DNA of 57,474 nt from Candidatus Omnitrophota bacterium (GTDB lineage: Bacteria > Omnitrophota > Gorgyraeia > JABMRJ01): positions 1 through 57,474 of the forward strand of contig JABMRJ010000030.1 of NCBI GenBank assembly GCA_013202745.1, read 5' to 3'. The notes beneath the pieces are model-generated. The model saw only the letters and a list, made by a program, of their open reading frames with translations. It was not told the DNA's origin and did not search any database. Made by a program: the position numbers and the translations under genes. How positions within the stretch are numbered: the first letter of the stretch is position 1; every line of letters begins with the position of its first letter. Positions 1 through 57,474 of this stretch are shown here, one piece after another.

Positions 1-927
1 AAATCCGTATGCCAGGCCTAAAAATGATGCCAAGAATACAAAAAATAATACGCAATAAGAGGCTGCAGAAAATAGAAGACCCCTTCTTTTGCACAAAAAG
101 CCAAGTACGGGTAGTAAAAATAATGTATATATGATCAGAGACGATAAAGGAAGAACCGGCTTTATAGTGACAAATGGCAATGTGGCAAAAATTGCAAAAC
201 TCGATACCCCGGCTATCTTAATAGAAAGAGGCACTCCGTCTATTTTCAATTTATTCAAGAAACCTCTTTTTCTGTATTGACCTGACGAAAGAGATTTTTT
301 AAAGTAGTCATTTATAAGGCTTTTAAAACAGAACCTCTTTAGATGGGTGACTCTTAAAGATGGGTCAAGCCTCAGGCGGCAGCCCACATTAAAGAGCCTG
401 TGCCCCAGCTCAATATCTTCATAATAGACCATCCGTTCATCGAACCCGCCCGCCTTATTAAACACCTCTTTCTTTATAGCGCAGAATGCGGAATTCAGCA
501 GTCCTGCATCTTTTTTCGGATGTGAAAACCTGTATATCAATATCAGGTTCTGGAGCTCGCTTAAAAAATTGCTGCGTGGTGCATCATCTGAATATACCCC
601 CGAAATAGCGTCAAGGTTATATTCTGCTAGTGAAGATATGGCCTTCTCTATTGAATCACGCCTTAAAACTACGTCGGAATCTACAAAGATAAAGAGATCT
701 CCAGCTGCCACCTCTGCGCCCCTATTTCTCGCAATCGCCGGTCTCCTGCCTTGCGGGATCTTTAGAATCCTGTCTGCGTATCTTTCTGCCTTCTTGAGGG
801 TCTCGTCTGTAGAACTGCTATCTACGAGGATGATCTCCATTGCCTTCGTCTTTTGACTGACCAGACTCTTCAGACACTCTTCAATGGGACCAGCAGCATT
901 ATATGTTGGAATAATTACTGATATCAT
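1..927 (-). CDS. Glycosyltransferase family 2 (partial; C-terminus runs off the left window edge)
   Basis: Missing from the ORF track because it is open to the edge. My translation of the reverse strand from ATG at 927-925 gives MISVIIPTYNAAGPIEECLKSLVSQ..EIILVDSSSTDET..RNRGAEVAAGDLFIFVDSDVV..YYEDIELGHRL. This is a GT-A/GT2 signature with a DxD (DSD), followed by hydrophobic C-terminal segments. It stays in frame to nt 1. Its ATG directly follows the TAG stop (928-930) of the upstream gene. Confidence 0.85.
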   Translation of the reverse strand, partial: MISVIIPTYNAAGPIEECLKSLVSQKTKAMEIILVDSSSTDETLKKAERYADRILKIPQGRRPAIARNRGAEVAAGDLFIFVDSDVVLRRDSIEKAISSLAEYNLDAISGVYSDDAPRSNFLSELQNLILIYRFSHPKKDAGLLNSAFCAIKKEVFNKAGGFDERMVYYEDIELGHRLFNVGCRLRLDPSLRVTHLKRFCFKSLINDYFKKSLSSGQYRKRGFLNKLKIDGVPLSIKIAGVSSFAIFATLPFVTIKPVLPLSSLIIYTLFLLPVLGFLCKRRGLLFSAASYCVLFFVFLASFLGLAYGF

Positions 928-2109
928 CTATGTAGAAATAACCTTCTGCCAAAATTCATAGAACTCTTTTGGCGTGTCCTGAAAATTGTTTTTTATAAAA
1001 TCTTGATCACGTGTCATCTTTACATCGCCATTGATCAGCAGGTCCAGGGTCTTTCTTAGCTCTTCTTTATTTCTCCAGATAAAAAAATCGCAGCACCTGC
1101 CGCCCAGGGAGCTTTTGCCTATCTCTTCAAAAAGCTCTCGATCGTATTGGCTATATTCAACAACCGGTTTGCCCAATAAATAGGCATCGTACATCGTGTG
1201 TGAAAAGTAATTGCCAAAGACAAATCGCGCCTTTGATGCTAATACCATCGGGTGGCCATAGTCGATTACATAATTTGAATAATTGAATTCCTTCAGCACC
1301 TCTTTAATCTTATCCATATCAGTAATCGCGTGGGGCCTAAAGACCGTTTTGATCCTGCTATTGTAAGCCTTTAATATATCAAGTGAGTCTTTGAGATACT
1401 CTATTATCTCCGGGTGGTGGTAGACGCTTTTAGCACGGCCCAGTGATGTCAGTATGTATAAAAAATAATCCCCTTTATCTGCAGCATTATATCTCTTCGA
1501 AGCGTCATCGATAAAGTTCCTCCATCGAGGCATCTTGTGGATGTAACCGGTACTGATCATCTTCTCTTTTGGGGAATTTACATTCAATATCTCCTTAAAG
1601 AGCCCTGCATCTATGCTCGATAAAAAATGGTCATAATGGTCTTTGAAGATATTCCATGTATCGCTCTTTCCCTTCTTCTTGTTGGCTATGGTAAAATCTA
1701 TAAAGGAGAGCCTGGCGCCCTCCAGGGGCATCGTAACGAGATAGGTTTTTATCTCTTTTGTCTTCGACAGTTTCTTCAGAACCTTCATGGCGGTTTTATG
1801 AAACGGTAGAGTATCGGAGTTTTTAACTATTATGTTCTTGGCAAATAAAAATCGTAGAATAAATAATATCAGCTTAATCAGAGTGATAAAATGACTTCTG
1901 TTTCTTATTAAGTAGACCGATGAATCCATCGATTGGATCATCTCCCACATATTGTAATTCTTCTTTATGAGAGCATAATGGTTATCGTCAAATAAAACGA
2001 CACTGACCTTAATATCAGGATAGAGTGCCTTTATTTCCATCAGCACCGGCAGTAAACCATCTATCCCGGTGAGTTTATTCTTGCATATGGCTATCAGGTT
2101 CTTTCGCAT
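928..2109 (-). CDS. Hypothetical GT-B-like transferase (loose TagF / KpsS / sialyltransferase-like pattern)
   Basis: 393-aa ORF with no obvious TM segment. The C-terminal half shows ..IKTVFRPHAITD.. and ..YFSHTMYDAYLLGKPVVEYSQYD.., which recalls the basic-residue-His motif and C-terminal Rossmann half of CDP-/CMP-dependent GT-B transferases. This is a resemblance only. Confidence 0.4.
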   Translation of the reverse strand: MRKNLIAICKNKLTGIDGLLPVLMEIKALYPDIKVSVVLFDDNHYALIKKNYNMWEMIQSMDSSVYLIRNRSHFITLIKLILFILRFLFAKNIIVKNSDTLPFHKTAMKVLKKLSKTKEIKTYLVTMPLEGARLSFIDFTIANKKKGKSDTWNIFKDHYDHFLSSIDAGLFKEILNVNSPKEKMISTGYIHKMPRWRNFIDDASKRYNAADKGDYFLYILTSLGRAKSVYHHPEIIEYLKDSLDILKAYNSRIKTVFRPHAITDMDKIKEVLKEFNYSNYVIDYGHPMVLASKARFVFGNYFSHTMYDAYLLGKPVVEYSQYDRELFEEIGKSSLGGRCCDFFIWRNKEELRKTLDLLINGDVKMTRDQDFIKNNFQDTPKEFYEFWQKVIST

Positions 2110-2117
2110 TTTTCCCT

Positions 2118-2987
2118 TTAGAGTGCGGTCAGGATGTATTCTTTTGATGTGAGCTTATCCGCCCTATTGTCATTTACATCATATGCTTTATAACCTATGC
2201 TATGGACCAATTCAGTCAATTTATCGATTGAACTGCCCAGCGCAGATAGTCTTTTCGGATGGACGCTTAAGAATAAAACGGGTCTGTTTTTTTTAAGCAT
2301 CTTCTCTGCGCCCTTTAAAACCTCTATCTCCGCCCCCTCTACGTCTATCTTGATAACCTCGGGGATAATATTTTCATCTCTGCAAAAATCATCCAGAGAG
2401 ACCTGTTTTCTATAGACCTTATTATACATTTTGTGGTTTTTTATCACTTTAGCCGCATTCATATCATCCGGTTCATTGAGGTTTTCATAGAATGAGACAT
2501 TATCTTCAGATCTTTCGCCTATGAGAAAAGGATATATCCTTACATTATCTATGCCGTTAAAGCGCATGTGTTTCTCCAGATACTCCCTGTTGGCCTTTGA
2601 CGGTTCAAAAGCGTATATGTATCCATCGCCTGCTATCTCCCTGCTGGCTGGAAGCGAATAAAGGCCTATATGGGCGCCTATATCGAACACCCTTCTTTTG
2701 CCCCTGCACGCCTCAAGCCATTTCGAAAAACCAGGGTTGTGATTACCGGTCCCTATTCTGTCAAACCGGCTGAAGGCAAAGATATAATCCATGCGAAAAG
2801 GGCCTCTATTACCTATTTTAATATTCAAACCCTTTTTAAAGAAAGGCTTGAATAAAAATTGGTAAATCTTCTTAATCAACCGCCTCATAAACAACCTCAG
2901 CTGCCTTGGAGATACCATATCCATTCCAGTGCGTATCGTCTCTCCAGTACGTAAATTTACCCTCATCGAGCAATCTTCTCGATTCAT
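2118..2987 (-). CDS. FkbM-family SAM-dependent methyltransferase
   Basis: ..RRVFDIGAHIGLYSL.., ..AFEPSKANREYL.., ..VIKIDVEGAEIEVLKG.. match the FkbM (Methyltransf_21) pattern. Confidence 0.8.
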   Translation of the reverse strand: MNREDCSMRVNLRTGETIRTGMDMVSPRQLRLFMRRLIKKIYQFLFKPFFKKGLNIKIGNRGPFRMDYIFAFSRFDRIGTGNHNPGFSKWLEACRGKRRVFDIGAHIGLYSLPASREIAGDGYIYAFEPSKANREYLEKHMRFNGIDNVRIYPFLIGERSEDNVSFYENLNEPDDMNAAKVIKNHKMYNKVYRKQVSLDDFCRDENIIPEVIKIDVEGAEIEVLKGAEKMLKKNRPVLFLSVHPKRLSALGSSIDKLTELVHSIGYKAYDVNDNRADKLTSKEYILTAL

Positions 2988-3042
2988 CTATTAAATATGG
3001 CGGAAGAATATATGCTCTATATTCAGGATCCACCCCTTCAAT

Positions 3043-4884
3043 CTATTCATAAGCTATTTTTCCGCTCTCTATCTTATAAAGGGATGTCTCCTTATATCTA
3101 TAGACATTCCTTGCCTTGACTGAATCTATATGTTCAAAACCGATCTCTTTAAGAATACCTTCTACAGTATAATCCTGATTTGTAACTACATATACATTAT
3201 AAGATGAGTCCATACTTACCTCTTGCTTGAGGTGCCCGGCGGGTATCTTATGGATATTAAAATAGTACTCTAAGATACGGTCAACCGGAACTATAGCCAC
3301 AACTTTGTCTTCAGGCTTCAGGTGTTCTTTCAAGAATATCGCAGTCTCCTCGGCCCCCCATGATGTCCCTGACTCTGTGGACCAAAAATAAGGCAGCATT
3401 ACAAGGGCATTTAAGGTGATCAGAACCGCAAATAAAACGGCTATGATGCTTAGAGTCATATCTTTAAGTTGTTTTATATATTTACTTTTGAAGATAGCCA
3501 TTATTGGATATATCAGGCCGCAAGCCCCCATGCCCATAAAGATGGGCATAAACCATATATATGTCCTCGGATAAGGAAAGACCCTATAAACAAGAGAGAG
3601 AGGTATCAGCCAGACTGCAGCAGCCAGGATTATAGGAAGACGGTATTTAGATAATCTTCTATGGTATATTAAGCATAAGATAAAGCCTATAGCCAGCAAA
3701 GATGCAATCTTTAATGGCATGCCGCTATTCCACGACAGGAATATCTGCTTGAGATGGGATGGAATATTTGCAATATAATATTTCAGGGTGCCCTGCCTGA
3801 AGGAAGGCACCTTCTTAACGGTCACAAAGCAAGAGACGATAAAGACCGGTAGATACAATAGGATTGTGAGTATCCCCGTCTGCATTAACGAGATAAAGAA
3901 ACTTTTTATAAAATCTAAACGCGGCCCCTCCTTCTTTGTAAAGATACCTGTTATAAAAAGCCAGACCATTACCATGCCGTATGCATATAGCATCACGGGC
4001 ATTGTATAAAACCCCAAAGCAGCCGTAATAGAAAAGATAAGCCAGAGCGCTTTACCGCCCATCTGTATAAGACGATCTGCAAGGCCAAGGAGTATCAGAA
4101 CTATAAGCGTCAATAAGGTATAACCCCTGGCATTTGTAGAATAGGATGCCATGATATATGAACCTGCCAGTACACTTGAGCATAATAAGGCGGCATGCTT
4201 ATTATAGAAAGCCCTTATTACCACATATGAAGCCGGTATTATGAGGACTCCGGAGATAAAGGCCGGCAAACGTATAGCCCATAAAGCATCCCCAAAAAGA
4301 AGATATGAGATGTGGACTAAAAAAGTATGGAAGAGATGATTGTTTGTGGAAAAATAATTGGAGAGACCGAAATAGAGCGGTTTTGAGGCAAATCTTAAGA
4401 AGGTGACCGCTTCGTCATACCTCATCGGCTGATTTAGTAAATAGATTCTTATGCCGATTCCCAGCATCAAGATAATAAATAGAGAGGACGCATGTACCCT
4501 GCCTATCCCCTTAAATGCACCTTTAAGATTATTGGTAAGCTCTTTAACAACGGCAGAAAACGAACCGGCCACCTCTCTTATGTATCTTCCTATCTGTTTT
4601 CTGAATTGGAAAAAAGCTGCGCTTACGAAAAGTATGATAACCCCGGCTATGCGTGTCCTTGAAACTATCTCTTTGTATATAGCCTCTGTAAAATACTTCT
4701 CACAATGATATGGAAACATTGAATATAATTTAGCCCTTATATATTCAAATTTCATAAAAGAGCCGCAAAGCAGAGAAAAGCCGAATATAATAAGTACTAT
4801 TATAAGAATAGATGATAATATATTTGCCTTATTCTTCTGTGAGATATGCACCTTGATTTCCCTTGAATATCTTTCTGACTTCAT
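3043..4884 (-). CDS. Polytopic membrane glycosyltransferase, GT-C fold (ArnT/PMT-like)
   Basis: 613 aa with many hydrophobic helices. An acidic loop motif ..QPMRYDEAVTF.. follows the early helices, as in ArnT/PMT-type enzymes. A soluble C-terminal domain of about 100 aa follows. Confidence 0.6.
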   Translation of the reverse strand: MKSERYSREIKVHISQKNKANILSSILIIVLIIFGFSLLCGSFMKFEYIRAKLYSMFPYHCEKYFTEAIYKEIVSRTRIAGVIILFVSAAFFQFRKQIGRYIREVAGSFSAVVKELTNNLKGAFKGIGRVHASSLFIILMLGIGIRIYLLNQPMRYDEAVTFLRFASKPLYFGLSNYFSTNNHLFHTFLVHISYLLFGDALWAIRLPAFISGVLIIPASYVVIRAFYNKHAALLCSSVLAGSYIMASYSTNARGYTLLTLIVLILLGLADRLIQMGGKALWLIFSITAALGFYTMPVMLYAYGMVMVWLFITGIFTKKEGPRLDFIKSFFISLMQTGILTILLYLPVFIVSCFVTVKKVPSFRQGTLKYYIANIPSHLKQIFLSWNSGMPLKIASLLAIGFILCLIYHRRLSKYRLPIILAAAVWLIPLSLVYRVFPYPRTYIWFMPIFMGMGACGLIYPIMAIFKSKYIKQLKDMTLSIIAVLFAVLITLNALVMLPYFWSTESGTSWGAEETAIFLKEHLKPEDKVVAIVPVDRILEYYFNIHKIPAGHLKQEVSMDSSYNVYVVTNQDYTVEGILKEIGFEHIDSVKARNVYRYKETSLYKIESGKIAYE

Positions 4885-5536
4885 AAGCTATGCGCGACAG
4901 GATCTTCTGCTTGTCTGCTCTTCTAAAGCGCCTCTTGTAGAGATTTTTGTCCATCATCTCTAAATAGTCGTTGTATGTTGGTCCGTAAGGCGTAACCTTT
5001 TCCAGATCACTCTCTTTAGCCATATACTTATTGTGGCGAAGATCAAATATGTGCCAGTCCTCTCCAACCTTTACAAATGATAGAATGAGCCTCTCTGTAA
5101 TCCCTTCTATCGACAATCTAGCTTTGAAGGATTCGTATCCTGCATAACTGCAAAGGGCCGTAAAGACCTCTGCCTTCTGGTCAGGCGTACCGTATCTCCT
5201 TACGACTGTGCTCCAGATATGGTCATCTATGACATCAAAACCTGACGGCAGCTCCTTTATATTCGTTATGGTCCATGCATAGATAGCCGCTAACTTTTCT
5301 TTGCCACTCCTAGTCCCTTTTGTTATGCGCCTTGAAAGATTTCTATACTGATAATCCCTGTCGAGAAAGCTGCATGCCTTTATATAAAGGGGGATTTTCT
5401 TCTCTGTGACTAATCCGCTTACCCCCTGCCTGGTAATAACGGGTATATTGGCGATTGCAAAGACTGCGATGGCAATTGATAAAAATAGAATTATGGTCTT
5501 TTTAAATCCTGTCAATCGCATTCGAAGATATCCCAT
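4829..5536 (-). CDS. Membrane-anchored transglutaminase-like protein, catalytically degenerate paralog
   Basis: N-terminal TM anchor. It aligns by eye with the core of the 13939-15006 product, but Cys is replaced (..YGTPDQKAEVF.. versus ..SAYCDQQANTL..) and there is no His equivalent. The Asp position is kept (..WHIFDL..). Confidence 0.5.
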   Translation of the reverse strand: MGYLRMRLTGFKKTIILFLSIAIAVFAIANIPVITRQGVSGLVTEKKIPLYIKACSFLDRDYQYRNLSRRITKGTRSGKEKLAAIYAWTITNIKELPSGFDVIDDHIWSTVVRRYGTPDQKAEVFTALCSYAGYESFKARLSIEGITERLILSFVKVGEDWHIFDLRHNKYMAKESDLEKVTPYGPTYNDYLEMMDKNLYKRRFRRADKQKILSRIAYEVRKIFKGNQGAYLTEE

Positions 5537-6779
5537 CTCTTTCTCTTATATGACTCATGAGATACACAATACCAGCTGCTGCAAATATAAAGAAAAAAGG
5601 CAAGAGCGTGGCTTTATACCTGTAGGCTGTGCCAAAATTGGCTATGACCAGTGAATAGGCCGCCGTTGTAACCGCAACGAAAAAGTATATTAAGAAGAAT
5701 CTCTTCCAATTCTTTCTGTGAACAAAACTCCCTATTAAGCCAAAGAGAAAGATTGCATACCAGAGAAACATCTCCGGAATCGTCATTTTCTGAAGGAGGC
5801 CCCTGCACTCCCAAAAAAACGGCCTAAATAAGAAATTGAAGATTCCTTTTGGTAAAAATTTTATTATCTCTATCTCCGAGCTAAGGTCTATCCTGGGACC
5901 GTACAAAGCATTCCCCCCCGAGTAGCCTCTGCGCAGATCTGATATGGTTTCAACATCTTTGAAAAAGTCGATTGCCGGCCTTCTAATCTCACCTCTTTTT
6001 GTCTCATCCGATTCCATAAGGTATGTGACACCGCGTATTGTTAAATCACGTAGATATCTGGGTATGGTGGAAAAAATACCTGCATTTACATATTGGGGAA
6101 CACTGTAGAAAAGGATGATGAAGATGATGGCATAGACTATGTTCTTTTTACACGCCTTTTTTGTCATGTTAACCAGAAAGGAGAGAACGATACCATAGAT
6201 AAGAAAGATAAATATATAACCGCGCAATTCATTCAGCTCCATAAGTAACGGAATAACGAAAGCCAAAACGAGTAGATGATGGGGCCTAAACGGGGTTTGG
6301 AGCCTCGTTATAGCCCATACCGACGCTACTACAATAGCTATACAGAGGATCTCTTTATGGTTCTGGGTGGACCAGAATATTAGAGATGGGAAGAATGTAT
6401 AGAGTAAGGAAGATATCAAGGCTACCCTTTTATTAAATAGCCCTTTTGCCAAATCATATAGCATAAATACCGCCAGGGCACCTATAAAGGCATTTATAAG
6501 CGGAACTATTACCCTGTGGTAACCCATTATGGTGTATACAGCCGCCCTGAAGTAGTCATATTTTGGGAAAGTGCCTGCCATAAGATTATGGGCACTGCCG
6601 GTCTTCCAGGAATTGGCTATATCCATTGCGTTTTTGAAACCTCGTGCGTCAGGAGGTATCACCTTAAGCTGTAATTCCGGGGTCAGCCCGTAATGTATGA
6701 CAAATACAGCTACAACCCTTATAAGGAGAGCGATTAAAAATATATATAGAATAGCACTTCTTTTACCCTGCATACCCAT
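5502..6779 (-). CDS. Polytopic membrane protein, possible GT-C-like glycosyltransferase or polymerase
   Basis: 425 aa, hydrophobic helices throughout, no clear catalytic motif. It sits between two GT-C-like genes. Confidence 0.45.
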   Translation of the reverse strand: MGMQGKRSAILYIFLIALLIRVVAVFVIHYGLTPELQLKVIPPDARGFKNAMDIANSWKTGSAHNLMAGTFPKYDYFRAAVYTIMGYHRVIVPLINAFIGALAVFMLYDLAKGLFNKRVALISSLLYTFFPSLIFWSTQNHKEILCIAIVVASVWAITRLQTPFRPHHLLVLAFVIPLLMELNELRGYIFIFLIYGIVLSFLVNMTKKACKKNIVYAIIFIILFYSVPQYVNAGIFSTIPRYLRDLTIRGVTYLMESDETKRGEIRRPAIDFFKDVETISDLRRGYSGGNALYGPRIDLSSEIEIIKFLPKGIFNFLFRPFFWECRGLLQKMTIPEMFLWYAIFLFGLIGSFVHRKNWKRFFLIYFFVAVTTAAYSLVIANFGTAYRYKATLLPFFFIFAAAGIVYLMSHIRERDGISSNAIDRI

Positions 6780-6782
6780 CCC

Positions 6783-8015
6783 CTATCTTTCAAGCGTGTA
6801 TCTTCTAAACCAGCGTTTAACGATATTCTCATCAAAAAAGACGAAAAAGAAGAATAAGACAAAGTTTGTAAGCGGCAACATATAGCGGAAACCATAACTC
6901 TGCACCCTCGCCACTGCGACCAGGCTTATGATATACAGCGCAAGATATAGGTGTATCGCGGCTTCCCATATCTCCATTCGGGCCTTCTTTATAATGCGGG
7001 ATATTAGATATGCAAAATAGCCGATCCACATCAGTATCCAGTGCGGACGGAGCCTGAAATCCTCATCCAAAAGAGGCGCAAAACCGAAGCAGAATAAGAT
7101 ATTCTTGACATAATGGCCCACAAAGACCATCGGTTCCTGGCGCAGGTATTCAAGATAAGGACCGAAATTTTCATTTATCTTGTTCAATTTCGCATATACC
7201 GGAGCATCTGTATTTGAGAGATCAATGGATTTTGGTATGTGGTGGTGCTTTCTCAATAAGCCGTCCGGCTGCCCTTCTACTTTTGCAGTAGGAAGTATAT
7301 ACCATTTTCCGCATACAGAATAATTTCTCAATCCAAGAAGCGATGCTGTGGAGCCCATTATAAGCATAAAAAGGAATATATAAAGAATGCCCTTTTTGGA
7401 CTTTTTTAGATAATAACCTGCAACAGGTATAATAAGGATACCTCCATACAGAAAGAGGTTGGGCCTTGTCAGCATGGCAAGCCCTACGAGAAATGCTGAC
7501 ACAAGCTGCATCCTTAGATCATTTCTGGTAAAACCTCTTACGAAGAAAAAGAAGAATAACGCAATAATAAAAAAAAGCAGGTTTTCGCTCAATAGGCGTA
7601 TAACGTAGTATTTACACATATCTAAAACCGCAAAACCGGACATGGCAAATAGAAAAAGGATGGCCGCTATAGAGCTCATCCTATCTTTGAACGTCCAGTA
7701 TACCAACGCTATGGAAAGACCTACCATCAGGTGCTGAATCAGATATATAGGCATAAGATTTTCACCAAAGATCAAGAAACAGACGGCCACAAAATAATTG
7801 TAGAGAAACCCAGCAGGCCAGTCATAAGGGCCTTTTACAGAAGAGATCTCAAGTCCATTACGCTTGATATCCATACCGAGCCGCGCATACCTGACCCAAT
7901 CGTCATTCAATTCAGACCCAAGCATCCCTTCAAGACCGTTATTATAAGGATAGAGCCTGAAGAGTCCCAGGACCAGAAAAGCTATAATTATCATAACCGG
8001 GAATATATATTTCAC
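6783..8015 (-). CDS. Polytopic membrane protein, GT-C (ArnT-like) architecture
   Basis: 410 aa with multiple TM helices. The early extracytoplasmic loop carries acidic residues (..SELNDDWVRYARLG..). Confidence 0.5.
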   Translation of the reverse strand: MKYIFPVMIIIAFLVLGLFRLYPYNNGLEGMLGSELNDDWVRYARLGMDIKRNGLEISSVKGPYDWPAGFLYNYFVAVCFLIFGENLMPIYLIQHLMVGLSIALVYWTFKDRMSSIAAILFLFAMSGFAVLDMCKYYVIRLLSENLLFFIIALFFFFFVRGFTRNDLRMQLVSAFLVGLAMLTRPNLFLYGGILIIPVAGYYLKKSKKGILYIFLFMLIMGSTASLLGLRNYSVCGKWYILPTAKVEGQPDGLLRKHHHIPKSIDLSNTDAPVYAKLNKINENFGPYLEYLRQEPMVFVGHYVKNILFCFGFAPLLDEDFRLRPHWILMWIGYFAYLISRIIKKARMEIWEAAIHLYLALYIISLVAVARVQSYGFRYMLPLTNFVLFFFFVFFDENIVKRWFRRYTLER

Positions 8016-8021
8016 AGGATA

Positions 8022-9125
8022 TTACCTCTCCGAAATCAGTTTTATCAATTCATCCGCTAAAAATTCGCCTGTCATGGTATTGCCCTTTTGAGTCTGGTGG
8101 CACCTATCGTGAAACGCATCCTCTGGGACATCTGATCTTTCGTAATACTCCTGCACATTTATATATCCCGCACCATGTTTTTTTGCCAATTCTACCGTAA
8201 GTTTATCCAGCTTTGTCCGAAAAGTTTTGTAAAAATCCCTGAACTCTCTACTGCGCCTATCTTTTGTATCTGATACTTCTTTGAGAGGCAGCCTTACTAT
8301 AATAAGCTTTATGTCATTTTCGTCACAAAATCTTTCGGCCTCTAAAAAATTTAATTCATAATTCCTAAGCGGAAGGTCTATAAATCTTCCGGCAACACCT
8401 TGCTTGTACCATTCGTCAACACTGTCGAGCTCTACGACATCTGCCATGTTGGTATATGTCCTGTAGATAAACCTGTGAAGGAACGTATAAAATAAGGAGT
8501 ATTTCTTAAGCGTCTTATCAAGCCTGTGCAGAAATATATTCACCCTGTTTATGGTAAAGTTTGACATCTCTCCTTTTAGTATATCAGTAAACTCCTCATA
8601 CAATATTTGCGCATTCCTATAAGGCCCACTATATAATATGTCGCTTTCGTTTATGTAGTTACACCATAGTATATAGTGGATCTCTCCTTCTTTCTGGCTA
8701 AAGGAAAGGTGTTCTGCTGCATAATCGCTGCTTGCGCCTCCTGTTCCAAGATTAAGCACCCTAAACCCTGTCTTATCTGGACCATAACGCTTATTTAACG
8801 CCATTTCGAGTTCAGCAGGCCAAGAAGAAGAGACCTTGCCTTCATGATAACCGTATGTGGTAGAACCGCCAAAAGCGGCAATCCTGATTATCGCCTGCGC
8901 ACTTTCCTGTCCGCCTCTTTCTGCAGATGTACCTTTTAAAGCAGTGTCTTTCTTTACAAAGGTTATCTTCTTATTGCCAACCATGACCTTGACTGAACTG
9001 TCTAAGCCGTAGCTGAAGCTCAAGCCATCGCCGCTATATAAGAACCCTGCTGTCCTTGCCAGCATCTCCAATATAATTATAGAGATCAAAAGGGCTATCA
9101 ATGAGAGTGATATATTCTTTAGCAT
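8022..9125 (-). CDS. SGNH/GDSL-type hydrolase or O-acyl esterase/transferase, membrane anchored
   Basis: N-terminal hydrophobic anchor. ..AAFGGSTTYGY.. fits the block I Ser, ..LNLGTGGASSD.. fits block II, and ..FHDRCHQTQKGN.. fits the block V DxxH. Confidence 0.6.
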   Translation of the reverse strand: MLKNISLSLIALLISIIILEMLARTAGFLYSGDGLSFSYGLDSSVKVMVGNKKITFVKKDTALKGTSAERGGQESAQAIIRIAAFGGSTTYGYHEGKVSSSWPAELEMALNKRYGPDKTGFRVLNLGTGGASSDYAAEHLSFSQKEGEIHYILWCNYINESDILYSGPYRNAQILYEEFTDILKGEMSNFTINRVNIFLHRLDKTLKKYSLFYTFLHRFIYRTYTNMADVVELDSVDEWYKQGVAGRFIDLPLRNYELNFLEAERFCDENDIKLIIVRLPLKEVSDTKDRRSREFRDFYKTFRTKLDKLTVELAKKHGAGYINVQEYYERSDVPEDAFHDRCHQTQKGNTMTGEFLADELIKLISER

Positions 9126-10162
9126 TTTCCCCTTCTCAAAAGGCTTGTAAGTATAGCATGCCTCATCTTACCCTTAATCAAATTGGTATATGGCATATAG
9201 TGGCTGCATCTTCTGCAAAATGGAGGGATGTCGCCGGACTGCCACCTGCTCCTAATTAAATTAAGCCTCTCCCCCTTCCAATAATCTGTTAGCGAATCAT
9301 ATTTAAATATATTATCTATCACCAATTCAGGCGAAACCCTGCAACTGCACATCGAGATCTCCCCGTCTTTAAGGATCTGCACCTTTCTGTATAAGCCATA
9401 ACACGGGATCCTTTTATTCTTGGGGTTAGCCTTAAACTCCGCATATTTTGGCAAATCAGCCTTTTTAACGGTTCCATCATAGTCGTCCCATTCATCCTTC
9501 TCTATCGTAGTAATATCATCTTCGCCCAAAAACTGCCTGATTCTCCTATACTCCTCACTGTGCCGCAGATCAGCTATGTTATCGTAATCTGTCCTCAGGA
9601 GCATTATTATCTTTATCGGATTGCCGAGTCTTCTGTTCGTCTCCAATAGGACCATTATATTCTTCATCGTCTTATGATAGAGATCGACACCGAACAATTT
9701 TTTGAAAATCTTTTCATCACCTATTGCAGTGGATACAGCTATATCGGTCAAGCCGCTCTTGACAAAATCCTCCACATTAAAATTATCGAGCCCTATTAAG
9801 TTTGTAAATGTAGATATCCTTTTTACGGCCGCATAACTTCGTATAAATTTAACCTTCTTTAAAAACTCCCTATCCGCAAGTGGATCTCCAAGGATCGAAC
9901 CAAAATTAAAATCGCCTCCGCCTGCCTTCTGGTACAGGTCGAGGGTATGTTTTAGGACCTTGAAGTCTACGAAACTCTTCTTTCGTCCGTCCATATTCTT
10001 GCCATAGCCGCAAAAACTGCAGTTCGCATTGCATATATTAGAAGACTCAATCCCGAATGCCATCCACCTCTCTTTAATGGAATCTTCTATTCCTTTCCTA
10101 TAAAATGGCAGTGCCAAAGATGCTGATATCGAGATTATAGATTCTGCTATTTTTTCCTTCAT
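9119..10162 (-). CDS. Radical SAM protein with SPASM/twitch-like Cys-rich C-terminal domain
   Basis: ..SSNICNANCSFCGY.. gives CxxxCxxC. The C-terminal Cys clusters are ..PCYGLY..MCSCR..FCRRCSHY.. Confidence 0.8.
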   Translation of the reverse strand: MKEKIAESIISISASLALPFYRKGIEDSIKERWMAFGIESSNICNANCSFCGYGKNMDGRKKSFVDFKVLKHTLDLYQKAGGGDFNFGSILGDPLADREFLKKVKFIRSYAAVKRISTFTNLIGLDNFNVEDFVKSGLTDIAVSTAIGDEKIFKKLFGVDLYHKTMKNIMVLLETNRRLGNPIKIIMLLRTDYDNIADLRHSEEYRRIRQFLGEDDITTIEKDEWDDYDGTVKKADLPKYAEFKANPKNKRIPCYGLYRKVQILKDGEISMCSCRVSPELVIDNIFKYDSLTDYWKGERLNLIRSRWQSGDIPPFCRRCSHYMPYTNLIKGKMRHAILTSLLRRGKC

Positions 10163-10165
10163 ATA

Positions 10166-11722
10166 TTACCTCGGGAATCTCTTTAAAATAAATTTTTGTG
10201 ATGGTATCATTTGAGTGGCATATTTAAAAAAGCTATAGCTTAAGCGCATTATCTCTAAAGAACAGATTTTCTTTAGAAGACCGAGTATTTTTGGGTTCTT
10301 CATATAGCGATATACAAACCTGCCCTTGCCTGCCATTAATTTATAGTAGAAAAAGAGTAGCAGCAAATCTATGCTGAACATTGTCGGCGCGTATGGATAT
10401 ATCCTGCCGTAATTGTATCTGCTGCGAGTCAGGAGCGTCTTTTCGACATAATCGTCCTTTATTGTCTCGTCAGTAAGGGCGGTATTGTATAATTCGGTAC
10501 CCGGATAGAACTTCAGGGAGTATACATTTAACAGTATCGATCTTTTGGCAAGTTTGTTCTGCTTTAGCCTTTCACCCAATTGGTTGAAAAAATCGATGTT
10601 TTCAATCCAATCAGATGTTTTTTCATAAGGATTCTGCAGTATCATATCTAGTTTCAAATCGATATTATGCGAAGTTATAAGATCAATCTTATCAAGGAAG
10701 GATTCTCTATTAAAATGTCTTTTGTAGATCTGCTTGTTAACCCTTTCGCTGGCACTTTGCAGACCCAGCTTCATCCATATGATATTGGCCTTATACTTTA
10801 AAAGAATCTTCAGTTTATCTTCCGTAAAAGTAGCAAAAGTGCTATAGAATATAAATGGTAAAGAAATTCTCTTTTGATATTCTGCAATAAACTTTTCAAA
10901 TTCGTCTAAACTTCTTGCAGTAAAATCATCTGACATAAAAAAGACTCTGCTTAAGCCTGGAATGATAGTCTTTGCATATTCGAGTTCTTTCATAACCCGC
11001 TCAGTATCAATACACCTGACATTTTTTCCTGCATCCTTATATATATCCTTAAGCTTGTTATTGGCGCAATAAGTGCAGGAAAATGAGCATCCCTTAATAG
11101 TGAATATCCTATAACCAAAATTGCAGGATAGATGAAGAGCTTCCGGGTCTTCTTCCAGTGAAGTAAACTTCCGGTCAAACAAGGTGTAGGTATTCTTAAA
11201 ATCAAAGCGTGGAATAGGTAGCTCGTTTAGATCGATAAGCTGTGGTAACTCATTTAAAATAACCCTGCCATCCTTAGACCTATATCCCAGGCCAGGAACT
11301 TCAAGCTCATTATCTGTCTCGAGAAAACGCTTAAGGAATGTTTCTCCTTCACCCAGGCATACAAAATCTGTAAATTTTAAAAAACGATGCGGCTCCAGCA
11401 TTACAGGAACTCCGCCTAACACTATCTTTGCTTTGGTATTTTTTGACAAAAAGCTGCTGACTTGTTGTACGCGCTTTAAATTATGTACTGATATAACAGA
11501 TATACCCACAACATTGCAATCTTGGCATTTTTCAGCAAGTATTTTCAGTTGAAAATTGTTCAGCAGGCTTATTGGATTGTCTTTTATTGTAGCACAATGA
11601 ATTACAAAGATGTCGTAACCCGATTTCCTTAAGTAGGATTCGATTGAGCGAAGGCCAAAAGTAAAGAGATTTGATGTAAATGAAACCAGTCCTATCTTTT
11701 TTTTCTTAACAACTTCAGCCAT
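10166..11722 (-). CDS. B12-binding-domain radical SAM enzyme (class B-like)
   Basis: N-terminal Rossmann-like cobalamin-binding-type domain (..KIGLVSFTSNLFTFGLRSIESYLRKSGYDIFVIH..), then ..IKGCSFSCTYCAN.. (CxxxCxxC). Confidence 0.8.
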   Translation of the reverse strand: MAEVVKKKKIGLVSFTSNLFTFGLRSIESYLRKSGYDIFVIHCATIKDNPISLLNNFQLKILAEKCQDCNVVGISVISVHNLKRVQQVSSFLSKNTKAKIVLGGVPVMLEPHRFLKFTDFVCLGEGETFLKRFLETDNELEVPGLGYRSKDGRVILNELPQLIDLNELPIPRFDFKNTYTLFDRKFTSLEEDPEALHLSCNFGYRIFTIKGCSFSCTYCANNKLKDIYKDAGKNVRCIDTERVMKELEYAKTIIPGLSRVFFMSDDFTARSLDEFEKFIAEYQKRISLPFIFYSTFATFTEDKLKILLKYKANIIWMKLGLQSASERVNKQIYKRHFNRESFLDKIDLITSHNIDLKLDMILQNPYEKTSDWIENIDFFNQLGERLKQNKLAKRSILLNVYSLKFYPGTELYNTALTDETIKDDYVEKTLLTRSRYNYGRIYPYAPTMFSIDLLLLFFYYKLMAGKGRFVYRYMKNPKILGLLKKICSLEIMRLSYSFFKYATQMIPSQKFILKRFPR

Positions 11723-13019
11723 TTTGGTTTAATCCTATACTCTTTATCCCCATTAAAAGTCCTAGTGAAAAATAGAATAATACCGCCAGCTGGAGCGAAT
11801 AGAGCGAAACGTCGAAACTGCTATGCAATAGAAAAACTGAGATTCCGCAGAAAAGGCCCAAAAATGCATACCTCAAAAAATCGTCTCTTATCAGCCTCAA
11901 CGATTTGATTGATTCTATAGCCATCTTTATAATAAGCCATAAAAAAGAAAGCAGCCCGAATATCCCGGTCTCAGCTGCTATCTGTAAATAGCAATTGTGC
12001 GCGTACCACAGCCCTCTCTCGCTTTTCTTCGGTACTTTAAATCTTTCATAGTTAGCCATAAATGTATTAAGCCCCTGCCCTGTCAATGGTTTTTCCGCAA
12101 ACATCCTTGTACCTGCTGTCCATATCCTTATCCTATGCTGAATCGAGCCATCGCCAGCTAATTTTTGCTGGAAACCCGCCGGGTCCATAAATATCAGCAA
12201 TGTAAGTATTACAATGCCCACAAGCAAGAGGGTTAAGGTAATACGAGATGTCTTTCCGCCTATTAAAAGAAGCATAAGGATCAGCCCTGCAATACAACTA
12301 ATTTGCGCTGCCCGCGTATAAGTCAGTAATAAGCAATATATAAGCAAAATAGCCAGGATTGCGCTTATCGCCTTTAATTTTAAATTCTTTTTAAAAAAGA
12401 GCGCTATGCCCATAAATGGGAATAAGACCACAGATATCCAGATACTCAATCCATTAGGGAATTTAAAAGGCCCGGTCACCCTCCATTTGTTGTATAGGAT
12501 TTCACCCTCTATAGAACCGAAGCCTGTAAATTTTTGCCACTTGCCGTCTACTGATATCCTATCCAATCCGTACATAGTATATCTTCTTATAAAATCGAAA
12601 CCGGTAATCTTCTGGTAGATAACGTCTACGCAGACAATAAATGCCGAAAGCGCTATTGCCCTGATAATGTTGCGTACAACCCTTCTTTCGCTTACGGCCT
12701 CAAAGACTATAAAATAGAGGAATATATACTCTGTTAGCTTGCGTATAAAGGCACTTATACTTATATCTATATGAGTAGACCAGAATATGGATAGGAAACC
12801 GATCAAATAAAACGCCAGCATAGGCCGGTTTAAACCTGTCTGCGGCAGCCTAAGGCCGCTCTTACCCATAAAGACCCTCTTGAGTATCCAGGATGATATG
12901 GCTATAATGGCACATACCTCTATTGCGGTCTTCGAAAACGGGAGTGAAAATATGAGTATATATAGGGCCCACTCTATCAATATATTTAAGGCGCTTATGA
13001 TCTTATTCTTATCCACCAT
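11715..13019 (-). CDS. O-antigen ligase/polymerase family (Wzy_C domain) membrane protein
   Basis: 434 aa, about 10-12 hydrophobic helices. ..GLWYAHNCYLQIAAETGIFGLLSFL.. is the typical Wzy_C loop motif. Confidence 0.8.
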   Translation of the reverse strand: MVDKNKIISALNILIEWALYILIFSLPFSKTAIEVCAIIAISSWILKRVFMGKSGLRLPQTGLNRPMLAFYLIGFLSIFWSTHIDISISAFIRKLTEYIFLYFIVFEAVSERRVVRNIIRAIALSAFIVCVDVIYQKITGFDFIRRYTMYGLDRISVDGKWQKFTGFGSIEGEILYNKWRVTGPFKFPNGLSIWISVVLFPFMGIALFFKKNLKLKAISAILAILLIYCLLLTYTRAAQISCIAGLILMLLLIGGKTSRITLTLLLVGIVILTLLIFMDPAGFQQKLAGDGSIQHRIRIWTAGTRMFAEKPLTGQGLNTFMANYERFKVPKKSERGLWYAHNCYLQIAAETGIFGLLSFLWLIIKMAIESIKSLRLIRDDFLRYAFLGLFCGISVFLLHSSFDVSLYSLQLAVLFYFSLGLLMGIKSIGLNQNG

Positions 13020-13036
13020 CCTCTACTCCTGTTTAG

Positions 13037-13942
13037 CTATATGGAATAACCATAAAGCGCTAAAGATGTCTCTCTTACAGACTCTTTTGGCCTCTTTGTA
13101 AAGAAATGATTTTTCCATAAGGTCCTGTCCTTAATTCCCGGCTTTGGCAATGTCAAAGGGCGTTCTTCTTCAACAAGGCCTGCGTTTGTTATAAGGTAAG
13201 CATCATATCCATAATCTTTCATTAGATCGAATATTTCTCTCTTATTTTTGGAGTTTATCATTAATTCCATAATGAAATCGGCATTCCCTCTCTTTAAAAG
13301 AGGCATTGAGCCCTTTAGGATATTCAATTCATTCTCTTCACAGTCAAGTTTTATTAAGATATCGGAGCTATCATCGCCAGCTACAAGAGGCAAGGTGGTA
13401 GTCTGGACCGTCTTCGTCTTATATGGAATATGACTAAAGATTCCATCTGTTCCTTTAAACGAATTTATAAGTGAGGAGGAGTTTGGCAGTTTGGAACTCC
13501 TGGAAGAAACAGGATAATATATTATAGCTTTGCTATTCTTATCAATATCGAGGGCCTTCTCTATCAATTTAAACTCTATGTTATTTACCCTCTTTAGCCT
13601 TTTTATATATTCAATATTATCCGGAAAAGGCTCTACGGCAATAACCTCAACGCCTTTTGGCATGTAGATCGACGCAATGATCGAATAGAAGCCTATATAC
13701 GCCCCTGCATCAATAAATTTGTCTATATGCCAAGGATAATTCTCAATCAACGTTACCACTTCCCCCTCAAAAGACCTGTATCCGTCCACGGTAATCTGCT
13801 TTAAGAGCGTCGATTTAGAAAGGTCGTGGAATGATATCTTTTTATCTTTTATCTTAAAACTTTTTTTGTTTAAGATCTTGAATCTTATCAACAACTCCAT
13901 CAATACCCTTTTTTTAAAAAGGATGAAGAGACGCCTTATCAT
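13037..13942 (-). CDS. FkbM-family SAM-dependent methyltransferase
   Basis: ..FIDAGAYIGFYSIIAS.., ..AVEPFPDNIEYIKRL.., ..LIKLDCEENELNILKG.. Confidence 0.8.
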   Translation of the reverse strand: MIRRLFILFKKRVLMELLIRFKILNKKSFKIKDKKISFHDLSKSTLLKQITVDGYRSFEGEVVTLIENYPWHIDKFIDAGAYIGFYSIIASIYMPKGVEVIAVEPFPDNIEYIKRLKRVNNIEFKLIEKALDIDKNSKAIIYYPVSSRSSKLPNSSSLINSFKGTDGIFSHIPYKTKTVQTTTLPLVAGDDSSDILIKLDCEENELNILKGSMPLLKRGNADFIMELMINSKNKREIFDLMKDYGYDAYLITNAGLVEEERPLTLPKPGIKDRTLWKNHFFTKRPKESVRETSLALYGYSI

Positions 13943-15006
13943 TTCCCCTCCCGTGTGAGTCTTAATAGATTACGTTGTCCCGGACGTACGGCTTTTAAAT
14001 AAAATGGCTTTGCCTTATCAAAGTCGTTTAGCCTTTCGTATGAATTGCCTAAATAAAATTGGGCTGCTACATCCCATCTGCTTCTGGGATGCTCTTTCGA
14101 AAACTTATTGAATTCCAAAATGGCTCTATTGTAATCGCCTTTATCCCAGATTGCCTGGGCCCTGTAAAATGCCGCTTCAGATCTTATCAAGTCGCTGCTC
14201 TTTGCATCGCTTATGGCGATGGTATAATCGGCGATGGCCTCATCCAATCTAAAGGCCATATGCTTAAGCCTCCCTCTGAAGAAAGGCCTGATATCCCACA
14301 ATCTAAAATACGATTCTTGAAATAATATCACAAAGACATCACCGAAAAGGTCGTAATAAAGGCTTATAAATTCTGATGCTAGAATCCTCTTTATATCCTT
14401 CGTGTTGATTGTGGGTCTATATGTGGGTTCATACAGCCTATAATAGTTAGCTGGGTTATAACCTGAATACAACTGCATCGCCTCAAAGGCATCTGACCTT
14501 ATCGCTTTGTCTCTTTTTTGAATATCCTCAAAGGTAGCAATAGCCCCATCATTATCATAAAAGATGATGGCATAATAAGGATCGAAGATCCTATATTTTC
14601 CGTCTATATAGAGGTCGCAGACCGAGTGGTGTGAAGCTTCATCATATCCGCGCAAGAATATAAGACGACCTTTAATGCCCGCCTTTCTTGCCAGCCAAAG
14701 AAGGGTATTTGCCTGCTGGTCGCAATAGGCAGAGCCCCTCAGTATATCATTTAACGGAAACTCATTTACGGCATAAACATTGCTTACCTTAAAAATGTGC
14801 GTGCATAGATAGTCGAACAATCTGATCGCCTTCTCCTCATCAGATTTAGCCCCTTGTGTTACCTTCTCTGCTATTACCTTGTGGGCCAATTCTCTGTTGA
14901 TGTAGTCACGCAGTACCTTCGGCCCCAATAAGGTGCCAAATGGCAATAAAGACGCTATGAGAAAAAGAAGAATGACTATAAATAAAAACCTGGTTATTTT
15001 TGACAT
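13939..15006 (-). CDS. Membrane-anchored transglutaminase-like cysteine enzyme with C-terminal TPR repeats
   Basis: N-terminal TM segment. ..RGSAYCDQQANTLLWLARKAGIKGRL.. supplies the Cys, ..ASHHSVCDLY.. the His, and ..YRIFDP.. the Asp. TPR-like repeats lie at the C-terminus (..AAFYRAQAIWDKGDYNRAILEFNKF.., ..AQFYLGNSYERLNDFDKAKPFYLKA..). Confidence 0.7.
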   Translation of the reverse strand: MSKITRFLFIVILLFLIASLLPFGTLLGPKVLRDYINRELAHKVIAEKVTQGAKSDEEKAIRLFDYLCTHIFKVSNVYAVNEFPLNDILRGSAYCDQQANTLLWLARKAGIKGRLIFLRGYDEASHHSVCDLYIDGKYRIFDPYYAIIFYDNDGAIATFEDIQKRDKAIRSDAFEAMQLYSGYNPANYYRLYEPTYRPTINTKDIKRILASEFISLYYDLFGDVFVILFQESYFRLWDIRPFFRGRLKHMAFRLDEAIADYTIAISDAKSSDLIRSEAAFYRAQAIWDKGDYNRAILEFNKFSKEHPRSRWDVAAQFYLGNSYERLNDFDKAKPFYLKAVRPGQRNLLRLTREGK

Positions 15007-15019
15007 CTGATATTCTCCA

Positions 15020-15997
15020 TTACCTTTTAACCGCTTGTATAAAAGCCCCGCTTGTCGTCAGATCTTCTTTTGAGATATCTGAAAATCTTGATGATAGGTC
15101 TCCGATGCTTATCCTGGAATCACTCTTTACCTTAGAATCATATACAATGTCAAAGCCGCACTCTTTTATAAACCTGATATGCCTTGAGTGTGGATGCCTA
15201 TTTAACAAGTATGGTCTCTTTCCCCTTATTAATCTCCAGATAGCATCTGAGTAAGTCCAGTGGCCATTCCACTCGCCTGCTGTGCCGTGGTCCTTAAAAT
15301 CAATCTGATGTGACATAAAGCCACCATCCCTGAGCCAGCTATATAAAGCCTTATAAGTCCCTAAAAGGTCATCCACGTGTTCCAATACAGCCTGCGAATA
15401 TACCATATCAACAGATCCCTCTTTGATAATATCTGCAGCATACCAGGGAGCAAAATATGCTATCTGCGTCCCGCAGCAGCATCTATTTTTTCTATCTAAA
15501 AGGGCTTTTCTTATCGCTTCTATCCTGCTGGGTCTTAGTGCCCCTTCAAGGCGTTCTTCTGTCAAAATATGATCAGGGAATTCATATGAATCCAAATAAG
15601 GTTTTATCCTCGGAAATTCGTCTTCCCCGGGAATCATTTCGCGTCGTTTAAAAAGCTCTGCCAATTCATCAAAAATTTCCATATTCTTATCTGCCAAAGC
15701 ATGCTTTACAATATCCAATGCATAATACCTATCTGCACCTGAGAGTAGGGCAGCCAGACCTATCCCCAGAGAATCTCCCGGCCCAAGTTCGGCAACAACC
15801 TCCGGCTGGATCGAAAGCCCGTGCTTTTGCGCAAGGACAAGGTGCCGCAGCCAGACTGAATAACAATATCTGGCAGATATCGTTCCACCCGTGCCTTTCG
15901 ATGCAATCTTATGTAACCCCGGGATATAGGTCCCGAGACCTTTTAATATAGGCAAAAGATACAAATTGTCAGCTTCCCTTGGAAACAAAACTTTCAA
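15020..15997 (-). CDS. Class I SAM-dependent methyltransferase
   Basis: ..VVAELGPGDSLGIGLAALLSGADRYYALD.. contains the glycine-rich SAM motif I followed by an acidic motif II. Confidence 0.7.
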   Translation of the reverse strand: MKVLFPREADNLYLLPILKGLGTYIPGLHKIASKGTGGTISARYCYSVWLRHLVLAQKHGLSIQPEVVAELGPGDSLGIGLAALLSGADRYYALDIVKHALADKNMEIFDELAELFKRREMIPGEDEFPRIKPYLDSYEFPDHILTEERLEGALRPSRIEAIRKALLDRKNRCCCGTQIAYFAPWYAADIIKEGSVDMVYSQAVLEHVDDLLGTYKALYSWLRDGGFMSHQIDFKDHGTAGEWNGHWTYSDAIWRLIRGKRPYLLNRHPHSRHIRFIKECGFDIVYDSKVKSDSRISIGDLSSRFSDISKEDLTTSGAFIQAVKR

Positions 15998-17204
15998 TCA
16001 TAGTTAAGACTTCCTTCTGTTGTCCTGTTTCAGATTTGTCCAATAGTGAGTTCAAATTTTCTAGAAAAGATAAAATTTTTTCGCTCCATTCCTGGTTATT
16101 GAAATTAGGGCTTGTAAATTGCAGGAGATGGATAAAATCATCGAGAGCCCTGCCCACACCGGGCTTTGATACACAACATTGTTTACATTGCGGGATCACC
16201 ATCTCCTCTTCCTGTAAATGCTGCCTTCTGATTTTCTGTGCAATTTCAGAACGCCATATTTTAGAGATGGGCTGCTCGACTGCATCACCTATTATCAGTT
16301 GGTCATCATAATCACGGCAACAAAGTGTAGCCTTGCCTTTATTATTAAAAAATATACTGTTAAAAACAGTGGAACATGGTATCTTCCGTTGATATAAATT
16401 TGGGAAAGGTAATTTTTTTTCATCAAAATAATTTGTATCTGGCGTCAAGCTATTAATAAGAGCGAAATGTATATTTTCTGGAAAGGTATATTTGGAAAAC
16501 ACACGGAAAAAAGTTGCCATCTCTTTGATGTTTTCCTTTGATATAACGCAGTTGATAAATAATGATATGTTAGACATATGCCGTCTTTTATTGGTCTTGA
16601 CTACCCACTCACAGCTCTCTATTACTTTTGCCAGCTTTCCGTCAACTCTTATCTTTTCGTATGTTTCAGGGGTAGCAGCATCCACAGAAAAGCGAAATCC
16701 TTTAACCCAATCAGGATTTGCTTCATAGACAGACTTCAGTCTCTGGTGAAGATTGGCATTAGTGCTGATCAGAACCTCAATACCCATCTTCTTTGCTATG
16801 GATATAGCTTCTTTTAGCCAAGGATATACAAGGGGTTCCCCGACTGTGTGTAAGGAGACTGCATTCACACCCTCATCCTTTATACGCTCCAACAATCTTT
16901 TATATATCTTTAAATCCATGTGCGCCTTTTTTCTTTTGGCAAGATGCGTCCCGCACATTGGGCATTTTAGATTACAAATATTGCTGAGTTCAATTAGATG
17001 ACCGCCGGGCTTCTCTCGTAATTTAGTAAGTTGCAAAGGCCTTAAGCATGAATTTAAAGATTGTTGGAGTCTTTGCTGATAATACAATTTCCCGTTATGC
17101 TTTATCTTCTTATTTATCATCATATACTTAAAATGCCGCAGATAAGGAAAATGGTAAATAATATAATTCTCAATTTTTAAGAATTTAAATCTCCTAGAAG
17201 ACAT
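15969..17204 (-). CDS. Radical SAM protein with SPASM-like C-terminal domain
   Basis: ..LSNICNLKCPMCGT.. gives CxxxCxxC. The C-terminus carries ..IPCSTVF..ATLCCRDYDD.. and ..IPQCKQCCVSKPG.. Confidence 0.8.
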   Translation of the reverse strand: MSSRRFKFLKIENYIIYHFPYLRHFKYMMINKKIKHNGKLYYQQRLQQSLNSCLRPLQLTKLREKPGGHLIELSNICNLKCPMCGTHLAKRKKAHMDLKIYKRLLERIKDEGVNAVSLHTVGEPLVYPWLKEAISIAKKMGIEVLISTNANLHQRLKSVYEANPDWVKGFRFSVDAATPETYEKIRVDGKLAKVIESCEWVVKTNKRRHMSNISLFINCVISKENIKEMATFFRVFSKYTFPENIHFALINSLTPDTNYFDEKKLPFPNLYQRKIPCSTVFNSIFFNNKGKATLCCRDYDDQLIIGDAVEQPISKIWRSEIAQKIRRQHLQEEEMVIPQCKQCCVSKPGVGRALDDFIHLLQFTSPNFNNQEWSEKILSFLENLNSLLDKSETGQQKEVLTMIESFVSKGS

Positions 17205-18426
17205 GCTGTTCCTTTCTATAATCCTTTAGACTCTTTAATAAGCACTCTTCGTAATTTTTAGCAATGGGAAGCAGATCGAACTGGCTTGCCCTCTCAATCC
17301 CTGCATCTGCATATTTTTTAAAAAGATCTTTATTGTCCAAAATGCGTTCAATAGCATCTGAAAGGTTCGATATAGATAATTTATTAATCAGTATGCCGTA
17401 TTTTGATTCAACAATATCATCCATCTCCTGCCTCTCGGGTAATAACATTTCAGAAGGGCCGGATGGGCAATTGTTCACGATAACCGGACAACGGCAGGCC
17501 ATAGATTCCAATACGGCATTAGGAAAACCTTCCCAGAGCGATGATAAAACAAAGACATTTGAACGCATAATATATTTATAAGGATTCTTCTGCCAACCCA
17601 TAAAGAGCACTCTATCATAAATACGCAGCCTTTTGGACTCTCTAATTAGCTTCTCCTTAAGCTCGCCGTCTCCGATAATAGCAAGGCGGATAGGCCGTTT
17701 TGCCGCTATCCGGGCCGTTGCCCTTAAGAGATATATGTGGCCTTTCTGCTTTGTAAGTCTTCCCACATTTATGACAACAGGGATATCTTTCTGCTTAAAC
17801 CACTCTTCCTCCACCTCTTCTTTGGCAAAATGTTCAATCTCCTTGATATATAAAGGATTATAAACTACATTTATAGCATTTCGCTCAACCTTGAAATAGG
17901 TTACTATTTCATCTTTAATAACATATGAATTGACAAAGGTTACTTCAGCATATCTCCATAATCGCTCAAGGGCTATCCTGCATATAAATTTGAATAAACG
18001 GGGTATGTTTTCATACTGCTTTGTCAGGCATACTCTTACATTAACACACGGAGAGTGCTTAGCCCCGAATGCCTTTGCCATCAAATTGATTACGTTGGGC
18101 CTCTGCATAAAACTTAAAACTATATCTACATCATTGTTTTCAACAAAGTCTTTTAGTATAAAAGGATCATATATTAAAGAACGTGTTTTGCTGAATATAT
18201 CGCGCTTTCCATAATAGAGCCTCGTAACCTCTATATCATCGGATATGGGATAGTCGGCACTCCCTTCCAGAAGTAAAATAGAGACGCGATACCTGCCGGA
18301 ATCAACCAGGGCGCGTGAAAGATTAACAACAACGCGTTCGGCTCCTCCATACCGTAAAGAAGGTATAAAGAATAGCAGGTGCTTCTTTTTATCCTTTTTC
18401 TCTTCTGATAATTTCTTCATAAACAT
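17194..18426 (-). CDS. Glycosyltransferase family 4 (GT-B)
   Basis: ..GRLTKQKGHIYLL.. and ..SSLWEGFPNAVLESMACRCPVIV.. (E-x7-E motif). Confidence 0.85.
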   Translation of the reverse strand: MFMKKLSEEKKDKKKHLLFFIPSLRYGGAERVVVNLSRALVDSGRYRVSILLLEGSADYPISDDIEVTRLYYGKRDIFSKTRSLIYDPFILKDFVENNDVDIVLSFMQRPNVINLMAKAFGAKHSPCVNVRVCLTKQYENIPRLFKFICRIALERLWRYAEVTFVNSYVIKDEIVTYFKVERNAINVVYNPLYIKEIEHFAKEEVEEEWFKQKDIPVVINVGRLTKQKGHIYLLRATARIAAKRPIRLAIIGDGELKEKLIRESKRLRIYDRVLFMGWQKNPYKYIMRSNVFVLSSLWEGFPNAVLESMACRCPVIVNNCPSGPSEMLLPERQEMDDIVESKYGILINKLSISNLSDAIERILDNKDLFKKYADAGIERASQFDLLPIAKNYEECLLKSLKDYRKEQHVF

Positions 18427-19573
18427 TTAAGTATTTATCGGCTACGTTTGACCAATCCAGGCCTTCTGTCTTTGCCAAGACGTTTCTTTTTATCCTTTTA
18501 TAAAGCCCTCTATCATCCATAATAGCGCTTATGTTTTCTGCCATACCCTCAAAGTCATGTTTCCCGCAAAGCAGGCCCGTATCATTATGCGTAACCATGT
18601 CCCTTACCCCATCAACATCTGTAGATATTATGGGCAGCCCCGCTGCCATCGCCTCGGTTATAACGGTGCTGCATCCTTCTATAAGAGTAGGTAGAACAAA
18701 GAGGTCCGCGGCCTTATAAATATCCACCAATTCCCTGCTTGGAAAATCCCTCCGGCTTTCTGTACCGCCATCAGTGAGACTCTCCTTTACTACTAAAAAG
18801 CGGCCCACGCCTTCCTTTCGTGCCATCCTGGCTATTTTTTCATTACCGCGCCCTATTAAGAGCCATACAAAATCATCCCTCTTTTTCGAAAGGGATTTAA
18901 TAATATACGGTATCTTGTCAAAACCCTTCTTAGAATGATTTCTCCCTACTGTAAGAATAACTTTTTTGAAAGCATCGATGCCGAGTCTCTTTCTTGATGT
19001 ATCTCTGTCTGCAGCAGCGCCAAAAAAGCCCTTATTGACACCATTGGGAATGTAAAAGATCTTTTCATTGCTAACCCCTATGCTTAAATAATCTCTGGTT
19101 ATGCTGTCAATTATAGATATGTGGCCGTTAAACTGCGGGTAATACCTTCTTATTAAAAAATTAGGCCATCTGCGTAGACGTATGCCGTATTTTATTTCAG
19201 GTTCTGTCTGTATATCCTCTCCTGAACACCTCAAGACACAAGGTATCTTATTCTTCCTAAAAAAATCTATTGCAGCAACACCAAAAGGATAGCCTATCGT
19301 AACCTGCCATATATCAAACTGATGTAGTCTCTGTATGCGTTCGAGCTGTCTTACAAAATATATATTTCTTATAAAGGGAAACGCTGAAAGAAAGACAGAC
19401 CTTGGCTTAAGATGTATAACCTCGTAACTCAAGGGCAATGGAGCACTCTTTTTTGGTGCTATGACCTTAACCGTATGCCCCTTCTTTGTCTGCTCACTTG
19501 CTATATTATGGACACAAATCTCTGCACCGCCCTTGGAGGGCAGGAATGTTGAGATTAAGTGGGCTATTTTCAT
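18389..19573 (-). CDS. Glycosyltransferase family 4 (GT-B)
   Basis: ..MKIAHLISTFLPSKGGAE.. and ..PTLIEGCSTVITEAMAAGLPIIST.. (E-x7-E motif). Confidence 0.85.
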   Translation of the reverse strand: MKIAHLISTFLPSKGGAEICVHNIASEQTKKGHTVKVIAPKKSAPLPLSYEVIHLKPRSVFLSAFPFIRNIYFVRQLERIQRLHQFDIWQVTIGYPFGVAAIDFFRKNKIPCVLRCSGEDIQTEPEIKYGIRLRRWPNFLIRRYYPQFNGHISIIDSITRDYLSIGVSNEKIFYIPNGVNKGFFGAAADRDTSRKRLGIDAFKKVILTVGRNHSKKGFDKIPYIIKSLSKKRDDFVWLLIGRGNEKIARMARKEGVGRFLVVKESLTDGGTESRRDFPSRELVDIYKAADLFVLPTLIEGCSTVITEAMAAGLPIISTDVDGVRDMVTHNDTGLLCGKHDFEGMAENISAIMDDRGLYKRIKRNVLAKTEGLDWSNVADKYLNVYEEIIRREKG

Positions 19574-19743
19574 ATTCTATTCTTAGGCCTCCATGCCGTC
19601 AAAGAATATCCTGCTGGGCATCCGGCCCCTTGTGCGCCATCTTCTTACCGGCCCCAAGCAGCCTATCCTTGTCTATCGCTACATTTTTACGTGAGATAAC
19701 TGATAATACCCCGCACATTCTTTATATCCCGCCTTCAAGCGCT
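19574..19743 (-). promoter_or_regulatory. Only sizeable intergenic spacer; candidate internal promoter or leader for the downstream (leftward) genes
   Basis: A 170-nt gap between the ABC transporter stop (TAA 19744-19746) and the GT4 start (19573). It looks more GC-rich than its surroundings. A GGAGG lies about 14 nt upstream of the ATG. I could identify no convincing -35/-10 pair or terminator hairpin by eye. Confidence 0.2.
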
Positions 19744-21504
19744 TTAAATCTTCTGCAGTTCATAAAGCTGATAAAATTTGGTATCTTTATTTACACAAAG
19801 CTCATCAAAGGTGCCTTCTTCAACTATCCTGCCGTTATCCATTACATATATATAATCTGCCTTTTTAATTGTAGAAAGCCTATGCGCTATAATTAAAATT
19901 GTTTTTTCACCTTTAAACTCCTGGAGGTTTTCATGAATCCTCTGCTCAGACTTGCTATCCAAAGAACTTGTCGCCTCGTCCAGTATGAGAAGTTTTGTAT
20001 TTTTGTATAATTCACGGGCTATCGTTATCCTCTGCCTCTGTCCTCCTGAAACATCGAGCCCGTTGTCGCTGAGCATTCCGTCTTCCTTCTCAGAAAGGCC
20101 GTTTACAAAACTTGTTATATGCGCAATCTCTATCACTTTCTTTAACTTATCGTAGTCAATATTCTCATCCCATAAAGATATATTATCCTTTATGCTTGCA
20201 TTAAAGACTATATCTTCTTGAGTAACATATCCGATATTTTCTCTTAATGCCTTGATATTCAGTCTCTTGTAATTCACGCTGCCAAACATAACTTGTCCAC
20301 TTATCGGCCTCAAAACACCTGCAACCATATTTGCGATAGTCGATTTGCCGGAACCGGAATGGCCAACGACAGCTACTACCGACTTCGGCTTAATCTGAAT
20401 ATTTACATCATCAAGAGCTCTCTTGCCGTTTGGAAAGGTCAGGTTGACATCCTTGAATACTATCTCTCTATCGAATTCCGGCAAGGCGCCATCCAGATTC
20501 AGCTTCTCTTTGTTTTCGTTCAACTCTTTTTCCAAGCTATTAAAGACATCTATGCTGCCCGTTGCTGCCAGAAATTTCCTGTAGTGTAGCTGCATATTTA
20601 AAAACTGCCTTGCAACCTGCAGGAAGAGAAATATAAGGAATATCACTTCGCTCACACTTTTTCTTAGAATGCTCACATGATAAAATAAAATGGCTACTAT
20701 AACAAGTACGAGTAAAGGCTCAAAGATATTTTTAGCCAAAGCCTGCAGCAGGTACATCCTATACCGCAAGCAAGCAATCTTTTTATTTTCTTTTTCCACT
20801 ATTTTTGAAATCCTGCCATGTGAAGATGTAGCTTTGAAATACTTAAATTTGGTTAAGGCCTGAATAGTGGCGGACTGGAATTTACCGTATGAATGACTCA
20901 ATTCCCCGGATAACTTATTTGTAATTAAATTAAAGCCCCTGGCAAGGATAATAAGTAAGGGGCTTACAGTTGCAAGGATCAGCGTAGCCTTGGGGTTTAG
21001 TAATATCGATAATGCGATATAGACTATTGCATAGAAGGCACAGCTCAGCGTCTGTGAAAATGTGCTGAAGGACTCAACTACACAGCTTACCTCCCGCATA
21101 AGCGCGTTATTTATATAGCCTACCTCCTTTTGGAGCAGATAAAGATAGTCTGCTTCAAGGATATTCTTAAGCACTCTCTGTCTTAGCGTAATAGTTAGAT
21201 TAGAAGAAATCCTGCCGAAATACCTTGCGTAAGCTATAAGAAATACGGACCTTAACACAAAAAAGATCAGTATGAGCCACAAGAATGCCGTAAAGGAAAA
21301 AACTATACCCAAACTGCCGAATATTGCCTTTAATATTTGAGACAGTCTGTTTTCGCCAAACCCATCCTGCAGTATAGGCAAAAAGAGGGTTATACCTATA
21401 CCTTCAAAAAAAGCAACTACAGACATAAAGATCAAAAGGTAATAGAGCTTTCGCCCGAGAAGTTTTCTAAATTGCGTAAAATATTCAACAAAATATTTAA
21501 TCAT
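19744..21504 (-). CDS. ABC transporter, fused permease/ATPase half-transporter (MsbA/PglK-like; candidate lipid-linked glycan flippase or exporter)
   Basis: N-terminal six-helix TMD. Walker A is ..GHSGSGKST.., the signature is ..VSGGQRQRITIAREL.., Walker B is ..LLILDEATSSLD.., and the H-loop is ..IAHRLS.. Confidence 0.9.
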   Translation of the reverse strand: MIKYFVEYFTQFRKLLGRKLYYLLIFMSVVAFFEGIGITLFLPILQDGFGENRLSQILKAIFGSLGIVFSFTAFLWLILIFFVLRSVFLIAYARYFGRISSNLTITLRQRVLKNILEADYLYLLQKEVGYINNALMREVSCVVESFSTFSQTLSCAFYAIVYIALSILLNPKATLILATVSPLLIILARGFNLITNKLSGELSHSYGKFQSATIQALTKFKYFKATSSHGRISKIVEKENKKIACLRYRMYLLQALAKNIFEPLLVLVIVAILFYHVSILRKSVSEVIFLIFLFLQVARQFLNMQLHYRKFLAATGSIDVFNSLEKELNENKEKLNLDGALPEFDREIVFKDVNLTFPNGKRALDDVNIQIKPKSVVAVVGHSGSGKSTIANMVAGVLRPISGQVMFGSVNYKRLNIKALRENIGYVTQEDIVFNASIKDNISLWDENIDYDKLKKVIEIAHITSFVNGLSEKEDGMLSDNGLDVSGGQRQRITIARELYKNTKLLILDEATSSLDSKSEQRIHENLQEFKGEKTILIIAHRLSTIKKADYIYVMDNGRIVEEGTFDELCVNKDTKFYQLYELQKI

Positions 21505-21516
21505 TTTTATACCATC

Positions 21517-22623
21517 CTATGAATTGATATGTTTCTTTACTATCTGGCAGACCCTATTGCAAAATTCATCTCTGCCTTTACCAAAAATATAATACTGATA
21601 GTTTTCCTGTGCCTGGGCCGCTATCCTCTCCACCGTCTTTGGACTCGTGAGGAGCTCATCGATCCGCGTCTCAAGGTCCGAAAAATCCCACTCGCATTTG
21701 ACATATGTCTCGCCATCCTTATATATATCAGGCCATGTTCTTACATGGTCCATATCAGGTTTTATAAGAAGCGCTCCGCTTATTATAGTCTCAAAATCTC
21801 TATAGCAGACCTCCCCCAGGCCAAACGGGCTGATGCTCAATTTTGCGTTCTGCAGTTCTCTATAATAAGAGAACCTATTTGTAAAATCTGTATTTACACT
21901 AAACTTTTTCAGCCTATTTGCAAGGAGTCCTCTGTGAAAAGCGACAAAATTTCTATCATGGCTAAATCCAAGTCTTGCAGTAATGTCTAAACTCCTTTTT
22001 CTGCCTGCCGGAGTAAACCTCGCAGCATACTCTATATTAAACGGCAAATGCCTTTTTAGGCGTGAAGCAACTACGCCCAATATCCTGAAATTCGTACTAA
22101 GTAATCCGTAATCATTGAGGCCCGAATTCCATGAAATACCTATTTTTTCTATGTGCGCAGGATCAAGCGGTTTCGCTACATATGGGCTTACCTTCTCATG
22201 GGTTATCCTGAATTTCCTGTAGTAATAGTCAGCGTAGATTCTGTAGCCATGATAATCGTTTAGATACATCATAGGGTCTTTCAATATCTGGTTCTTGTAA
22301 TAACCATCTACATAAGGCATAAGCTTAAACTGCGGCGTGCCGGTTGAGTCTGAAGTATCGAACCACAATACCGCCTTGGCATGCTGTCTGAATCTGTTTA
22401 GGATATCATAAACATCATCCTCATAATCGAACCACCAATCCCAGAAATATTTACTATCGATAAACATCGCGTCGCACTCAAGGAGCTCTTTTTTCTTATG
22501 TGAATAGTACAAAGCAACATCTATCCCTTTATCTGCAAGTATTTTTCTGTTTACCAGAAGAGGAAAACTGAACGCCAGAGAGTTCAGATAATTTGGTGTC
22601 GTCAGTATATTTACCTTTAACAT
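21517..22623 (-). CDS. Hypothetical protein, weak resemblance to the C-terminal half of a GT-B glycosyltransferase (CgeB / Glyco_trans_1_2-like)
   Basis: 368 aa, soluble. ..LSISPFGLGEVCYRDFETIISGALLIKPD..ETRIDELLTSPKTVERIAAQAQ.. resembles that family only loosely. Confidence 0.35.
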   Translation of the reverse strand: MLKVNILTTPNYLNSLAFSFPLLVNRKILADKGIDVALYYSHKKKELLECDAMFIDSKYFWDWWFDYEDDVYDILNRFRQHAKAVLWFDTSDSTGTPQFKLMPYVDGYYKNQILKDPMMYLNDYHGYRIYADYYYRKFRITHEKVSPYVAKPLDPAHIEKIGISWNSGLNDYGLLSTNFRILGVVASRLKRHLPFNIEYAARFTPAGRKRSLDITARLGFSHDRNFVAFHRGLLANRLKKFSVNTDFTNRFSYYRELQNAKLSISPFGLGEVCYRDFETIISGALLIKPDMDHVRTWPDIYKDGETYVKCEWDFSDLETRIDELLTSPKTVERIAAQAQENYQYYIFGKGRDEFCNRVCQIVKKHINS

Positions 22624-22638
22624 AAGTGTATACCGGTG

Positions 22639-23343
22639 TTATCTGGTTACCATTTTGTTTTTATAACGGCAAAATTTTTCGACTACTGCCCTGTCAATCT
22701 CTTCGCCTGCCGGAGGATGATACCCGTTATCTTTTAAATCTATATTTGTAATCTCGTATCTATTTTTAATGATAGATTTAATAACAGGTATCAGCTCATT
22801 GACTTCTGTCTCGTATATCCGCAGGTTTATGTCTTTTATCGCATCATCTTCACGCACAGGTACACCTACCCTTTTAATAACCCTGCCCGCATCCACCCTG
22901 TGGTCAATAAAATGTGCTGTCATCCCTTGCGGGATCTCTTTGAAAACCGCCCATTTGACAGCATTGAGCCCTCTATTTTCAGGAATGAGCCCTGGATGAA
23001 AATTGACTATCCCTATCTTAAATGTTTCTATTATCTCCCTCTTTAATATCCTCGCTGCTGCTATTATACCTATATCCGGCGCAATTTCTTTTAATATCCC
23101 TTGTGTCTTTTTCGAATTATGATCACCCTCCATATATTTGAAATTAAATTTTTCACATAAAGTCCTGGGATCGATAAGATCACTATCTCTGTACTTATCT
23201 TCCAAAGAACTCTTGGGAAGGTTCAGCTTAACCGGCGGAGATGCTATTACCAGATCCGGCCTTATCCCAAAGAGGGCAAGCCTATTCAGGAAATCCTGTG
23301 TTTTTTTATGCGGAAAATTGTAGGCAAAGACGACTATCTTCAT
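22639..23343 (-). CDS. Formyltransferase-family protein (Formyl_trans_N), catalytic N-x-H...D retained
   Basis: ..IGIVNFHPGLIPENRGLNAVKWAV..GMTAHFIDHRVDAGRVI.. Confidence 0.75.
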   Translation of the reverse strand: MKIVVFAYNFPHKKTQDFLNRLALFGIRPDLVIASPPVKLNLPKSSLEDKYRDSDLIDPRTLCEKFNFKYMEGDHNSKKTQGILKEIAPDIGIIAAARILKREIIETFKIGIVNFHPGLIPENRGLNAVKWAVFKEIPQGMTAHFIDHRVDAGRVIKRVGVPVREDDAIKDINLRIYETEVNELIPVIKSIIKNRYEITNIDLKDNGYHPPAGEEIDRAVVEKFCRYKNKMVTR

Positions 23344-24326
23344 ATACTTATACCCTCTCTAAGCGGGTTCTTTGTTAGAACCCTTTCCGCTTCTTCCAAT
23401 ATGTTTAACACCCTTATCCCCTCACGGCCATCTGTCCTTGGTGATTTTCTTTCAGAGATGCATTCTATAAAATGCTTGGTCTCTTCCATAAGCGGTTCCT
23501 TGTTCTCTACTTCCACCGAATAGTGCTCTGCCTTATGGGCTACAGGGATATTTCCGTTCTTCCATTCCACTTTATGCGGATAGATAAAGAGTTTCTCTTT
23601 AGTTAGGTCATCAAAGACGGCCATAGCTTCTGAACCTATAACTACCAACTTCTGCTCTTTAAAGGGGTGGAGCCAATTAACGAATATATGTGCCTTTACC
23701 TTATTTTTGAACAAAAGCGTAGTTAAAGTGACGTCAAAGATACCCTCATTCAGATAATCTTCACCAAAACAACCCACTTCGATCGGGTCGGACCCAAGCA
23801 GCATCAGTATTGCCGAAATATCGTGAGGAGCAAAGCTCCACAATATACTCTCTTCCTTTCTCAGCTTTCCGATATTTAACCGGTTTGAATAGATATAACG
23901 CACCTTCCCCAGATCACCATTATCTATGAGTTCTTTTAACTTAATAACCGCAGGATGGTACTGTAGAATATGGCCCACCATCAAGATCTTGCTTTCGTCC
24001 CTGGCTATATCCATCAGCTTCTTTCCCTGTTTATAATTTAATGCCAGCGGCTTTTCGACAAAAACATCTTTTCCGGAAAGCAGGGCCTCCCTGGCCAGTG
24101 AGTAATGCGTATCCGCCTGTGTCGCAATAGCAACCGCCTTTATTTTAGCGTCTCTAAAGATATCCTTATATGAGGTGGTATAATAAATGTCCTTGTATCC
24201 GTTCTGCATATCATCCAATTTCTCTTTATCAATGTCGCAGACCGCACAGAGTGCCTTCTGGTGATAAAATGTCCTGACTAAATTTTTTCCCCATCCTCCG
24301 CATCCTATAACTGCTATATTCTTCAT
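23340..24326 (-). CDS. Gfo/Idh/MocA-family NAD(P)-dependent oxidoreductase
   Basis: ..MKNIAVIGCGGWGKNLVRTF.. Rossmann motif, ..FVEKPLAL.., and a C-terminal alpha/beta domain of typical length (328 aa). Confidence 0.85.
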   Translation of the reverse strand: MKNIAVIGCGGWGKNLVRTFYHQKALCAVCDIDKEKLDDMQNGYKDIYYTTSYKDIFRDAKIKAVAIATQADTHYSLAREALLSGKDVFVEKPLALNYKQGKKLMDIARDESKILMVGHILQYHPAVIKLKELIDNGDLGKVRYIYSNRLNIGKLRKEESILWSFAPHDISAILMLLGSDPIEVGCFGEDYLNEGIFDVTLTTLLFKNKVKAHIFVNWLHPFKEQKLVVIGSEAMAVFDDLTKEKLFIYPHKVEWKNGNIPVAHKAEHYSVEVENKEPLMEETKHFIECISERKSPRTDGREGIRVLNILEEAERVLTKNPLREGISI

Positions 24327-24359
24327 ATCCAGCCTCTTTTCTTTTAAAATCCTGTTAAA

Positions 24360-25613
24360 CTAAGAATTTATTATTCTCCTAAAAATCTCTATTTCGTATT
24401 CTATCCTCTCATCCCAGCTTTTCAAAAGCCCTGACGATAGGCCGCGCGTCAGCACGGATAGCTCTTTTATTCTGTCATTATTTTTTAAAAGGCGCTCCAA
24501 CACTCCCGGGAGCTCCTCTAATATCCGGCCCTTGTCTATAAAGATGGCTTTATCCGATAATATCTCGGCTGTATCCAAATCGGTATGCCCTGTTTCATCT
24601 TTTTGGAATGTTACTATACACTTCCCTGCATTTATCGCTTCGAGCACTGTGTTGCACAGATTACCCATAGAACTCAATGAGACATATATATCTGTCGAAT
24701 GGAAATACTTGTAAACAATATTATGCTCCACTGCGTCTTCTATCTTTACAAAATCTTCCAGCCTATTCTTGCCAATCTCTTCTAACAGCGCGCTTTTTAG
24801 CGGGCCGTGGCCGACCATAACTGCGAAGAAATTGCTGCATCTTTTCCTTAATTCACTCAACGCCTTTACAAATAACACCGGGTTCTTGTCTTCGGCCAAC
24901 CTACTTAAAAATAGTATAATTTTGCGCTCTTTGGGAATATTATATTTTCTTCGCAAATAGCTTGTGTCATCCTTACTCAATCCGCTATCCTCGGTCCTAT
25001 CTACGCCATTCAATAAAATTTCATACGGAATTCTTTTATTAACAAATTTTTTAAAAAAGTGTTTAGCATCACTGCCGTCCTTTGAGCATATTATATATTT
25101 AAAGGGTGCTTTGAAGCTTAGATAACGAAGCGGCTCTTTGAGCCATTTCTTAAAGCCCTCCATCCTTTTTATGAGAAGACATACACCAAAAAGCCTTACT
25201 ATTACTTTTTTCCTAAAAAAAGTAGCGAATATCGCGCCGTAAACTATATTTACCCTATCTACATAAACAAGATCGTAGTCATTCTTCATAAAGATTGACA
25301 GGCAAGAAAAGAATTGCTCAATTTCATTTATGACCCTGCTTAGATACCTGCCAAGGATCGCTACATTATTGTAAGGGAGTACGTGAAACTTTACATCAGA
25401 GTTATCAAATTTATGAAATTCTCTTTTATCTATGCCCCTATGTGGGATTTTGCCCAGACATATTGCATCTACTTCCCACTCCTTATCCAGGCCCTCCAAC
25501 AATTTATAATAACCCGGCATACCAGTGGGCTGCCAGGTTTTAGTCTTAAATGATTCTAGCATAGAGGTATATATTCTAGTAATGACGAGTATCTTCGGCA
25601 TAACAGCCCTCAT
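24360..25613 (-). CDS. Glycosyltransferase, GT-B (GT4-like)
   Basis: ..LFLSRLAEDKNPVLFVKAL..VGHGPLKSAL..GNLCNTVLEAINAGKCIVTF.. Confidence 0.6.
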   Translation of the reverse strand: MRAVMPKILVITRIYTSMLESFKTKTWQPTGMPGYYKLLEGLDKEWEVDAICLGKIPHRGIDKREFHKFDNSDVKFHVLPYNNVAILGRYLSRVINEIEQFFSCLSIFMKNDYDLVYVDRVNIVYGAIFATFFRKKVIVRLFGVCLLIKRMEGFKKWLKEPLRYLSFKAPFKYIICSKDGSDAKHFFKKFVNKRIPYEILLNGVDRTEDSGLSKDDTSYLRRKYNIPKERKIILFLSRLAEDKNPVLFVKALSELRKRCSNFFAVMVGHGPLKSALLEEIGKNRLEDFVKIEDAVEHNIVYKYFHSTDIYVSLSSMGNLCNTVLEAINAGKCIVTFQKDETGHTDLDTAEILSDKAIFIDKGRILEELPGVLERLLKNNDRIKELSVLTRGLSSGLLKSWDERIEYEIEIFRRIINS

Positions 25614-27249
25614 GAAACTTAGTTATATTATTCAAGTAACATCTTGTTAAAAGTGAATTTATATGTTTAGTCTTTGTCAGATTTTTGATAAAAGCCGTAT
25701 AGCCATAAATACCATATCTTGCAAGGTCATCCTTAAAATAGTCTAAAAATTTCTTATATAGGTGATAATACCGCAATATCCACCTTAAAAAGGGTATATT
25801 TCGCCTCTTATAAATATTTTCCATAAGCATGCCGGCAAGACTCTTTCTGTCCATTTTCGGATTAAAGAGACCGTATTTATCGGAATCGGCAAGATACCTG
25901 GTGTATAATTTTTTATTGAGTTTAAAACCATAAAGCATGTCTTTCCAAAAATCCATAAACTCCACATCCCATAAAGGAAGTCTCCAATCATAACCCCAAA
26001 AGTCATAAACCCTTACAGAATTGACGATAAATTTGGATTGACGTTCCTGCCATTCCCAATATTCATAACTGGATGCCATATCCTGAACCGTCTCTTTCTT
26101 TAAATCTCTAAGAGAGTTTCTGATCTTTCTTTTAAGCATCGCGTTTAGATCTTTATCCTTCAATTTAACCGGCCAGAGACCATAATGTTTCTGCATAATA
26201 TTAGTAACCAGCTCCTTTTCGGTAAGTTTCTTTGTAGAATCAAATATATATTTCAAATGGCCGCCTGAGATAAAATCTCCAGTGTGGCCAGGCACAAAAA
26301 CAGCATTATCTGGAATAAGGGCGTTATCGCGTAATTCCTTTACTGCAGCCCAGTCATCAATGTGAGGTAGCGAGGAGAGGTTATCCGCCGAATTAAAATA
26401 AGATCTGAAGTCATTATGATTATACCATTCCCGCCATTTCCTCTCGGAATACTCTACAAAAAACCATTTATAGCCCAACGCCTTAGCTATGCGTTCACTC
26501 TTTAACGAATCTTTATTATTCTTTCGGCCGTACGAAAAACATATAACATTATCATATCCTGCCCTCTTTAGCATTGAAGCAACCAGTCTCGAATCGAGTC
26601 CGCCGCTTAAAGGGACGACGATGGTCCTTCCATTAACTCCGGATACCAGTCTTTCAAAAACATTCTGGGTAACCTTGTCCAATTCGTCAATGAGGGTATC
26701 TATAGGCTTGTGAGAAAGCTTGTGGCTTAAATAACGATAGTAGCGCTCTTTCTTAAAAATACTCTCACCATCTTCTGCTCCGCCAAGATATAGGCACTCA
26801 CCGGCCTGCAATTGTTTTATATTTTCAAAAAGTGTATCCTGGCCCGTTACATACCCTGTGCATAAAAATTCGTCTCTTGACAGTTTATCCGGGATAAGGC
26901 AGTCACATTTCTCCCTAATCCACAATGCCCGGTCTGATATATAAAAGCGATTACCTTTATTAACATAAAAGAGGGGGATGCTCCGAATGTGGTCAACTGC
27001 GGCAATACAGCTCCCCCCATCCCTTACTATGACAATAAAATTGCCGTTTAATGCTTTTATCTTCTCTTTAAAGGTGCCGAAAGTCAATTTGCCATTATGT
27101 AAAAAGGTCTTTGCTAATGACTCGGCATTAAGGAATAGGCCGTTTAAAAACCCGGAGCCGCTAACCCATATCTCTTTATCTTCTGCCTTTTGCTGATACC
27201 AGGCATATCTCTTCCTATCATCAAAATGCAGCTTTATATTAATATCCAT
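25576..27249 (-). CDS. Asparagine synthase (AsnB)-like ATP-dependent amidotransferase lacking the N-terminal catalytic Cys
   Basis: PP-loop ..VVPLSGGLDSRLVASML... The protein starts MDINIKL rather than the MC(G) expected for an Ntn glutaminase. Confidence 0.75.
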   Translation of the reverse strand: MDINIKLHFDDRKRYAWYQQKAEDKEIWVSGSGFLNGLFLNAESLAKTFLHNGKLTFGTFKEKIKALNGNFIVIVRDGGSCIAAVDHIRSIPLFYVNKGNRFYISDRALWIREKCDCLIPDKLSRDEFLCTGYVTGQDTLFENIKQLQAGECLYLGGAEDGESIFKKERYYRYLSHKLSHKPIDTLIDELDKVTQNVFERLVSGVNGRTIVVPLSGGLDSRLVASMLKRAGYDNVICFSYGRKNNKDSLKSERIAKALGYKWFFVEYSERKWREWYNHNDFRSYFNSADNLSSLPHIDDWAAVKELRDNALIPDNAVFVPGHTGDFISGGHLKYIFDSTKKLTEKELVTNIMQKHYGLWPVKLKDKDLNAMLKRKIRNSLRDLKKETVQDMASSYEYWEWQERQSKFIVNSVRVYDFWGYDWRLPLWDVEFMDFWKDMLYGFKLNKKLYTRYLADSDKYGLFNPKMDRKSLAGMLMENIYKRRNIPFLRWILRYYHLYKKFLDYFKDDLARYGIYGYTAFIKNLTKTKHINSLLTRCYLNNITKFHEGCYAEDTRHY

Positions 27250-27263
27250 AATTTACACCTGAA

Positions 27264-28175
27264 TTAATTCTTTTTGTAAAAATCACTGCTATACAGATCC
27301 TCTCCGGGATGTTCAAAATAGAGACTGCATAGATCCAGATATTCTCTTGCAGGTAATACAAAGAAGGCCTCTGCGTATCCCGGCCTGTTTGTCTTTAGAA
27401 AACGGCTGTTGAAGGCATTCAGCCCGCGTGTATAATGCGCCCAGTCTCTGCTTTTCTTTCTCGCCTGACAGAGGTCTATTAAATCTGTCTTTTTGTCCAT
27501 CACGTCTGTTATATCTACCACTACATTGGGCAGCACCGTAGAGTAGACCTGGTAAGCCCAGATATCAAAATTTAAATCTCTGGAAGACTTAAACGATTCG
27601 TAAAAGAGCTGCGCGCTGCGCCTGTGATCATCATGATCATCGGCAATAAAAGGCAGGAATATTATGTCCGGCCTCAAATCCATAAAGAGATCTTTAAGCC
27701 TCTTTATGGCATTTTCATCTACCTTAATCCCCCCGCTTAGATACCGCCAAAATTCTATCTCTGTGCCTAAACTTCCCGCTACTCTCTTTGCGTCTTCTTC
27801 AAATTCTAATGCCTGAGACGCTGGCGTTTCTCCTTCTTTGTCGATTGAAGACCATTTATCGCTTGAAGTCAAGTATACTACCTTAACTCTGGATCCGTTT
27901 TCCATCAGCTTAAGCATAGCCCCTCCTGATGATATGATATCGTCATCCGGGTGCGGGGCTATCACCAGTGCCCTTTTCGCGTCAGGTTTTGGCATTATGA
28001 TAGGATTTATATTCTGAGAAAAACGCTTTGTCTCCAAAACCTTTCCCATGACATTCAGGTCTTTTAAAGAGATCCAGTCCTTCAAGATAAACTTGTAATG
28101 AGATCTGGATGCCGCAAGCATTGCAAGTTTCCTGATAAAATCTTTTAGTCGCGCCAGTTTAGCCGATAATGTCAT
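27264..28175 (-). CDS. PIG-L/LmbE-family N-deacetylase
   Basis: ..LVIAPHPDDDIISSGGAMLKL.. and ..ADDHDDHRRSA.. Confidence 0.8.
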   Translation of the reverse strand: MTLSAKLARLKDFIRKLAMLAASRSHYKFILKDWISLKDLNVMGKVLETKRFSQNINPIIMPKPDAKRALVIAPHPDDDIISSGGAMLKLMENGSRVKVVYLTSSDKWSSIDKEGETPASQALEFEEDAKRVAGSLGTEIEFWRYLSGGIKVDENAIKRLKDLFMDLRPDIIFLPFIADDHDDHRRSAQLFYESFKSSRDLNFDIWAYQVYSTVLPNVVVDITDVMDKKTDLIDLCQARKKSRDWAHYTRGLNAFNSRFLKTNRPGYAEAFFVLPAREYLDLCSLYFEHPGEDLYSSDFYKKN

Positions 28176-28773
28176 AGCTCTTCCTTTTGCTTATTATTTT
28201 GACCCTTTCGCTGTCCTTCTTCACAATGCACATGGGACCTATCTTAACCACAGAAAATGCGAAGATCTCCTTGAACCCGGCAGAGATAATGCCCCTCTTT
28301 GAATGGAGATTACCTTCAGCGCAACATATATAAACCCTCTTTATGCCTTTCTTGAAATGGATAGATCTTGCATTCCGCAGACCGTTTTTATAAAAGCCTT
28401 TTCCCCTGTGTTTTGGGGCGGTAAAGCAGTCCCATACATAACCATCGCCTTGCCTTAAAACAAGCTTGTTATCAAATACCCATGGTATCTCTATCTCTTC
28501 ATCCGGAATTGAGCTCCATAAATATGAAGCTATGGAATTTTTTTTATCGAAGAAACCGTAACAGCGGTGCCCCTTCTCGCTATGGGCTTGGAATCTCTGA
28601 AACCTCTTCTTATCCGCAAATATGGGATCTATCCCGAAACATTCATTTGGAATTTCCTTAAATACACAGCCGTCCATATCCATATCTTCAATTAGGCAAT
28701 CTGTATCTACGTCAGCCTGAAAAAAGCTGCCTTTATAAAACCTGAATAAGTAGTCGGTTAATCTCTTTATCAA
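28159..28773 (-). CDS. GNAT-like acyltransferase
   Basis: ..DCFTAPKHRGKGFYKNGLRNA.. resembles GNAT motif A. Size (204 aa) fits. Confidence 0.5.
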   Translation of the reverse strand: MIKRLTDYLFRFYKGSFFQADVDTDCLIEDMDMDGCVFKEIPNECFGIDPIFADKKRFQRFQAHSEKGHRCYGFFDKKNSIASYLWSSIPDEEIEIPWVFDNKLVLRQGDGYVWDCFTAPKHRGKGFYKNGLRNARSIHFKKGIKRVYICCAEGNLHSKRGIISAGFKEIFAFSVVKIGPMCIVKKDSERVKIISKRKSYDIIG

Positions 28774-29786
28774 ATGATCCTCTCACTCCTTTTTATCCAG
28801 TGTGCCACATTCTTTCCTAAAAGTGACGGTGAGATCGATAGGATTGCTCTTTTCAGCGAAGCACCCTGACTTTCTTTCTTTTCTTTGCCTATCCTGCCCG
28901 GATTAGGGGTAGAGTAATAATAGATATCGCTTGGCCTTCCGCCAAAATTTGTCTTAAACCGGTAGACCGTCCCCCCTTCTCTCGACTCTCCCATATCCAG
29001 CAGGCCTATTCCATTATCCAGGCAGAGCTTCATCGTCTCCCATATCAGAAAATCGTTCGGCGCAAACTTACGATGACTCTCTAAAGAAGACTGAAAAGGA
29101 TAGATAGCTATATCCTTTGAAAATAAAATAAGGATACCGGCTATAACTCTATTATCCTTCTTTGCTACAATAAGCTCTGTTTTATCCTTCATCTTCTCAG
29201 CTATATTTTTGAAAAATGTGTAAGAATGCGCCGGTAATCCCTTCCGGAGCATGCTCGATACATATACCTTGTAAAACTCCTTTAAATTGCAGAATCCCTT
29301 CTCTGCTGCCAGTTCGGATCTTACGGCCTTGCGGATCATATTTCTGGTTTTATCTCTCAAAGATCTCCACGTTGATTCAGCATCCTGCGCCAGATCTATT
29401 ATAACGGTCTTTTTTATCAACTCTCCCAGGTCCGTATCTACACGTCGGTTTCCGGATGTCACAAGGGCCGACTCGATCCCATTTCGCCGGCAAAAAGAGA
29501 TCATATGCAAAAAAAGTTCGTTTTGTATATCGCTACTATCGGCTACACAGCCGTATCTTAAGGAGTACAACTTCTTCCTTCCTCTTATGCTCTTCGTTAC
29601 ATAAGTGGGCAAGACTCCTTCTATATCACCGCCGCTTCCCGAGGCGATAAAGAAGAATGTCTTTATCTTATAAGTATCCTCCAGTATTTGGCGCCATGCA
29701 TAGAGGTTCATCGGAGGGTTATATGAAAACCTGCCGAGGTATGCATCCCAGCTATTCTTATCAGCTTTTGTTGCTAGTCTTATCAT
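28770..29786 (-). CDS. FemAB / BioF2-like (Acetyltransf_6) family acyl- or aminoacyl-transferase
   Basis: 338 aa. ..NSWDAYL..NLYAWRQILEDTY.. at the N-terminus and ..GGTVYRFKTNFGGRP.. near the C-terminus are typical of the FemAB/CelD-like GNAT superfamily. Confidence 0.6.
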   Translation of the reverse strand: MIRLATKADKNSWDAYLGRFSYNPPMNLYAWRQILEDTYKIKTFFFIASGSGGDIEGVLPTYVTKSIRGRKKLYSLRYGCVADSSDIQNELFLHMISFCRRNGIESALVTSGNRRVDTDLGELIKKTVIIDLAQDAESTWRSLRDKTRNMIRKAVRSELAAEKGFCNLKEFYKVYVSSMLRKGLPAHSYTFFKNIAEKMKDKTELIVAKKDNRVIAGILILFSKDIAIYPFQSSLESHRKFAPNDFLIWETMKLCLDNGIGLLDMGESREGGTVYRFKTNFGGRPSDIYYYSTPNPGRIGKEKKESQGASLKRAILSISPSLLGKNVAHWIKRSERII

Positions 29787-31314
29787 TATAGTATTTTTCT
29801 ATATCTACGCTATCCCGATTTTTTGATAAATTTATGCTTTTCATTAACGCTGAATAGAGGACTTCGGTCTCTTTCGCGCTTGCGGGTTCTCTCTTCTTAG
29901 AGTTGTAATCACTCCAGCTTAAATTTATGGACGAGGCCTTGAGCGCTGCCAGGTATCTCATACCATCCTTACGGCGTTTTTCTCTATCCTCTTTTGTATC
30001 CCCCTTGCATAATCTAACCAGAAGCGGCCTTAGCTCTTTCCACGATTCAACCGTATATACGTGAGGTAGAAATCTAAAATTATTATGCATGCCGAATGAT
30101 ATAACAGGCACGCCATAGACAGCCGATTCAACACCCAGGGTACTCGTAATAACTGCCACGGCCTTCGCATCTTTTGCAAGCTCGAAGATATATACATGAG
30201 GCGGCACCATCACAACATTGGGTATTTCAAGAAGCGTTGAATAAAAATCTCTGGGCCTTCTTCCTATGCTGGCAAGATGTTCTTTAACAACCAATAATGT
30301 GCCGGCCGGAAGATTTTTTGCCAGTAGTTCTATAAGTGCCATCTGCTCATTGAATTCAGGGCTGAGCATACTGAGTGCGGTTTCGGGTTCAACATGGAGT
30401 GGATAGAGCACATAAGACTTACCCTTAAGCTTTTCCGGGGATATCAAATTCAGCTTATGCGCATCTCTAATCTCTCTGTGCATCCTATAGATATATTTTA
30501 TATCCTCTGAAAGCCTGTAATTGCCCATCGAAATTATCTTTTTATGTCTTTTAAAAAGATGGTTCATTGATCGAGCTATAACTCTCTCTAAAAGGTTCCA
30601 TATCGAAGAATACTGCATATATTTTTTATAGTTCATAGCCGTTACAGGAAGACGTTTTATCTCATTCAATTCCTTATGTTCAATATCACTGAATGCATTC
30701 TTTGTTAGATCAAAATTCTCTTTTAATGCGGGAAAAGAATAAAATTCATCTATGGCCCAATAAAAGTATGATTGATGCTTGGCCGATGCTAAAGCCCTTA
30801 TGGGTATCCCTCTTTTTCTGGCTATGGCAGAAAAAGTCTTTCCCACTACTCCGGAAGTAACTCCGATAATTAAATCCGGGTTAGTCCTTTCTATCTGGTC
30901 TTCCCAGAACCTCATGCATTTGTTGAAAATATTTACTGATTTAATGTAGGTAGCTTTCTGGCTCAATTTCGATCTTGGATGGCCGGTTCCCGCTGATGAA
31001 AAACCGCGCCCTAAGTGCCTATCTGCTTGCAGGGCATCAGACACCAAAATACCGTATTTATCCTCATATTGTCTCGCCTGCCTGTATATATCCTCAGTCG
31101 GGCCAGTGCAATTGTCATATTCCTGGAAAAAATGGCTTGTTGCTATGAATGAATCTATTATCCCAGATTTATCATTGCGCTTCCAATACTCAATGTCCTG
31201 TATATTAACACATATAAAATGTACCTTAGTATTATAGTGCTCTTTAAATTTTTTTGACAGAGGGAGCCATAGCCAATTGCGAATCGAAACTCCCCACACT
31301 ATTATATTTTTCAT
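29761..31314 (-). CDS. Capsule_synth (KpsS/KpsC)-like protein; candidate CMP-ulosonic acid transferase
   Basis: ..SYVLYPLHVEPETALS.. and ..LLVVKEHLASIG.. resemble the PLQVxxDxQ and KxHP regions of KpsS/KpsC-type enzymes. I moved the start to M42 (MKNIIVWGVS, ATG 31314-31312), which forms an ATGA overlap with the upstream stop. Confidence 0.5.
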   Translation of the reverse strand: MKNIIVWGVSIRNWLWLPLSKKFKEHYNTKVHFICVNIQDIEYWKRNDKSGIIDSFIATSHFFQEYDNCTGPTEDIYRQARQYEDKYGILVSDALQADRHLGRGFSSAGTGHPRSKLSQKATYIKSVNIFNKCMRFWEDQIERTNPDLIIGVTSGVVGKTFSAIARKRGIPIRALASAKHQSYFYWAIDEFYSFPALKENFDLTKNAFSDIEHKELNEIKRLPVTAMNYKKYMQYSSIWNLLERVIARSMNHLFKRHKKIISMGNYRLSEDIKYIYRMHREIRDAHKLNLISPEKLKGKSYVLYPLHVEPETALSMLSPEFNEQMALIELLAKNLPAGTLLVVKEHLASIGRRPRDFYSTLLEIPNVVMVPPHVYIFELAKDAKAVAVITSTLGVESAVYGVPVISFGMHNNFRFLPHVYTVESWKELRPLLVRLCKGDTKEDREKRRKDGMRYLAALKASSINLSWSDYNSKKREPASAKETEVLYSALMKSINLSKNRDSVDIEKYYNDKTSNKS

Positions 31315-32102
31315 ACTTGGCCTTTCCGGAGCACCTGTTTTTGATCTGTAAAACGCGCATCCAGCCTGCTTGTTCGGGCATGCCTTAGGTTCTTTCGTGC
31401 ATCCTGTAGTGCTGCAATAATTAAAATCACAGCCCATATGAATATGGAAATTGCAAATATTATATATAAAACCTTATTCATCCCTGTAAAGGTTGCGGCT
31501 AAGAGCAAAGATATCTTAAAATCTGTCTGAAAATTGAATATCTTCTTCATGGGCAGCCTGGTAGACTTAAGAGGATTCAGCTCCTTGGTATTGCCTCCGG
31601 AGCCTCTTTCGATCTCGATCCACCGTTTAAAAAAGGAGATTCTATTTATTGCAAAAAATGCAAAGAGCAGCGATACCGATATAGATGTGCCGACAGCGAT
31701 ATAAAAGATATCGCCTTCCTTAATAAAGAGGCCAATCGCAATAGATAGCGGTAATAGCGTCTCAATGAGCGCATCCACCATGCCATCCAAAAATTTTCCA
31801 TAATATGAAGCGCTATTAGATACACGCGCAATGTTTCCGTCAGCAAAATCGAAAAACCAGTATAATATGTAAAATAATGTCCCCAAGTAAAATACCTTAT
31901 CACTCATGGCAAAGAAAAGGAGAGATATTAAACCCACAACAAGACCAAAGATGGTAGCGAGATTTGCGCTGACTCCTGCCCCCATCAGCAGATAAGCAAG
32001 ATAGAAAGAACCTGGCCTAAATATATTACGCAATATAAACGAATTATTATCTGCTTTTTTATTATAGGATTCTTTTATTTTTCGCATTGAATATCTTCTC
32101 AT
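31311..32102 (-). CDS. CDP-alcohol phosphatidyltransferase family membrane protein
   Basis: Exact family motif D-x2-D-G-x2-A-R-x8-G-x3-D-x3-D in ..DFADGNIARVSNSASYYGKFLDGMVDAL... Several TM helices. Confidence 0.85.
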   Translation of the reverse strand: MRRYSMRKIKESYNKKADNNSFILRNIFRPGSFYLAYLLMGAGVSANLATIFGLVVGLISLLFFAMSDKVFYLGTLFYILYWFFDFADGNIARVSNSASYYGKFLDGMVDALIETLLPLSIAIGLFIKEGDIFYIAVGTSISVSLLFAFFAINRISFFKRWIEIERGSGGNTKELNPLKSTRLPMKKIFNFQTDFKISLLLAATFTGMNKVLYIIFAISIFIWAVILIIAALQDARKNLRHARTSRLDARFTDQKQVLRKGQV

Positions 32103-32115
32103 CTTATTTTAACCT

Positions 32116-32835
32116 CTATAACTTCCTCTTTTTAGCCATAAATTCTGCAAATTCAAAATCCAGCTTTTCGTCTATATCAACAGATCTCTCTCTTGGCATC
32201 AAATAAGCCGCCGTCATTTTGGTTATAAGCGCATTTTCTTTAAATAGATTGTCTCTCCTTGTCGCGTATATTGCGCCGTTTGGCACCACCATTTTATTAA
32301 GATAGCGCCGAAGCGCCCTCTTCCCGTTCCATCTTCCGGGGATATAGGGTTCTGCCTTATTCCTGCCTTTGAGTGTAAACATCCATTCGGGATATTCCGT
32401 AATCTCTACAGCCGAAAAGACGGAGCCTAAATTTTTGTTTCTTAAAAGAAGCTTAATACATTCGTCTATGTCGCTTCCTTTACAAAATGGCGATGTAGGC
32501 TGCAGGGTGACGATAATATCAATCTTCTTGCCTTCCTTCTTTTCGATAAAGTAAGCTGCGTGTTGGGTAACCAGCGTGGAGGCGCAATCCCCTGAGATAT
32601 TCTCTGGCCGACTAAAAGGAACTTCCCCGCCGTATTTTAACGCAGCAGCCTTTATCTTTGGATGGTCTGTTGAGACTATCACCCTGCCCAATAGCCTGCT
32701 TTCAAGCGCTGCCTTTATCATATACGAAATAAGCGGCTTGCCGCACAGCCGTTTTATATTCTTAAGCGGCAGCCTTACGGAACCGCCTCTTGCGTGTATC
32801 ACCCCTCTGATATTAGCATACTTTGTATTCTTCAT
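32116..32835 (-). CDS. Acylneuraminate (NulO) cytidylyltransferase, NeuA/LegF-like
   Basis: ..VIHARGGSVRLPLKNIKRLCGKPLISYMIKAALES.. (CTP_transf_3 pattern). Confidence 0.8.
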   Translation of the reverse strand: MKNTKYANIRGVIHARGGSVRLPLKNIKRLCGKPLISYMIKAALESRLLGRVIVSTDHPKIKAAALKYGGEVPFSRPENISGDCASTLVTQHAAYFIEKKEGKKIDIIVTLQPTSPFCKGSDIDECIKLLLRNKNLGSVFSAVEITEYPEWMFTLKGRNKAEPYIPGRWNGKRALRRYLNKMVVPNGAIYATRRDNLFKENALITKMTAAYLMPRERSVDIDEKLDFEFAEFMAKKRKL

Positions 32836-33978
32836 TTATAATTTACCCTGAAAATTTTTTGTAGTCTCCTTATAGGCCTCCCACTGCCCTACATCCAGCC
32901 ACGATTTTTCACTTACGGGGTAGACACCGATCTTACATTTCTTTCTTTTAAGTTTTTTGATAAAGTCGGTAATGTGAAAAGTTCTGTCTCTTGGAATATA
33001 CCTTAATGTCTTCTTATCTACAAGATACATCCCTGTATTGACCAGGAAATCATATTCGGGTTTTTCCTCTATCTTTTTTAACTCCCCTCCGGAATTTATG
33101 TCTACGACTCCATAAGGGACTACAAAATGCTGCATTGAACATATTATTGTTAAGTCGTAACCATTCTTTTTATGAAAGCTATATATGTCATCATATCTGG
33201 CTTTTATAATAGTGTCGCAATTTGACAAAAAGAATGTATTCGAAATGGTCCGGGGTAAAAGTTTTAATCCCCCTACTGTTCCAAGCGCCCTATCTTTTTC
33301 GTAAATATATTTTACCTTGTATTCTGCTCCGCTATTATCAAAATACGACTTTATCATCTCGCCCTTGTAACCTATAATAAAATAGATGGCGTCTGTTATA
33401 TGCTCCCTGAAATTATCTATTATCAACTCGATGACAGGCTTATCACCGACAGGTATTAAGGCCTTCGGCAATATTTTAGTAAAAGGATCGAGCCGGCTGC
33501 CTTGGCCGCCGGCCATTACAACGAGGGGTATCTTAAGGGCCTGCGCCTTACTTGGCATGCCGGCTTCATCCTTTATCACATCGCTCCAGAAGAGAAGATT
33601 TACAATTCTTTTGTTTTCATCTACTATAGGTAAGGAATTTACACCTGCCTCCAGCATAATCTTCCTTATCCTTCTTTTGGATGTATACCTGTCAACATAG
33701 ACGGGGTTATCATTATAGATCTTATCAACCTTTGCGCCCAAATCACCGTCAGTAAGTATCCAGCGCCGTATGTCTCCGTCTGTAATAGTGCCTATGAGCT
33801 TACGTTTCTTATCGGTAAGAAAGAGTATCTTCCTGGATCCCTTATCCATATGCTTCATGGCATTCTTTATTGTATATTTGCCTGTTATAAAAAGATCTTC
33901 CAATTTTTTTGTCATATTTTCACCATTCCCTTTATTGCCAGTTTTATATTCTATGTAACCTGGTGCCTGAGACACCAC
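32836..33978 (-). CDS. CBS-domain nucleotidyltransferase (PtmE-like sugar-1-phosphate nucleotidylyltransferase)
   Basis: N-terminal tandem CBS-like region (..LIGTITDGDIRR.., ..NSLPIVDENKRIVNLL..), then ..VVMAGGQGSRLDPFTKILPKALIPVGDKPVIE.. Confidence 0.8.
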   Translation of the reverse strand: MVSQAPGYIEYKTGNKGNGENMTKKLEDLFITGKYTIKNAMKHMDKGSRKILFLTDKKRKLIGTITDGDIRRWILTDGDLGAKVDKIYNDNPVYVDRYTSKRRIRKIMLEAGVNSLPIVDENKRIVNLLFWSDVIKDEAGMPSKAQALKIPLVVMAGGQGSRLDPFTKILPKALIPVGDKPVIELIIDNFREHITDAIYFIIGYKGEMIKSYFDNSGAEYKVKYIYEKDRALGTVGGLKLLPRTISNTFFLSNCDTIIKARYDDIYSFHKKNGYDLTIICSMQHFVVPYGVVDINSGGELKKIEEKPEYDFLVNTGMYLVDKKTLRYIPRDRTFHITDFIKKLKRKKCKIGVYPVSEKSWLDVGQWEAYKETTKNFQGKL

Positions 33979-35168
33979 TTACCGTTCTCCTTCTTCCATA
34001 AATGCGGCGACCTGAATCTATCGCATAACTCAAGGAAATGCTCAGGATCCATTCCGATATATTCCATAACCTCTTTGAAATATTGTTTCGGGAATTCACC
34101 GTCGAAGCGCTTTACAAGCGCCACTCCCTCTTGGCGCGTCAGGTGCTTATTTCTTATCTCCTGAGACGCCTCATAGGTAGTCCTTCCGATCCCAAATTTT
34201 ATAAATGTTGTGTAAAAATGAAAACCGTCTATACGGTCATCGAGGCTGTTGTATTTGCTATATGTCCCCTCTGTGCGTACCGGATTGGCCTGGAACCCTG
34301 TGTGTTCGGCAGCATAATAGTATGCCTCCTGAGGCGTCCATTTGATGTAATATCCCAAATAATTGACTATAAGGTTAATCTTCTCAATTTCCTTATTGTC
34401 CATTGGCAAAAACGCGCTTAATTCATTGAGGGACAATTTATGCTTTTCGATAAGCTCGGGTATCGATACTCCTCCCATGTATACCTTTGATAAGTCCTTC
34501 ATGGCGTAATAGGACTTATCGCGCAAAGAAGTTGAGTTATCAGCTACAGGATTACCGTATTCTGCCTCATTTTCGCCGTAAAATATTAAAGGTATCCCAT
34601 ACTTTGCCGCTACCTTAGGAACAATATTCTTCTGCCCCAATATAAAGGTCTGGAAAGGATGTAAGAGGTTCTCTATGGAAAGGCGGGTAAGAAGCTTCAT
34701 GGCTTTGCCATTTGGCTTGAATGTAATATTATCGAACCCCCCTATTTCAATCCAATTGCGGAAATTCTTCCAGCCTATATCAGTATATATAACAGGAGGC
34801 CATGTCACTGTAAGCGGATGCATGCCATATTTATATTTCAATATATGGGCGGCATATGCGCTGTCCTTGCCTCCGCTTCCGGGAACGACACAATCGTAAT
34901 AGCCGTCATTCCTTCGGTGCTTATCCAGAAGCCTTAGTAGCTCCTCTTCTCTTTGTTTCCAATCTATGCCCTCTTTCACATCTGCATAACGGCATGCATC
35001 ACAGATACCTTCTTCGTCAATATGCATACTCCTGTGCTTATGGTCCTGTGAATGTTTGAATTCATGAGTAGATGTCGGACGCTGATTCGACATCACACAC
35101 CGCTTGCAGAATATAACCTTTTCAGGCAGTCCGTATCGCGCTTCCAGGATCTTCTCTGTATCTATCAC
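33951..35168 (-). CDS. N-acetyl sugar amidotransferase (WbuX/WbpG/PseA family)
   Basis: ..FCKRCVMSNQRPT.. zinc-ribbon-like start, and PP-loop ..VVPGSGGKDSAYAAHILK... It sits immediately downstream of HisH/HisF paralogs. Confidence 0.8.
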   Translation of the reverse strand: MIDTEKILEARYGLPEKVIFCKRCVMSNQRPTSTHEFKHSQDHKHRSMHIDEEGICDACRYADVKEGIDWKQREEELLRLLDKHRRNDGYYDCVVPGSGGKDSAYAAHILKYKYGMHPLTVTWPPVIYTDIGWKNFRNWIEIGGFDNITFKPNGKAMKLLTRLSIENLLHPFQTFILGQKNIVPKVAAKYGIPLIFYGENEAEYGNPVADNSTSLRDKSYYAMKDLSKVYMGGVSIPELIEKHKLSLNELSAFLPMDNKEIEKINLIVNYLGYYIKWTPQEAYYYAAEHTGFQANPVRTEGTYSKYNSLDDRIDGFHFYTTFIKFGIGRTTYEASQEIRNKHLTRQEGVALVKRFDGEFPKQYFKEVMEYIGMDPEHFLELCDRFRSPHLWKKENGKWCLRHQVT

Positions 35169-35850
35169 CTTTAGACCTCCTTGTACTTAATGCAAAATTC
35201 TTATAAATTTTCAAACCGCTTAAAGCGCTCCTTTCAGGGTGAAATTGGCACGCAAATATATTTTTATAACGTAGGCTTGAACAAAACCTGATATTTCCGT
35301 ATTGGGATTCTGACAGAACTATATCTTTCTCTTGGGGGTCTGCATAGAAAGAATGGACAAAATACATATATTCCCCTCCCTCCAGACCGTCAAGCAGCGT
35401 CTCGGACCACATATCGCTGTTCTCTTTATGCGCCGATTTATATATACGGTTCCATCCTATCTCCGGAACTTTTAGCCTTCCGCCCAGCTGATCAACCGGG
35501 TTGCCAAAATGCTTAACCTCTCCTTTTATGATATCCAGCCCCTCATGGCACCCGAACTCCATGCTCTTTGACATAAGCAGCTGCATACCGAGACATATAG
35601 CTAAAAAAGGCTTCTCCATGCCCGCTATTTCGCGCAAAACACTGCTTAAGCCGAGATCCCTCAATGCGTTCATTGCATCTGGGAATGCCCCGACACCCGG
35701 CAGGATCACGGCATCTGCTGAGCGGATCTTTTCTTCGGATGATGTCAGCACGCCCTTAAGCCCCACGCTCAGACAGGCATGTTTCACGCTGAATAGATTA
35801 CCCATGCCATAATCTATAATTGCAGCTATAGGGCTATCTTTATCATGCAT
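35122..35850 (-). CDS. Imidazole glycerol phosphate synthase HisH-like glutamine amidotransferase (WbuY-like)
   Basis: ..IIDYGMGNLFSV.., ..AICLGMQLL.. (nucleophile Cys), ..CQFHPERS.. Confidence 0.85.
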   Translation of the reverse strand: MHDKDSPIAAIIDYGMGNLFSVKHACLSVGLKGVLTSSEEKIRSADAVILPGVGAFPDAMNALRDLGLSSVLREIAGMEKPFLAICLGMQLLMSKSMEFGCHEGLDIIKGEVKHFGNPVDQLGGRLKVPEIGWNRIYKSAHKENSDMWSETLLDGLEGGEYMYFVHSFYADPQEKDIVLSESQYGNIRFCSSLRYKNIFACQFHPERSALSGLKIYKNFALSTRRSKGDRYREDPGSAIRTA

Positions 35851-36715
35851 AAAGCTTCTCCGCTTTGTAACCGCGGCACTCTATACCGCTTCTCATAAGG
35901 AATTCCTTTATATCCTGAAGCGACGTATGGTTTATCATTGAAAATGAACGTTTATTTCTCATATATTCTATATTGCCTTCACCGGAGAAATCACCCTTGT
36001 TTTCATGCTTCATAACAATGTCGTAATGGAGTATTGACGCAACGCTTACGGCGTCTGCCCTTCCTTGTGTAATTACGTCTTTAATATCTTCTTTATTGCC
36101 GGCGCCGCCGCATGCTATAACCGGGATGGAAACGGATTCTGCAATCTTTCTTGTAAGTTCTAAGTCAAGCCCCTTTCCCGTTCCTTCTCTATCAATAGAT
36201 GTAATAACTATCTCGCCTGCGCCCAATTCCGCTGCTCTTACCGCCCACTCCATGGCATCTACCCCGGTGCTCTCCCTGCCGTTATCGGTATAGGCCTCGT
36301 AACCGCCATCCGGCTTTCTTATCGCTTCAATAGAAATAACTATAGTGGATGAGCCAAAACGCTTTGATGCCCTGCGTATCAATTCGGGATCTTGCATAGC
36401 TGCGGTATTTATGGAGACCTTATCAGCCCCGGCCCTAAGAACGGCCTTTATATCATCTATATTTCTCAATCCACCCCCTACGGTAAGAGGAATGAAAATC
36501 TCTTTCGCGGTCCGCTCTACTATGCCCAGAAGGTTGTTCCTGCCGTATAGACTCGCAACAACATCCATATAGATGAGCTCGTCTGCCCCGTTTTCGTAAT
36601 AATGCCGCGCAAAATATTCGGGCTTGCCTAAAACGCGCAGGCCTTCCATGTGGATCCCTTTTACCAGATTCGGCCCCTTTATGTCGAGCCTCGGTATAAC
36701 TCTTATATACGCCAT
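35843..36715 (-). CDS. HisF-like cyclase subunit (WbuZ-like)
   Basis: ..RVIPRLDIKG.., ..ADELIYMDV.., ..IPLTVGGGLRNIDD.., ..PVIACGGAGN.. Confidence 0.85.
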   Translation of the reverse strand: MAYIRVIPRLDIKGPNLVKGIHMEGLRVLGKPEYFARHYYENGADELIYMDVVASLYGRNNLLGIVERTAKEIFIPLTVGGGLRNIDDIKAVLRAGADKVSINTAAMQDPELIRRASKRFGSSTIVISIEAIRKPDGGYEAYTDNGRESTGVDAMEWAVRAAELGAGEIVITSIDREGTGKGLDLELTRKIAESVSIPVIACGGAGNKEDIKDVITQGRADAVSVASILHYDIVMKHENKGDFSGEGNIEYMRNKRSFSMINHTSLQDIKEFLMRSGIECRGYKAEKLYA

Positions 36716-37881
36716 CTTATATTGTAAAATTCCTTTTTTAACAACAGCCCCTTTACTGTCTTTATTATCTTTGCTATTCTTTTTGAAGCGCTTCCATCCC
36801 CGTATGGGCTCTTTATTCTCTTTAAGGTTTTCTGGAATTCCGGCGTATAGAGTTTTCTAATGGCCTTTTTTATATCTTCCTTACGGGGGCTGCAATCGAT
36901 AATACTCTCTGTCCTGATCCTCCCCTTTTGCCTATCGCCTATATTGACCGTGCCTATCTTAAAGCTTGGGGCCTCAATGATACCGCTCGATGAGTTTCCA
37001 ACAACTGCATCGACAAACTGCATTGTTGAAAGGTACTTTCGCTGCCCCATGGAGATAAATGCCTTTGATTTATACGGCCTCTTTGCAACATACTTATCTA
37101 TCATCTTATTTATTATCCTGCCCTCTGTATCAGCGTTTGCCATCGTAAATATTATATGTGTACCTTTAAGTGAATCCAACACATTAAGCAGGTTCCCAAA
37201 CTGCTTTTTCGATGTCCCCTTTTCAAGAGTAACAGGATGGAACGTAACAAGCAGATTGCGTTTTGCAAATTTAAAACTTAATTCCTTTTCCAGATCTTTT
37301 TTGGATAAAAACTTCATCCTTTTTATACTATCCAGCCCTGTTGCCCCTACGTTAAATACCCTGTCAGGCTGCTCGCCCAGCTGTATCACTCTCTTTCTGT
37401 ATTCGTCCGTAGATGTAAAATGGAGATGGCTCATCTTTGTTATGGAATGCCTGATCGCCTCATCTATCACGCCAAAGGTCGCCTCGCCCCCGTTTATGTG
37501 TGCTATAGGTATTCTCCATATCATAGCAGCGGTTGCGGCTGAAAAGGCCTCAAACCTATCGCCCAAAATCACTACCATGTCTGGTTTTAACTTCACAAAA
37601 GCCTTACTCAATTTTAAAATAGCAGAAGAGACAGACCTATTTATGCCCACAGGCGTATCATCCTCTAGAAAAATTTTTACTTTTTCGTCTATCTTAAGCC
37701 CGTCCCTTTCGATCTCCTTATATGTTGACCCGAACTCAGGTAAAAGATGCATGGCAGAAGCTACTATCTGGAGCTTAAATGCCTTATCCTTCCTTACCTC
37801 TTCCATAAGCGGTCTTAAAAGGCCGTATTCGGCCCTTGTACCCGTAAAGACGCAGATCTTTTTCTTACTTTTTTTAGTCAT
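36703..37881 (-). CDS. UDP/GDP-N-acetylglucosamine 2-epimerase (hydrolysing), NeuC/LegG-like
   Basis: ..KKICVFTGTRAEYGLLRPLMEEV.., ..IAHINGGEATFGVIDEAIRHSITKMSHLHF.. Confidence 0.9.
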   Translation of the reverse strand: MTKKSKKKICVFTGTRAEYGLLRPLMEEVRKDKAFKLQIVASAMHLLPEFGSTYKEIERDGLKIDEKVKIFLEDDTPVGINRSVSSAILKLSKAFVKLKPDMVVILGDRFEAFSAATAAMIWRIPIAHINGGEATFGVIDEAIRHSITKMSHLHFTSTDEYRKRVIQLGEQPDRVFNVGATGLDSIKRMKFLSKKDLEKELSFKFAKRNLLVTFHPVTLEKGTSKKQFGNLLNVLDSLKGTHIIFTMANADTEGRIINKMIDKYVAKRPYKSKAFISMGQRKYLSTMQFVDAVVGNSSSGIIEAPSFKIGTVNIGDRQKGRIRTESIIDCSPRKEDIKKAIRKLYTPEFQKTLKRIKSPYGDGSASKRIAKIIKTVKGLLLKKEFYNIRWRI

Positions 37882-37883
37882 AG

Positions 37884-38555
37884 TTATTTAGACAACTCCT
37901 TTAAAACCATGAAGCTCTCTGCATATTTAAAACCAGCTGTTGCGCCCCTGAAGGTTGCGAGAGTTTTTATGTTTTTTACGCTTCTTGGAAACGGGTGTCT
38001 TCCTATCTCATTCTTAAAGATCTTCATGATCTCGATCTTTTTCGCTATAAATTCGCTTATATCCACAAAATAATTCGGCACAAATACAGAATCTTTCGTG
38101 GGAGGTGCAAATTCTGTTTCGCTTATCGTCTCCATCATCAAAACCTTGTTCAGGAATGGATAGCGGAACGTCTTTGTGCAGCTGTATGCGGCCTCGAAGA
38201 TTACTTTGTGATCACTGTGAACATCTCCGTTAAACGGCAGATAAAGTATATTCGGTTTAATGGCCTTGAATACTGTTGATATACTCTTAACCATCTCTTG
38301 CTTCGGAAACTCCTTCACCTGTGTCGTAGGAATATCAAGCATCTTAACGGCCTCAAATCCATACATGTTTGCAACAGACTTTATCTCCTTATCCCTTCTG
38401 GCTATCTCATCCTTCTTAAAGCCCTGCTCGCTTTTTATGCTCGTGGCAATAAGCCAGTATATCTTATCGCCTTTCTTTTTATGCTTTAGAAGGGAGCCTC
38501 CGCAGCCTAGGGTCTCATCATCCGGGTGGACAGCAAGGATCAGTACCTTATTCAT
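37884..38555 (-). CDS. PIG-L/LmbE-family N-deacetylase
   Basis: ..VLILAVHPDDETLGCGGSLLKH.. and ..GDVHSDHKV... Clear paralog of the 47844-48542 product. Confidence 0.85.
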   Translation of the reverse strand: MNKVLILAVHPDDETLGCGGSLLKHKKKGDKIYWLIATSIKSEQGFKKDEIARRDKEIKSVANMYGFEAVKMLDIPTTQVKEFPKQEMVKSISTVFKAIKPNILYLPFNGDVHSDHKVIFEAAYSCTKTFRYPFLNKVLMMETISETEFAPPTKDSVFVPNYFVDISEFIAKKIEIMKIFKNEIGRHPFPRSVKNIKTLATFRGATAGFKYAESFMVLKELSK

Positions 38556-39436
38556 TATAGACGGTCTCCTTTTCTTGGTAATTTTGCAAAATCATGTTCT
38601 GTAAGTAAGATTGCATTGTCGCCGCATTTAACCAATATATTGCCTTCGGCCGCATCGAGAACTTTGCCGCAATCAATCTCTTTTGAATTTACCATTACCT
38701 CCTTTGCAGCCCAGACCTTTATTCCTTTACCTTTATATGAAACATGCGCACCTACATAAGGCCTTGTGAGGGCCCTTATAAGGTTATACACTGTCCTGCT
38801 GTCAGCCCTGAAGTCGATCTCGCCATCCTTCTCTACTCTCTTCCTCCAATAACCCGATCTTGCAGGATCCTGCGGAATCCTATTAAATGTTCCGTCTTTC
38901 AGCTTCGGCAGGAAATCCTCTATCTGCTCCAGGGCTCTCTTTGTAACCCTATCACAAAGAGACCTCGCATTATCACTATAATCTATTAAAACCTCTGCCT
39001 GGCTCAATATATCACCATCGTCAAGGCCTTTCTTAATAAAGAAGAAGGTCGAAGCGGTCTTATCCAATCCTTTCGCGAGGGCCCATATAAGCGGGTGCCT
39101 CCCTCTGTTTTCCGGCAGCCTGGCAGGATGGTATCCTATTACACCCATAGGGGCGATTTGCAATACTTCCTCTTTTAACAGATGTGAAAACCCGAAACAG
39201 AACATAATATCAGGCGCTATCCGCCTCATCCAATCTATGTTTTCTTTTGAATTGATATCTTCTACATGCTTATAAGGAATATCCTTCTCGGTACAGACTG
39301 GAGCAAGGTCGGCAAAATCTGCATTTATGCCTGCGTCTTTTTTAGTAACAACACCTGCTATATCTGCATTCAGCTTTATCAGCTTTAAAAGTGCCTTTTT
39401 GCTGAACTCAACAGAACCTATAAATAGAATCCTCAT
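38555..39436 (-). CDS. Formyltransferase-fold protein with C-terminal Fmt-like domain; catalytic Asn position replaced
   Basis: ..MGVIGYHPARLPENRGRHPLIWAL..FFFIKKGLDDGDIL... His and Asp are kept. The residue two before His is Gly rather than Asn. Confidence 0.7.
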   Translation of the reverse strand: MRILFIGSVEFSKKALLKLIKLNADIAGVVTKKDAGINADFADLAPVCTEKDIPYKHVEDINSKENIDWMRRIAPDIMFCFGFSHLLKEEVLQIAPMGVIGYHPARLPENRGRHPLIWALAKGLDKTASTFFFIKKGLDDGDILSQAEVLIDYSDNARSLCDRVTKRALEQIEDFLPKLKDGTFNRIPQDPARSGYWRKRVEKDGEIDFRADSRTVYNLIRALTRPYVGAHVSYKGKGIKVWAAKEVMVNSKEIDCGKVLDAAEGNILVKCGDNAILLTEHDFAKLPRKGDRL

Positions 39437-40434
39437 AGCTCTATTTGCTCATCCTTCTTAAAGTCTTTCTTTGCCGCTCTACCTATTACATCGGGCCACC
39501 TTAGGGGGCTTATACCTGTACCTGGTCTCTTTGCCCCAATATTCCTGTCGCTAAACAATTCCCCCTCCTTAATATCGCGCTCGGCAACTATGCTCTTGCG
39601 TACTACAGGGATATTCCTAAGCTCGGAAGCGCTTGGCCTTTTTATGCCACTGCCAAGCCCTTTTTCCACGGCCCTAATCGCAGAGACCATCTCTTTTAGT
39701 TCATTCGGCTCCAGAGAGGCGCGATGGTCCGGGCCGGCCATCCCTCTATCAAGGGTAAAGTGTTTCTCGATAACAGTTGCCCCTAATGCTGCTGCAGCAA
39801 TCGGTAAGGCAATTCCCGGCGTATGGTCTGAATAACCAACCTCTACATTAAGTTTATCTCTTATAGTAATCATTGCCGATAGATTGGCATCTTCAAATGG
39901 TGTCGGATATTCTGTATTACAGTGCAGGACGGTTATATCATCCTTATGCAATCCTGCCCCCTTTAATATATCAAGTGCCTTTGCCACCTCTCTTAACTCC
40001 GACATACCGGTAGATAGTATAACCTTCTTATTCAAGGATCCTATTCTTTTAAGAAAAGGGAAATTCGTTATCTCGCCGGATGGTATTTTGTATATCTTCA
40101 AGCCCAGCTCTTCGAGCCGCTCTACGCTCTCTATGTCAAATGGGCTCGACAAGAATAATATGCCCTTCTTGGTGCAATAATTCATAAGTTCCCTATGGGC
40201 ATCTATATCCAATTCCAGCCTCTTTAACATATCGAGGTGTGACTCCCTGCCGTTTGTGCTTCTTTTTTGATATTCCGCCTTAGAGGCAAAACGGCTTACT
40301 ATCCTTTCTGCTCTGAAGGTTTGAAACTTTACGGCGTCTGCCCCGGCATCATAAGCAGCATTTACCATCCGCATGGCTATTCCCAGATCTCCGTTATGAT
40401 TAACGCCTGCCTCTGCTATTATAAAGATACTCAT
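39433..40434 (-). CDS. N-acetylneuraminate-type (NulO) synthase, NeuB/LegI-like, with C-terminal SAF domain
   Basis: ..MSIFIIAEAGVNHNGDLGIAMRMVNAAYDAGADAVKFQTF.. and a C-terminal ..RKSIVAERDIKEGELFSDRNIGAKRPG.. Confidence 0.9.
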   Translation of the reverse strand: MSIFIIAEAGVNHNGDLGIAMRMVNAAYDAGADAVKFQTFRAERIVSRFASKAEYQKRSTNGRESHLDMLKRLELDIDAHRELMNYCTKKGILFLSSPFDIESVERLEELGLKIYKIPSGEITNFPFLKRIGSLNKKVILSTGMSELREVAKALDILKGAGLHKDDITVLHCNTEYPTPFEDANLSAMITIRDKLNVEVGYSDHTPGIALPIAAAALGATVIEKHFTLDRGMAGPDHRASLEPNELKEMVSAIRAVEKGLGSGIKRPSASELRNIPVVRKSIVAERDIKEGELFSDRNIGAKRPGTGISPLRWPDVIGRAAKKDFKKDEQIEL

Positions 40435-40437
40435 ACA

Positions 40438-42864
40438 TTACTTTCCTTTAAAGATTAGATAGTTCCCCATCACAAGACAATCCAGGCCGCATGAAAAGAA
40501 TGTCCGCACTGCATCCTGGGGTGAGCAGACTATCGGTTCGCCATTTATATTAAAAGAGGTATTCAAGACCACAGGGATACCCATCACCCTGTTAAATTCC
40601 GATATCAATCCGTAGAAACTCGGATTCATCTCTTCCGAAACGGTCTGGAGCCTTCCCGTCCCGTCAATGTGTACAACCGCCGGAATAAGCCCTTTCTTAT
40701 CTTTTTTGACCTTGCAGACCTTCTCCATAAAAGGCACGCTGTTGCCTCCGGATGTCTCAAAATAATCTTTTGTATACTTCTCCAATACCGAAGGTGCAAA
40801 AGGACGGAAGGTCTCTCTATACTTAACCGCCTTGTTTACGATATCTTTAGTCTTTACCTGGCGCGGATCTGCCAGGATGGAACGGTTACCAAGCGCCCTT
40901 TGGCCAAACTCCATACTCCCCTGGAACCAGCCTATAAGCATGCCTTCTGAGATAAGTCTTGCCGTTATCTTCTCGATATCCTTATGGAAGGTATATTTAA
41001 GCTTATGTTTATCGAGGACCTCCTTAATCTCTTTGTTAGAAAATTCCGGACCCCAATAATTGTGCTGCTGGAAATGGCGTTTTTTATGGCCGAGTATGCA
41101 ATTGTATAAATAGAGCGCTCCTCCTATAGAAGTACCGCTGTCGTCTGGGCACGAAGAGATGAAGAGCTCTTTAAAGGGCGTCAAGTCCAGCAGTTTCCCG
41201 TTAAATACGGAGTTCATAGCGCATCCTCCGGAAAGAACGAGTTTGCTGCATCCGGTCGCGGCATGGAGGTGATTCAGCATATGGACGGCTATCTCTTCGA
41301 ATATTTGCTGTGCAGCAACCGCTATCTGCGTATGCCTATCACTTATCTTGCTATCCTTTTCCCTTGCCGGCCCTAAAAGTTCTATGAGCTTTTCAGTATA
41401 CATCGTATGCTGCCTGTCAAAGAGATAGAAGGTAAAATATGATAGGTCAAGCTCAAAGGTGCCGTCCTTCTTCAATGTTATGATACTCTTAAGCTTCCTA
41501 TAATATTTATTGTCTCGCTTGCCATAAGAGGCCAATGCCATGACCTTCCACTCATCGGAATCAGGCCTGAATCCCAGGTATTCGGTAATGGCCCCGTAGA
41601 ATAACCCGAGTGAATGCGGCATCATAACAGATTGAATCTTTTTTATGCTATTACCTTTCCCTTTCGCAAATAGACATGTTTCATTTTCACCCCTCCCATC
41701 CATCGTAAGTATTGCAGCCTTCTCAAATGGAGAGAGTAAAAATGCATTTGCGGTATGCGCATCATGGTGATTAATAAAAAAGAGGGAGAGATCCTTGCCA
41801 TTCAGGGAGATCTTCTGTTCTATGTGCTTAGGATCTGAGCTGTAGAACTGGTTCAAGAGACAGCTTGGTGTTGAATATAGATATTCACCGCGCCATCTAA
41901 TAGGTTTCGAATATCTCATACTTGCCGATTTTATATGTAATGCCGGATTCCACGACATGACGATGTAGTCAATGTCATTAATCGTTATCCCTGCTCTATC
42001 AAGACAATAAGCTATCGCTTTATTAGGAAATGCGTTAGACATCTTCTGTCTGTCGAATCTCTCTTCCGGAGCCGCAGCAATAATCTTACCGTCTTCTATC
42101 AGGGCCGCTGAAGAAATCCAGATATCCGGGCTTATACCGAGTATTCTCACGCCATAACCTCTTTTTTTAGAGGTTAACTGTTTCTTTCTAGTTACCCTGT
42201 TATCGGGATCATGCTCAAATCTATAACCGCTCAGATCGATATAGGCACCAGGCATATCAGGATAAGTGGATGCCTTTATCCTTTTGGCTATCTCTTTTTT
42301 TGACATCCTGGGGCTTATTTTGCATAATGCCTCTAAATCATTACGCTTATAAGGCTTTCTCTTCCACTTTTCAGTGCAATGCGGAAGTTCTTTTCTATCC
42401 AAAACAAAATTCATAACATCTAAGAATGCCGAAAACATTTCGTCGTAGCTTTTCATGCTCAGGTTATATATCGAATCGGATTCCAGCAGACGAAACCTCT
42501 TTACCGATATTATCTTGCCCGTATCAACCTTTTTGTCCATGATATGGGCTGTAACACCATAGGTCTTTTCGTTGTTGTAGACGGCAAAATTAAAACAACC
42601 TATACCAGGATACTCCGGAGGGCCGGGATGGAAATTGATATTCCAGAGCTTTGTCCTCTTTAGAATCTTACTGGGAATTATCCATGGTGATAGATAGGAT
42701 ATTATTATATCTGGAGATTCATTATAAGGTTGCTTTGGAAAAGGATCCTTCACCCCTCCCGGATATATAGTTAATTTCTCTGAATGCCTCTTTAAGTACT
42801 CTATTACCTCTTTTACTGTATACTTTTCGGGTTTTGTGAATAATGTGACTTTCATCTTAAACAT
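40438..42864 (-). CDS. Fusion protein: N-terminal formyltransferase-fold domain plus NodU/CmcH-family carbamoyltransferase
   Basis: Residues about 1-230 contain ..LWNINFHPGPPEYPGIG..GVTAHIMDKKVDTGKII... The remaining roughly 570 aa contain ..ILGISPDIWISSAALIEDGKIIAAAPEERFDRQK.., ..FFINHHDAHTANAF.., ..LNTSFNINGEPIV.. (carbamoyltransferase N and C domains). Confidence 0.8.
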   Translation of the reverse strand: MFKMKVTLFTKPEKYTVKEVIEYLKRHSEKLTIYPGGVKDPFPKQPYNESPDIIISYLSPWIIPSKILKRTKLWNINFHPGPPEYPGIGCFNFAVYNNEKTYGVTAHIMDKKVDTGKIISVKRFRLLESDSIYNLSMKSYDEMFSAFLDVMNFVLDRKELPHCTEKWKRKPYKRNDLEALCKISPRMSKKEIAKRIKASTYPDMPGAYIDLSGYRFEHDPDNRVTRKKQLTSKKRGYGVRILGISPDIWISSAALIEDGKIIAAAPEERFDRQKMSNAFPNKAIAYCLDRAGITINDIDYIVMSWNPALHIKSASMRYSKPIRWRGEYLYSTPSCLLNQFYSSDPKHIEQKISLNGKDLSLFFINHHDAHTANAFLLSPFEKAAILTMDGRGENETCLFAKGKGNSIKKIQSVMMPHSLGLFYGAITEYLGFRPDSDEWKVMALASYGKRDNKYYRKLKSIITLKKDGTFELDLSYFTFYLFDRQHTMYTEKLIELLGPAREKDSKISDRHTQIAVAAQQIFEEIAVHMLNHLHAATGCSKLVLSGGCAMNSVFNGKLLDLTPFKELFISSCPDDSGTSIGGALYLYNCILGHKKRHFQQHNYWGPEFSNKEIKEVLDKHKLKYTFHKDIEKITARLISEGMLIGWFQGSMEFGQRALGNRSILADPRQVKTKDIVNKAVKYRETFRPFAPSVLEKYTKDYFETSGGNSVPFMEKVCKVKKDKKGLIPAVVHIDGTGRLQTVSEEMNPSFYGLISEFNRVMGIPVVLNTSFNINGEPIVCSPQDAVRTFFSCGLDCLVMGNYLIFKGK

Positions 42865-43949
42865 CCTTTCAAGATTTTACAAGCAGAATATATATCATCT
42901 TCTGAGTTTAATGTTGAACATGGCAGGCACAGCCCTCTTTCGTAAATTCTATATGAGTTTTTATAATCATGGTTTTTGTACCTTTTGTATGGCGGAAATT
43001 CGACTATCGGCATAAAGATTCTTCTCGTAGTAACACCCTTATTTTTAAGGTTGCTCTGGAGTAAAGGTATATCGATATCTTTAAGCAATATGCATACAAG
43101 CCAGTAAGAGCTATTTGCGTTAGTGAGTGTTTCCTGGAAAGATATCTTCTTTATACTTTTTAATTCATTCCGGTATATCTCATTAAATCTTTCTTTCTTC
43201 TTCAGAAATCCTTCCAGTCTCTTTAGCTGGGCCAATCCGAGCGCTGCTTCTATATTTGTCATCCTGTCATTAAAACCTATCTCAGGGTGGTAGGACTCAT
43301 TCGATCTATCCTTTGCCTGATTGGCCAAAAACTTTATGTGCTCTAATTTCTTCGGGCTATTCCCAACAATCATCCCGCCGCCGCCGGTGGTAATAACCTT
43401 ATTTCCATTAAAACTGAAACACCCGAAGTCTCCCAATGTCCCTGTATAATTACCATTATATTTTGCGCCCAGGCTCTCTGCGGCATCTTCAATCACATAT
43501 ATATTATGTTTCTTTGCAATCCGCAGGATCTGATCCATGTTGCAGGGGTTTCCATAAAGGTGGACCGCTATTATCACCTTTGTCTTGTCTGTTATGGCCT
43601 TTTCTACGGCAGCTGCATCTATATTCCATGTCACGGGGTCGATATCTACAAATACGGGCTTTGCATTGACATATAAGACCGGGTTTATACTGGCGATAAA
43701 TGTCAGGGCAGGCACGATTACTTCATCCCCTTTACCTACACCCAGCTCGTGTAAAACCATATGTATAGCCGTGGTTCCGCTTTGCGTGGAGACGGCCTTC
43801 TTTACCCCGAGGAGTTTGGCAAATTCCGCTTCAAATTCTGCTACAAACGGCCCGACGCTCGAAACATAGCCGCTATCTATAGCGTTATTCAGATATTTTT
43901 TTTCCAACTCCCCTACATTCGGCGCGTCCAGAAAGATTTTTTTATACAT
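42852..43949 (-). CDS. DegT/DnrJ/EryC1-family PLP aminotransferase (LegC-like)
   Basis: ..SGTTAIHMVL.., ..VIEDAAESLGA.., ..FSFNGNKVITTGGGGMI.. (PLP Lys). Confidence 0.85.
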   Translation of the reverse strand: MYKKIFLDAPNVGELEKKYLNNAIDSGYVSSVGPFVAEFEAEFAKLLGVKKAVSTQSGTTAIHMVLHELGVGKGDEVIVPALTFIASINPVLYVNAKPVFVDIDPVTWNIDAAAVEKAITDKTKVIIAVHLYGNPCNMDQILRIAKKHNIYVIEDAAESLGAKYNGNYTGTLGDFGCFSFNGNKVITTGGGGMIVGNSPKKLEHIKFLANQAKDRSNESYHPEIGFNDRMTNIEAALGLAQLKRLEGFLKKKERFNEIYRNELKSIKKISFQETLTNANSSYWLVCILLKDIDIPLLQSNLKNKGVTTRRIFMPIVEFPPYKRYKNHDYKNSYRIYERGLCLPCSTLNSEDDIYSACKILKGCLR

Positions 43950-44940
43950 TGTATATACCCGGTTTATAAATTTTCATGTTGTCTTTATTCCTAAACCACT
44001 CTATAGTTTCATCTATGCCTTTGTCAAGTGAGTATCTCGGCTTCCAACCTGTCAACTCTGTAATCTTTTTGTTGCTTCCCAAAAGTTCCATTACCTCGGA
44101 CTTTTCCGGCCTTATTCTTGCATTATCACATATTATCTTTGCCCCGGGGTTTATCTTCCCTATAATCTTCTTCCCCAGCTCTCCTATTGTAACTTTTTCA
44201 CTGCTTGCAATATTGATCTCTTCGCCTATAGTATTGTCAGAACTTGCAATGGCTATGAAAGCATCGCACACATCTTTTACGAAATTAAAATCTCTGGCAG
44301 GCTCCAAATGACCAAGCTTTAACTCCCTGCCGCCGTTTAATAATTGCGTAATGATCGTAGGTATAACCGCCCTTGCAGACTGCCTGGGGCCGTAGGTATT
44401 GAACGGCCTGACTATAGTAACGGGTGCATTAAATGACCTGTAAAATGACTCTGCTATTTTATCCGCACCTATCTTTGTCGCGCTATATGGCGACTGCCCC
44501 TGCAGGGGGTGTGTCTCTTCTATGGGTATGCTTACTGCAGTACCATAGACCTCAGATGTGGAAGTCATAAACAACCTCCCTGCATTAAGGTCTATACCTG
44601 CCTGAAGTATGTTCAATGCGCCTTTTATATTCGTATCTACATAAGAATCGGGTGCATGGTAAGAGAATGGTATGCCGACAAGCGCCGCTAGATGAAAAAC
44701 TGCGTCAACGCCCTTCATGGCCTTTCTCACGCTATTTGAGTCCCGCACATCTCCGGGAAATACCTCGATTTTTTCTATTTTTTCACGGCTGAATCCATCG
44801 AGCCAGCCCCAGGAGTTAAATGAATTATAGAAAACAAATGCCCTGACCCTGCAGCCCTCATCCAGCAAGCGTTCAACGAGATGGCTTCCTATGAATCCGT
44901 CTGCGCCCGTTACAAGAACCTTCTTATTTTTTAGATTCAT
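43942..44940 (-). CDS. NAD-dependent nucleotide-sugar 4,6-dehydratase (LegB-like SDR)
   Basis: ..KVLVTGADGFIGSHLVERLL.., ..FYNSFNSWGWLD.., catalytic ..SPYSATKIGADK.. Confidence 0.8.
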   Translation of the reverse strand: MNLKNKKVLVTGADGFIGSHLVERLLDEGCRVRAFVFYNSFNSWGWLDGFSREKIEKIEVFPGDVRDSNSVRKAMKGVDAVFHLAALVGIPFSYHAPDSYVDTNIKGALNILQAGIDLNAGRLFMTSTSEVYGTAVSIPIEETHPLQGQSPYSATKIGADKIAESFYRSFNAPVTIVRPFNTYGPRQSARAVIPTIITQLLNGGRELKLGHLEPARDFNFVKDVCDAFIAIASSDNTIGEEINIASSEKVTIGELGKKIIGKINPGAKIICDNARIRPEKSEVMELLGSNKKITELTGWKPRYSLDKGIDETIEWFRNKDNMKIYKPGIYNV

Positions 44941-46610
44941 TTATCTTTTCTCCAATCTTTCTCTCTTTTTGCCTTTTCAGGAAAAAGGTATGTTTCCATA
45001 AATTCGTTATTAGGATGCTGTGGGTTCTTTGACAAATAACTTAAAAGCTGCCCTTCATCAAAGATTACCCGGTTCTGACCATTAAATTCCATATTAACAA
45101 AATCACATCTCTTTTTTAAAAGCTCCATCGGTTCAGGAAAAGGCCTAATGGGGCTGCCTGCCATACAAAAAGCGATTACCAGCTTATTCGTACATAGTGT
45201 TATTGGAAAGGCTGTGGTCTTTACATGTGTAAAAATAAAGGCGTCGGCAAGCGACAGGTAATCTTCGAGATAACCCTTCAATACCTTAACTCTGCTTTTA
45301 AAAATACTCTCGACTTCCGGTAAATTTTCAGGATGCGCCTTATAAAATACCTCATAACCGGCATCTTTGAGAAGATCTATGATGCGCAGTTCAAGATCTA
45401 ACTGCATAAATCCTAAAGCGGACGGAGTCAGATGTTTTCTTAAATGTGTATAAAGATAACCCACCATCATTACCTTCTTAACCTCCTTCGGTAATTTTTT
45501 CTTGTTATACATCTTGTACCATTTATAGTATTCATTGCTGTCAGCGGATTTGATTACGGTATTAACGGGCCTAAGAGGTTTATGGCTCTTTTTAATCTTC
45601 TCAAAGAGTTCAATGCTCTTGGTAGTATATGTAATAAATTCATCCGAAAGCGCAAATTCTGAAAATGCCATTGTCGGAGTATCAAATAGACCTATGTGGC
45701 CGCCATGGCTAAAACTTGTAATCCTCCCTCCTTGTCGGCGAACTGCTATAGAGAGCGCTCTAATAAACGGACTATTTAAATTAGCTGTCAATAAATGAAT
45801 TTTTTTTCTTCTCATTTTGATTTCATCTTTTAATGCTCCGAGTATTCTGGCAGAAAATATTAATTCGTTTTGCATCATTTGTCTTAGATGATCAATATGC
45901 ACATTAAAGATCTCAATCTCATTTTTGACGGCTATCGATCTCAATTCATCGGCAAAGGCCCTCGATATCTCTTTTATGGCATTCTCTTTCTTATTGGGTA
46001 TCATATAAGTGAATCTTTTCGGCAACCAATCGGACGGTGATGTAAAATAGGTATAATATGGCGCCTTTTTAATATATTCACCCGTAAGAGAGCTTACTGA
46101 ACCGCAGAATAATGCGTTCTCTTCATTATCTTTTGGTTTAAAGCATTTAAGAGGATTTGAGTTATATATTACATTCTTGGCAATCTTTTTTATAGTGATC
46201 TCTGTATTCTTGCAAAAGGTGTAATTACAAAGATCACACATAGGCCTACCTATGTTCGGTATGGGATTTTCCGCGGGATAATGGTCTGTTGTGAGCTTCT
46301 TATACCAGGGCGTATGATCTGTATATAAAATACGCATTCCCAGCCTACCTATCTTCTGTATTACCTTCAAGGCATGTAAAAAATGGAGGTATTCAGTAAC
46401 CAGGTACCGCTGAATAAGAAATATATCGCCTATCTCTTCCGGCTGGGTGGTTATATATCTCCTTAAAGAGGCGCTGATATCCTCATATAACGCAAAGAAT
46501 TCGCTGTCGGATACAGGCCAAAAGAAATCATTTCGCCATTTCTCTATTCCGTATTCTTTAATCTTTATTATATCAACCGGGAAATATCTATCTTTGCAGC
46601 CCTGTGCCAT
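44937..46610 (-). CDS. Hypothetical protein; C-terminal GT-B-like half with KxHP-type motif (candidate CMP-NulO transferase)
   Basis: 557 aa, soluble. ..KIHLLTANLNSPFIRALSIAVRRQGGRITSF.. and ..GYEVFYKAHPENLPEV..ADAFIFTHVKTTAFPITLCTNKLVIAF... Distant by-eye similarity to the 29761-31314 product. Confidence 0.35.
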   Translation of the reverse strand: MAQGCKDRYFPVDIIKIKEYGIEKWRNDFFWPVSDSEFFALYEDISASLRRYITTQPEEIGDIFLIQRYLVTEYLHFLHALKVIQKIGRLGMRILYTDHTPWYKKLTTDHYPAENPIPNIGRPMCDLCNYTFCKNTEITIKKIAKNVIYNSNPLKCFKPKDNEENALFCGSVSSLTGEYIKKAPYYTYFTSPSDWLPKRFTYMIPNKKENAIKEISRAFADELRSIAVKNEIEIFNVHIDHLRQMMQNELIFSARILGALKDEIKMRRKKIHLLTANLNSPFIRALSIAVRRQGGRITSFSHGGHIGLFDTPTMAFSEFALSDEFITYTTKSIELFEKIKKSHKPLRPVNTVIKSADSNEYYKWYKMYNKKKLPKEVKKVMMVGYLYTHLRKHLTPSALGFMQLDLELRIIDLLKDAGYEVFYKAHPENLPEVESIFKSRVKVLKGYLEDYLSLADAFIFTHVKTTAFPITLCTNKLVIAFCMAGSPIRPFPEPMELLKKRCDFVNMEFNGQNRVIFDEGQLLSYLSKNPQHPNNEFMETYLFPEKAKREKDWRKDK

Positions 46611-47184
46611 AAATCCTTATCCTTTTCCTCTGCTTAAGAAACTCTTGTTGAGAAATGCCCATATATATTTTATCCATATACCTGCCTTCAAAATTATAAA
46701 GATCCTTTATTCTCCCTTCAACCTTAAACCCGACCTTTTTGTACAGCTTTATCGCCGCTACATGCTTTTGGCAAACACCGAGAAAAACCTTATTCAAATT
46801 CAATTTCGTAAATGAATATTCCAGAAGAAGGCGGCAGGCCTCCTGTCCGTAGCCCATGCACCAGCATCTTTTCTCACCTATCATGATTCCAAGGTCACCA
46901 TATCGATGTGTCCAATTTATCTTACCCAACTTAACATTACCTATATGAATATTTTCCTTTTTCGTAACTATAGCAAACATAATATTATCTTTAGATTTTT
47001 GCATATTCTGAAAATATTTTTGTAAACTAGTATATGTGGTTGGAGAACCCTTGTTTATCATGTATTTAACAACGCTGTTGTCATTGAGCCATGACAGGTA
47101 CCTTCTGTTTATATCCTTTTTTACAATAGGCCTAAGATATATCTTATCACCTGCAAGAAGAGGTCCTTTATGCCTTTTTCTCAT
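46588..47184 (-). CDS. GNAT N-acetyltransferase, RimJ/RimL/PseH-like
   Basis: ..IYLRPIVKKDINRRYLSWLNDNSVVKYM.. and ..RCWCMGYGQEACRLLLEYSF.. Confidence 0.75.
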   Translation of the reverse strand: MRKRHKGPLLAGDKIYLRPIVKKDINRRYLSWLNDNSVVKYMINKGSPTTYTSLQKYFQNMQKSKDNIMFAIVTKKENIHIGNVKLGKINWTHRYGDLGIMIGEKRCWCMGYGQEACRLLLEYSFTKLNLNKVFLGVCQKHVAAIKLYKKVGFKVEGRIKDLYNFEGRYMDKIYMGISQQEFLKQRKRIRIYGTGLQR

Positions 47185-47187
47185 AAA

Positions 47188-47865
47188 CTATTTTCCACTA
47201 CACTTTTCTTTACGAATCTTCAGGGTGTACTTATATCCCTTGTGCCTAAAGAAAGCCGGGAACCTCTTATTATTCACAATTCTTAATAAGTTAAATTGCT
47301 CTTTTAGCGTCTTATCCATATCCAATGCACTATCAACCGGCTTCCTCCTTTTGTAAAAAGTAGACTTACCCTTCTGTTTTTCTGGTCTCAATCTTTTATA
47401 TTCAGTTAAAAATCTTAAACAGAGGTCTAGCGTTTTTCTCGCCTGCTTTTCTCTTATCTCACTATTCAGTTCGTGGCCTTTCATTTTTATATAATCTTTT
47501 AAGTACAAATCTCCATCGTCAATTTTTTCATTTGCATCGAATAAAACTATCGGCACTACATTCTTGCCTTCCAGTACCTGCCAGAATAATGGTGCCCACC
47601 CTTTACCTTTCGGGAGATCACTCTCGTGTACCACTAAATTATGTTTATGCTTCCGCAAATATCCTGCTCCTATCAGGCGCGTATAATTTAATATAAATAC
47701 TATTTTGTAGTTCTCATCGATCTTTCTGTGATCATAGAATAGCCCGGGCCTTAATCTCTTATTCTTAAGTGTTGCAACGAATTGCCTTGCATAAGGGAGA
47801 AACCAGCTCCCTTTTGAGGTCAATACGGCTACACTCTTAGAATTCATCTTATCACCCTGACGCAT
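47188..47865 (-). CDS. Formyltransferase-fold protein, divergent (catalytic Asn position replaced)
   Basis: ..HNLVVHESDLPKGKGWAPLFWQVLEG..VLFDANEKIDDGDLY... His and Asp are kept. The residue two before His is Val, and RG is replaced by KG. Confidence 0.55.
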   Translation of the reverse strand: MRQGDKMNSKSVAVLTSKGSWFLPYARQFVATLKNKRLRPGLFYDHRKIDENYKIVFILNYTRLIGAGYLRKHKHNLVVHESDLPKGKGWAPLFWQVLEGKNVVPIVLFDANEKIDDGDLYLKDYIKMKGHELNSEIREKQARKTLDLCLRFLTEYKRLRPEKQKGKSTFYKRRKPVDSALDMDKTLKEQFNLLRIVNNKRFPAFFRHKGYKYTLKIRKEKCSGK

Positions 47866-48542
47866 TCAAATGCTTCCGCGTGGCTCAGGCCGACTACGCT
47901 GCCCCGTAGTTTTGCAAGATTTCTGACAGATTTATCCGATCGAGGATGCGGGAAGTTCCTATATTCTGTCTTATAAATCTTGAGGGCCTTGATCTTTCTG
48001 TCTATAGTCTCAGATATATCGATAAAGACATTGGGATTAAAGCGATTGGGGTAATTCCACTCTGTTGCAGAGGGGGTTTCAAAAGAGTAGATCTCCTTGG
48101 TCTCTTCCCCTCTCATCGGCCTGCAGGCTGTCAAGACGGCCTTAAAGACTATCCTATGGTCTACATTCAGATCATTCCAGTGGTGAGTATAGATTATGCT
48201 GGGATTTATCTTATCCTTAACCTTCTCAATAACCTTTATAATATCCAACAAGGGGGTTTTATCAAATCTATTATCCGGGAACTGATATATAAAAAGCTTT
48301 TTTACGCCAATAGCGTCATTGGCCTTATGGGCTTCGTTCTGCAATCTCTTTATATCATCCATCCGGGCCTTCTTTCTACGTTTCGTATCTCTTGAGGTTA
48401 TCCCCTCTCCCAAGATAAGGGTGGCCGCGTTAAACCCTTCTTTAATTAAGCGCGCAAGTGTCCCACCGCAGCCCAGGATCTCATCATCAGGGTGTGCGGC
48501 AACGACTAAGATATCCCTTCTCTTCTCCCGCTTTATCATCAC
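47844..48542 (-). CDS. PIG-L/LmbE-family N-deacetylase
   Basis: ..ILVVAAHPDDEILGCGGTLARL.. and ..DLNVDHRIV.. Confidence 0.85.
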   Translation of the reverse strand: MMIKREKRRDILVVAAHPDDEILGCGGTLARLIKEGFNAATLILGEGITSRDTKRRKKARMDDIKRLQNEAHKANDAIGVKKLFIYQFPDNRFDKTPLLDIIKVIEKVKDKINPSIIYTHHWNDLNVDHRIVFKAVLTACRPMRGEETKEIYSFETPSATEWNYPNRFNPNVFIDISETIDRKIKALKIYKTEYRNFPHPRSDKSVRNLAKLRGSVVGLSHAEAFECVRVIR

Positions 48543-49936
48543 TTATTCTCCTCTGATCTGCTTATGCAAGTCATATTATCAAAAACCGGTTTATAGCTAC
48601 CCTCCAACTCCCTTTCGAAAAGATGCTTATAAACTCCAAATTCTTCGTTATATGTCTTAATATATTCGCTAAGAATATTCGACGGTATCCAGGTTATATC
48701 GTCTCTCTCTTCAAATCTTGAAGATATGCTCCTGCCGGTCCAGCCTTCGAGGCTATTTGGAGAAGTATATCCGTTTGCGCAGGCCTCTTTGTACATAGGT
48801 GTACTAGGTAGCGGTAGATAGATGCAATTTTGAATAACGCTGCCAGGATTAATCTTTTTCAATCTTCTTATATGATTAATCGTATCTTTAAGATCATTTA
48901 TGGTCTCTGAAGGCGTTGCAAACATAAACGAGGCATAAAATTCTATACCAAATTCATGGCAAATCTGGGCACACCTCTCTGCCTGTTCCGGTTTTGTATG
49001 CTTTCGCATTCTTTCCAATACGTGTTCTGAGCCGGATTCGACCCCGAAGAAAAGGGATGCAAGACCTGATTCTTTTAGTAAGATCATCTCTTCTTTTGAA
49101 TAATCTAATAGAGAACTCACCCTGGCCTTGGCCTTCCATTTTATGTTCAATCCTGACGTAATAAAAAAACGGGCGATATCCATTACCCTTTCTTTTTTGA
49201 TAAAATATGTTCCGTCTTGAATAAATATATTCTTAAACCCCAGCTTATTGACTATAAAGAGTATCTCATTTTTAACCTGCTCAAACTTCTTCTCGGAATA
49301 ATTATTATCCGGGGCCGTACAAAAGGTGCATCGGAACGGACACCCTCGAGCAGTAAAGACCGAGGCTACATTATTTGGGGATCTGTATTTTTCAATATTA
49401 ATCAAATGGAATCCTGGAAAGAGATCATAATCGAAAGGCCTGGGGTCAGCCTTGGTGTTTTGGTAAATCGTTTGGTTTCTTTTATACGCAATACCGGAGA
49501 TATCTGTATAATCTTTATTGCTATAGATCCTGCCTGCTATTTCAGGCATTACATATTCACCCTGCCCCAAAGCCACTATATCTACACAAGCCGATTGCAA
49601 GGTCTCTGCCGGCAGGGCCGTAGCATGTGGCCCTCCCCATATTGCAAGTACTTCCGGATTCATACCCTTGCATATCCTGATAGCTTCCAGGGCATCCCTT
49701 ATATCAGAGCCGGTCATAGCAGTAATCCCCAGGCACAGAGCATCTTTAGCGGCCTTGGCCAACTTATTTTTCCAGTCAGGTTCTACCCTTGCATCAATAA
49801 TAATAGCCTTGAAGCCGGCCTTTTCTAAAAAAGGCCCTATATATAGATATGGGAAAGGAAACCAATGATACTTACCCATCCCTTCATAGGAAGGATAAAA
49901 CAAAACTACTTTGCCTTTATTCAAGTCTCTTCTCAT
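48539..49936 (-). CDS. B12-binding-domain radical SAM enzyme (class B-like)
   Basis: N-terminal ..KVVLFYPSY..YLYIGPFLEKAGFKAIIIDARVE.. (B12-binding-type domain), then ..ARGCPFRCTFCTAP.. Confidence 0.8.
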   Translation of the reverse strand: MRRDLNKGKVVLFYPSYEGMGKYHWFPFPYLYIGPFLEKAGFKAIIIDARVEPDWKNKLAKAAKDALCLGITAMTGSDIRDALEAIRICKGMNPEVLAIWGGPHATALPAETLQSACVDIVALGQGEYVMPEIAGRIYSNKDYTDISGIAYKRNQTIYQNTKADPRPFDYDLFPGFHLINIEKYRSPNNVASVFTARGCPFRCTFCTAPDNNYSEKKFEQVKNEILFIVNKLGFKNIFIQDGTYFIKKERVMDIARFFITSGLNIKWKAKARVSSLLDYSKEEMILLKESGLASLFFGVESGSEHVLERMRKHTKPEQAERCAQICHEFGIEFYASFMFATPSETINDLKDTINHIRRLKKINPGSVIQNCIYLPLPSTPMYKEACANGYTSPNSLEGWTGRSISSRFEERDDITWIPSNILSEYIKTYNEEFGVYKHLFERELEGSYKPVFDNMTCISRSEENK

Positions 49937-49938
49937 AT

Positions 49939-51156
49939 TTATACCTTCGACAAAAGCTGGATTGTCGCGTCCTTAAATACAGCCATCTTGGGCCTGGAAA
50001 ATTCACCGGCTATAATCTTTAATATATGCTTCCATGATTTCTCCCAGATTAACGATTCCGGATTATCAAATGTATCAAATGTGCTATGCCCCTTGTAAGG
50101 TGAAAAGATAATATATTTCACCTTGGGCTTTAAAAAAGTCCTTATTTTAAAACATCTTCCGCTTATAAATTTGCCGTAACTGCGGAGCAGGTAATGATTG
50201 ATCTGGCCGTGCGGATTATGCGTTATCAGAATGAGAATCCCTCTTTTAGGATTCAGCAATTTAATAACATTATGTATTGCGAGATCCGCTTCATTTGATT
50301 TGGCATAGGCATTAGCGATTATTACGTCATAATCCTTCCCGTGAGGTGTAAGATATGCCTTTTTGGCCAAGCGAACCGCTTCCTTGAATTCCGATATGGG
50401 GTCACCGGCAAAACAGGCTACCTCATCCCCGTTTGTGTTCATGATAAAATCTATCTTCAATTGAAAATTCGCCATCCTCACCGCCTCTTCAATAGACCCG
50501 GCTCTAATATTCTTCTTTTGCTTGCCGAGACCGGAGATCCCTTTTCTGAGAGAATGGAATTTATCTATCGTCTTAATATGACTAATACCGGGGACTACTA
50601 TTTTACCTCCTCCGCTAAAGCCGCAGTATACATGCGGCAGTACGGAACCGATTCCTATCTTTAAGTCACATGATACAAACTCCTTATTTAAATATATGGG
50701 AACTCCGCTTGAGCTCATTCCTATATATGCGCAATTCTCAAAACAGTTATGATTATACACAGGATAGTTAGCAACTATGTCACTTCCGAGCTTCTTTTTA
50801 AATTCGTCTAATCTGTGAGCCCCGTGAGAGCCTGTGGAAATTATAAATCTTATATTATTCTTTTTTATCCCCCCGGATTTCAACTTCTCAAGTATATAGG
50901 GGATTATTTTATACGGTTTTGTAGGCCTTGTCATATCATCGAAGAGTATCACCGCTTCTCTTTTTCCCTTGGCAAGGAATTCCAACTTTTCGCAACCTAT
51001 AGGGTTGTCTATGGCCTTTTTCATTTCCCTTAAAGAGATCTTCTTCCAGTTATCAGCTGCCATATCGCAGATATCGACCTTCCATTTATCCGGAAAGGTC
51101 AAGACAACCTCTCTTTTTTTAGACCAGAATCCCTGTAAAATAGTTACTCTCTTCAT
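49939..51156 (-). CDS. LarA-like protein (nickel-pincer-nucleotide-dependent racemase/epimerase family, DUF2088)
   Basis: ..AVILFDDMTRPT.., ..FIISTGSHGAHR.., ..LPHVYCGFSGGGKIVVPGISHIKTIDKFH.. match the conserved LarA blocks (substrate/cofactor Arg, catalytic His residues, cofactor-tethering Lys, Ni-binding His). Confidence 0.7.
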   Translation of the reverse strand: MKRVTILQGFWSKKREVVLTFPDKWKVDICDMAADNWKKISLREMKKAIDNPIGCEKLEFLAKGKREAVILFDDMTRPTKPYKIIPYILEKLKSGGIKKNNIRFIISTGSHGAHRLDEFKKKLGSDIVANYPVYNHNCFENCAYIGMSSSGVPIYLNKEFVSCDLKIGIGSVLPHVYCGFSGGGKIVVPGISHIKTIDKFHSLRKGISGLGKQKKNIRAGSIEEAVRMANFQLKIDFIMNTNGDEVACFAGDPISEFKEAVRLAKKAYLTPHGKDYDVIIANAYAKSNEADLAIHNVIKLLNPKRGILILITHNPHGQINHYLLRSYGKFISGRCFKIRTFLKPKVKYIIFSPYKGHSTFDTFDNPESLIWEKSWKHILKIIAGEFSRPKMAVFKDATIQLLSKV

Positions 51157-51160
51157 ATAT

Positions 51161-52192
51161 TTACACGCAATCCGAATATATTGGAAAATTTTTCTTTATA
51201 TTCTTTTTTGATTTTTTTCCTATAACCTTTTCAAAATAGGCCGTACTTAACCCGGGTTTTACCAAAGGCCTCTTCATTCCGACTATATCTCTACCTATTA
51301 TCTGGCCTTTCTTAATATCCGTTTCGGCAATAAGGCATCTTCTATATTTATCTCTTACGCCAAATTCTTTCGGTGAGGGTGATTTTTTAAGATCCCCCAG
51401 TGTTTTTTCAATATATCTTATATTGTCGACCAGGCGTTTTAACTCTACGGCGCTATAGGAAAAACTCTGTTCCGGACCGCCGATATTTCTATCAATAGTA
51501 AAATGTTTCTCGACTACCCTGGCTCCCAGGCAAATAGCAGCTACTGATGGAAGATCGCTCCTTGTATGGTCTGAATATCCTATGGGATAAGAAAATGATT
51601 CTCTCAATACCTTGATAGCGTTTAAATTTAACTGATCCGGCCCTGCAGGATAGAGAGAAGTGCAATGAAAAATTATAAGATCCTTTACGCCTCTTCTTTC
51701 GAATTCCGACACTACCATCTTAACCTCGGAAAGATATGACATTCCCGTAGAGATCATTACCGGTATCTTCAACTTTGCCATCCTACGCACCAGAGCGATA
51801 TTTGTCATGCTGCCTGATGAAATCTTTATTACAGGCAATTTTACAGCTTTAAAGATATCTACGCTCAGTACATCAGCCGGTGCGCTAAAAAAAATAATAT
51901 TATTTTGCAAAGCGGCTTTTTTTAATCTCTTCCAATCGTTGAGAGTGAACTTCATGTGTTTATATATATTATAGGGCAAAGTATCCTTTATATAACTGGC
52001 ATCTGCATCTATAGTCTGAAACTTTACCGCATCAGCGCCGCAGCGTTTTGCCGCTTCTATCATTTTTATAGCAACTTCAATATTTCCATTGTGATTCGTG
52101 CCGGTCTCTGCAACTATAAACACCGGTGATCTGTCACCAATGGTACGCTTGCCTATCTTTACAATCTTTCTTGTTCGATTAGAGATTGCCAT
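51161..52192 (-). CDS. NulO synthase, NeuB/PseI-like, with SAF domain
   Basis: ..VFIVAETGTNHNGNIEVAIKMIEAAKRCGADAVKFQT.. and a C-terminal ..RCLIAETDIKKGQIIGRDIVGMKRP.. Confidence 0.85.
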   Translation of the reverse strand: MAISNRTRKIVKIGKRTIGDRSPVFIVAETGTNHNGNIEVAIKMIEAAKRCGADAVKFQTIDADASYIKDTLPYNIYKHMKFTLNDWKRLKKAALQNNIIFFSAPADVLSVDIFKAVKLPVIKISSGSMTNIALVRRMAKLKIPVMISTGMSYLSEVKMVVSEFERRGVKDLIIFHCTSLYPAGPDQLNLNAIKVLRESFSYPIGYSDHTRSDLPSVAAICLGARVVEKHFTIDRNIGGPEQSFSYSAVELKRLVDNIRYIEKTLGDLKKSPSPKEFGVRDKYRRCLIAETDIKKGQIIGRDIVGMKRPLVKPGLSTAYFEKVIGKKSKKNIKKNFPIYSDCV

Positions 52193-53258
52193 TGCCGAAT
52201 CCCCCTATAAAAAGATGCTGCCAATATCTATAGAATCTTACGGGTTTTCTCTGAAATTTGAAATGTCTCCTTCTGAAAGCACCGTTTAAGGCATAAGAAA
52301 TCATCTCTTGAAAATAATTGATCCCAAGCCCTTCCACTATGGGGAGCGTTGCATCAATCCTCGGATTTACTTCTATAAGGCACGGCTTACCGTATTTATT
52401 GCGCCCTACTTCTACCTGAACAAAATAATCAAAATTTAAAAGCGCTGCAATATTCTCGGCATAATCGATTATATCTTTATCAAATACGATATCTGCTAAT
52501 TGAGTCGGGCTATTAATGGGAAATATCTTTTTCCTGCAAACAGATGCAACTGCCCTGCCGTGCTCCACTAATATATCCACTGAATAACGGGGCCCTGGAA
52601 AATACTCCATTACGAAAAATCGGCTTAACTCTTTCGAGTGTCTTCTAAAGATATTAAGAATCTCGTTTAGGGAAGTAAAATAAAACTCATTTTTAAAGAA
52701 TTTTTCATAAAGGCTGCAATCATGCGTTATTATCCTCATGCCCCTGGAACCCCGCGCAGTTCTGGGTTTAATTATAACTTTTTCTTTAGGGTATTTCAGT
52801 CTTCTACAGTATTTTTTGATATCACTTATTTTTATTAATTCATAAAATTTGCCTGTGTAAATCTTATTTTTTCTAAGCTGCTCCATTAGCTTAAGTTTAT
52901 CCAGGCTCATTTCGATAGATTTAGCATCTGAACAGGCGATCTTAGTGCCTGATGAGAGAAATCTTTCTTTATGTCGCGACAATATCATAGCCTCTTCATC
53001 AGACCCTGGAAAGATAACTGCTACCTTTTGAGTCCTGCAAATATCTAGCATTGCCGATATATATCCCTTTTTATCCGGATAGGGTACACTGAAGAAGTGA
53101 TCGCAAAAATGCCTCCCCGGTAAATTTTCTTTTATGCCGGCATCAACACCTATTACAATGGTCTTATGCTTTTTATTCTCTCTGATCATTTTTATCAGGC
53201 CGGGAGCAACCTGACTTCCCGCCGAGGTCAGCATTATACTTACTGTTTTAATAGCCAT
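52179..53258 (-). CDS. ATP-grasp family ligase
   Basis: ..KVIIKPRTARGSRGM.., ..VMEYFPGPRYSVDIL.., ..CLIEVNPRIDATLP.. Confidence 0.75.
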   Translation of the reverse strand: MAIKTVSIMLTSAGSQVAPGLIKMIRENKKHKTIVIGVDAGIKENLPGRHFCDHFFSVPYPDKKGYISAMLDICRTQKVAVIFPGSDEEAMILSRHKERFLSSGTKIACSDAKSIEMSLDKLKLMEQLRKNKIYTGKFYELIKISDIKKYCRRLKYPKEKVIIKPRTARGSRGMRIITHDCSLYEKFFKNEFYFTSLNEILNIFRRHSKELSRFFVMEYFPGPRYSVDILVEHGRAVASVCRKKIFPINSPTQLADIVFDKDIIDYAENIAALLNFDYFVQVEVGRNKYGKPCLIEVNPRIDATLPIVEGLGINYFQEMISYALNGAFRRRHFKFQRKPVRFYRYWQHLFIGGFGNGNL

Positions 53259-54226
53259 TTTGCGACTCGCCCTGCTCCTTTGCCATCAATTAAACTTTTA
53301 CCGATTTCGTTTCGCTTAAGCCTTTCGGAATAATCCCTCATGATAGAAATTTTTTCCAGCAACTTTTCCATGAGATTCTTATCATCGTATCTGCCCGCGC
53401 ATTCGGCAAATCCTTTTCTGTGCCACCCTGCCGTATTAAGGAGTTGATTATCAGCCGCTGTTATACTTACAGTGGGAATCCCTATCCTTGCAAGCTCATA
53501 TAGGGTCTGGCCGCCTGCTGATATGCTCATATCAGAAGCCAGCATGGCTGCCCTCATCTCATCTGCGCTCGGGTCATATACGAAACAATCGTCTCCTCTC
53601 TTCAATTTATCGATATCTGCGATATTATTAAAACCTTTGCCAATGATAACCTTTTTCGATATTCGTGGAAATCTCATATTTAGTAGTTCTAAAACCTTGG
53701 GCGTAGTCCTGTTTTTATCAACAGCGCCGAAGGTTATCATAATACTGCGTATATCATTATTTATCTCTTTCTCAGGGACAAGCCAGAATTCCTTCCTCAA
53801 TAAGGCATACTCAGGCCCTAAAAGATAGGTTATATTGTCCTTATCCGGATAATTCAATTCCTCGGTATATAAAGCGCTGTTTAGAACGGCTCCCCGGGGG
53901 TAGTCCAATCTTTTAAAATCGTCTATATAAAGAGGTGCCTCTACTGTATTAGATATCTCCTCATAGAGATCCAGATCCGACAAATAAGAATCTACTACAA
54001 CGGCATCTGCATCTTTAATGACGCTCGATAACCTTCTTCTATCCTTTGTCCAGTCAAACATATAAAAATCTCTGTCCTTTATCAAGGACTCGACCGTTTT
54101 ATCTCCGTTTACGACAAATTTAGTCTCTATCTTTTTCTCACCAAGGGCCTGGCATAAAGAGATACATCTCGCGATGTGCCCAAAACCTATATGCCTTCCG
54201 CCTTCTGTTATAATTATCGTCTTCAT
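53240..54226 (-). CDS. pseG: UDP-2,4-diacetamido-2,4,6-trideoxy-beta-L-altropyranose hydrolase (PseG-like)
   Basis: ..MKTIIITEGGRHIGFGHIARCISLCQAL.. and ..MSISAGGQTLYELARIGIPTVSI.. Confidence 0.8.
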   Translation of the reverse strand: MKTIIITEGGRHIGFGHIARCISLCQALGEKKIETKFVVNGDKTVESLIKDRDFYMFDWTKDRRRLSSVIKDADAVVVDSYLSDLDLYEEISNTVEAPLYIDDFKRLDYPRGAVLNSALYTEELNYPDKDNITYLLGPEYALLRKEFWLVPEKEINNDIRSIMITFGAVDKNRTTPKVLELLNMRFPRISKKVIIGKGFNNIADIDKLKRGDDCFVYDPSADEMRAAMLASDMSISAGGQTLYELARIGIPTVSITAADNQLLNTAGWHRKGFAECAGRYDDKNLMEKLLEKISIMRDYSERLKRNEIGKSLIDGKGAGRVAKWLLKQ

Positions 54227-54232
54227 ATAGAG

Positions 54233-55012
54233 TTATATCGGCTGCTTGTCTTCTCTTAGGGATTTTAAATACCCTTCGCCCTGCATAATATGCCTGTTTA
54301 GATCCTCCAAGTGCGCATTATGCCCGAGAAACCTTAGGACATCTTCCATATTAAAACCTGGATTTTTAATATACAGTGATTCCAAAATAGACTTTATAAG
54401 TTCGAAGTCTTCGCTTTTATCCAGAGTCCACCTCTTGCTGCTAAGATTTATTTCGTTTTTCAAATTTACCAATTTAAATATATCCCCTCTCTTTCTGATG
54501 TATGGTGTGACATGCTCCCTCTCAGAAAGCAAATCTGCGTTATTCCACGCATGCTCCAGGGCCCCAAAAGTAAATACCTCCACATCGAGCCCGTCCGGAA
54601 AAGTCCTATCCAGGATATTTGAGCAATAATCTGCATGAGACTCAAAATAGAGGCTTACCGTCTTATTGATTATGCCAGGATCCATTAAGGGGCAATCGGC
54701 GCATATCCTTATTATATGCTGCATCTTATAGAGTTTCGCAGCCTGGTAAAACCTATCCAGGACGTCTTTTTCAGACCCGCGAAATACCTTTACCCCTAAA
54801 CTCTCCGCCAGGTTAACTATTCTTAAGTCTTCGCCCTTCATTGAAGTGGCGATTGCAATGTCACTTACACTTTTAGCGTTTTTTATGCGCTGGACTATAT
54901 ATTCCAGGATAGGTTTTCCAAGAACTTCAAGCAAGACCTTTCCCAGCAATCTTGTAGAACCAAGGCGTGCCTGTATGATAACGTCTGCTTTCTTCATATC
55001 TTCCAATTGCAA
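54233..55012 (-). CDS. SpsF-type cytidylyltransferase (candidate CMP-pseudaminic acid synthetase)
   Basis: ..ADVIIQARLGSTRLLGKVLLEVLGKPILEYIVQR..IAIATS.. Confidence 0.7.
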   Translation of the reverse strand: MQLEDMKKADVIIQARLGSTRLLGKVLLEVLGKPILEYIVQRIKNAKSVSDIAIATSMKGEDLRIVNLAESLGVKVFRGSEKDVLDRFYQAAKLYKMQHIIRICADCPLMDPGIINKTVSLYFESHADYCSNILDRTFPDGLDVEVFTFGALEHAWNNADLLSEREHVTPYIRKRGDIFKLVNLKNEINLSSKRWTLDKSEDFELIKSILESLYIKNPGFNMEDVLRFLGHNAHLEDLNRHIMQGEGYLKSLREDKQPI

Positions 55013-55884
55013 GGAAGGATTACTTCCTCATCATGAAATTTAATCGATTCTAAAAGACCGTGCATATCTTTAACTTCGTCCATATACTCTAAAGATGCTA
55101 TATTCTCTTTAAGCTGTTCCAGGGAATCTACTCCGATTATCACTTTGTCTATAGAAGAATTCAGCATGGCAAAACATATGCATAGAGCCTGAATCGGTAT
55201 TCTGCTCTCCCTAGATATATTGCGCAATTTTTCCATAGAATCCATTGCCGGCTGAAAATTCTTCTCTATTGCATCCATATCTATAAAAAACAGTCCCTGC
55301 AAAAAGATTGAGCGGGTATGCACCTCTATGCCCTTTTCCTTAAGTTTAGGCATCTTTTCTTTAAATCTCTGATCAAAGAGATTGTAAGGGATCTGGATAA
55401 TATCGAATGATATTCTGTTATCTAATAAATAATTGAGATCTTCCACCCTGTTTATAGAGAAACCTATCTTTTCAATAACCCCCTTCTCCTTCATTGATTC
55501 AAGGGCGCTCCACAAGCCCTCTTTATAGGCAGCAATATCGCTGGACTTATGCACCAGATAGCCGTAGATCTTATTGCGCCTGAGCCTATCCAGCGTCTCT
55601 AGACAAATCGATTCTATGCCTGCAATGCCATTGTCGCCGAGTTGCGGTAATTTGGATATAATGTTGAAGCTTAACCCTGATCCTGATATAAAATCCCCTA
55701 TGGTCTTTTCGCTTTCTCCGTAAGAATGGGCTGTATCCAGAGTATCGATACCTGAGTTATGCGCAAATTCTAAAATTTGGAATACCTCATTTCTGGCAAT
55801 TTTGCCGTTTACATTTGCAATACCGTAATCGAAGCCGAATTGCGCAGTCCCCAAACAGAGTTTTTTTGTAATAACGTCTTTCAT
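54994..55884 (-). CDS. Aldo/keto reductase family oxidoreductase
   Basis: ..KLCLGTAQFGFDYGIAN.., ..GIDTLDTAHSYGESE.., ..IQIPYNLFDQR.. Confidence 0.85.
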   Translation of the reverse strand: MKDVITKKLCLGTAQFGFDYGIANVNGKIARNEVFQILEFAHNSGIDTLDTAHSYGESEKTIGDFISGSGLSFNIISKLPQLGDNGIAGIESICLETLDRLRRNKIYGYLVHKSSDIAAYKEGLWSALESMKEKGVIEKIGFSINRVEDLNYLLDNRISFDIIQIPYNLFDQRFKEKMPKLKEKGIEVHTRSIFLQGLFFIDMDAIEKNFQPAMDSMEKLRNISRESRIPIQALCICFAMLNSSIDKVIIGVDSLEQLKENIASLEYMDEVKDMHGLLESIKFHDEEVILPCNWKI

Positions 55885-57029
55885 TATTGAAAAAATTCCC
55901 TCACTCTTTTTATAACTTTAGATTGATCACGCCTTGATAACCCTACGTATAATGGCAAGCTTAGGCATTCTGCAGAATATCTTTCTGATACTAAAAAATC
56001 GCCGCGCCTATACCCGAGTAAATTGCGGTAGTATGACAAAAGGTGCAAAGGTATATAATTTACCTGTGTGGAGATGTTATTTTCTTTAAGATAGCTGTAC
56101 AGCTTATCACGGCGGCCTCTTTGCATTCTAATCACATAAAGATGGTAAGAAGCGTTTGTTCCTTCTCTTTCATAAGGGAGCCTAATTCCTTCTACTTTCC
56201 GCAGGCTTTCATTATAATATCCGACTATTCTCCTTCTAATATTTATCATTTTATCTATCTTCTTTAATTGAGAAATGCCCAGAGCGCACTGGAAATCAGT
56301 AATGCGGTAATTAAACCCTACCTGGGGGATGTCATAAGACCACGGCTTCTTACTGCTTCTGACTATACCATGATGCCTCAATCTTAATGCCGATTTATAA
56401 ATCTTCTTGTCGTTTGTAAGGAGCGCCCCTCCTTCGCCCGTTGTTATCTGTTTTATAGGGTGGAAGCTGAATATGGTCGCTTTTGAATCTTCGCATCTGC
56501 CCACTTTAATCCATTTGTCTTTAAATTTATATGCTGCGCCCAATGCATGGGCAGCATCCTCAACTATGCTTATCCCGTATCTATCGCAGATCTTTTTCAT
56601 CTCGGCGATATCCGCTACCGTCCCCATAAAATGGACCGAAACTATAGCCTTTACCCCTTTCCTATTTGAAGGGACCTTTAGAAAACTCTTTAGCTTCTCT
56701 ATGTCTAGATGATAAGTCTTGTCGTCAATATCAACAAATAGGGGTCTGGCACCTACATATAGTGCGCAATTTGCGCTCGCTGAAAAGGTAATGGGTGATG
56801 TTATGATCTTATCCCCCTTACCTATACCGAGTGTCAGCAATGAAAGGTGCAATGCCGCTGTTCCGCTAGATAGAGCAACGCTATACTTTGCGCTCGTGTA
56901 CTCACAGAGCGCGGCCTCAAACTCGCCAATCTTGGGTCCTTGTGTAATCCAGTCTGATTTAAGGACCTTGACCACCTCATCGATATCATTACCGTCTATA
57001 TATTGACAGCTATATAGAAGAGACTTCAT
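55884..57029 (-). CDS. pseC: UDP-4-amino-4,6-dideoxy-N-acetyl-beta-L-altrosamine transaminase (PseC-like DegT aminotransferase)
   Basis: ..YSCQYIDGNDIDEVVKVLKSDWITQGPKIGEFE.., ..IVEDAAHALGA.., ..FSFHPIKQITTGEGG.. Confidence 0.85.
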   Translation of the reverse strand: MKSLLYSCQYIDGNDIDEVVKVLKSDWITQGPKIGEFEAALCEYTSAKYSVALSSGTAALHLSLLTLGIGKGDKIITSPITFSASANCALYVGARPLFVDIDDKTYHLDIEKLKSFLKVPSNRKGVKAIVSVHFMGTVADIAEMKKICDRYGISIVEDAAHALGAAYKFKDKWIKVGRCEDSKATIFSFHPIKQITTGEGGALLTNDKKIYKSALRLRHHGIVRSSKKPWSYDIPQVGFNYRITDFQCALGISQLKKIDKMINIRRRIVGYYNESLRKVEGIRLPYEREGTNASYHLYVIRMQRGRRDKLYSYLKENNISTQVNYIPLHLLSYYRNLLGYRRGDFLVSERYSAECLSLPLYVGLSRRDQSKVIKRVREFFQ

Positions 57030-57474
57030 TGCCGGTCTTGACCTCCATGTCGAAACCCCCGATCATGTTCCTCAACTGTTCCTCATTAAGCCATAGATCG
57101 TTGCTATCACTCCTAAAGGCACGTCCGTCCGGAATGTTTGGGCAATCCATATATTTCTTGTAGAGCCTCTTTCTTTCAAAAAATTGCGGCAGGATTACAT
57201 ATATGCCGTCTACTACCTTCGTGTTCCTCGTCTCGTCTTCTGATATCAAGGTTTCGTGGAGCTTTTCGCCGGGCCTTATGCCCACTATCTCTATCTTGCA
57301 GTCAGGTATTATGGCCCTGGCTACATCTTCCATCTTCATTGATGGTACCTTTGGCACCAGTATCTCTCCTCCTTCTGCCCATTCTAAAGATTTCATGACA
57401 AGATCAACGCTCTCTTCTAATGTCATCCAGAACCTTGTCATTCTTCCATCTGTGAGCGGAACCGTCTTTGCACC
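57010..57474 (-). CDS. pseB: UDP-N-acetylglucosamine 4,6-dehydratase (inverting), PseB/FlaA1-like; partial, N-terminus beyond the right window edge
   Basis: The C-terminal region ..MTRFWMTLEESVDLVMKSLEWAEGGEILVPKVPSMKMEDVARAI..GIRPGEKLHETLISEDE.. is the typical PseB tail. The frame stays open to nt 57474, so the listed Met at 57441 is internal. Confidence 0.85.
   Translation of the reverse strand, partial: GAKTVPLTDGRMTRFWMTLEESVDLVMKSLEWAEGGEILVPKVPSMKMEDVARAIIPDCKIEIVGIRPGEKLHETLISEDETRNTKVVDGIYVILPQFFERKRLYKKYMDCPNIPDGRAFRSDSNDLWLNEEQLRNMIGGFDMEVKTGNEVSSI

Follow-up and report, generated by a model that had tools for sequence, protein, structure and literature searches.

Asparagine-less formyltransferase-fold proteins coupled to PIG-L deacetylases in nonulosonic acid gene clusters: candidates for an exchange of N-acetyl for N-formyl groups

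Nonulosonic acids (NulOs) decorate flagella, capsules, O-antigens and S-layers, and their N-acyl groups set charge, antigenicity and recognition by phages and lectins. To our knowledge, the NulO pathway always starts from GlcNAc, so that any non-acetyl group on N5 needs a deacetylation step, and we know of no enzyme to which this step has been assigned. Characterized PIG-L/LmbE enzymes (MshB, BshB1/2, PIG-L) de-N-acetylate 2-acetamido sugars. PseJ, which belongs to the Pse pathway, and the small sugar 4-N-formyltransferases WbkC, VioF, WbtJ and Rv3404c formylate amino sugars in a formyl-THF-dependent manner; they have a canonical Asn-His-Asp triad and act on a 4-amino group made by an aminotransferase. 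We know of none that has been described with a deacetylase. In the characterized sugar N-formyltransferases (ArnA, GART and WlaRD literature), the canonical Asn counts as a member of the catalytic triad. On the product side, Halorubrum sp. PV6 makes 5-N-formyl-legionaminic acid and has a predicted formyltransferase gene right after legG (PMC6137143), and Ca. Kuenenia stuttgartiensis has CMP-NulOs in which one amine is formylated and the other is free, and a Leg cluster with a deacetylase and a formyltransferase (bioRxiv 10.64898/2026.04.20.719630). In both organisms, such products require the N-acetyl group of GlcNAc origin to be removed and/or a nitrogen to be formylated, and the predicted formyltransferase gene lies next to legG/neuB.

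We analyzed a window of 57,474 nucleotides from a Candidatus Omnitrophota bacterium, for which a sequence-only reading had proposed four formyltransferase-fold (Fmt-fold) domains, two of them devoid of the canonical Asn and encoded next to PIG-L deacetylase genes. The open reading frames were recovered at the same coordinates, all on the (-) strand, with their domains and motifs in place. Pfam placed the PIG-L domain at 37884-38555 (P0001) and 47844-48542 (P0004), both Formyl_trans_N and Formyl_trans_C in 38555-39436 (P0002), and Formyl_trans_N in 47188-47865 (P0003), 22639-23343 (P0005) and the N terminus of 40438-42864 (P0006), which confirmed exactly four Fmt-fold domains; a genome search returned three further ones outside the window. 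Below, P0002 and its relatives are called family A, and P0003 and its relatives family B. The features are as follows.

22639..23343, (-) strand: canonical small formyltransferase P0005, VNFHPG, no adjoining PIG-L gene (Pfam and alignment)
27264..28175, (-) strand: third PIG-L deacetylase P0007, 303 aa, PHPDDD and HDDH motifs (73.6 bits)
36703..37881, (-) strand: NeuC/LegG-type hydrolysing 2-epimerase (TIGR03568, 502.7 bits)
37884..38555, (-) strand: PIG-L/LmbE de-N-acetylase 1, P0001, 223 aa, VHPDDE and HSDH motifs
38555..39436, (-) strand: family A Fmt-fold protein P0002, 293 aa, ArnA/Fmt-like N and C domains, GVIGYHP...RGRHP...DDGD
39433..40434, (-) strand: NeuB/LegI-type nonulosonate synthase (Pfam NeuB, 330 bits; TIGR03569, 498.7 bits, above the cut-off)
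40438..42864, (-) strand: P0006, canonical N-x-H formyltransferase domain fused to a NodU/CmcH carbamoyltransferase, 808 aa (Pfam and alignments)
46588..47184, (-) strand: PseH-like GNAT N-acetyltransferase (Pfam Acetyltransf_3; TIGR03585 PseH, 60.6 bits, below the cut-off of 93.1)
47188..47847, (-) strand: family B Fmt-fold protein P0003, 219 aa from the most likely start at the second ATG, motif KHNLVVHESDLPKGKGW...IDDGD, Val at the Asn position, invariant Asn at H-4
47844..48542, (-) strand: PIG-L/LmbE de-N-acetylase 2, P0004, 232 aa, AHPDDE and NVDH motifs

The open reading frame of P0003 held, but its start was shifted: homologues and the gene call of the collection indicate that translation most likely begins at the second ATG (47847). 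The P0006 fusion occupies the LegH slot after LegC, and the GNAT gene at 46588..47184 directly follows the family B gene. The third PIG-L gene, absent from the sequence-only reading, is coupled to an overlapping GNAT gene (28159-28773) and has no Fmt partner.

Reading of the junctions bore out the proposed overlap of the Fmt-like and PIG-L genes, and the translational coupling is real. Indeed, NeuB and P0002 share an ATGA overlap, the start of PIG-L 1 overlaps the stop of the family A gene in a TAATG, P0001 and NeuC are separated by a 2-nt gap, and P0004 and P0003 again share an ATGA overlap. The order of the genes is Fmt then PIG-L in the first pair and PIG-L then Fmt in the second. The pairs had been taken for a duplicated two-gene cassette with closely paralogous deacetylases. 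P0001 and P0004 are, however, only 32% identical, and P0002 and P0003 only 20%; together with the inverted gene order and the unlike architectures of the Fmt-fold proteins, this rules out an origin by duplication. Moreover, each PIG-L is far nearer to its counterparts in other genomes (50-64% identity) than to its neighbor in the window. The pairs are thus members of two separate, old and widespread modules.

Both Fmt-fold proteins of the pairs passed the cut-off of Formyl_trans_N (PF00551; 26.1 bits), P0002 with 78.5 bits and P0003 with 30.0 bits. P0002 also matched Formyl_trans_C (66.6 bits; cut-off, 21.1), a domain that Pfam did not find in P0003, where a short, 1ZGH-like subdomain is all that is present at the C terminus. 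P0002 stayed under the NCBIfam equivalog cut-offs for ArnA (NF005998; 177.6 versus 777), PRK06988 (NF005414; 177 versus 316) and fmt (TIGR00460; 149.7 versus 201.5), and P0003 reached about 41-50 bits with these models, likewise below their cut-offs. The AF2 models had a pLDDT of 93.7 for P0002, with a TM of 0.88-0.92 to the ArnA formyltransferase domain, and of 93.1 for P0003, with 1ZGH as the closest fold (TM, 0.78) and TM values of 0.7-0.78 for 1ZGH and sugar 4-N-formyltransferases. All three deacetylases passed the PIG-L cut-off (PF02585; P0001, 78.8 bits; P0004, 92.5; P0007, 73.6) and kept the HPDD(E/D) and (H/N)xDH metal-binding motifs. With the BshB/MshB equivalog models, they score far under the cut-offs, and from their family and the NeuB/NeuC context we presume that their substrate is an intermediate of the NulO pathway.

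We then aligned the catalytic motifs with those of ArnA, B. anthracis Fmt, LgrA and WbkC and, in addition, generated a six-sequence MAFFT alignment. As had been claimed, the N-x-H...D pattern is retained in P0005 (VNFHPG) and in the N-domain of P0006 (INFHPG), and WbkC shows N-x-H in its alignment with the latter. The loss of the Asn in the other two proteins also withstood this check. In P0002, a Gly replaces the Asn (GVIGYHP), and in P0003 (NLVVHES), the position is taken by a Val in the alignment with ArnA and is left empty in the Fmt and MAFFT alignments. The His, the LP..RG loop and the catalytic Asp are retained in all four Fmt-fold domains of the window. The catalytic residues of P0002 (H103 and D139) and of P0003 (the His of VVHES and the first Asp of IDDGD) are invariant in the family alignments. 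Among 150 representatives of family A (50% clustering, identity down to 33%), Gly-x-His was found in 149, the His in all 150 and the Asp in 149. Even highly divergent members keep His103, Asp139, Gly141 and the NRGRHP loop unchanged, and the Ser two residues past the His varies (Ala/Ser/Thr). Such a near-fixed motif indicates strong purifying selection, which argues for an active enzyme. The sequence-only reading would have been contradicted by an Asn that is present but shifted. None was found at H-2; the invariant Asn of family B at H-4, which precedes the His within one and the same strand, is nevertheless a candidate for a shifted Asn and might compensate for the missing one. In family A, candidates for such compensation, from sequence alone, would be the family-specific, invariant His114 and Asn110 of PxNRGRHP.

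P0002 resembles the N-terminal domain of E. coli ArnA (PDB 2BLN, 5J63, 1YRW) and Fmt in its two-domain layout, with about 25% identity and the high TM values given above, and it shares with ArnA the catalytic His and Asp, the LP..RG loop and the setting in an amino-sugar pathway. It differs from ArnA and Fmt by the invariant Gly in place of the Asn and by an invariant His in RGRHP, where both have an Ala. In addition, its partner is a PIG-L deacetylase in a NeuB/NeuC context, whereas that of ArnA is a decarboxylase domain. The closest solved relative of P0003 is 1ZGH, a Clostridium thermocellum protein annotated as methionyl-tRNA formyltransferase (family profile E value, 1.9e-16). It also lacks the Asn (TCVVFHMTDLP), but it is only about 23% identical to P0003 and does not have the family B Asn at H-4. 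1ZGH is a structural genomics entry, for which our literature search found no publication. PseJ of Anoxybacillus kamchatkensis (PDB 6CI2-6CI5), WbkC, VioF, WbtJ and Rv3404c have the core fold in common with these proteins. However, P0003 gave no sequence match to PseJ at an E value of ≤0.01, lacks the Asn at H-2 and is followed in the window by a PseH-like GNAT, so it does not classify as a PseJ-type enzyme. A role as a PseJ-like 4-N-formyltransferase fits the N-domain of P0006 and P0005, not P0002 or P0003.

We found 418 relatives of family A in species genomes, spread over Omnitrophota, Campylobacterota, Bacteroidota, Desulfobacterota, Leptospira, Firmicutes, Alphaproteobacteria and Gammaproteobacteria. 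In 77 of 80 loci, the next gene downstream, in the same orientation, encoded a PIG-L; two of the others ended with the contig, and in one the PIG-L gene was elsewhere in the locus. These deacetylases are orthologues of P0001 (42-64% identity). Family A always sits within NeuB/NeuC blocks, the upstream gene being NeuC in 50 and NeuB in 15 of the 80 loci, and the window, with its ATGA, TAATG and 2-nt gap beside NeuB/NeuC, matches this conserved module. When LegC was visible, a LegH-type or second Fmt gene was present in 53 of 58 loci (LbH LegH-type, 48; second Fmt, 7), and the second Fmt genes had a canonical N-x-H wherever the motif was readable. Since most loci thus have a separate gene of this kind, family A is no LegH substitute. 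A search of plasmids returned only distant Gly-x-His homologues (33-36%) on Sinorhizobium pSymB, in a polysaccharide locus that has neither NeuB nor PIG-L, and these were therefore dropped as evidence on the pair.

Family B belongs to Pse clusters, where it usually lies between PseG and PseI. A PIG-L gene was adjacent in 19 of 64 loci, and none was in reach in 38. Among 13 close relatives, PIG-L was directly upstream of family B in 10, and these upstream genes are orthologues of P0004 (50-63% identity). No GNAT match was found in 42 of the 57 loci with enough flank, and one Hydrogenivirga locus (L004) has no PseH in reach. A gene fusing 5-formyl-THF cyclo-ligase (5-FCL) to FolD overlaps the start of family B in locus L003 and recurs directly upstream in L091, a folate clue that is confined to family B and to 2 of about 85 loci. 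The longer representatives checked included a GNAT fused to family B (P0218) and a protein with an appended Biotin_carb_C fragment (P0271), and none was a fusion of Fmt to PIG-L. A third Asn-less lineage, which is 1ZGH-like (C-[IV]-x-F-H-M-T-D-L-P), also adjoins PIG-L in NulO clusters. Overall, the proposed co-occurrence analysis upheld a recurring pair of a deacetylase and an atypical Fmt tied to NulO synthesis, in family A, in the close relatives of family B and in this third lineage. The suggested link between Asn loss and pairing holds in one direction only: family B keeps its Asn-less motif everywhere, including the 38 loci without PIG-L in reach, and in locus L047 a canonical VNFHPG Fmt is followed by PIG-L. 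In a sample of Omnitrophota, these PIG-L types also occurred without an Fmt neighbor, beside LbH, WbqC/GNAT, SDR or amidotransferase genes.

We hypothesize, with a probability of roughly 60%, that the pairs swap N-acetyl for N-formyl, PIG-L de-N-acetylating the GlcNAc-derived nitrogen before it is N-formylated. Module 1 belongs to the Leg-type set and reads NeuB - family A Fmt - PIG-L - NeuC. Its PIG-L, a zinc hydrolase, would cleave off the N-acetyl group that stems from GlcNAc and sits on the C2-N of the hexose, the nitrogen that becomes N5 in the nine-carbon sugar. The freed amine would then be formylated by the ArnA-like enzyme of family A with N10-formyl-tetrahydrofolate, yielding a 5-N-formyl NulO. 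For the other amine (hexose C4-N, later N7), acylation would fall to a separate enzyme, which in the window would be the canonical formyltransferase domain within the 808-aa fusion and in most other genomes a LegH-type acetyltransferase. Deacetylation followed by reacylation, as the sequence-only reading had proposed, is the best reading for family A, with both steps on the same nitrogen and the other amine served by a LegH-type or canonical Fmt enzyme in the 53 loci mentioned above. Module 2 (PIG-L - family B Fmt - GNAT), which is part of the Pse-type set, would probably perform the same swap on a Pse precursor. Since family B is common without PIG-L, it could also act alone as a formyltransferase of the Pse pathway. 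The genes, their motifs and fold, the tight coupling, the broad synteny and the conservation are observations, from which we infer the order of the two reactions, the nitrogen that is edited, the folate donor and the way in which catalysis manages without the Asn; the swap itself may take place on the nucleotide-sugar, the free NulO or the CMP-NulO. Full-text literature searches found no biochemical work on family A or B, on PIG-L with a formyltransferase in Pse or Leg synthesis, or on mutagenesis of the Asn, His and Asp. HypX was set aside as a precedent for a modified triad because the corresponding paper treats His/Ser/Asp and not Asn.

Because the canonical Asn is regarded as a triad member, its absence counts against the N-acetyl-to-N-formyl swap, and several other roles have to be weighed. 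The Fmt-like proteins might instead formylate the new 4-amino group (later N7) in place of LegH or PseH, with PIG-L acting independently and N5 being left free or opened for acylation by an ATP-grasp, GNAT or WbqC enzyme. This would suit the Kuenenia NulOs with their one free and one formylated amine, the many non-Fmt partners of PIG-L genes, the usual place of family B between PseG and PseI, its frequent lack of a GNAT (42/57) or PIG-L (38/64) gene and the PseH-free Hydrogenivirga locus. Indeed, with PIG-L adjacent in so few loci, family B may serve as a PseH substitute at the other nitrogen. We nevertheless consider this role unlikely for the pairs: a LegH-type or canonical Fmt enzyme is already present in nearly all family A loci with visible LegC, a canonical Fmt domain holds the LegH slot of the window, a PseH-like GNAT comes after family B, and the GNAT-family B fusion would be redundant if both domains shared one nitrogen. 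It is scarcely plausible that the Asn-less proteins are catalytically dead scaffolds or substrate-binding partners of the deacetylase. The missing triad residue and the obligate, translational coupling of family A to PIG-L would be compatible with such a function, but the invariant His103, Asp139, Gly141 and NRGRHP loop would not be expected in a dead site, family B often occurs without PIG-L, and the longer representatives checked contained no Fmt-PIG-L fusions.

The sequence-only reading had taken the loss of the Asn as a sign of changed chemistry, with a donor other than N10-formyl-THF or a non-formyl group transferred onto the deacetylated amine. In its favor, three separate Asn-less lineages adjoin PIG-L (Gly in family A, Val in family B, and the 1ZGH-like one), the canonical N-x-H genes of the same clusters occupy the LegH slot instead, and a Gly would presumably open space beside the transferred carbon. 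We nonetheless regard changed chemistry as very unlikely. Beside family B, the 5-FCL/FolD fusion indicates formyl-THF, the strictly conserved His, Asp and loop sit in the same fold as that of folate-bound ArnA and WbkC, and no acyl-CoA ligase, ACP or other donor-making neighbor recurred in the loci examined. In addition, N-formyl NulOs are known natural products, and a canonical Fmt lies beside PIG-L in L047. The fusion and the conserved residues thus favor ordinary folate-dependent formyl transfer, and a different acyl donor is unsupported. Quite unlikely, too, is a broader variant in which the PIG-L-partnered enzymes, from at least three Asn-less lineages, form a mechanistically distinct class without an oxyanion-stabilizing Asn, relying on substrate-assisted catalysis on the 2-amino sugar or NulO N5, on another one-carbon or acyl donor, or on transfer of a non-formyl group.

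The Fmt/PIG-L pairs are obvious candidates for the missing N5 deacetylation step. Knowing their function would explain the synthesis of 5-N-formyl-legionaminic acid and of NulOs with a free amine, would let NulO structures be predicted from genomes, and would show whether a large natural family of formyltransferases can do without the "essential" Asn. The pairs are carried by hundreds of species, including the cultivable Campylobacter concisus, Flavobacterium, Pontibacter, Brevibacillus and Thermoanaerobacterium. The window is one more instance of the pairs and adds little beyond that; its special feature is that both modules and the third PIG-L-GNAT pair are found together in one operon. In the window and in locus L005, a PP-loop/HisH/HisF acetamidino trio is also present, and since this trio needs an N-acetyl group, the final product in the source organism is uncertain. 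As for the described systems, the Kuenenia cluster, with its predicted enzymes, differs from module 1 by its gene order, deacetylase then formyltransferase. For Halorubrum, the comparison covered the peptides encoded by the published primers for HrrPV6_1050 (MRVVFI and IRGQSRPY), and these resemble family A (MRILFIG and IRALTRPY).

The window carries a single long glycan locus (~1-57474) in which every gene lies on the minus strand. The host genome is a MAG (1.67 Mb, 195 contigs), and the window holds all three of its PIG-L de-N-acetylase genes and four of its seven formyltransferase (Fmt)-fold genes.

Genes of the window in order of transcription
upstream part, minus: Pse-type set, with PseB (partial), PseC, aldo/keto reductase, cytidylyltransferase, PseG-like, ATP-grasp and NeuB/PseI-like synthase genes
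next, minus: LarA-N-like and B12-radical SAM protein genes, Pse-type set
47844-48542, minus: PIG-L P0004, Pse-type set
47188-47865, minus: Fmt-like P0003 (family B), Pse-type set
46588-47184, minus: PseH-like GNAT, Pse-type set
5' end of Leg-type set, minus: 557-aa protein (no family match), LegB-like dehydratase, LegC-like aminotransferase
Leg-type set, minus: P0006, 808-aa fusion of a formyltransferase domain and a carbamoyltransferase
39433-40434, minus: NeuB/LegI, Leg-type set
38555-39436, minus: Fmt-like P0002 (family A), Leg-type set
37884-38555, minus: PIG-L P0001, Leg-type set
36703-37881, minus: NeuC/LegG, Leg-type set
3' end of Leg-type set, minus: HisF-like, HisH-like, 405-aa protein, PtmE-like nucleotidyltransferase, cytidylyltransferase
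downstream of Leg-type set, minus: KpsS-like, FemAB-like and GNAT genes
27264-28175, minus: third PIG-L P0007
next after P0007, minus: Asn-synthase-like gene, glycosyltransferases
22639-23343, minus: P0005, canonical small formyltransferase
next after P0005, minus: ABC transporter

On the plus strand, ORFs of 343 aa (36860-37891, opposite NeuC) and 114 aa (38260-38604, opposite the PIG-L/family A junction) are probably chance frames.

The sequence-only reading had held that the two Fmt-like proteins paired with PIG-L lack the catalytic Asn and that the paired genes overlap; its coordinates, domains and motifs are correct. In HMMER alignments, GVIGYHP of P0002 faces GAFNLHG of ArnA, the Asn being replaced by Gly and the His retained, and DDGD matches DAGA. 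P0003 (NLVVHESDLP) has a Val or a gap at the Asn position when aligned to ArnA and Bacillus anthracis Fmt. P0005 (VNFHPG versus INLHPS of LgrA) and the N-domain of P0006 (INFHPG versus VNLHPS of WbkC) carry the canonical N-x-H. A joint MAFFT alignment placed the motifs in the same columns, with H103, P108, G112, D139 and G141 invariant. The overlaps are real as well: P0002 and P0001 join at TAATG, and P0004 and P0003 at ATGA, whose ATG is the second one in the P0003 frame, a start favored by homologues and by the stored gene call (219 aa). NeuB and P0002 also join at ATGA, and a 2-nt gap separates P0001 from NeuC.

The same reading described these pairs as one duplicated cassette with closely paralogous deacetylases, which did not hold. 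P0001 and P0004 share only 32% identity and the Fmt-like proteins 20%, one pair has its genes in the reverse order of the other, and Formyl_trans_C is present in P0002 only. The window thus contains two different modules; the third PIG-L gene had also been overlooked.

A word-indexed search with P0002 returned 4985 relatives, the best 120 of which (55-63% identity) nearly all carry G-[VI]-[VI]-G-[FY]-H-P. An exhaustive HMMER search against representatives at 50% identity gave 478 clusters at E <= 1e-30. Among the best 150 of these (33-59% identity), Gly occupies the Asn position in 149, His is present in all 150 and Asp in 149, and 131 combine all three with the family-specific His of NRGRHP. 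Relatives are encoded by 418 stretches of the GTDB species genomes, the best 80 of which belong to Omnitrophota, Campylobacterota (including Campylobacter concisus), Bacteroidota, Desulfobacterota, Leptospira, Firmicutes, and Alpha- and Gammaproteobacteria. At 77 of these 80 loci, a P0001-type PIG-L (42-64% identity) has its start on the same strand no more than a few bases from the family A stop; at the other three, the contig ends (two loci) or the PIG-L lies 3 kb off (one locus). The immediate upstream neighbor of family A is NeuC in 50 and NeuB in 15 of the 80.

In annotated examples, the order is LegB-LegC-LegH(LbH)-NeuB-family A-PIG-L-NeuC-PtmE-LegF in Nitrospirota and in a Planctomycetota-labelled MAG, and LegB-LegC-canonical Fmt-NeuB-NeuC-family A-PIG-L-PtmE-LegF in C. 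concisus. Of 58 family A loci with a visible LegC, 48 have an LbH LegH-type gene, 7 a second Fmt gene (canonical N-x-H wherever the motif is readable) and 5 neither. Because most thus already possess such an enzyme, family A is not a LegH substitute but an extra enzyme tied to the deacetylase. The AF2 model of P0002 (pLDDT 93.7) resembles the ArnA formyltransferase domain and Fmt (TM 0.88-0.92). A distant Gly-x-His homologue (34% identity, GTVGFHPAALPRLRGRG) was seen on pSymB of Sinorhizobium meliloti Rm41 (L167, 8995-9939), at a polysaccharide locus that lacks NeuB and PIG-L and includes glycosyltransferases, a PglF-like dehydratase, a sulfotransferase and an ATP-grasp gene; the Gly form thus reaches beyond NulO clusters.

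For P0003 we found 1811 relatives, the best 120 of which carry [KR]-H-N-[LI]-V-[VI]-H-E-S, in which H-2 is Val and H-4 an invariant Asn. The closest solved structure, the unpublished structural-genomics entry 1ZGH, likewise lacks the Asn (TCVVFHMTDLP). Among 80 metagenome loci, PIG-L is adjacent and upstream of family B in 19, elsewhere in the locus in 7 and not seen in 38, and 16 leave no room to judge. Adjacency tracks relatedness (10/13 loci at >= 54% identity, 3/36 below 50%), and the Asn-less motif is retained in all loci whatever the adjacency. PseG and PseI usually flank family B, which a GNAT follows in some cases; this family B-GNAT adjacency, as in the window, is mirrored by P0218 (382 aa), a natural fusion of an N-terminal PseH-like GNAT and a C-terminal family B domain. 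A Hydrogenivirga flagellin glycosylation island (L004) reads flagellin, Maf, PseB, PseC, PseI, PseF, ..., WbqC, PIG-L, family B, NeuB. A WbqC-family gene directly precedes PIG-L in three Pse-type clusters (L189, L191 and L004), and PIG-L is followed by a PseH-like GNAT in L189 and by family B in L004.

We also searched with each of the two PIG-L proteins, the two samples overlapping within one phylum and sharing several places; about one-third of the best loci had an Fmt-fold neighbor, Asn-less wherever the motif was readable. These neighbors resemble family A (G-x-H), belong to family B or represent a 1ZGH-like group (C-[IV]-x-F-H-M-T-D-L-P). The latter, a third Asn-less lineage, adjoins P0004-type PIG-L in Omnitrophota loci L199, L207, L216 and L227, with NeuB seen nearby in L199, L207 and L227. 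The remaining PIG-L genes adjoin LbH acetyltransferases, WbqC and GNAT, SDR and cytidylyltransferase, or methyltransferase and PP-loop amidotransferase genes. One Kapaibacterium MAG locus (L047, 3536-4843) is the exception to both regularities: its PIG-L directly follows a canonical small Fmt (VNFHPG, 44% identical to the P0006 N-domain), and family A follows 3 kb downstream. Hence, of the proposed link between Asn loss and PIG-L pairing, one direction stands widely, an Fmt beside PIG-L being Asn-less with this single exception, and the reverse fails.

PIG-L/LmbE enzymes (MshB, BshB, PIG-L) hydrolyze the N-acetyl group of 2-acetamido sugars, and the metal-binding motifs are intact in all three PIG-L proteins of the window. 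Because NulO pathways begin at GlcNAc, acetyl is the default group on N5, and any other requires prior de-N-acetylation. PIG-L would strip the N-acetyl group from this GlcNAc-derived nitrogen, and family A, presumably with a folate donor and by Asn-free catalysis, would then formylate it, the other amine being acylated by an independent enzyme. Given the tight, near-universal coupling of family A to PIG-L and the separate acylating enzyme, such an acetyl-to-formyl swap is the best reading. The same swap is plausible for family B with PIG-L, as in the window; since family B often occurs without PIG-L, formylation of the PseC product may be a further role. We infer the stage of the swap, the nitrogen that family B edits, the folate donor of family A and the mode of catalysis without the Asn.

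The sole direct hint at the donor is a fused 5-formyl-THF cyclo-ligase and FolD (methylene-THF dehydrogenase/cyclohydrolase) gene, which lies directly upstream of family B and overlaps its start in two NulO clusters (L003, 8647-10017; L091, 8-475). Such an enzyme yields 10-formyl-THF; the fusion looks like a dedicated supply and points to the ordinary donor.

In Halorubrum sp. PV6, 5-N-formyl-legionaminic acid, a known natural product that matches this swap, caps the N-glycan, and a predicted formyltransferase gene directly follows legG (PMC6137143); the peptides encoded by the published primers resemble family A, a weak lead. For Ca. Kuenenia, a 2026 preprint reports CMP-NulOs carrying one formylated and one free amine and singles out a putative deacetylase and formyltransferase in the Leg cluster (bioRxiv 10.64898/2026.04.20.719630).

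Our literature search found no biochemical study of family A or B and no mention of the Asn-to-Gly trait; databases label these proteins "methionyl-tRNA formyltransferase" or "formyltransferase family protein". The window thus adds one more instance of two widespread, putative tailoring modules, whose enzymes are variants of known formyltransferases and depart from them in a non-canonical active site. Although nothing about the distribution of the gene pairs is unusual, two features lend themselves to direct testing: a "catalytic" residue whose loss is fixed, and the deacetylation step.

A PP-loop amidotransferase/HisH/HisF acetamidino trio accompanies the family A-PIG-L pair in the window (33951-36715) and in a Nitrospirota locus (L005, 15685-18273). 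Trio and pair are expected to target the same N-acetyl group, so that the cluster may yield two products or an unexpected one. A GNAT gene (28159-28773) overlaps P0007 (303 aa, with an N-terminal extension of ~65 aa); a FemAB-like acyl/aminoacyl-transferase gene (28770-29786) comes before the two and the Asn-synthase-like gene (25576-27249) after them. This region (27264-29786) may represent a third deacetylate-then-reacylate unit with a different acyl group.

Follow-up and report, generated by a model that had tools for sequence, protein, structure and literature searches.

A formyltransferase-carbamoyltransferase gene fusion in the legionaminic acid cluster of a Candidatus Omnitrophota bacterium

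The window analyzed here, a stretch of 57,474 nucleotides from Candidatus Omnitrophota bacterium (GCA_013202745.1 JABMRJ010000030.1:1-57474), carries a gene cluster for the GDP-linked pathway to legionaminic acid (Leg), a nonulosonic acid (NulO). Within this cluster lies a single intact open reading frame (ORF) of 808 aa, which joins a formyltransferase (FT) fold to a carbamoyltransferase. Its predicted product is identical to NCBI entry NQT06207.1 ('hypothetical protein HQ575_01555, Candidatus Omnitrophica bacterium'). The genes of the cluster are as follows:

32116..33978, minus strand: PtmE-like protein (CBS and NTP-transferase), CMP-NulO cytidylyltransferase
33951..36715, minus strand: amidotransferase set of WbuZ (HisF-like; 271.8 bits, below the cut-off of 299.7), HisH (195.5 bits) and WbuX (358 bits, cut-off 203), associated with acetamidino formation
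36703..37881, minus strand: NeuC/LegG-type hydrolysing 2-epimerase (TIGR03568, 502.7 bits)
37884..38555, minus strand: PIG-L family de-N-acetylase (PF02585, 78.8 bits)
38555..39436, minus strand: second, full-length ArnA/Fmt-like formyltransferase, with matches to the N- and C-terminal domains
39433..40434, minus strand: NeuB/LegI-type NulO synthase, the downstream neighbor (TIGR03569, NeuB_NnaB, 498.7 bits)
40438..42864, minus strand: fused ORF, 808 aa (805 aa from M4), from the ORF call and the identical NQT06207.1
42852..43949, minus strand: LegC-family aminotransferase making the 4-amino sugar, the upstream neighbor (DegT_DnrJ_EryC1, 371.7 bits; TIGR04181, 415.8, just below the cut-off of 420)
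43942..44940, minus strand: LegB-type NAD-dependent 4,6-dehydratase (TIGR04180, 480.9 bits, cut-off 475)

An earlier note on this DNA had reported the fused ORF without stating its strand. The ORF is real, all peptide strings quoted for it are found in the translation, and the scores for TIGR04181 and NeuB_NnaB bear out its location between a LegC-like aminotransferase and a NeuB-like synthase. The overlap of 13 nt with the aminotransferase gene is correct if the first ATG is used. Because FT homologs begin at the second Met of the ORF (M4, ATG at 42855-42853), and a start at this codon leads to a typical ATGA start/stop overlap with the LegC gene, the fused protein probably comprises 805 aa with its true start at 42855. 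The gene had also been placed in the LegH position, which is right in the sense of positional equivalence only: it follows LegC and precedes the synthase and the 2-epimerase. A LegH-type hexapeptide gene (Hexapep, PglD_N) was found neither in the fused ORF nor among the annotated ORFs of the window (6.8-55.9 kb).

Inside the fused ORF, Pfam assigned residues 50-143 to Formyl_trans_N, 240-584 to Carbam_trans_N (193 bits) and 635-806 to Carbam_trans_C (227 bits). The presence of both latter domains agrees with the full-length NodU/CmcH-type carbamoyltransferase that had been claimed. From the N- to the C-terminus, the ORF contains the following features:

42196..42864, minus strand: FT-fold half, residues 1-223, of the small sugar 4-N-formyltransferase type (stand-alone homologs, PDB profile, structure)
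42523..42636, minus strand: FT catalytic core with N77 and H79 (NINFHPGPPEYPG) and D114 (KVDTGKII) (invariant columns, WbkC alignment)
42195..42197, minus strand: GGG run; loss of one G gives 'AGG TAA' and hence termination right behind R223 (in-silico edit)
42151..42195, minus strand: linker VTRKKQLTSKKRGYG, 15 codons, interpreted as a translated former intergenic spacer
42157..42163, minus strand: AAGAGGT, Shine-Dalgarno-like, 6 nt upstream of the internal GTG
42148..42150, minus strand: in-frame GTG (V239), interpreted as the ancestral carbamoyltransferase start (homolog starts)
40438..42150, minus strand: carbamoyltransferase half, residues 239-808, of the TobZ/NodU/CmcH type (Pfam, homologs, PDB profile)
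41113-42147, minus strand: Kae1-like domain of the carbamoyltransferase (Carbam_trans_N, 193.4 bits, full profile coverage)
40447-40962, minus strand: YrdC-like domain of the carbamoyltransferase (Carbam_trans_C, 227.1 bits, full profile coverage)

The fused ORF thus begins with an FT gene in full, continues through 15 codons of translated spacer and closes with an entire carbamoyltransferase gene that has kept its own GTG and Shine-Dalgarno motif. Stand-alone FT homologs terminate at the column of R223 ('...FEYNPDR' and stop, aligned with DPDNR223), and in stand-alone carbamoyltransferases the initial M[RK]ILGIS falls precisely on the V239 column. The linker has no counterpart in 14 stand-alone FT homologs and 13 stand-alone carbamoyltransferases, and its region contains stops in both other reading frames. 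Deletion of one G from the GGG run in silico resulted in a 223-aa protein ending with DPDNR; the next 41 nt then form a spacer, and the GTG opens an ORF of 570 aa. At the sequence level, the fusion is therefore explained by a 1-nt insertion, the extra G, that abolished the stop between two adjacent genes. A Shine-Dalgarno motif comparable to AAGAGGT is present at 30 of the 51 genes in the window. The internal GTG is possibly still used as a start, so that the carbamoyltransferase would perhaps also be produced separately.

No second fusion of this kind was found. The architecture had been called unrecognised, and a domain-fusion search of two very large protein collections gave no further example: none of the 119 other matches listed (best 120 of 7062) contains both parts, with a cluster size of 1 for the fused protein, and the best 150 of 10335 matches of a phmmer search with a junction-centered query against 1.84 billion representatives each cover one half only. 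We also considered a conserved pair of an FT gene followed by a carbamoyltransferase gene that is split elsewhere, and rejected it: at none of the 160 surveyed loci does the FT gene adjoin the carbamoyltransferase gene. The two families co-occur at just five of these loci, and the carbamoyltransferases at loci L004 and L008 belong to a different subfamily (28-29% identity). A combined alignment of the fusion and both stand-alone families misaligned the short FT family (15-19% identity). Taken together, an evolved, conserved FT-carbamoyltransferase architecture is not supported.

The FT half shows up to 65% identity to more than 1000 stand-alone proteins of ~219 aa. The N-x-H...D pattern described earlier as intact corresponds to N77, H79 and D114, which are invariant across 18 members of this FT family (mean column identity 57-60%) and in register with 'NLHPS...DTG' of WbkC. 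Comparison of the FT profile with the PDB yielded WbkC (1e-14) as well as WlaRD, ArnA and PseJ (E = 1.9e-8). An AF2 model of the FT half (pLDDT 90.1, pTM 0.86) was matched by Foldseek to WbkC, Rv3404c, WbtJ and VioF with TM values of 0.70-0.77 (E = 1e-13 to 1e-15). A weak PF18216 match points to the small C-terminal subdomain that ~240-aa 4-N-formyltransferases possess. WbkC (GDP-perosamine) and VioF, WbtJ and Rv3404c (dTDP-Qui4N) have the fold, the size class and the Asn-His-Asp triad in common with the FT half, and their acceptors belong to the same class as the LegC product, the NDP-4-amino-4,6-dideoxyhexoses. They differ from it in sequence (about 18-21% identity), in the shorter N-terminal subdomain and the HPGPPEYPG loop of the FT half, and in location, since the predicted formyltransferases of the FT family are found in NulO clusters and the known enzymes in deoxyhexose clusters. 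Small sugar formyltransferases typically dimerise, an arrangement that a C-terminal fusion might disturb. An origin of the N-domain by duplication of a short FT-like gene of the window (47188-47865) was rejected, because BLASTP detected no similarity; the best PDB match of that gene is a different Fmt-like protein.

Genes of the FT family occupy the slot X in the gene order LegB-LegC-X-NeuB-NeuC at many loci (L001, L002, L004-6, L009, L014, L017, L019, L032, L037, L174). A stand-alone 219-aa FT lies directly between LegC and NeuB at no fewer than 11 of the 83 FT-family loci, none of them with an adjacent carbamoyltransferase. From these gene orders, many uncultivated lineages probably use the ~219-aa FT family as their regular replacement for LegH, and an N7-formyl Leg is predicted for them. 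There is precedent for such a replacement: PseJ is a formyltransferase giving Pse5Ac7Fo, in which formyl replaces acetyl at N7 of Pse (PMC11040635). As proposed for our case, a formyltransferase fold takes the place of an N-acetyltransferase step in a 5,7-diamino-nonulosonate pathway. However, PseJ is distant, aligns only over the N-terminal ~130 residues and belongs to the UDP-linked Pse pathway instead of LegB/LegC clusters. In the anammox bacterium Ca. Kuenenia stuttgartiensis, CMP-NulOs that bear an N-formyl group next to a free amine have been measured (SugarBase preprint 10.64898/2026.04.20.719630). By its description, the Leg cluster of this organism likewise has a formyltransferase and a deacetylase between legC and neuB, but neither a carbamoyltransferase nor a fusion is reported. 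Brocadia, its sister genus, carries an FT-family member inside such a Leg cluster with formyltransferase and deacetylase. The pair of ArnA/Fmt-like and PIG-L genes recurs at loci L003, L165, L010, L015, L030, L034 and L119. ArnA itself, to which there are weak direct matches, resembles the fused protein in that its FT domain, which N-formylates a 4-amino sugar, is covalently joined to another catalytic domain from that sugar's pathway. In contrast, the ArnA fusion is old and conserved and has a dehydrogenase/decarboxylase as partner, whereas in our case a carbamoyltransferase takes this place, domain order and linker arose by accident, and a single strain is concerned.

The carbamoyltransferase half is 53-70% identical over its full length to stand-alone proteins of ~570 aa. 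Its profile matched PDB entry 7xb6 (1.6e-130) and also NovN, GdmN and TobZ, all as two-domain full-length matches (E = 1e-103 to 1e-130). A literature search for 7XB6 found no paper. The motifs HHxxH, DGxGE, PDDSG, GQRALGNRS, KxRExFRPFAP, HxDGxxRxQT and NTSFN are conserved, and H128, H129, H132, D151, E155, D336, D337, R418, K443, R445, H494, D496 and N530-S532 (numbered by columns of the carbamoyltransferase alignment, A3) are invariant, align with 7xb6 and cover the presumed metal-binding and adenylation motifs. Since these motifs are shared with TobZ-type enzymes, the same carbamoyl-AMP mechanism (PMC6022934) is expected. The protein is not a NodU ortholog by the equivalog NF041651 (partial match, 147.9 bits vs a cut-off of 1000). 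CmcH/NodU-type enzymes such as TobZ, NovN and GdmN act on antibiotics or Nod factors, whereas the present subfamily is tied to NulO clusters: among homologs of at least 48% identity, NulO markers occur at 45 of the 48 loci of at least 8 kb. NeuB is directly adjacent at 22 of 80 loci, and NeuB or NeuC adjoins the carbamoyltransferase at 31 of 80, across distant phyla. These NulO-associated carbamoyltransferases are found in Omnitrophota, CPR bacteria, DPANN archaea, sulfate reducers, anammox bacteria and marine metagenomes. A connection between carbamoyltransferases and the biosynthesis of Leg, Pse or NulO was not found in our literature search. Based on this genomic context, the subfamily appears to be common in such pathways and previously undescribed there, and its genes reside almost obligately in NulO clusters.

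Our preferred interpretation, with a probability of roughly 0.6, is an evolutionarily recent, strain-specific fusion of two Leg-pathway genes, the products of which formylate and carbamoylate as independent modules. The FT half would act as an N10-formyl-tetrahydrofolate-dependent sugar 4-N-formyltransferase on N4 of the LegC product (NDP-4-amino-4,6-dideoxy-GlcNAc), replacing the missing LegH acetyltransferase, and the final sugar would then carry an N7-formyl group. In the other half, which is probably catalytically independent, the YrdC-like domain would make carbamoyl-AMP from carbamoyl phosphate and ATP, and the Kae1-like domain would pass the carbamoyl group to a Leg-pathway intermediate. 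Judged from its family, the enzyme would most likely use a hydroxyl as acceptor, either O4 or O8 of a nonulosonate that is free or CMP-activated; an amine freed by the neighboring PIG-L deacetylase would be less likely.

The earlier note had named two findings that would undermine a genuine bifunctional protein, an assembly frameshift and a catalytically dead N-domain. In the first case, an extra G would have entered the MAG consensus in error and wrongly joined two genes. In its favor, the join comes down to a single base of the GGG run, the expected stop is present as a TAA shifted by one base, and the fused protein is a singleton among about 15 billion sequences. Nevertheless, we regard such an artefact as extremely unlikely, because the gene is 100% identical and ungapped, with an exact 65-nt junction, in four independent contigs (JGI 3300032737 and 3300032738, Logan SRR28106056 and SRR28106059). 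These derive from four libraries and two assemblers, all from one strain and perhaps one site, and were located by exact look-up of the neighbors of the fused gene; an exact look-up of the 808-aa protein itself in the contig index gave no match. Moreover, minus-strand ORFs cover 99.3% of the window, without broken genes. The fused frame is a reproducible consensus of the source population. A degenerate N-domain serving as adaptor or in substrate binding, which would leave a carbamoyltransferase only, is suggested by the Formyl_trans_N match (PF00551, 42.9 bits vs a cut-off of 26.1), since it spans only profile positions 79-173 of 181, by an N-terminal subdomain ~30 residues shorter than in classical members, and by the loop after the catalytic His, which is HPGPPEYPG throughout the FT family instead of the canonical HxSLLPxxRG. 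Due to this replacement, we only infer that the FT family binds N10-formyl-tetrahydrofolate. But the triad is invariant, the family is conserved as a stand-alone enzyme, the full fold is modeled with confidence and resembles active 4-N-formyltransferases of like size, and many LegB-LegC-X-NeuB clusters have no candidate N-acyltransferase other than their FT-family gene. A loss of catalysis in the N-domain is therefore very unlikely.

The remaining alternatives concern the carbamoyl acceptor. The window is a mosaic glycan locus of 57 kb, rich in glycosyltransferase and tailoring genes, and NulO clusters are strongly reshuffled in gene order; the enzyme could therefore be an ordinary O-carbamoyltransferase for a non-NulO sugar of the glycan that is found in the Leg operon incidentally; the close association of its homologs with NulO genes in distant phyla makes this unlikely. 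N-carbamoylation is the more probable of the two alternatives. According to this proposal, a ureido group would be placed on N7 (the LegC amine) or N5 (the amine freed by PIG-L), and the FT half would formylate the other nitrogen. It agrees better than O-carbamoylation with loci L003/L165, L085/L086 and L166, where the carbamoyltransferase directly follows LegC (or LegC and PtmE) and precedes NeuB, and where no LegH, GNAT or FT-family gene was detected. At 13 of the 80 carbamoyltransferase loci there is a PIG-L deacetylase, an enzyme type that sets an amine free, and free-amine NulOs exist at the CMP-sugar level (10.64898/2026.04.20.719630). In addition, the only free hydroxyl of the nucleotide-hexose precursors would be O3, which, judged from the Leg pathway, is needed for NulO ring closure. 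On the other hand, every solved and characterized relative is an O-carbamoyltransferase, and N-carbamoylation has been assigned to the unrelated OTC/ATC fold, with CmcH/NodU enzymes as the O-carbamoylating class (PMC6022934). A GNAT adjoins the carbamoyltransferase at other loci (L111), and SGNH-like ORFs of ~400 aa could be the missing acyltransferases at L085 and L166; neither this ~400-aa partner nor the 301-aa methyltransferase partner of L003 and L165 was found in the window. There, the FT domain and the Fmt-like enzyme are already enough for two nitrogens. Since the acyl-transfer enzymes of the window (FT domain, Fmt-like enzyme, carbamoyltransferase, WbuXYZ) outnumber the obvious acceptor nitrogens, their assignments are not unique. 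The location of the fused gene in the LegH slot argues nothing for N-carbamoylation, because this slot belongs to the FT half alone. N-carbamoylation is possible, but we do not favor it. From the earlier suggestion of a bifunctional or N-carbamoylating enzyme, the genuine single ORF and the apparently active FT fold stand, whereas the restriction to one strain and the 1-nt insertion speak against an evolved bifunctional architecture.

In itself, the fusion is a local single-strain accident of limited importance. Its value is that of a natural Rosetta stone, in which a TobZ-type carbamoyltransferase is tied to N-acylation in the Leg pathway. Nonulosonic acids are found on flagella, S-layers, capsules and LPS, and they govern recognition by phages and the immune system. 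If the carbamoyltransferase half and, with it, the whole NulO-associated subfamily were N-carbamoyltransferases, this would establish a never-described class of nonulosonic acids and extend the TobZ/NodU fold to sugar N-carbamoylation, and in the source strain the fusion would tether the two activities that N-acylate the diamino sugar. A carbamoylated (+43 Da) NulO, if made, would be a new surface epitope to be sought in glycomics data, and cultured carriers of a 54-56% identical carbamoyltransferase homolog, such as Desulfobacter latus (P0068), provide an experimental handle.

The 808-aa fusion of a formyltransferase-fold (FT) domain to a carbamoyltransferase (CT) described in the earlier note is present as a single open reading frame of 808 codons on the minus strand (40438..42864), and the exact same protein has the NCBI accession NQT06207.1 (hypothetical protein, Candidatus Omnitrophica MAG). 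Pfam assigned three domains:

Residues 50-143, Formyl_trans_N, partial match (42.9 bits vs. a cut-off of 26.1)
Residues 240-584, Carbam_trans_N (193 bits)
Residues 635-806, Carbam_trans_C (227 bits)

The annotated start is probably 3 codons too long, because homologues begin at the second Met of the ORF (MKV/MKI...), the ATG at 42855-42853 forms an ATGA overlap with the LegC stop, and the GAAAGG upstream of it is better spaced than for the first ATG (window 42853-42864). The surrounding genes form a complete GDP-type legionaminic acid (Leg) cluster without LegH, the N-acetyltransferase of this pathway:

43942-44940, minus, LegB (480.9 bits, above cut-off)
42852-43949, minus, LegC-family aminotransferase (415.8 bits; cut-off 420)
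39433-40434, minus, NeuB/LegI
38555-39436, minus, full-length Fmt/ArnA-like formyltransferase
37884-38555, minus, PIG-L deacetylase
36703-37881, minus, NeuC/LegG
33951-36715, minus, WbuZ, HisH and WbuX
32116-33978, minus, PtmE-like nucleotidyltransferase and CMP-NulO (nonulosonic acid) synthetase

Across 6.8-55.9 kb, the annotated part of the window, neither a hexapeptide nor a PglD-type gene was found. A 343-aa plus-strand ORF (36860-37891), antisense over nearly the whole NeuC/LegG gene, is probably a non-coding shadow ORF.

Such a fusion could be a frameshift artefact joining two separate genes, as the earlier note itself cautioned. An exact look-up with the two flanking proteins, LegC and NeuB, turned up contigs in JGI samples 3300032737 and 3300032738 and in the Logan assemblies of SRR28106056, SRR28106059, and SRR28106079. 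Four of them span the junction, and all four carry the gene with 100% identity and no gaps and match the 65-nt junction core exactly; the called products measure 808, 730, 721, and 413 aa, the three shorter ones being cut by contig ends. The window itself contains no broken genes, and minus-strand ORFs cover 99.3%. Because of the identical junctions and the lack of broken genes, the single-ORF fusion withstands this check and represents the actual consensus of this population. Since every copy comes from the same strain, the fusion event is young and local.

A full-length query returned 7062 matches, and the 119 listed after the self-match were all stand-alone CTs of 453-590 aa (almost all ~570) with at most 70% identity. 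The N-terminal 238 residues retrieved 1158 proteins, those listed being mostly ~219 aa long (169-242 aa) and at most 65% identical. We also searched 1.84 billion cluster representatives exhaustively with HMMER, using residues 60-400, a query centred on the junction in order to rank any fusion above its separate halves. No second FT-CT fusion was found in the best 150 of 10335 matches, each of which covers one half in a single stretch. Elsewhere, the FT-fold family is fused to PglD-type acetyltransferases, ATP-grasp, GT2, and methyltransferase domains (proteins P0242, P0266, P0268, P0288, and P0281; also P0241, P0255, and P0332), but a CT was never seen among its fusions. Those with PglD/LegH-type hexapeptide acetyltransferases come in either domain order, and where both are present FT does not simply replace LegH.

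The junction retains the outlines of two genes. Fourteen stand-alone FT homologues end in '...FEYNPDR*', in register with DPDNR223 of the ORF, and 13 stand-alone CTs start with 'M[RK]ILGIS', in register with V239-RILGIS. The 15-residue linker VTRKKQLTSKKRGYG has no counterpart in either family, the V239 codon is GTG, and an AAGAGGT motif lies 6 nt upstream of it. Shortening the GGG at 42195-42197 by one G produces AGG-TAA, and thereby a 223-aa protein with the normal C-terminus of its family, a 41-nt spacer, and a 570-aa CT ORF. Judged from these sequences, the most economical history would be a single 1-nt insertion that removed the FT stop codon and joined the FT reading frame to that of the CT gene downstream. 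The bifunctional enzyme proposed earlier is not borne out as an evolved one: the fusion arose by accident in one strain, through one inserted base.

Residues N77, H79, and D114 of the N-terminal half are invariant across the FT family, whose profile best matches WbkC, the GDP-perosamine N-formyltransferase (1e-14), followed by WlaRD, ArnA, the LgrA F-domain, and PseJ. The AlphaFold model of this half (pLDDT 90.1, pTM 0.86) matches WbkC, Rv3404c, WbtJ, and VioF with TM 0.70-0.77. These are ~240-aa N-formyltransferases of NDP-4-amino-4,6-dideoxyhexoses, the chemical class to which the LegC product, the presumed substrate of the N-terminal half, also belongs. We fetched 80 genome loci with the family profile: NulO markers occur in 54 of the 67 loci of at least 8 kb, LegC lies directly upstream of the FT gene in 15/80, and NeuB directly downstream in 12/80. 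The order LegB-LegC-FT-NeuB-NeuC recurs without any CT, for example in the complete Omnitrophota genome CP070780.1 and in locus L002. In the pseudaminic acid (Pse) pathway, the equivalent role is taken by PseJ (PMC11040635). CMP-NulOs with one N-formyl group and one free amine were measured in Ca. Kuenenia and tied to a Leg cluster with formyltransferase and deacetylase (2026 preprint, 10.64898/2026.04.20.719630); a Ca. Brocadia member of the FT family sits in a cluster of exactly this kind. We infer that the N-terminal half probably substitutes for LegH, giving N7-formyl Leg, with the caveat of a non-standard loop after the catalytic His (HPGPPEYPG vs. HxSLLPxxRG).

The C-terminal half has the sequence of a complete CmcH/NodU/TobZ-type enzyme, with profile matches to PDB 7xb6 (1.6e-130) and to NovN, GdmN, and TobZ (1e-103 to 1e-117) and the family motifs kept. 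Assignment as a NodU orthologue was rejected (148 bits vs. a cut-off of 1000). Among 80 metagenome loci fetched with the CT profile (48-63% identity), 48 are at least 8 kb long; 45 of these carry NulO markers and 37 NeuB, which is the immediate CT neighbour in 22/80 loci. Carriers include Omnitrophota, Parcubacteria/Giovannonibacteria, Woesearchaeota, Desulfobacter, Pseudodesulfovibrio, and Scalinduaceae. This association appears undescribed, since full-text searches combining carbamoyl(transferase) with the legionaminic, pseudaminic, or nonulosonic terms yielded no relevant paper. In many loci a ~301-aa class-I methyltransferase, absent from the window, directly adjoins the CT (L003 11741-12646, L165 4795-5700; also L084, L087, and L123-L138), which suggests a carbamoyl and methyl tailoring pair.

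The nucleotide-hexose intermediates of the established Leg pathway have no dispensable hydroxyl, so O-carbamoylation would fall on O4 or O8 of the free or CMP-activated nonulosonate. We give O-carbamoylation by the C-terminal half a probability of roughly 0.55-0.6; it is the precedent of the CmcH/NodU class, via carbamoyl-AMP (PMC6022934). N-carbamoylation of the 4-amine, the other activity suggested earlier, would suit the loci ordered LegB-LegC-PtmE-CT-MT-NeuB-NeuC-Fmt-PIG-L (L003/L165) or LegB-LegC-CT-[~400-aa unknown]-NeuB-NeuC (L085/L086 and L166), in which no LegH, GNAT, or FT-family gene was detectable. N-carbamoylation is nevertheless the less likely of the two. The gene context is mixed: in L111 a GNAT and a WbqC-like gene adjoin the CT, and both nitrogens can already be accounted for in the window by the FT domain together with the Fmt-like enzyme and PIG-L. 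The ~400-aa protein directly follows the CT in the LegC-to-NeuB slot (L085 11803-13023, L086 6119-7336, L166 11722-12927). It is conserved (66% identity between distant loci), carries a hydrophobic segment at the N-terminal end and an SGNH-like motif ('ILGGSSAWG'), and gave no Pfam match.

Directly upstream of the Leg set lies a second, Pse-type NulO set (46588-55012, minus strand) with PseG (159.7 bits, above cut-off), a PseH-like GNAT, a second NeuB-family synthase, a cytidylyltransferase, ATP-grasp, a PIG-L deacetylase, a 225-aa FT-fold gene, a B12-radical-SAM enzyme, and a LarA_N (lactate-racemase-like) protein. The strain apparently has the capacity for two nonulosonic acids that differ in their tailoring. 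Between the two sets, a 557-aa ORF (44937-46610, minus) has no Pfam or NCBIfam match; it is also called as a gene, without Pfam match, on the independent same-strain contig L171. In all, the 57-kb glycan locus contains three GNAT/FemAB-like genes, a WbuXYZ set, an Asn-synthase-like amidotransferase, and the following genes:

22639-23343, 38555-39436, 42196-42864, and 47188-47865, FT-fold genes (four)
27264-28175, 37884-38555, and 47844-48542, PIG-L de-N-acetylases (three)

The locus is an unusually dense toolkit for editing amino-sugar N-acyl groups. Leg-type clusters from Planctomycetota, Kapaibacteria, and Omnitrophota (L010, L015, L030, L034, L008, L003, L165, and L119) share a conserved pairing of the full-length Fmt/ArnA-like formyltransferase with PIG-L, often accompanied by the 219-aa FT family. 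The pair points to N5 deacetylation followed by re-formylation, or to ArnA/ArnD-like transient formylation.

Taken together, the real protein, its two apparently competent catalytic modules, its place between LegC and NeuB, and its unique architecture all stand, but it does not represent an evolved bifunctional family, and the argument from the LegH position holds for the formyltransferase half and not for the carbamoyltransferase half. What is of lasting value is a pair of inferences at the family level, a 219-aa LegH-replacing formyltransferase family and a NulO-associated carbamoyltransferase subfamily.

Follow-up and report, generated by a model that had tools for sequence, protein, structure and literature searches.

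A LarA homologue in a pseudaminic-acid-type operon of a Candidatus Omnitrophota bacterium points to an undescribed nickel-pincer role in decorating cell-surface sugars

To our knowledge, the described roles of nickel-pincer enzymes have so far been catabolism or salvage, through the racemisation of free 2-hydroxy acids. Solved structures include the LarA proteins of Lactiplantibacillus plantarum (LarA_Lp; 5HUQ, 6C1W) and Isosphaera pallida (LarA_Ip; 9EIA, 9EID) and the malate racemase Mar2, or LarAH6 (6D6Z). In LarA, Tyr294, Gln295 and Lys298 bind the carboxylate and the 2-OH of the substrate, and Lys298 has been termed catalytic; according to Desguin et al. (PMC7583248), inversion of the stereocentre is possibly absent in groups that do not have this lysine. 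Free 2-hydroxy acids, glycerate included, are the substrates of every characterised LarA homologue (PMC11770544; PMC7583248).

On the side of the glycans, the closest described systems are Pse5Am7Gra of Tannerella forsythia and the 2,3-di-O-methylglyceroyl-Pse of Campylobacter jejuni, both of them pseudaminic acids with a 2-hydroxyacyl group in the place of an N-acetyl group. The existence of N-glyceroyl and 2,3-di-O-methylglyceroyl pseudaminic acids is established, while their genetic basis is termed unresolved in the same reports, which for Cj1295 propose a deacetylation followed by substitution (PMC5378307; PMC3068675). Neither a LarA homologue nor an ATP-grasp enzyme has been reported in these two species; the product of the operon described here is predicted from its genes.

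The stretch of DNA analysed (the window, 57,474 nt of contig JABMRJ010000030.1) contains a nonulosonic acid (NulO) operon in which a LarA homologue and a B12-binding radical SAM enzyme are encoded by neighbouring genes (Table 1). A previous sequence-only reading had put this pair between two NulO pathways; instead, it is located inside the first, Pse-like pathway (57474-46588), and the Leg-like pathway, which starts at 44940, comes about 5 kb later. Since every gene is encoded on the minus strand, the NeuB gene is transcriptionally upstream of the LarA homologue and the radical SAM gene downstream, so that the gene order previously given was reversed, while the short distances of 2-4 nt were correct: NeuB and the LarA homologue are separated by 4 nt, the LarA homologue and the radical SAM gene by 2 nt, and the radical SAM and PIG-L genes by -4 nt. 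Among the Pse-type enzymes, PseG alone scores above its cut-off; PseB-like, DegT, GNAT, NeuB and cytidylyltransferase proteins are present, not at equivalog level, and for this reason the product is called Pse-type with no fixed stereochemistry. Homologues of the cytidylyltransferase were found by tblastn at the matching position in three related loci (L001, L002 and L088); the short formyltransferase-like protein is not conserved among the related loci, and the 557-aa protein has no Pfam or NCBIfam match.

Table 1. Genes of the Pse-like operon in the window; L001 and L159 are related loci of the same LarA clade
Feature	Coordinates	Strand	Basis
PseB-like 4,6-dehydratase, C-terminal part, cut by the contig end	57010..57474	-	Frame open to window end; 56% identical to the C-terminus of the L001 Polysacc_synt_2/Epimerase protein
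DegT/PseC-type aminotransferase	55884..57029	-	63% identical to the L001 DegT_DnrJ_EryC1 gene
Aldo-keto reductase (AKR), 296 aa	54994..55884	-	KidO-like AKR 113 bits, below cut-off; further AKR genes in L001 and L159
CTP_transf_3 cytidylyltransferase, candidate CMP-NulO synthetase	54233..55012	-	NCBIfam cytidylyltransferase models below cut-off
PseG-type UDP-sugar hydrolase	53240..54226	-	TIGR03590 PseG 159.7 bits, above cut-off 153.55
ATP-grasp ligase (PylC-like N domain, ATPgrasp_Ter)	52179..53258	-	Pfam; NCBIfam 'carbamoyl phosphate synthase-like protein' below cut-off
NeuB-family nonulosonic acid synthase	51161..52192	-	NeuB 1.8e-67 and SAF domain; NeuB_NnaB 299 bits and PseI 256 bits (cut-off 340), both below cut-off
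LarA homologue, 405 aa, NulO-cluster-specific clade	49939..51156	-	Lar_N, fold, residues, tree
Class B (B12-binding) radical SAM enzyme, 465 aa	48539..49936	-	B12-binding (PF02310, 1.1e-16) and Radical_SAM (PF04055, 2.6e-20) domains
PIG-L/LmbE-family de-N-acetylase	47844..48542	-	PIG-L 4e-26; nearest NCBIfam model BshB1, below cut-off
Short formyltransferase-like protein, 225 aa	47188..47865	-	Formyl_trans_N 5.2e-07, partial profile match
GNAT N-acetyltransferase, PseH-like	46588..47184	-	Acetyltransf_3 6.9e-22; PseH 60.6 bits vs cut-off 93.1
Conserved 557-aa protein, final gene ahead of the Leg-like pathway	44937..46610	-	46% identical homologue in L001

The 405-aa product had been recognised as LarA-like, with a His/His/Lys/His set, and its ORF correctly delimited; the family assignment and the residue set hold in sequence, profile and structure comparisons. 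Its Lar_N domain scores 182.4 bits against a Pfam gathering score of 23.3 (E 7.9e-54), which places the protein in the LarA superfamily; it remains below the NCBIfam equivalog cut-offs for LarA (NF033504, 172.5 vs 460) and LarAH6 (NF052593, 205 vs 500). The AF2 model (pLDDT 95.1, pTM 0.93) displays the complete two-domain LarA fold, and Foldseek superposes it over the full length on 6C1W, 5HUQ, 9EIA and 9EID (E 1e-30, TM 0.81-0.84). The motifs FDDMTRPT (72-79), STGSHGAHR (107-115), PHVYCGFSGGGK (174-185) and IDKFH (197-201) align to the LarA_Lp residues by phmmer, profile and hhalign; D74, R77, H111, H175, K185 and H201 correspond to Asp72, Arg75, His108, His174, Lys184 and His200 of LarA_Lp (phmmer, hmmsearch, hhalign, MAFFT). 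R77, H111, H175, K185 and H201 are invariant in 165 family sequences and D74 is kept in at least 99% of them. The protein thus shares with LarA_Lp and LarA_Ip the fold, the Asp/Arg residues, the catalytic His pair, the Lys that tethers the nickel-pincer nucleotide (NPN; K185) and the Ni-binding His (H201). It differs from them in sequence (19-24% identity; 405 vs 424 aa), in a shorter helix alpha11, in a non-helical 313-345 region, in the absence of the C-terminal clamp and in its setting, a glycan operon instead of lactate metabolism.

Among solved structures, the best sequence match is Mar2 (phmmer 2.9e-34, profile 1.6e-57), followed by LarA_Lp (phmmer 1.1e-30); the Mar2 family is also the best NCBIfam model, with a match spanning only profile positions 8-281 of 415. 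The second catalytic His is followed by V/L-Y, compared with Y-K in Mar2, with no sign of a second-carboxylate site according to the rule of Desguin et al. (PMC7583248). In the 165-sequence comparison, His175 is followed by a hydrophobic residue and a Tyr, Y177 being clade-specific; judged by the loop rule of the same authors (PMC7583248), these two residues resemble those of LarAs acting on small substrates.

The Tyr294/Gln295/Lys298 clamp of characterised LarAs is not recognisable in the window protein, a point that the previous reading had missed. Depending on the method, position 298 of LarA_Lp falls on A293, L292 or N296, and never on a Lys (four alignments and DSSP reasoning). Since the C-terminal region aligns ambiguously, a spatial substitute could still be provided by the invariant K286, E289 and H321/Y322. 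In place of the clamp, the family has the invariants K286/N288/E289 and H321/Y322, to which the NulO clade adds the acidic D291; as read from the sequence, no small-anion pocket is obvious in this set. The loss of the clamp is common to the whole family, including the members found beside sugar-acid dehydratases.

In a neighbour-joining tree of 169 sequences, all the members with a NeuB context form one clade. Besides the window, ten non-redundant loci of this clade, from uncultured bacteria, have a readable context (L001, L002, L161, L007, L160, L159, L088, L090/93, L091 and L094). In the window and in all the ten others, NeuB and an ATP-grasp protein (Ddl, too, is an ATP-grasp enzyme) adjoin the LarA homologue, and PIG-L is nearby, within a few kb; none of the three was found in about 135 loci outside the clade. 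The link with NulO genes, previously noted for a single case, is therefore a property of the clade. The ATP-grasp homologues are 41-63% identical in the ten related loci; as both they and NeuB occur in all of them, the two adjacencies are inseparable. Three of the ten clusters also contain a generic D-2-hydroxyacid dehydrogenase: in L160 it is the next gene downstream of the LarA homologue, in L007 it is one gene off, and in L088 it is within the cluster. SAM methyltransferases are present in sister clusters.

The sister clades (36-42% identity over the full length) differ from the NulO clade at Y177, S202, T241, D291 and F360 and have K286/N288/E289 and H321/Y322 in common with the window protein. 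They are flanked by altronate/galactarate dehydratases and HpcH aldolases, indicating sugar-acid metabolism; GD_AH dehydratases flank nine of these loci, which fits the COG2721-defined group 5 of Desguin et al. 2020, a correspondence based on gene context only. Family members outside the NulO clade are also often found next to amidohydrolases (8 of 141 flanking genes) and next to ABC transporters for peptides or amino acids (e.g. in L006).

The absence of LarB, LarC and LarE from the window, already noted, was confirmed by Pfam on all ORFs and by tblastn with verified LarB/C/E, and the three genes are absent from the clade flanks searched too. Profile scores reveal lar genes beside two other family members, L115 (36% identity) and L135 (32%): LarB with 279 bits, LarC with 201 and 133, and LarE with 303 and 328, all above cut-offs.

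The identification of the 465-aa protein as a B12-binding radical SAM enzyme was also borne out. Both domains are present, together with a CX3CX2C motif (CPFRCTFC, at residue 199), and this combination assigns it to class B. It shares the N-terminal B12-binding domain and the CX3CX2C core with class B methylases such as TokK, CysS and Fom3-type enzymes; no NCBIfam equivalog for a named class B subfamily (HpnJ, PhpK, BchE, etc.) is reached, the best being HpnJ with 142 vs 578 bits. Its relatives in the PDB (TokK, CysS, AprD4 and OxsB) are distant, with E-values of only 1e-11 to 1e-6; TokK and CysS are the nearest, and AprD4 and OxsB are not methylases, so that a methylase role is only putative. 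Homologues with 45-58% identity are found in L002, L090, L091 and L093. About half of the loci have a B12 radical SAM gene alongside the LarA module, as a frequent and not an obligatory companion, and the coupling to radical C-methylation previously envisaged is thus partial.

The reading that we favour, tentatively and at somewhat less than even confidence, is that the LarA homologue is an NPN-dependent 2-hydroxyacid racemase or epimerase recruited to tailor a pseudaminic-acid-type sugar, with an N-(2-hydroxyacyl) pseudaminic acid as product. The PseB/PseC/GNAT/PseG/NeuB enzymes would build a di-N-acetylated nonulosonic acid; one N-acetyl group, probably the GlcNAc-derived one (N5), would then be taken off by the PIG-L enzyme, and the ATP-grasp ligase would turn a small 2-hydroxy acid resembling glycerate or lactate into an activated acyl phosphate and use it to amidate the free amine. 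The LarA homologue would provide the enantiomer required by the ligase via proton-coupled hydride transfer, the hydride moving from C2-H to C4 of NPN with formation of a 2-keto acid intermediate and returning on the opposite face. The acyl group or the sugar may then be methylated, by the B12 radical SAM enzyme in the window and by the SAM methyltransferases in sister clusters. A parallel exists in L. plantarum, where LarA_Lp supplies one 2-hydroxy acid enantiomer to a cell-envelope ligase, as reported in Goffin 2005. The sugar-acid neighbours of the sister clades, the hydrophobic-Tyr loop and the lar genes next to L115 and L135 count in favour of this reading; the unrecognisable clamp, the occurrence of the dehydrogenase in only three of ten clusters and the lack of larBCE on the contig and clade flanks count against it.

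That the LarA homologue acts instead on the sugar itself, or on an N-linked 2-hydroxyacyl group, we consider unlikely. For the sugar, an improbable target, the enzyme would epimerise one of the secondary alcohols of the nonulosonic acid (e.g. at C4 or C8) or of its 6-deoxy-hexosamine precursor, giving a stereoisomer beyond the standard Pse pathway. NeuB adjoins in all ten loci, and in the window the 4-nt gap couples it translationally to the LarA homologue; moreover, the substrate-binding C-terminal domain is remodelled, with loss of the carboxylate clamp, and the clade-specific D291 with the invariant E289 could hold the ammonium of a sugar de-N-acetylated by PIG-L. However, NulOs have no hydrogen on C2, so that with the carboxylate held by R77 and the two His, all of them conserved, no hydride would be at the canonical position. 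A carboxylate is missing altogether from the hexosamine precursors, and action off C2 of a 2-hydroxy acid is not known for any LarA homologue. Clamp loss, being family-wide and shared by the neighbours of sugar-acid dehydratases, is not a NulO adaptation, and epimerisation of the sugar backbone leaves the constant ATP-grasp gene and the 2-hydroxyacid dehydrogenases unexplained. Nothing indicates the NulO or hexosamine substrate proposed earlier; the constant ATP-grasp and PIG-L genes, with a dehydrogenase in three clusters, fit supply of the 2-hydroxyacyl N-substituent better.

We also judge it rather unlikely that the protein catalyses another hydride reaction (redox isomerisation or disproportionation), does not use NPN, or is co-located with the NulO genes without sharing their pathway. 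A different hydride reaction was suggested by Desguin et al. for groups without K298 (PMC7583248), NPN chemistry past racemisation is documented for NphT (PMC13524815), and larBCE are missing from the window and the clade flanks searched; however, the family keeps both catalytic His, the tethering Lys and the Ni-binding His without exception, and mere co-location is made unlikely by an adjacency kept in ten of ten loci whose proteins are 41-69% identical and seen in none of about 135 sister-clade loci. Epimerisation of the 2-hydroxyacyl group once it is on the sugar nitrogen, with the N-(2-hydroxyacyl) amide as substrate, would account for the lost Gln295/Lys298 clamp and for the adjacency to NeuB and ATP-grasp, and the amidohydrolase and transporter neighbours of non-NulO members hint at amide-type substrates family-wide. 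It is nevertheless very doubtful: it is without precedent, Arg77, whose LarA equivalent binds the substrate carboxylate, is invariant, and the other frequent neighbours, sugar-acid dehydratases, act on free acids.

The occurrence of a LarA homologue in one clade with NeuB, ATP-grasp and PIG-L context is new; in the open-access literature searched, no paper ties LarA/DUF2088 to NulO clusters. A family lacking the Lys298 clamp offers a test case for LarA function in its absence. If the LarA homologue acted on the sugar or its N-acyl group, it would be the first example of a nickel-pincer enzyme whose substrate is a glycan building block and not a free 2-hydroxy acid. With the B12 radical SAM enzyme, it would then yield an undescribed kind of nonulosonic acid, modified in its stereochemistry or by C-methylation. 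The PIG-L deacetylase, ATP-grasp ligase, LarA homologue and NeuB would form a four-gene candidate module for the replacement of N-acetyl by glyceroyl-type acyl groups in pseudaminic or legionaminic acids; a clade tied to a cell-surface sugar operon would give nickel-pincer enzymes an anabolic role in glycan diversification.

The 405-aa product next to the radical SAM gene is annotated in databases as 'DUF2088 domain-containing protein', with nothing more specific; it matches Pfam Lar_N (7.9e-54), and its best PDB matches are the malate racemase Mar2 (2.9e-34) and Lactiplantibacillus plantarum LarA (1.1e-30). The four LarA motifs quoted in the sequence-only reading are present at residues 72-79, 107-115, 174-185 and 197-201 and in every alignment made they correspond to LarA Asp72/Arg75, His108, His174/Lys184 and His200, positions whose equivalents are kept in 99% or more of the 165 family sequences compared. 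An AlphaFold2 model generated with 117 homologues (pLDDT 95.1, pTM 0.93) fits LarA structures along its entire length, with TM values of 0.81-0.84. Domain, predicted fold and N-domain residues place the protein in the LarA superfamily. The neighbouring gene had likewise been correctly read as encoding a radical SAM enzyme, its product containing B12-binding and Radical_SAM domains and a CX3CX2C motif.

The C-terminal portion is different. The sequence match to curated models ends near residue 285, and the equivalog cut-offs are reached neither for LarA (172 vs 460 bits) nor for LarAH6, the malate racemase group (205 vs 500). LarA binds the substrate carboxylate through Arg75, both His residues, Gln295 and Lys298, and the 2-hydroxyl group through Tyr294 (PMC11851776); Lys298 has been ranked as catalytic (PMC7583248). 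Equivalents of Tyr294, Gln295 and Lys298 were sought by phmmer, profile hmmsearch, hhalign, MAFFT and secondary-structure reasoning; the four alignments conflict across helix alpha11, and their sole robust result is that no Lys occupies position 298, none of the four having placed one there. In the AlphaFold2 model helix alpha11 spans just residues 291-300, shorter than in LarA, and no helix forms across residues 313-345 despite confident modelling, while K286, N288, E289, H321 and Y322 are invariants proper to the family. The protein is outside every functionally defined LarA group and has no Lys298, and the missing residue is the chief caveat for any racemase assignment.

With the exception of short antisense ORFs, the listed ORFs of the 57,474-bp window are all on the minus strand, and those that can be annotated (window 1-57474) are all glycan-related. 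Since the genes of the examined region are spaced by -23 to +6 nt, the minus-strand genes probably form one long operon. The LarA homologue and the radical SAM enzyme had been placed between two nonulosonic acid (NulO) pathways; gene order puts both of them inside the pseudaminic acid (Pse)-like pathway instead, with a legionaminic acid (Leg)-type pathway downstream.

Coordinates of features in the window and in other loci carrying LarA homologues
Locus	Feature	Coordinates	Strand	Remarks
Window	PseB-like dehydratase	57474-57010	-	cut at contig end; first in transcription order
Window	DegT/PseC aminotransferase	57029-55884	-	
Window	Aldo-keto reductase	55884-54994	-	296 aa
Window	CTP_transf_3 cytidylyltransferase	55012-54233	-	
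Window	PseG	54226-53240	-	above NCBIfam cut-off
Window	ATP-grasp ligase	53258-52179	-	
Window	NeuB synthase	52192-51161	-	
Window	LarA homologue	51156-49939	-	405 aa
Window	B12 radical SAM enzyme	49936-48539	-	465 aa
Window	PIG-L deacetylase	48542-47844	-	
Window	Short formyltransferase-like protein		-	3' of PIG-L in transcription order
Window	PseH-like GNAT		-	after the short formyltransferase-like gene
Window	557-aa protein, no family match	44937-46610	-	after the PseH-like GNAT
Window	Leg-type pathway (second NulO pathway)	44940-32116	-	downstream of the Pse-like pathway
Window	808-aa fusion	40438-42864		
Window	Further PIG-L deacetylases	37884-38555, 27264-28175		
Window	343-aa ORF	36860-37891	+	antisense to NeuC-like gene
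Window	WbuX, HisH-like and HisF-like genes	33951-36715		WbuX 358 bits, above cut-off
Window	Further radical SAM genes	10166-11722, 15969-17204, 9119-10162		
Window	PMT_2-type membrane glycosyltransferases	3043-8015		three genes
L001	Homologue of 557-aa protein	14618-16234		
L159	Homologue of 557-aa protein	14740-16392		
L159	Cytidylyltransferase-aminotransferase fusion	708-2759		
L161	Cytidylyltransferase-aminotransferase fusion	2736-4796		
L161	Acyl-unit genes	13299-18232		adjoining NulO genes
L115	larB-larC-larE	6971-9970		690-kb metagenome contig
L135	larE	5281-6117		

The Leg-type pathway comprises LegB (above cut-off), DegT, a carbamoyltransferase fusion, a second NeuB, a formyltransferase and a second PIG-L, together with NeuC, HisF/HisH-like genes, WbuX, a nucleotidyltransferase and a cytidylyltransferase. 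The fusion, located between a LegC-like aminotransferase and the second NeuB, joins a formyltransferase N-domain to a NodU/CmcH-type carbamoyltransferase, which may point to a legionaminic-acid-type sugar carrying an N- or O-carbamoyl group; the WbuX/HisH/HisF trio commonly goes with acetimidoyl (Am) decoration of amino sugars. The antisense ORF in this region probably arose by chance among the densely packed minus-strand genes. The window also holds several formyltransferase-like genes, glycosyltransferases, Wzy_C and an ABC exporter, and it has three PIG-L deacetylases in all. The further radical SAM genes of the same operon encode a second B12-binding enzyme (518 aa) and two SPASM-domain enzymes, a radical SAM density that is unusually high for a polysaccharide locus.

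Close homologues of the window protein (P0002-P0011) are few, show 59-69% identity and derive from metagenomes only; in a library of 50%-identity representatives they constitute one cluster, represented by the window protein itself, and the next match is at 41%. The same neighbourhood is found on the contigs of P0002, P0004, P0011, P0012, P0016 and P0025 and in metagenome loci L088-L094: NeuB and the ATP-grasp ligase directly adjoin the LarA homologue, in either order, PIG-L lies a few kb away at most, and this module is embedded among PseC, PseG, GNAT and cytidylyltransferase genes. Across the NulO-context set, consisting of the window and 10 non-redundant loci, identity to the window proteins is 41-69% for the LarA homologue, 41-63% for the ATP-grasp ligase, 40-70% for NeuB and 48-56% for PIG-L, and the divergence of the four proteins runs in parallel.

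The sequence-only reading had raised the phylogenetic position of the protein and the neuB neighbours of other members; in a 169-sequence neighbour-joining tree with L. plantarum LarA as the root, the NeuB-context LarA homologues form a single clade, and the contexts of P0025, P0016 and P0011, obtained after the tree, were all as it predicted. Five positions separate the clade (Y177, S202, T241, D291 and F360); Y177 falls in the loop after the second catalytic His, a LarA specificity region, and D291 in the alpha11 region, which bears LarA specificity residues (PMC7583248). A scan of 185,579 GTDB representative genomes, a set that includes neither the MAG of the window nor the close clade, yielded 80 loci, all at or below 42% identity and none with NulO genes. 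A metagenome scan, whose full-length matches all stayed at or below 43% identity, recovered a second NulO-linked subclade (L088-L094). The association of a LarA homologue with NulO biosynthesis, based on genomic context in uncultured organisms, is a new finding; the open-access literature searched yielded no paper linking LarA/DUF2088 with nonulosonic-acid biosynthesis, and no relevant one on ATP-grasp enzymes with nonulosonic acids or on Omnitrophota with Lar genes.

NeuB, ATP-grasp and PIG-L genes are found in none of the approximately 135 non-redundant sister-clade loci, with flanks of up to 10 kb. The loci belong to Dehalococcoidia, Syntrophaceae, Actinomycetota and Bathyarchaeota, and their LarA homologues have 32-42% identity to the window protein. 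Around them lie ABC transporters as well as genes for altronate/galactarate dehydratases (9 loci among L008-L087), amidohydrolases (8) and HpcH/HpaI aldolases (4), a context resembling the published group 'LarAH + altronate dehydratase' (Desguin et al. 2020). The recurrent dehydratase, amidohydrolase and aldolase flanks suggest sugar acids or amides as substrates of this uncharacterised LarA subgroup, which has no Lys298. In three loci (among L008-L087) a second Lar_N gene lies beside the LarA homologue.

As had been noted from the sequence, the window encodes none of larB, larC and larE, the genes for synthesis of the nickel-pincer nucleotide cofactor (Pfam on all ORFs; tblastn with verified LarB, LarC and LarE), and none occurs in the examined flanks of the clade. 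This is not unusual, because many LarA homologue groups are likewise not adjacent to lar genes (Desguin et al. 2020). The only physical links found between the family and cofactor biosynthesis are in two loci, L115, with a divergent larB-larC-larE set beside a family member, and L135, with larE in the same position, all above NCBIfam cut-offs. PP-loop regular-expression matches to Lar motifs in the window and in L088-L093, considered as LarE candidates, proved to be asparagine-synthase-like genes instead.

Homologues of the window B12 radical SAM enzyme are found in L002 (45% identity; three B12 radical SAM genes in this locus), in L090, L091 and L093 (58%) and in L159, with a more distant one in L094 (27%); none is present in the searched flanks of L001, L161, L160 and L088. 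The enzyme is an optional though frequent partner of the module. In L160 the gene directly downstream of that for the LarA homologue encodes a generic D-2-hydroxyacid dehydrogenase; L007 has such a gene one position further off, and L088 has one within the cluster. The module is joined by SAM methyltransferases in L001, L002, L088, L093, L160 and L161, and frequently by FabH/FabG/ACP sets and asparagine-synthase-type amidotransferases. Clade operons are rich in N-acyl tailoring functions.

Also recurrent in clade clusters is a protein of about 550 aa without Pfam or NCBIfam match, the L001 copy having 46% identity to that of the window; it may act as a glycosyltransferase on the modified sugar, or as an uncharacterised tailoring enzyme. 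L159 and L161 each encode a protein of about 685 aa in which a CTP_transf_3 cytidylyltransferase is fused to a class-III aminotransferase; L001 and L088 have separate genes for the two, and the window lacks the aminotransferase. L161 also encodes an ACP, an AMP-dependent ligase, a second SDR and a two-subunit 2-oxoacid:ferredoxin oxidoreductase, an unexpected acyl-unit source in a glycan operon. Nickel-pincer-dependent aldo-keto reductases were described in 2026 (NphT, PDB 9YEB; PMC13524815); such a role is unsupported for the window aldo-keto reductase, which is probably an ordinary NAD(P)H enzyme, since its match to 9YEB (1e-5) is at the level of ordinary members and its GFSIN stretch has no Ni-binding His.

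PIG-L enzymes strip the N-acetyl group from GlcNAc-type moieties, and the module ligase belongs to the PylC/'CPSase-like' ATP-grasp type, which forms amides. The strict co-occurrence of the two suggests that one sugar amine is deacetylated and then re-acylated. The most economical model, which we favour tentatively at slightly under even chances, is that the LarA homologue would supply a small 2-hydroxy acid in the enantiomeric form that N-acylation requires, while the radical SAM enzyme and the methyltransferases would add methyl groups. Indeed, characterised LarA homologues all act on free 2-hydroxy acids, glycerate among them (PMC11770544), 2-hydroxyacid dehydrogenases lie nearby in some clusters, and N-glyceroyl and di-O-methylglyceroyl pseudaminic acids exist, their genetic basis being termed unresolved (PMC5378307, PMC3068675). 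The published annotation of the Tannerella forsythia Pse locus offered nothing usable on its unassigned genes.

Direct epimerisation of a nonulosonic acid or of its precursors by the LarA homologue is unlikely, since C2 of the former has no hydrogen and the latter have no carboxylate. It has been proposed that groups without Lys298 might run another hydride-mediated reaction (Desguin et al., PMC7583248), and we give a small probability to such other chemistry here, or to the absence of a pathway shared with the glycan genes. Epimerisation of the acyl group once attached would account for the lost carboxylate clamp and is slightly less likely still. A LarA homologue in a NulO operon is of real interest for both the nickel-pincer and the bacterial-glycan fields.
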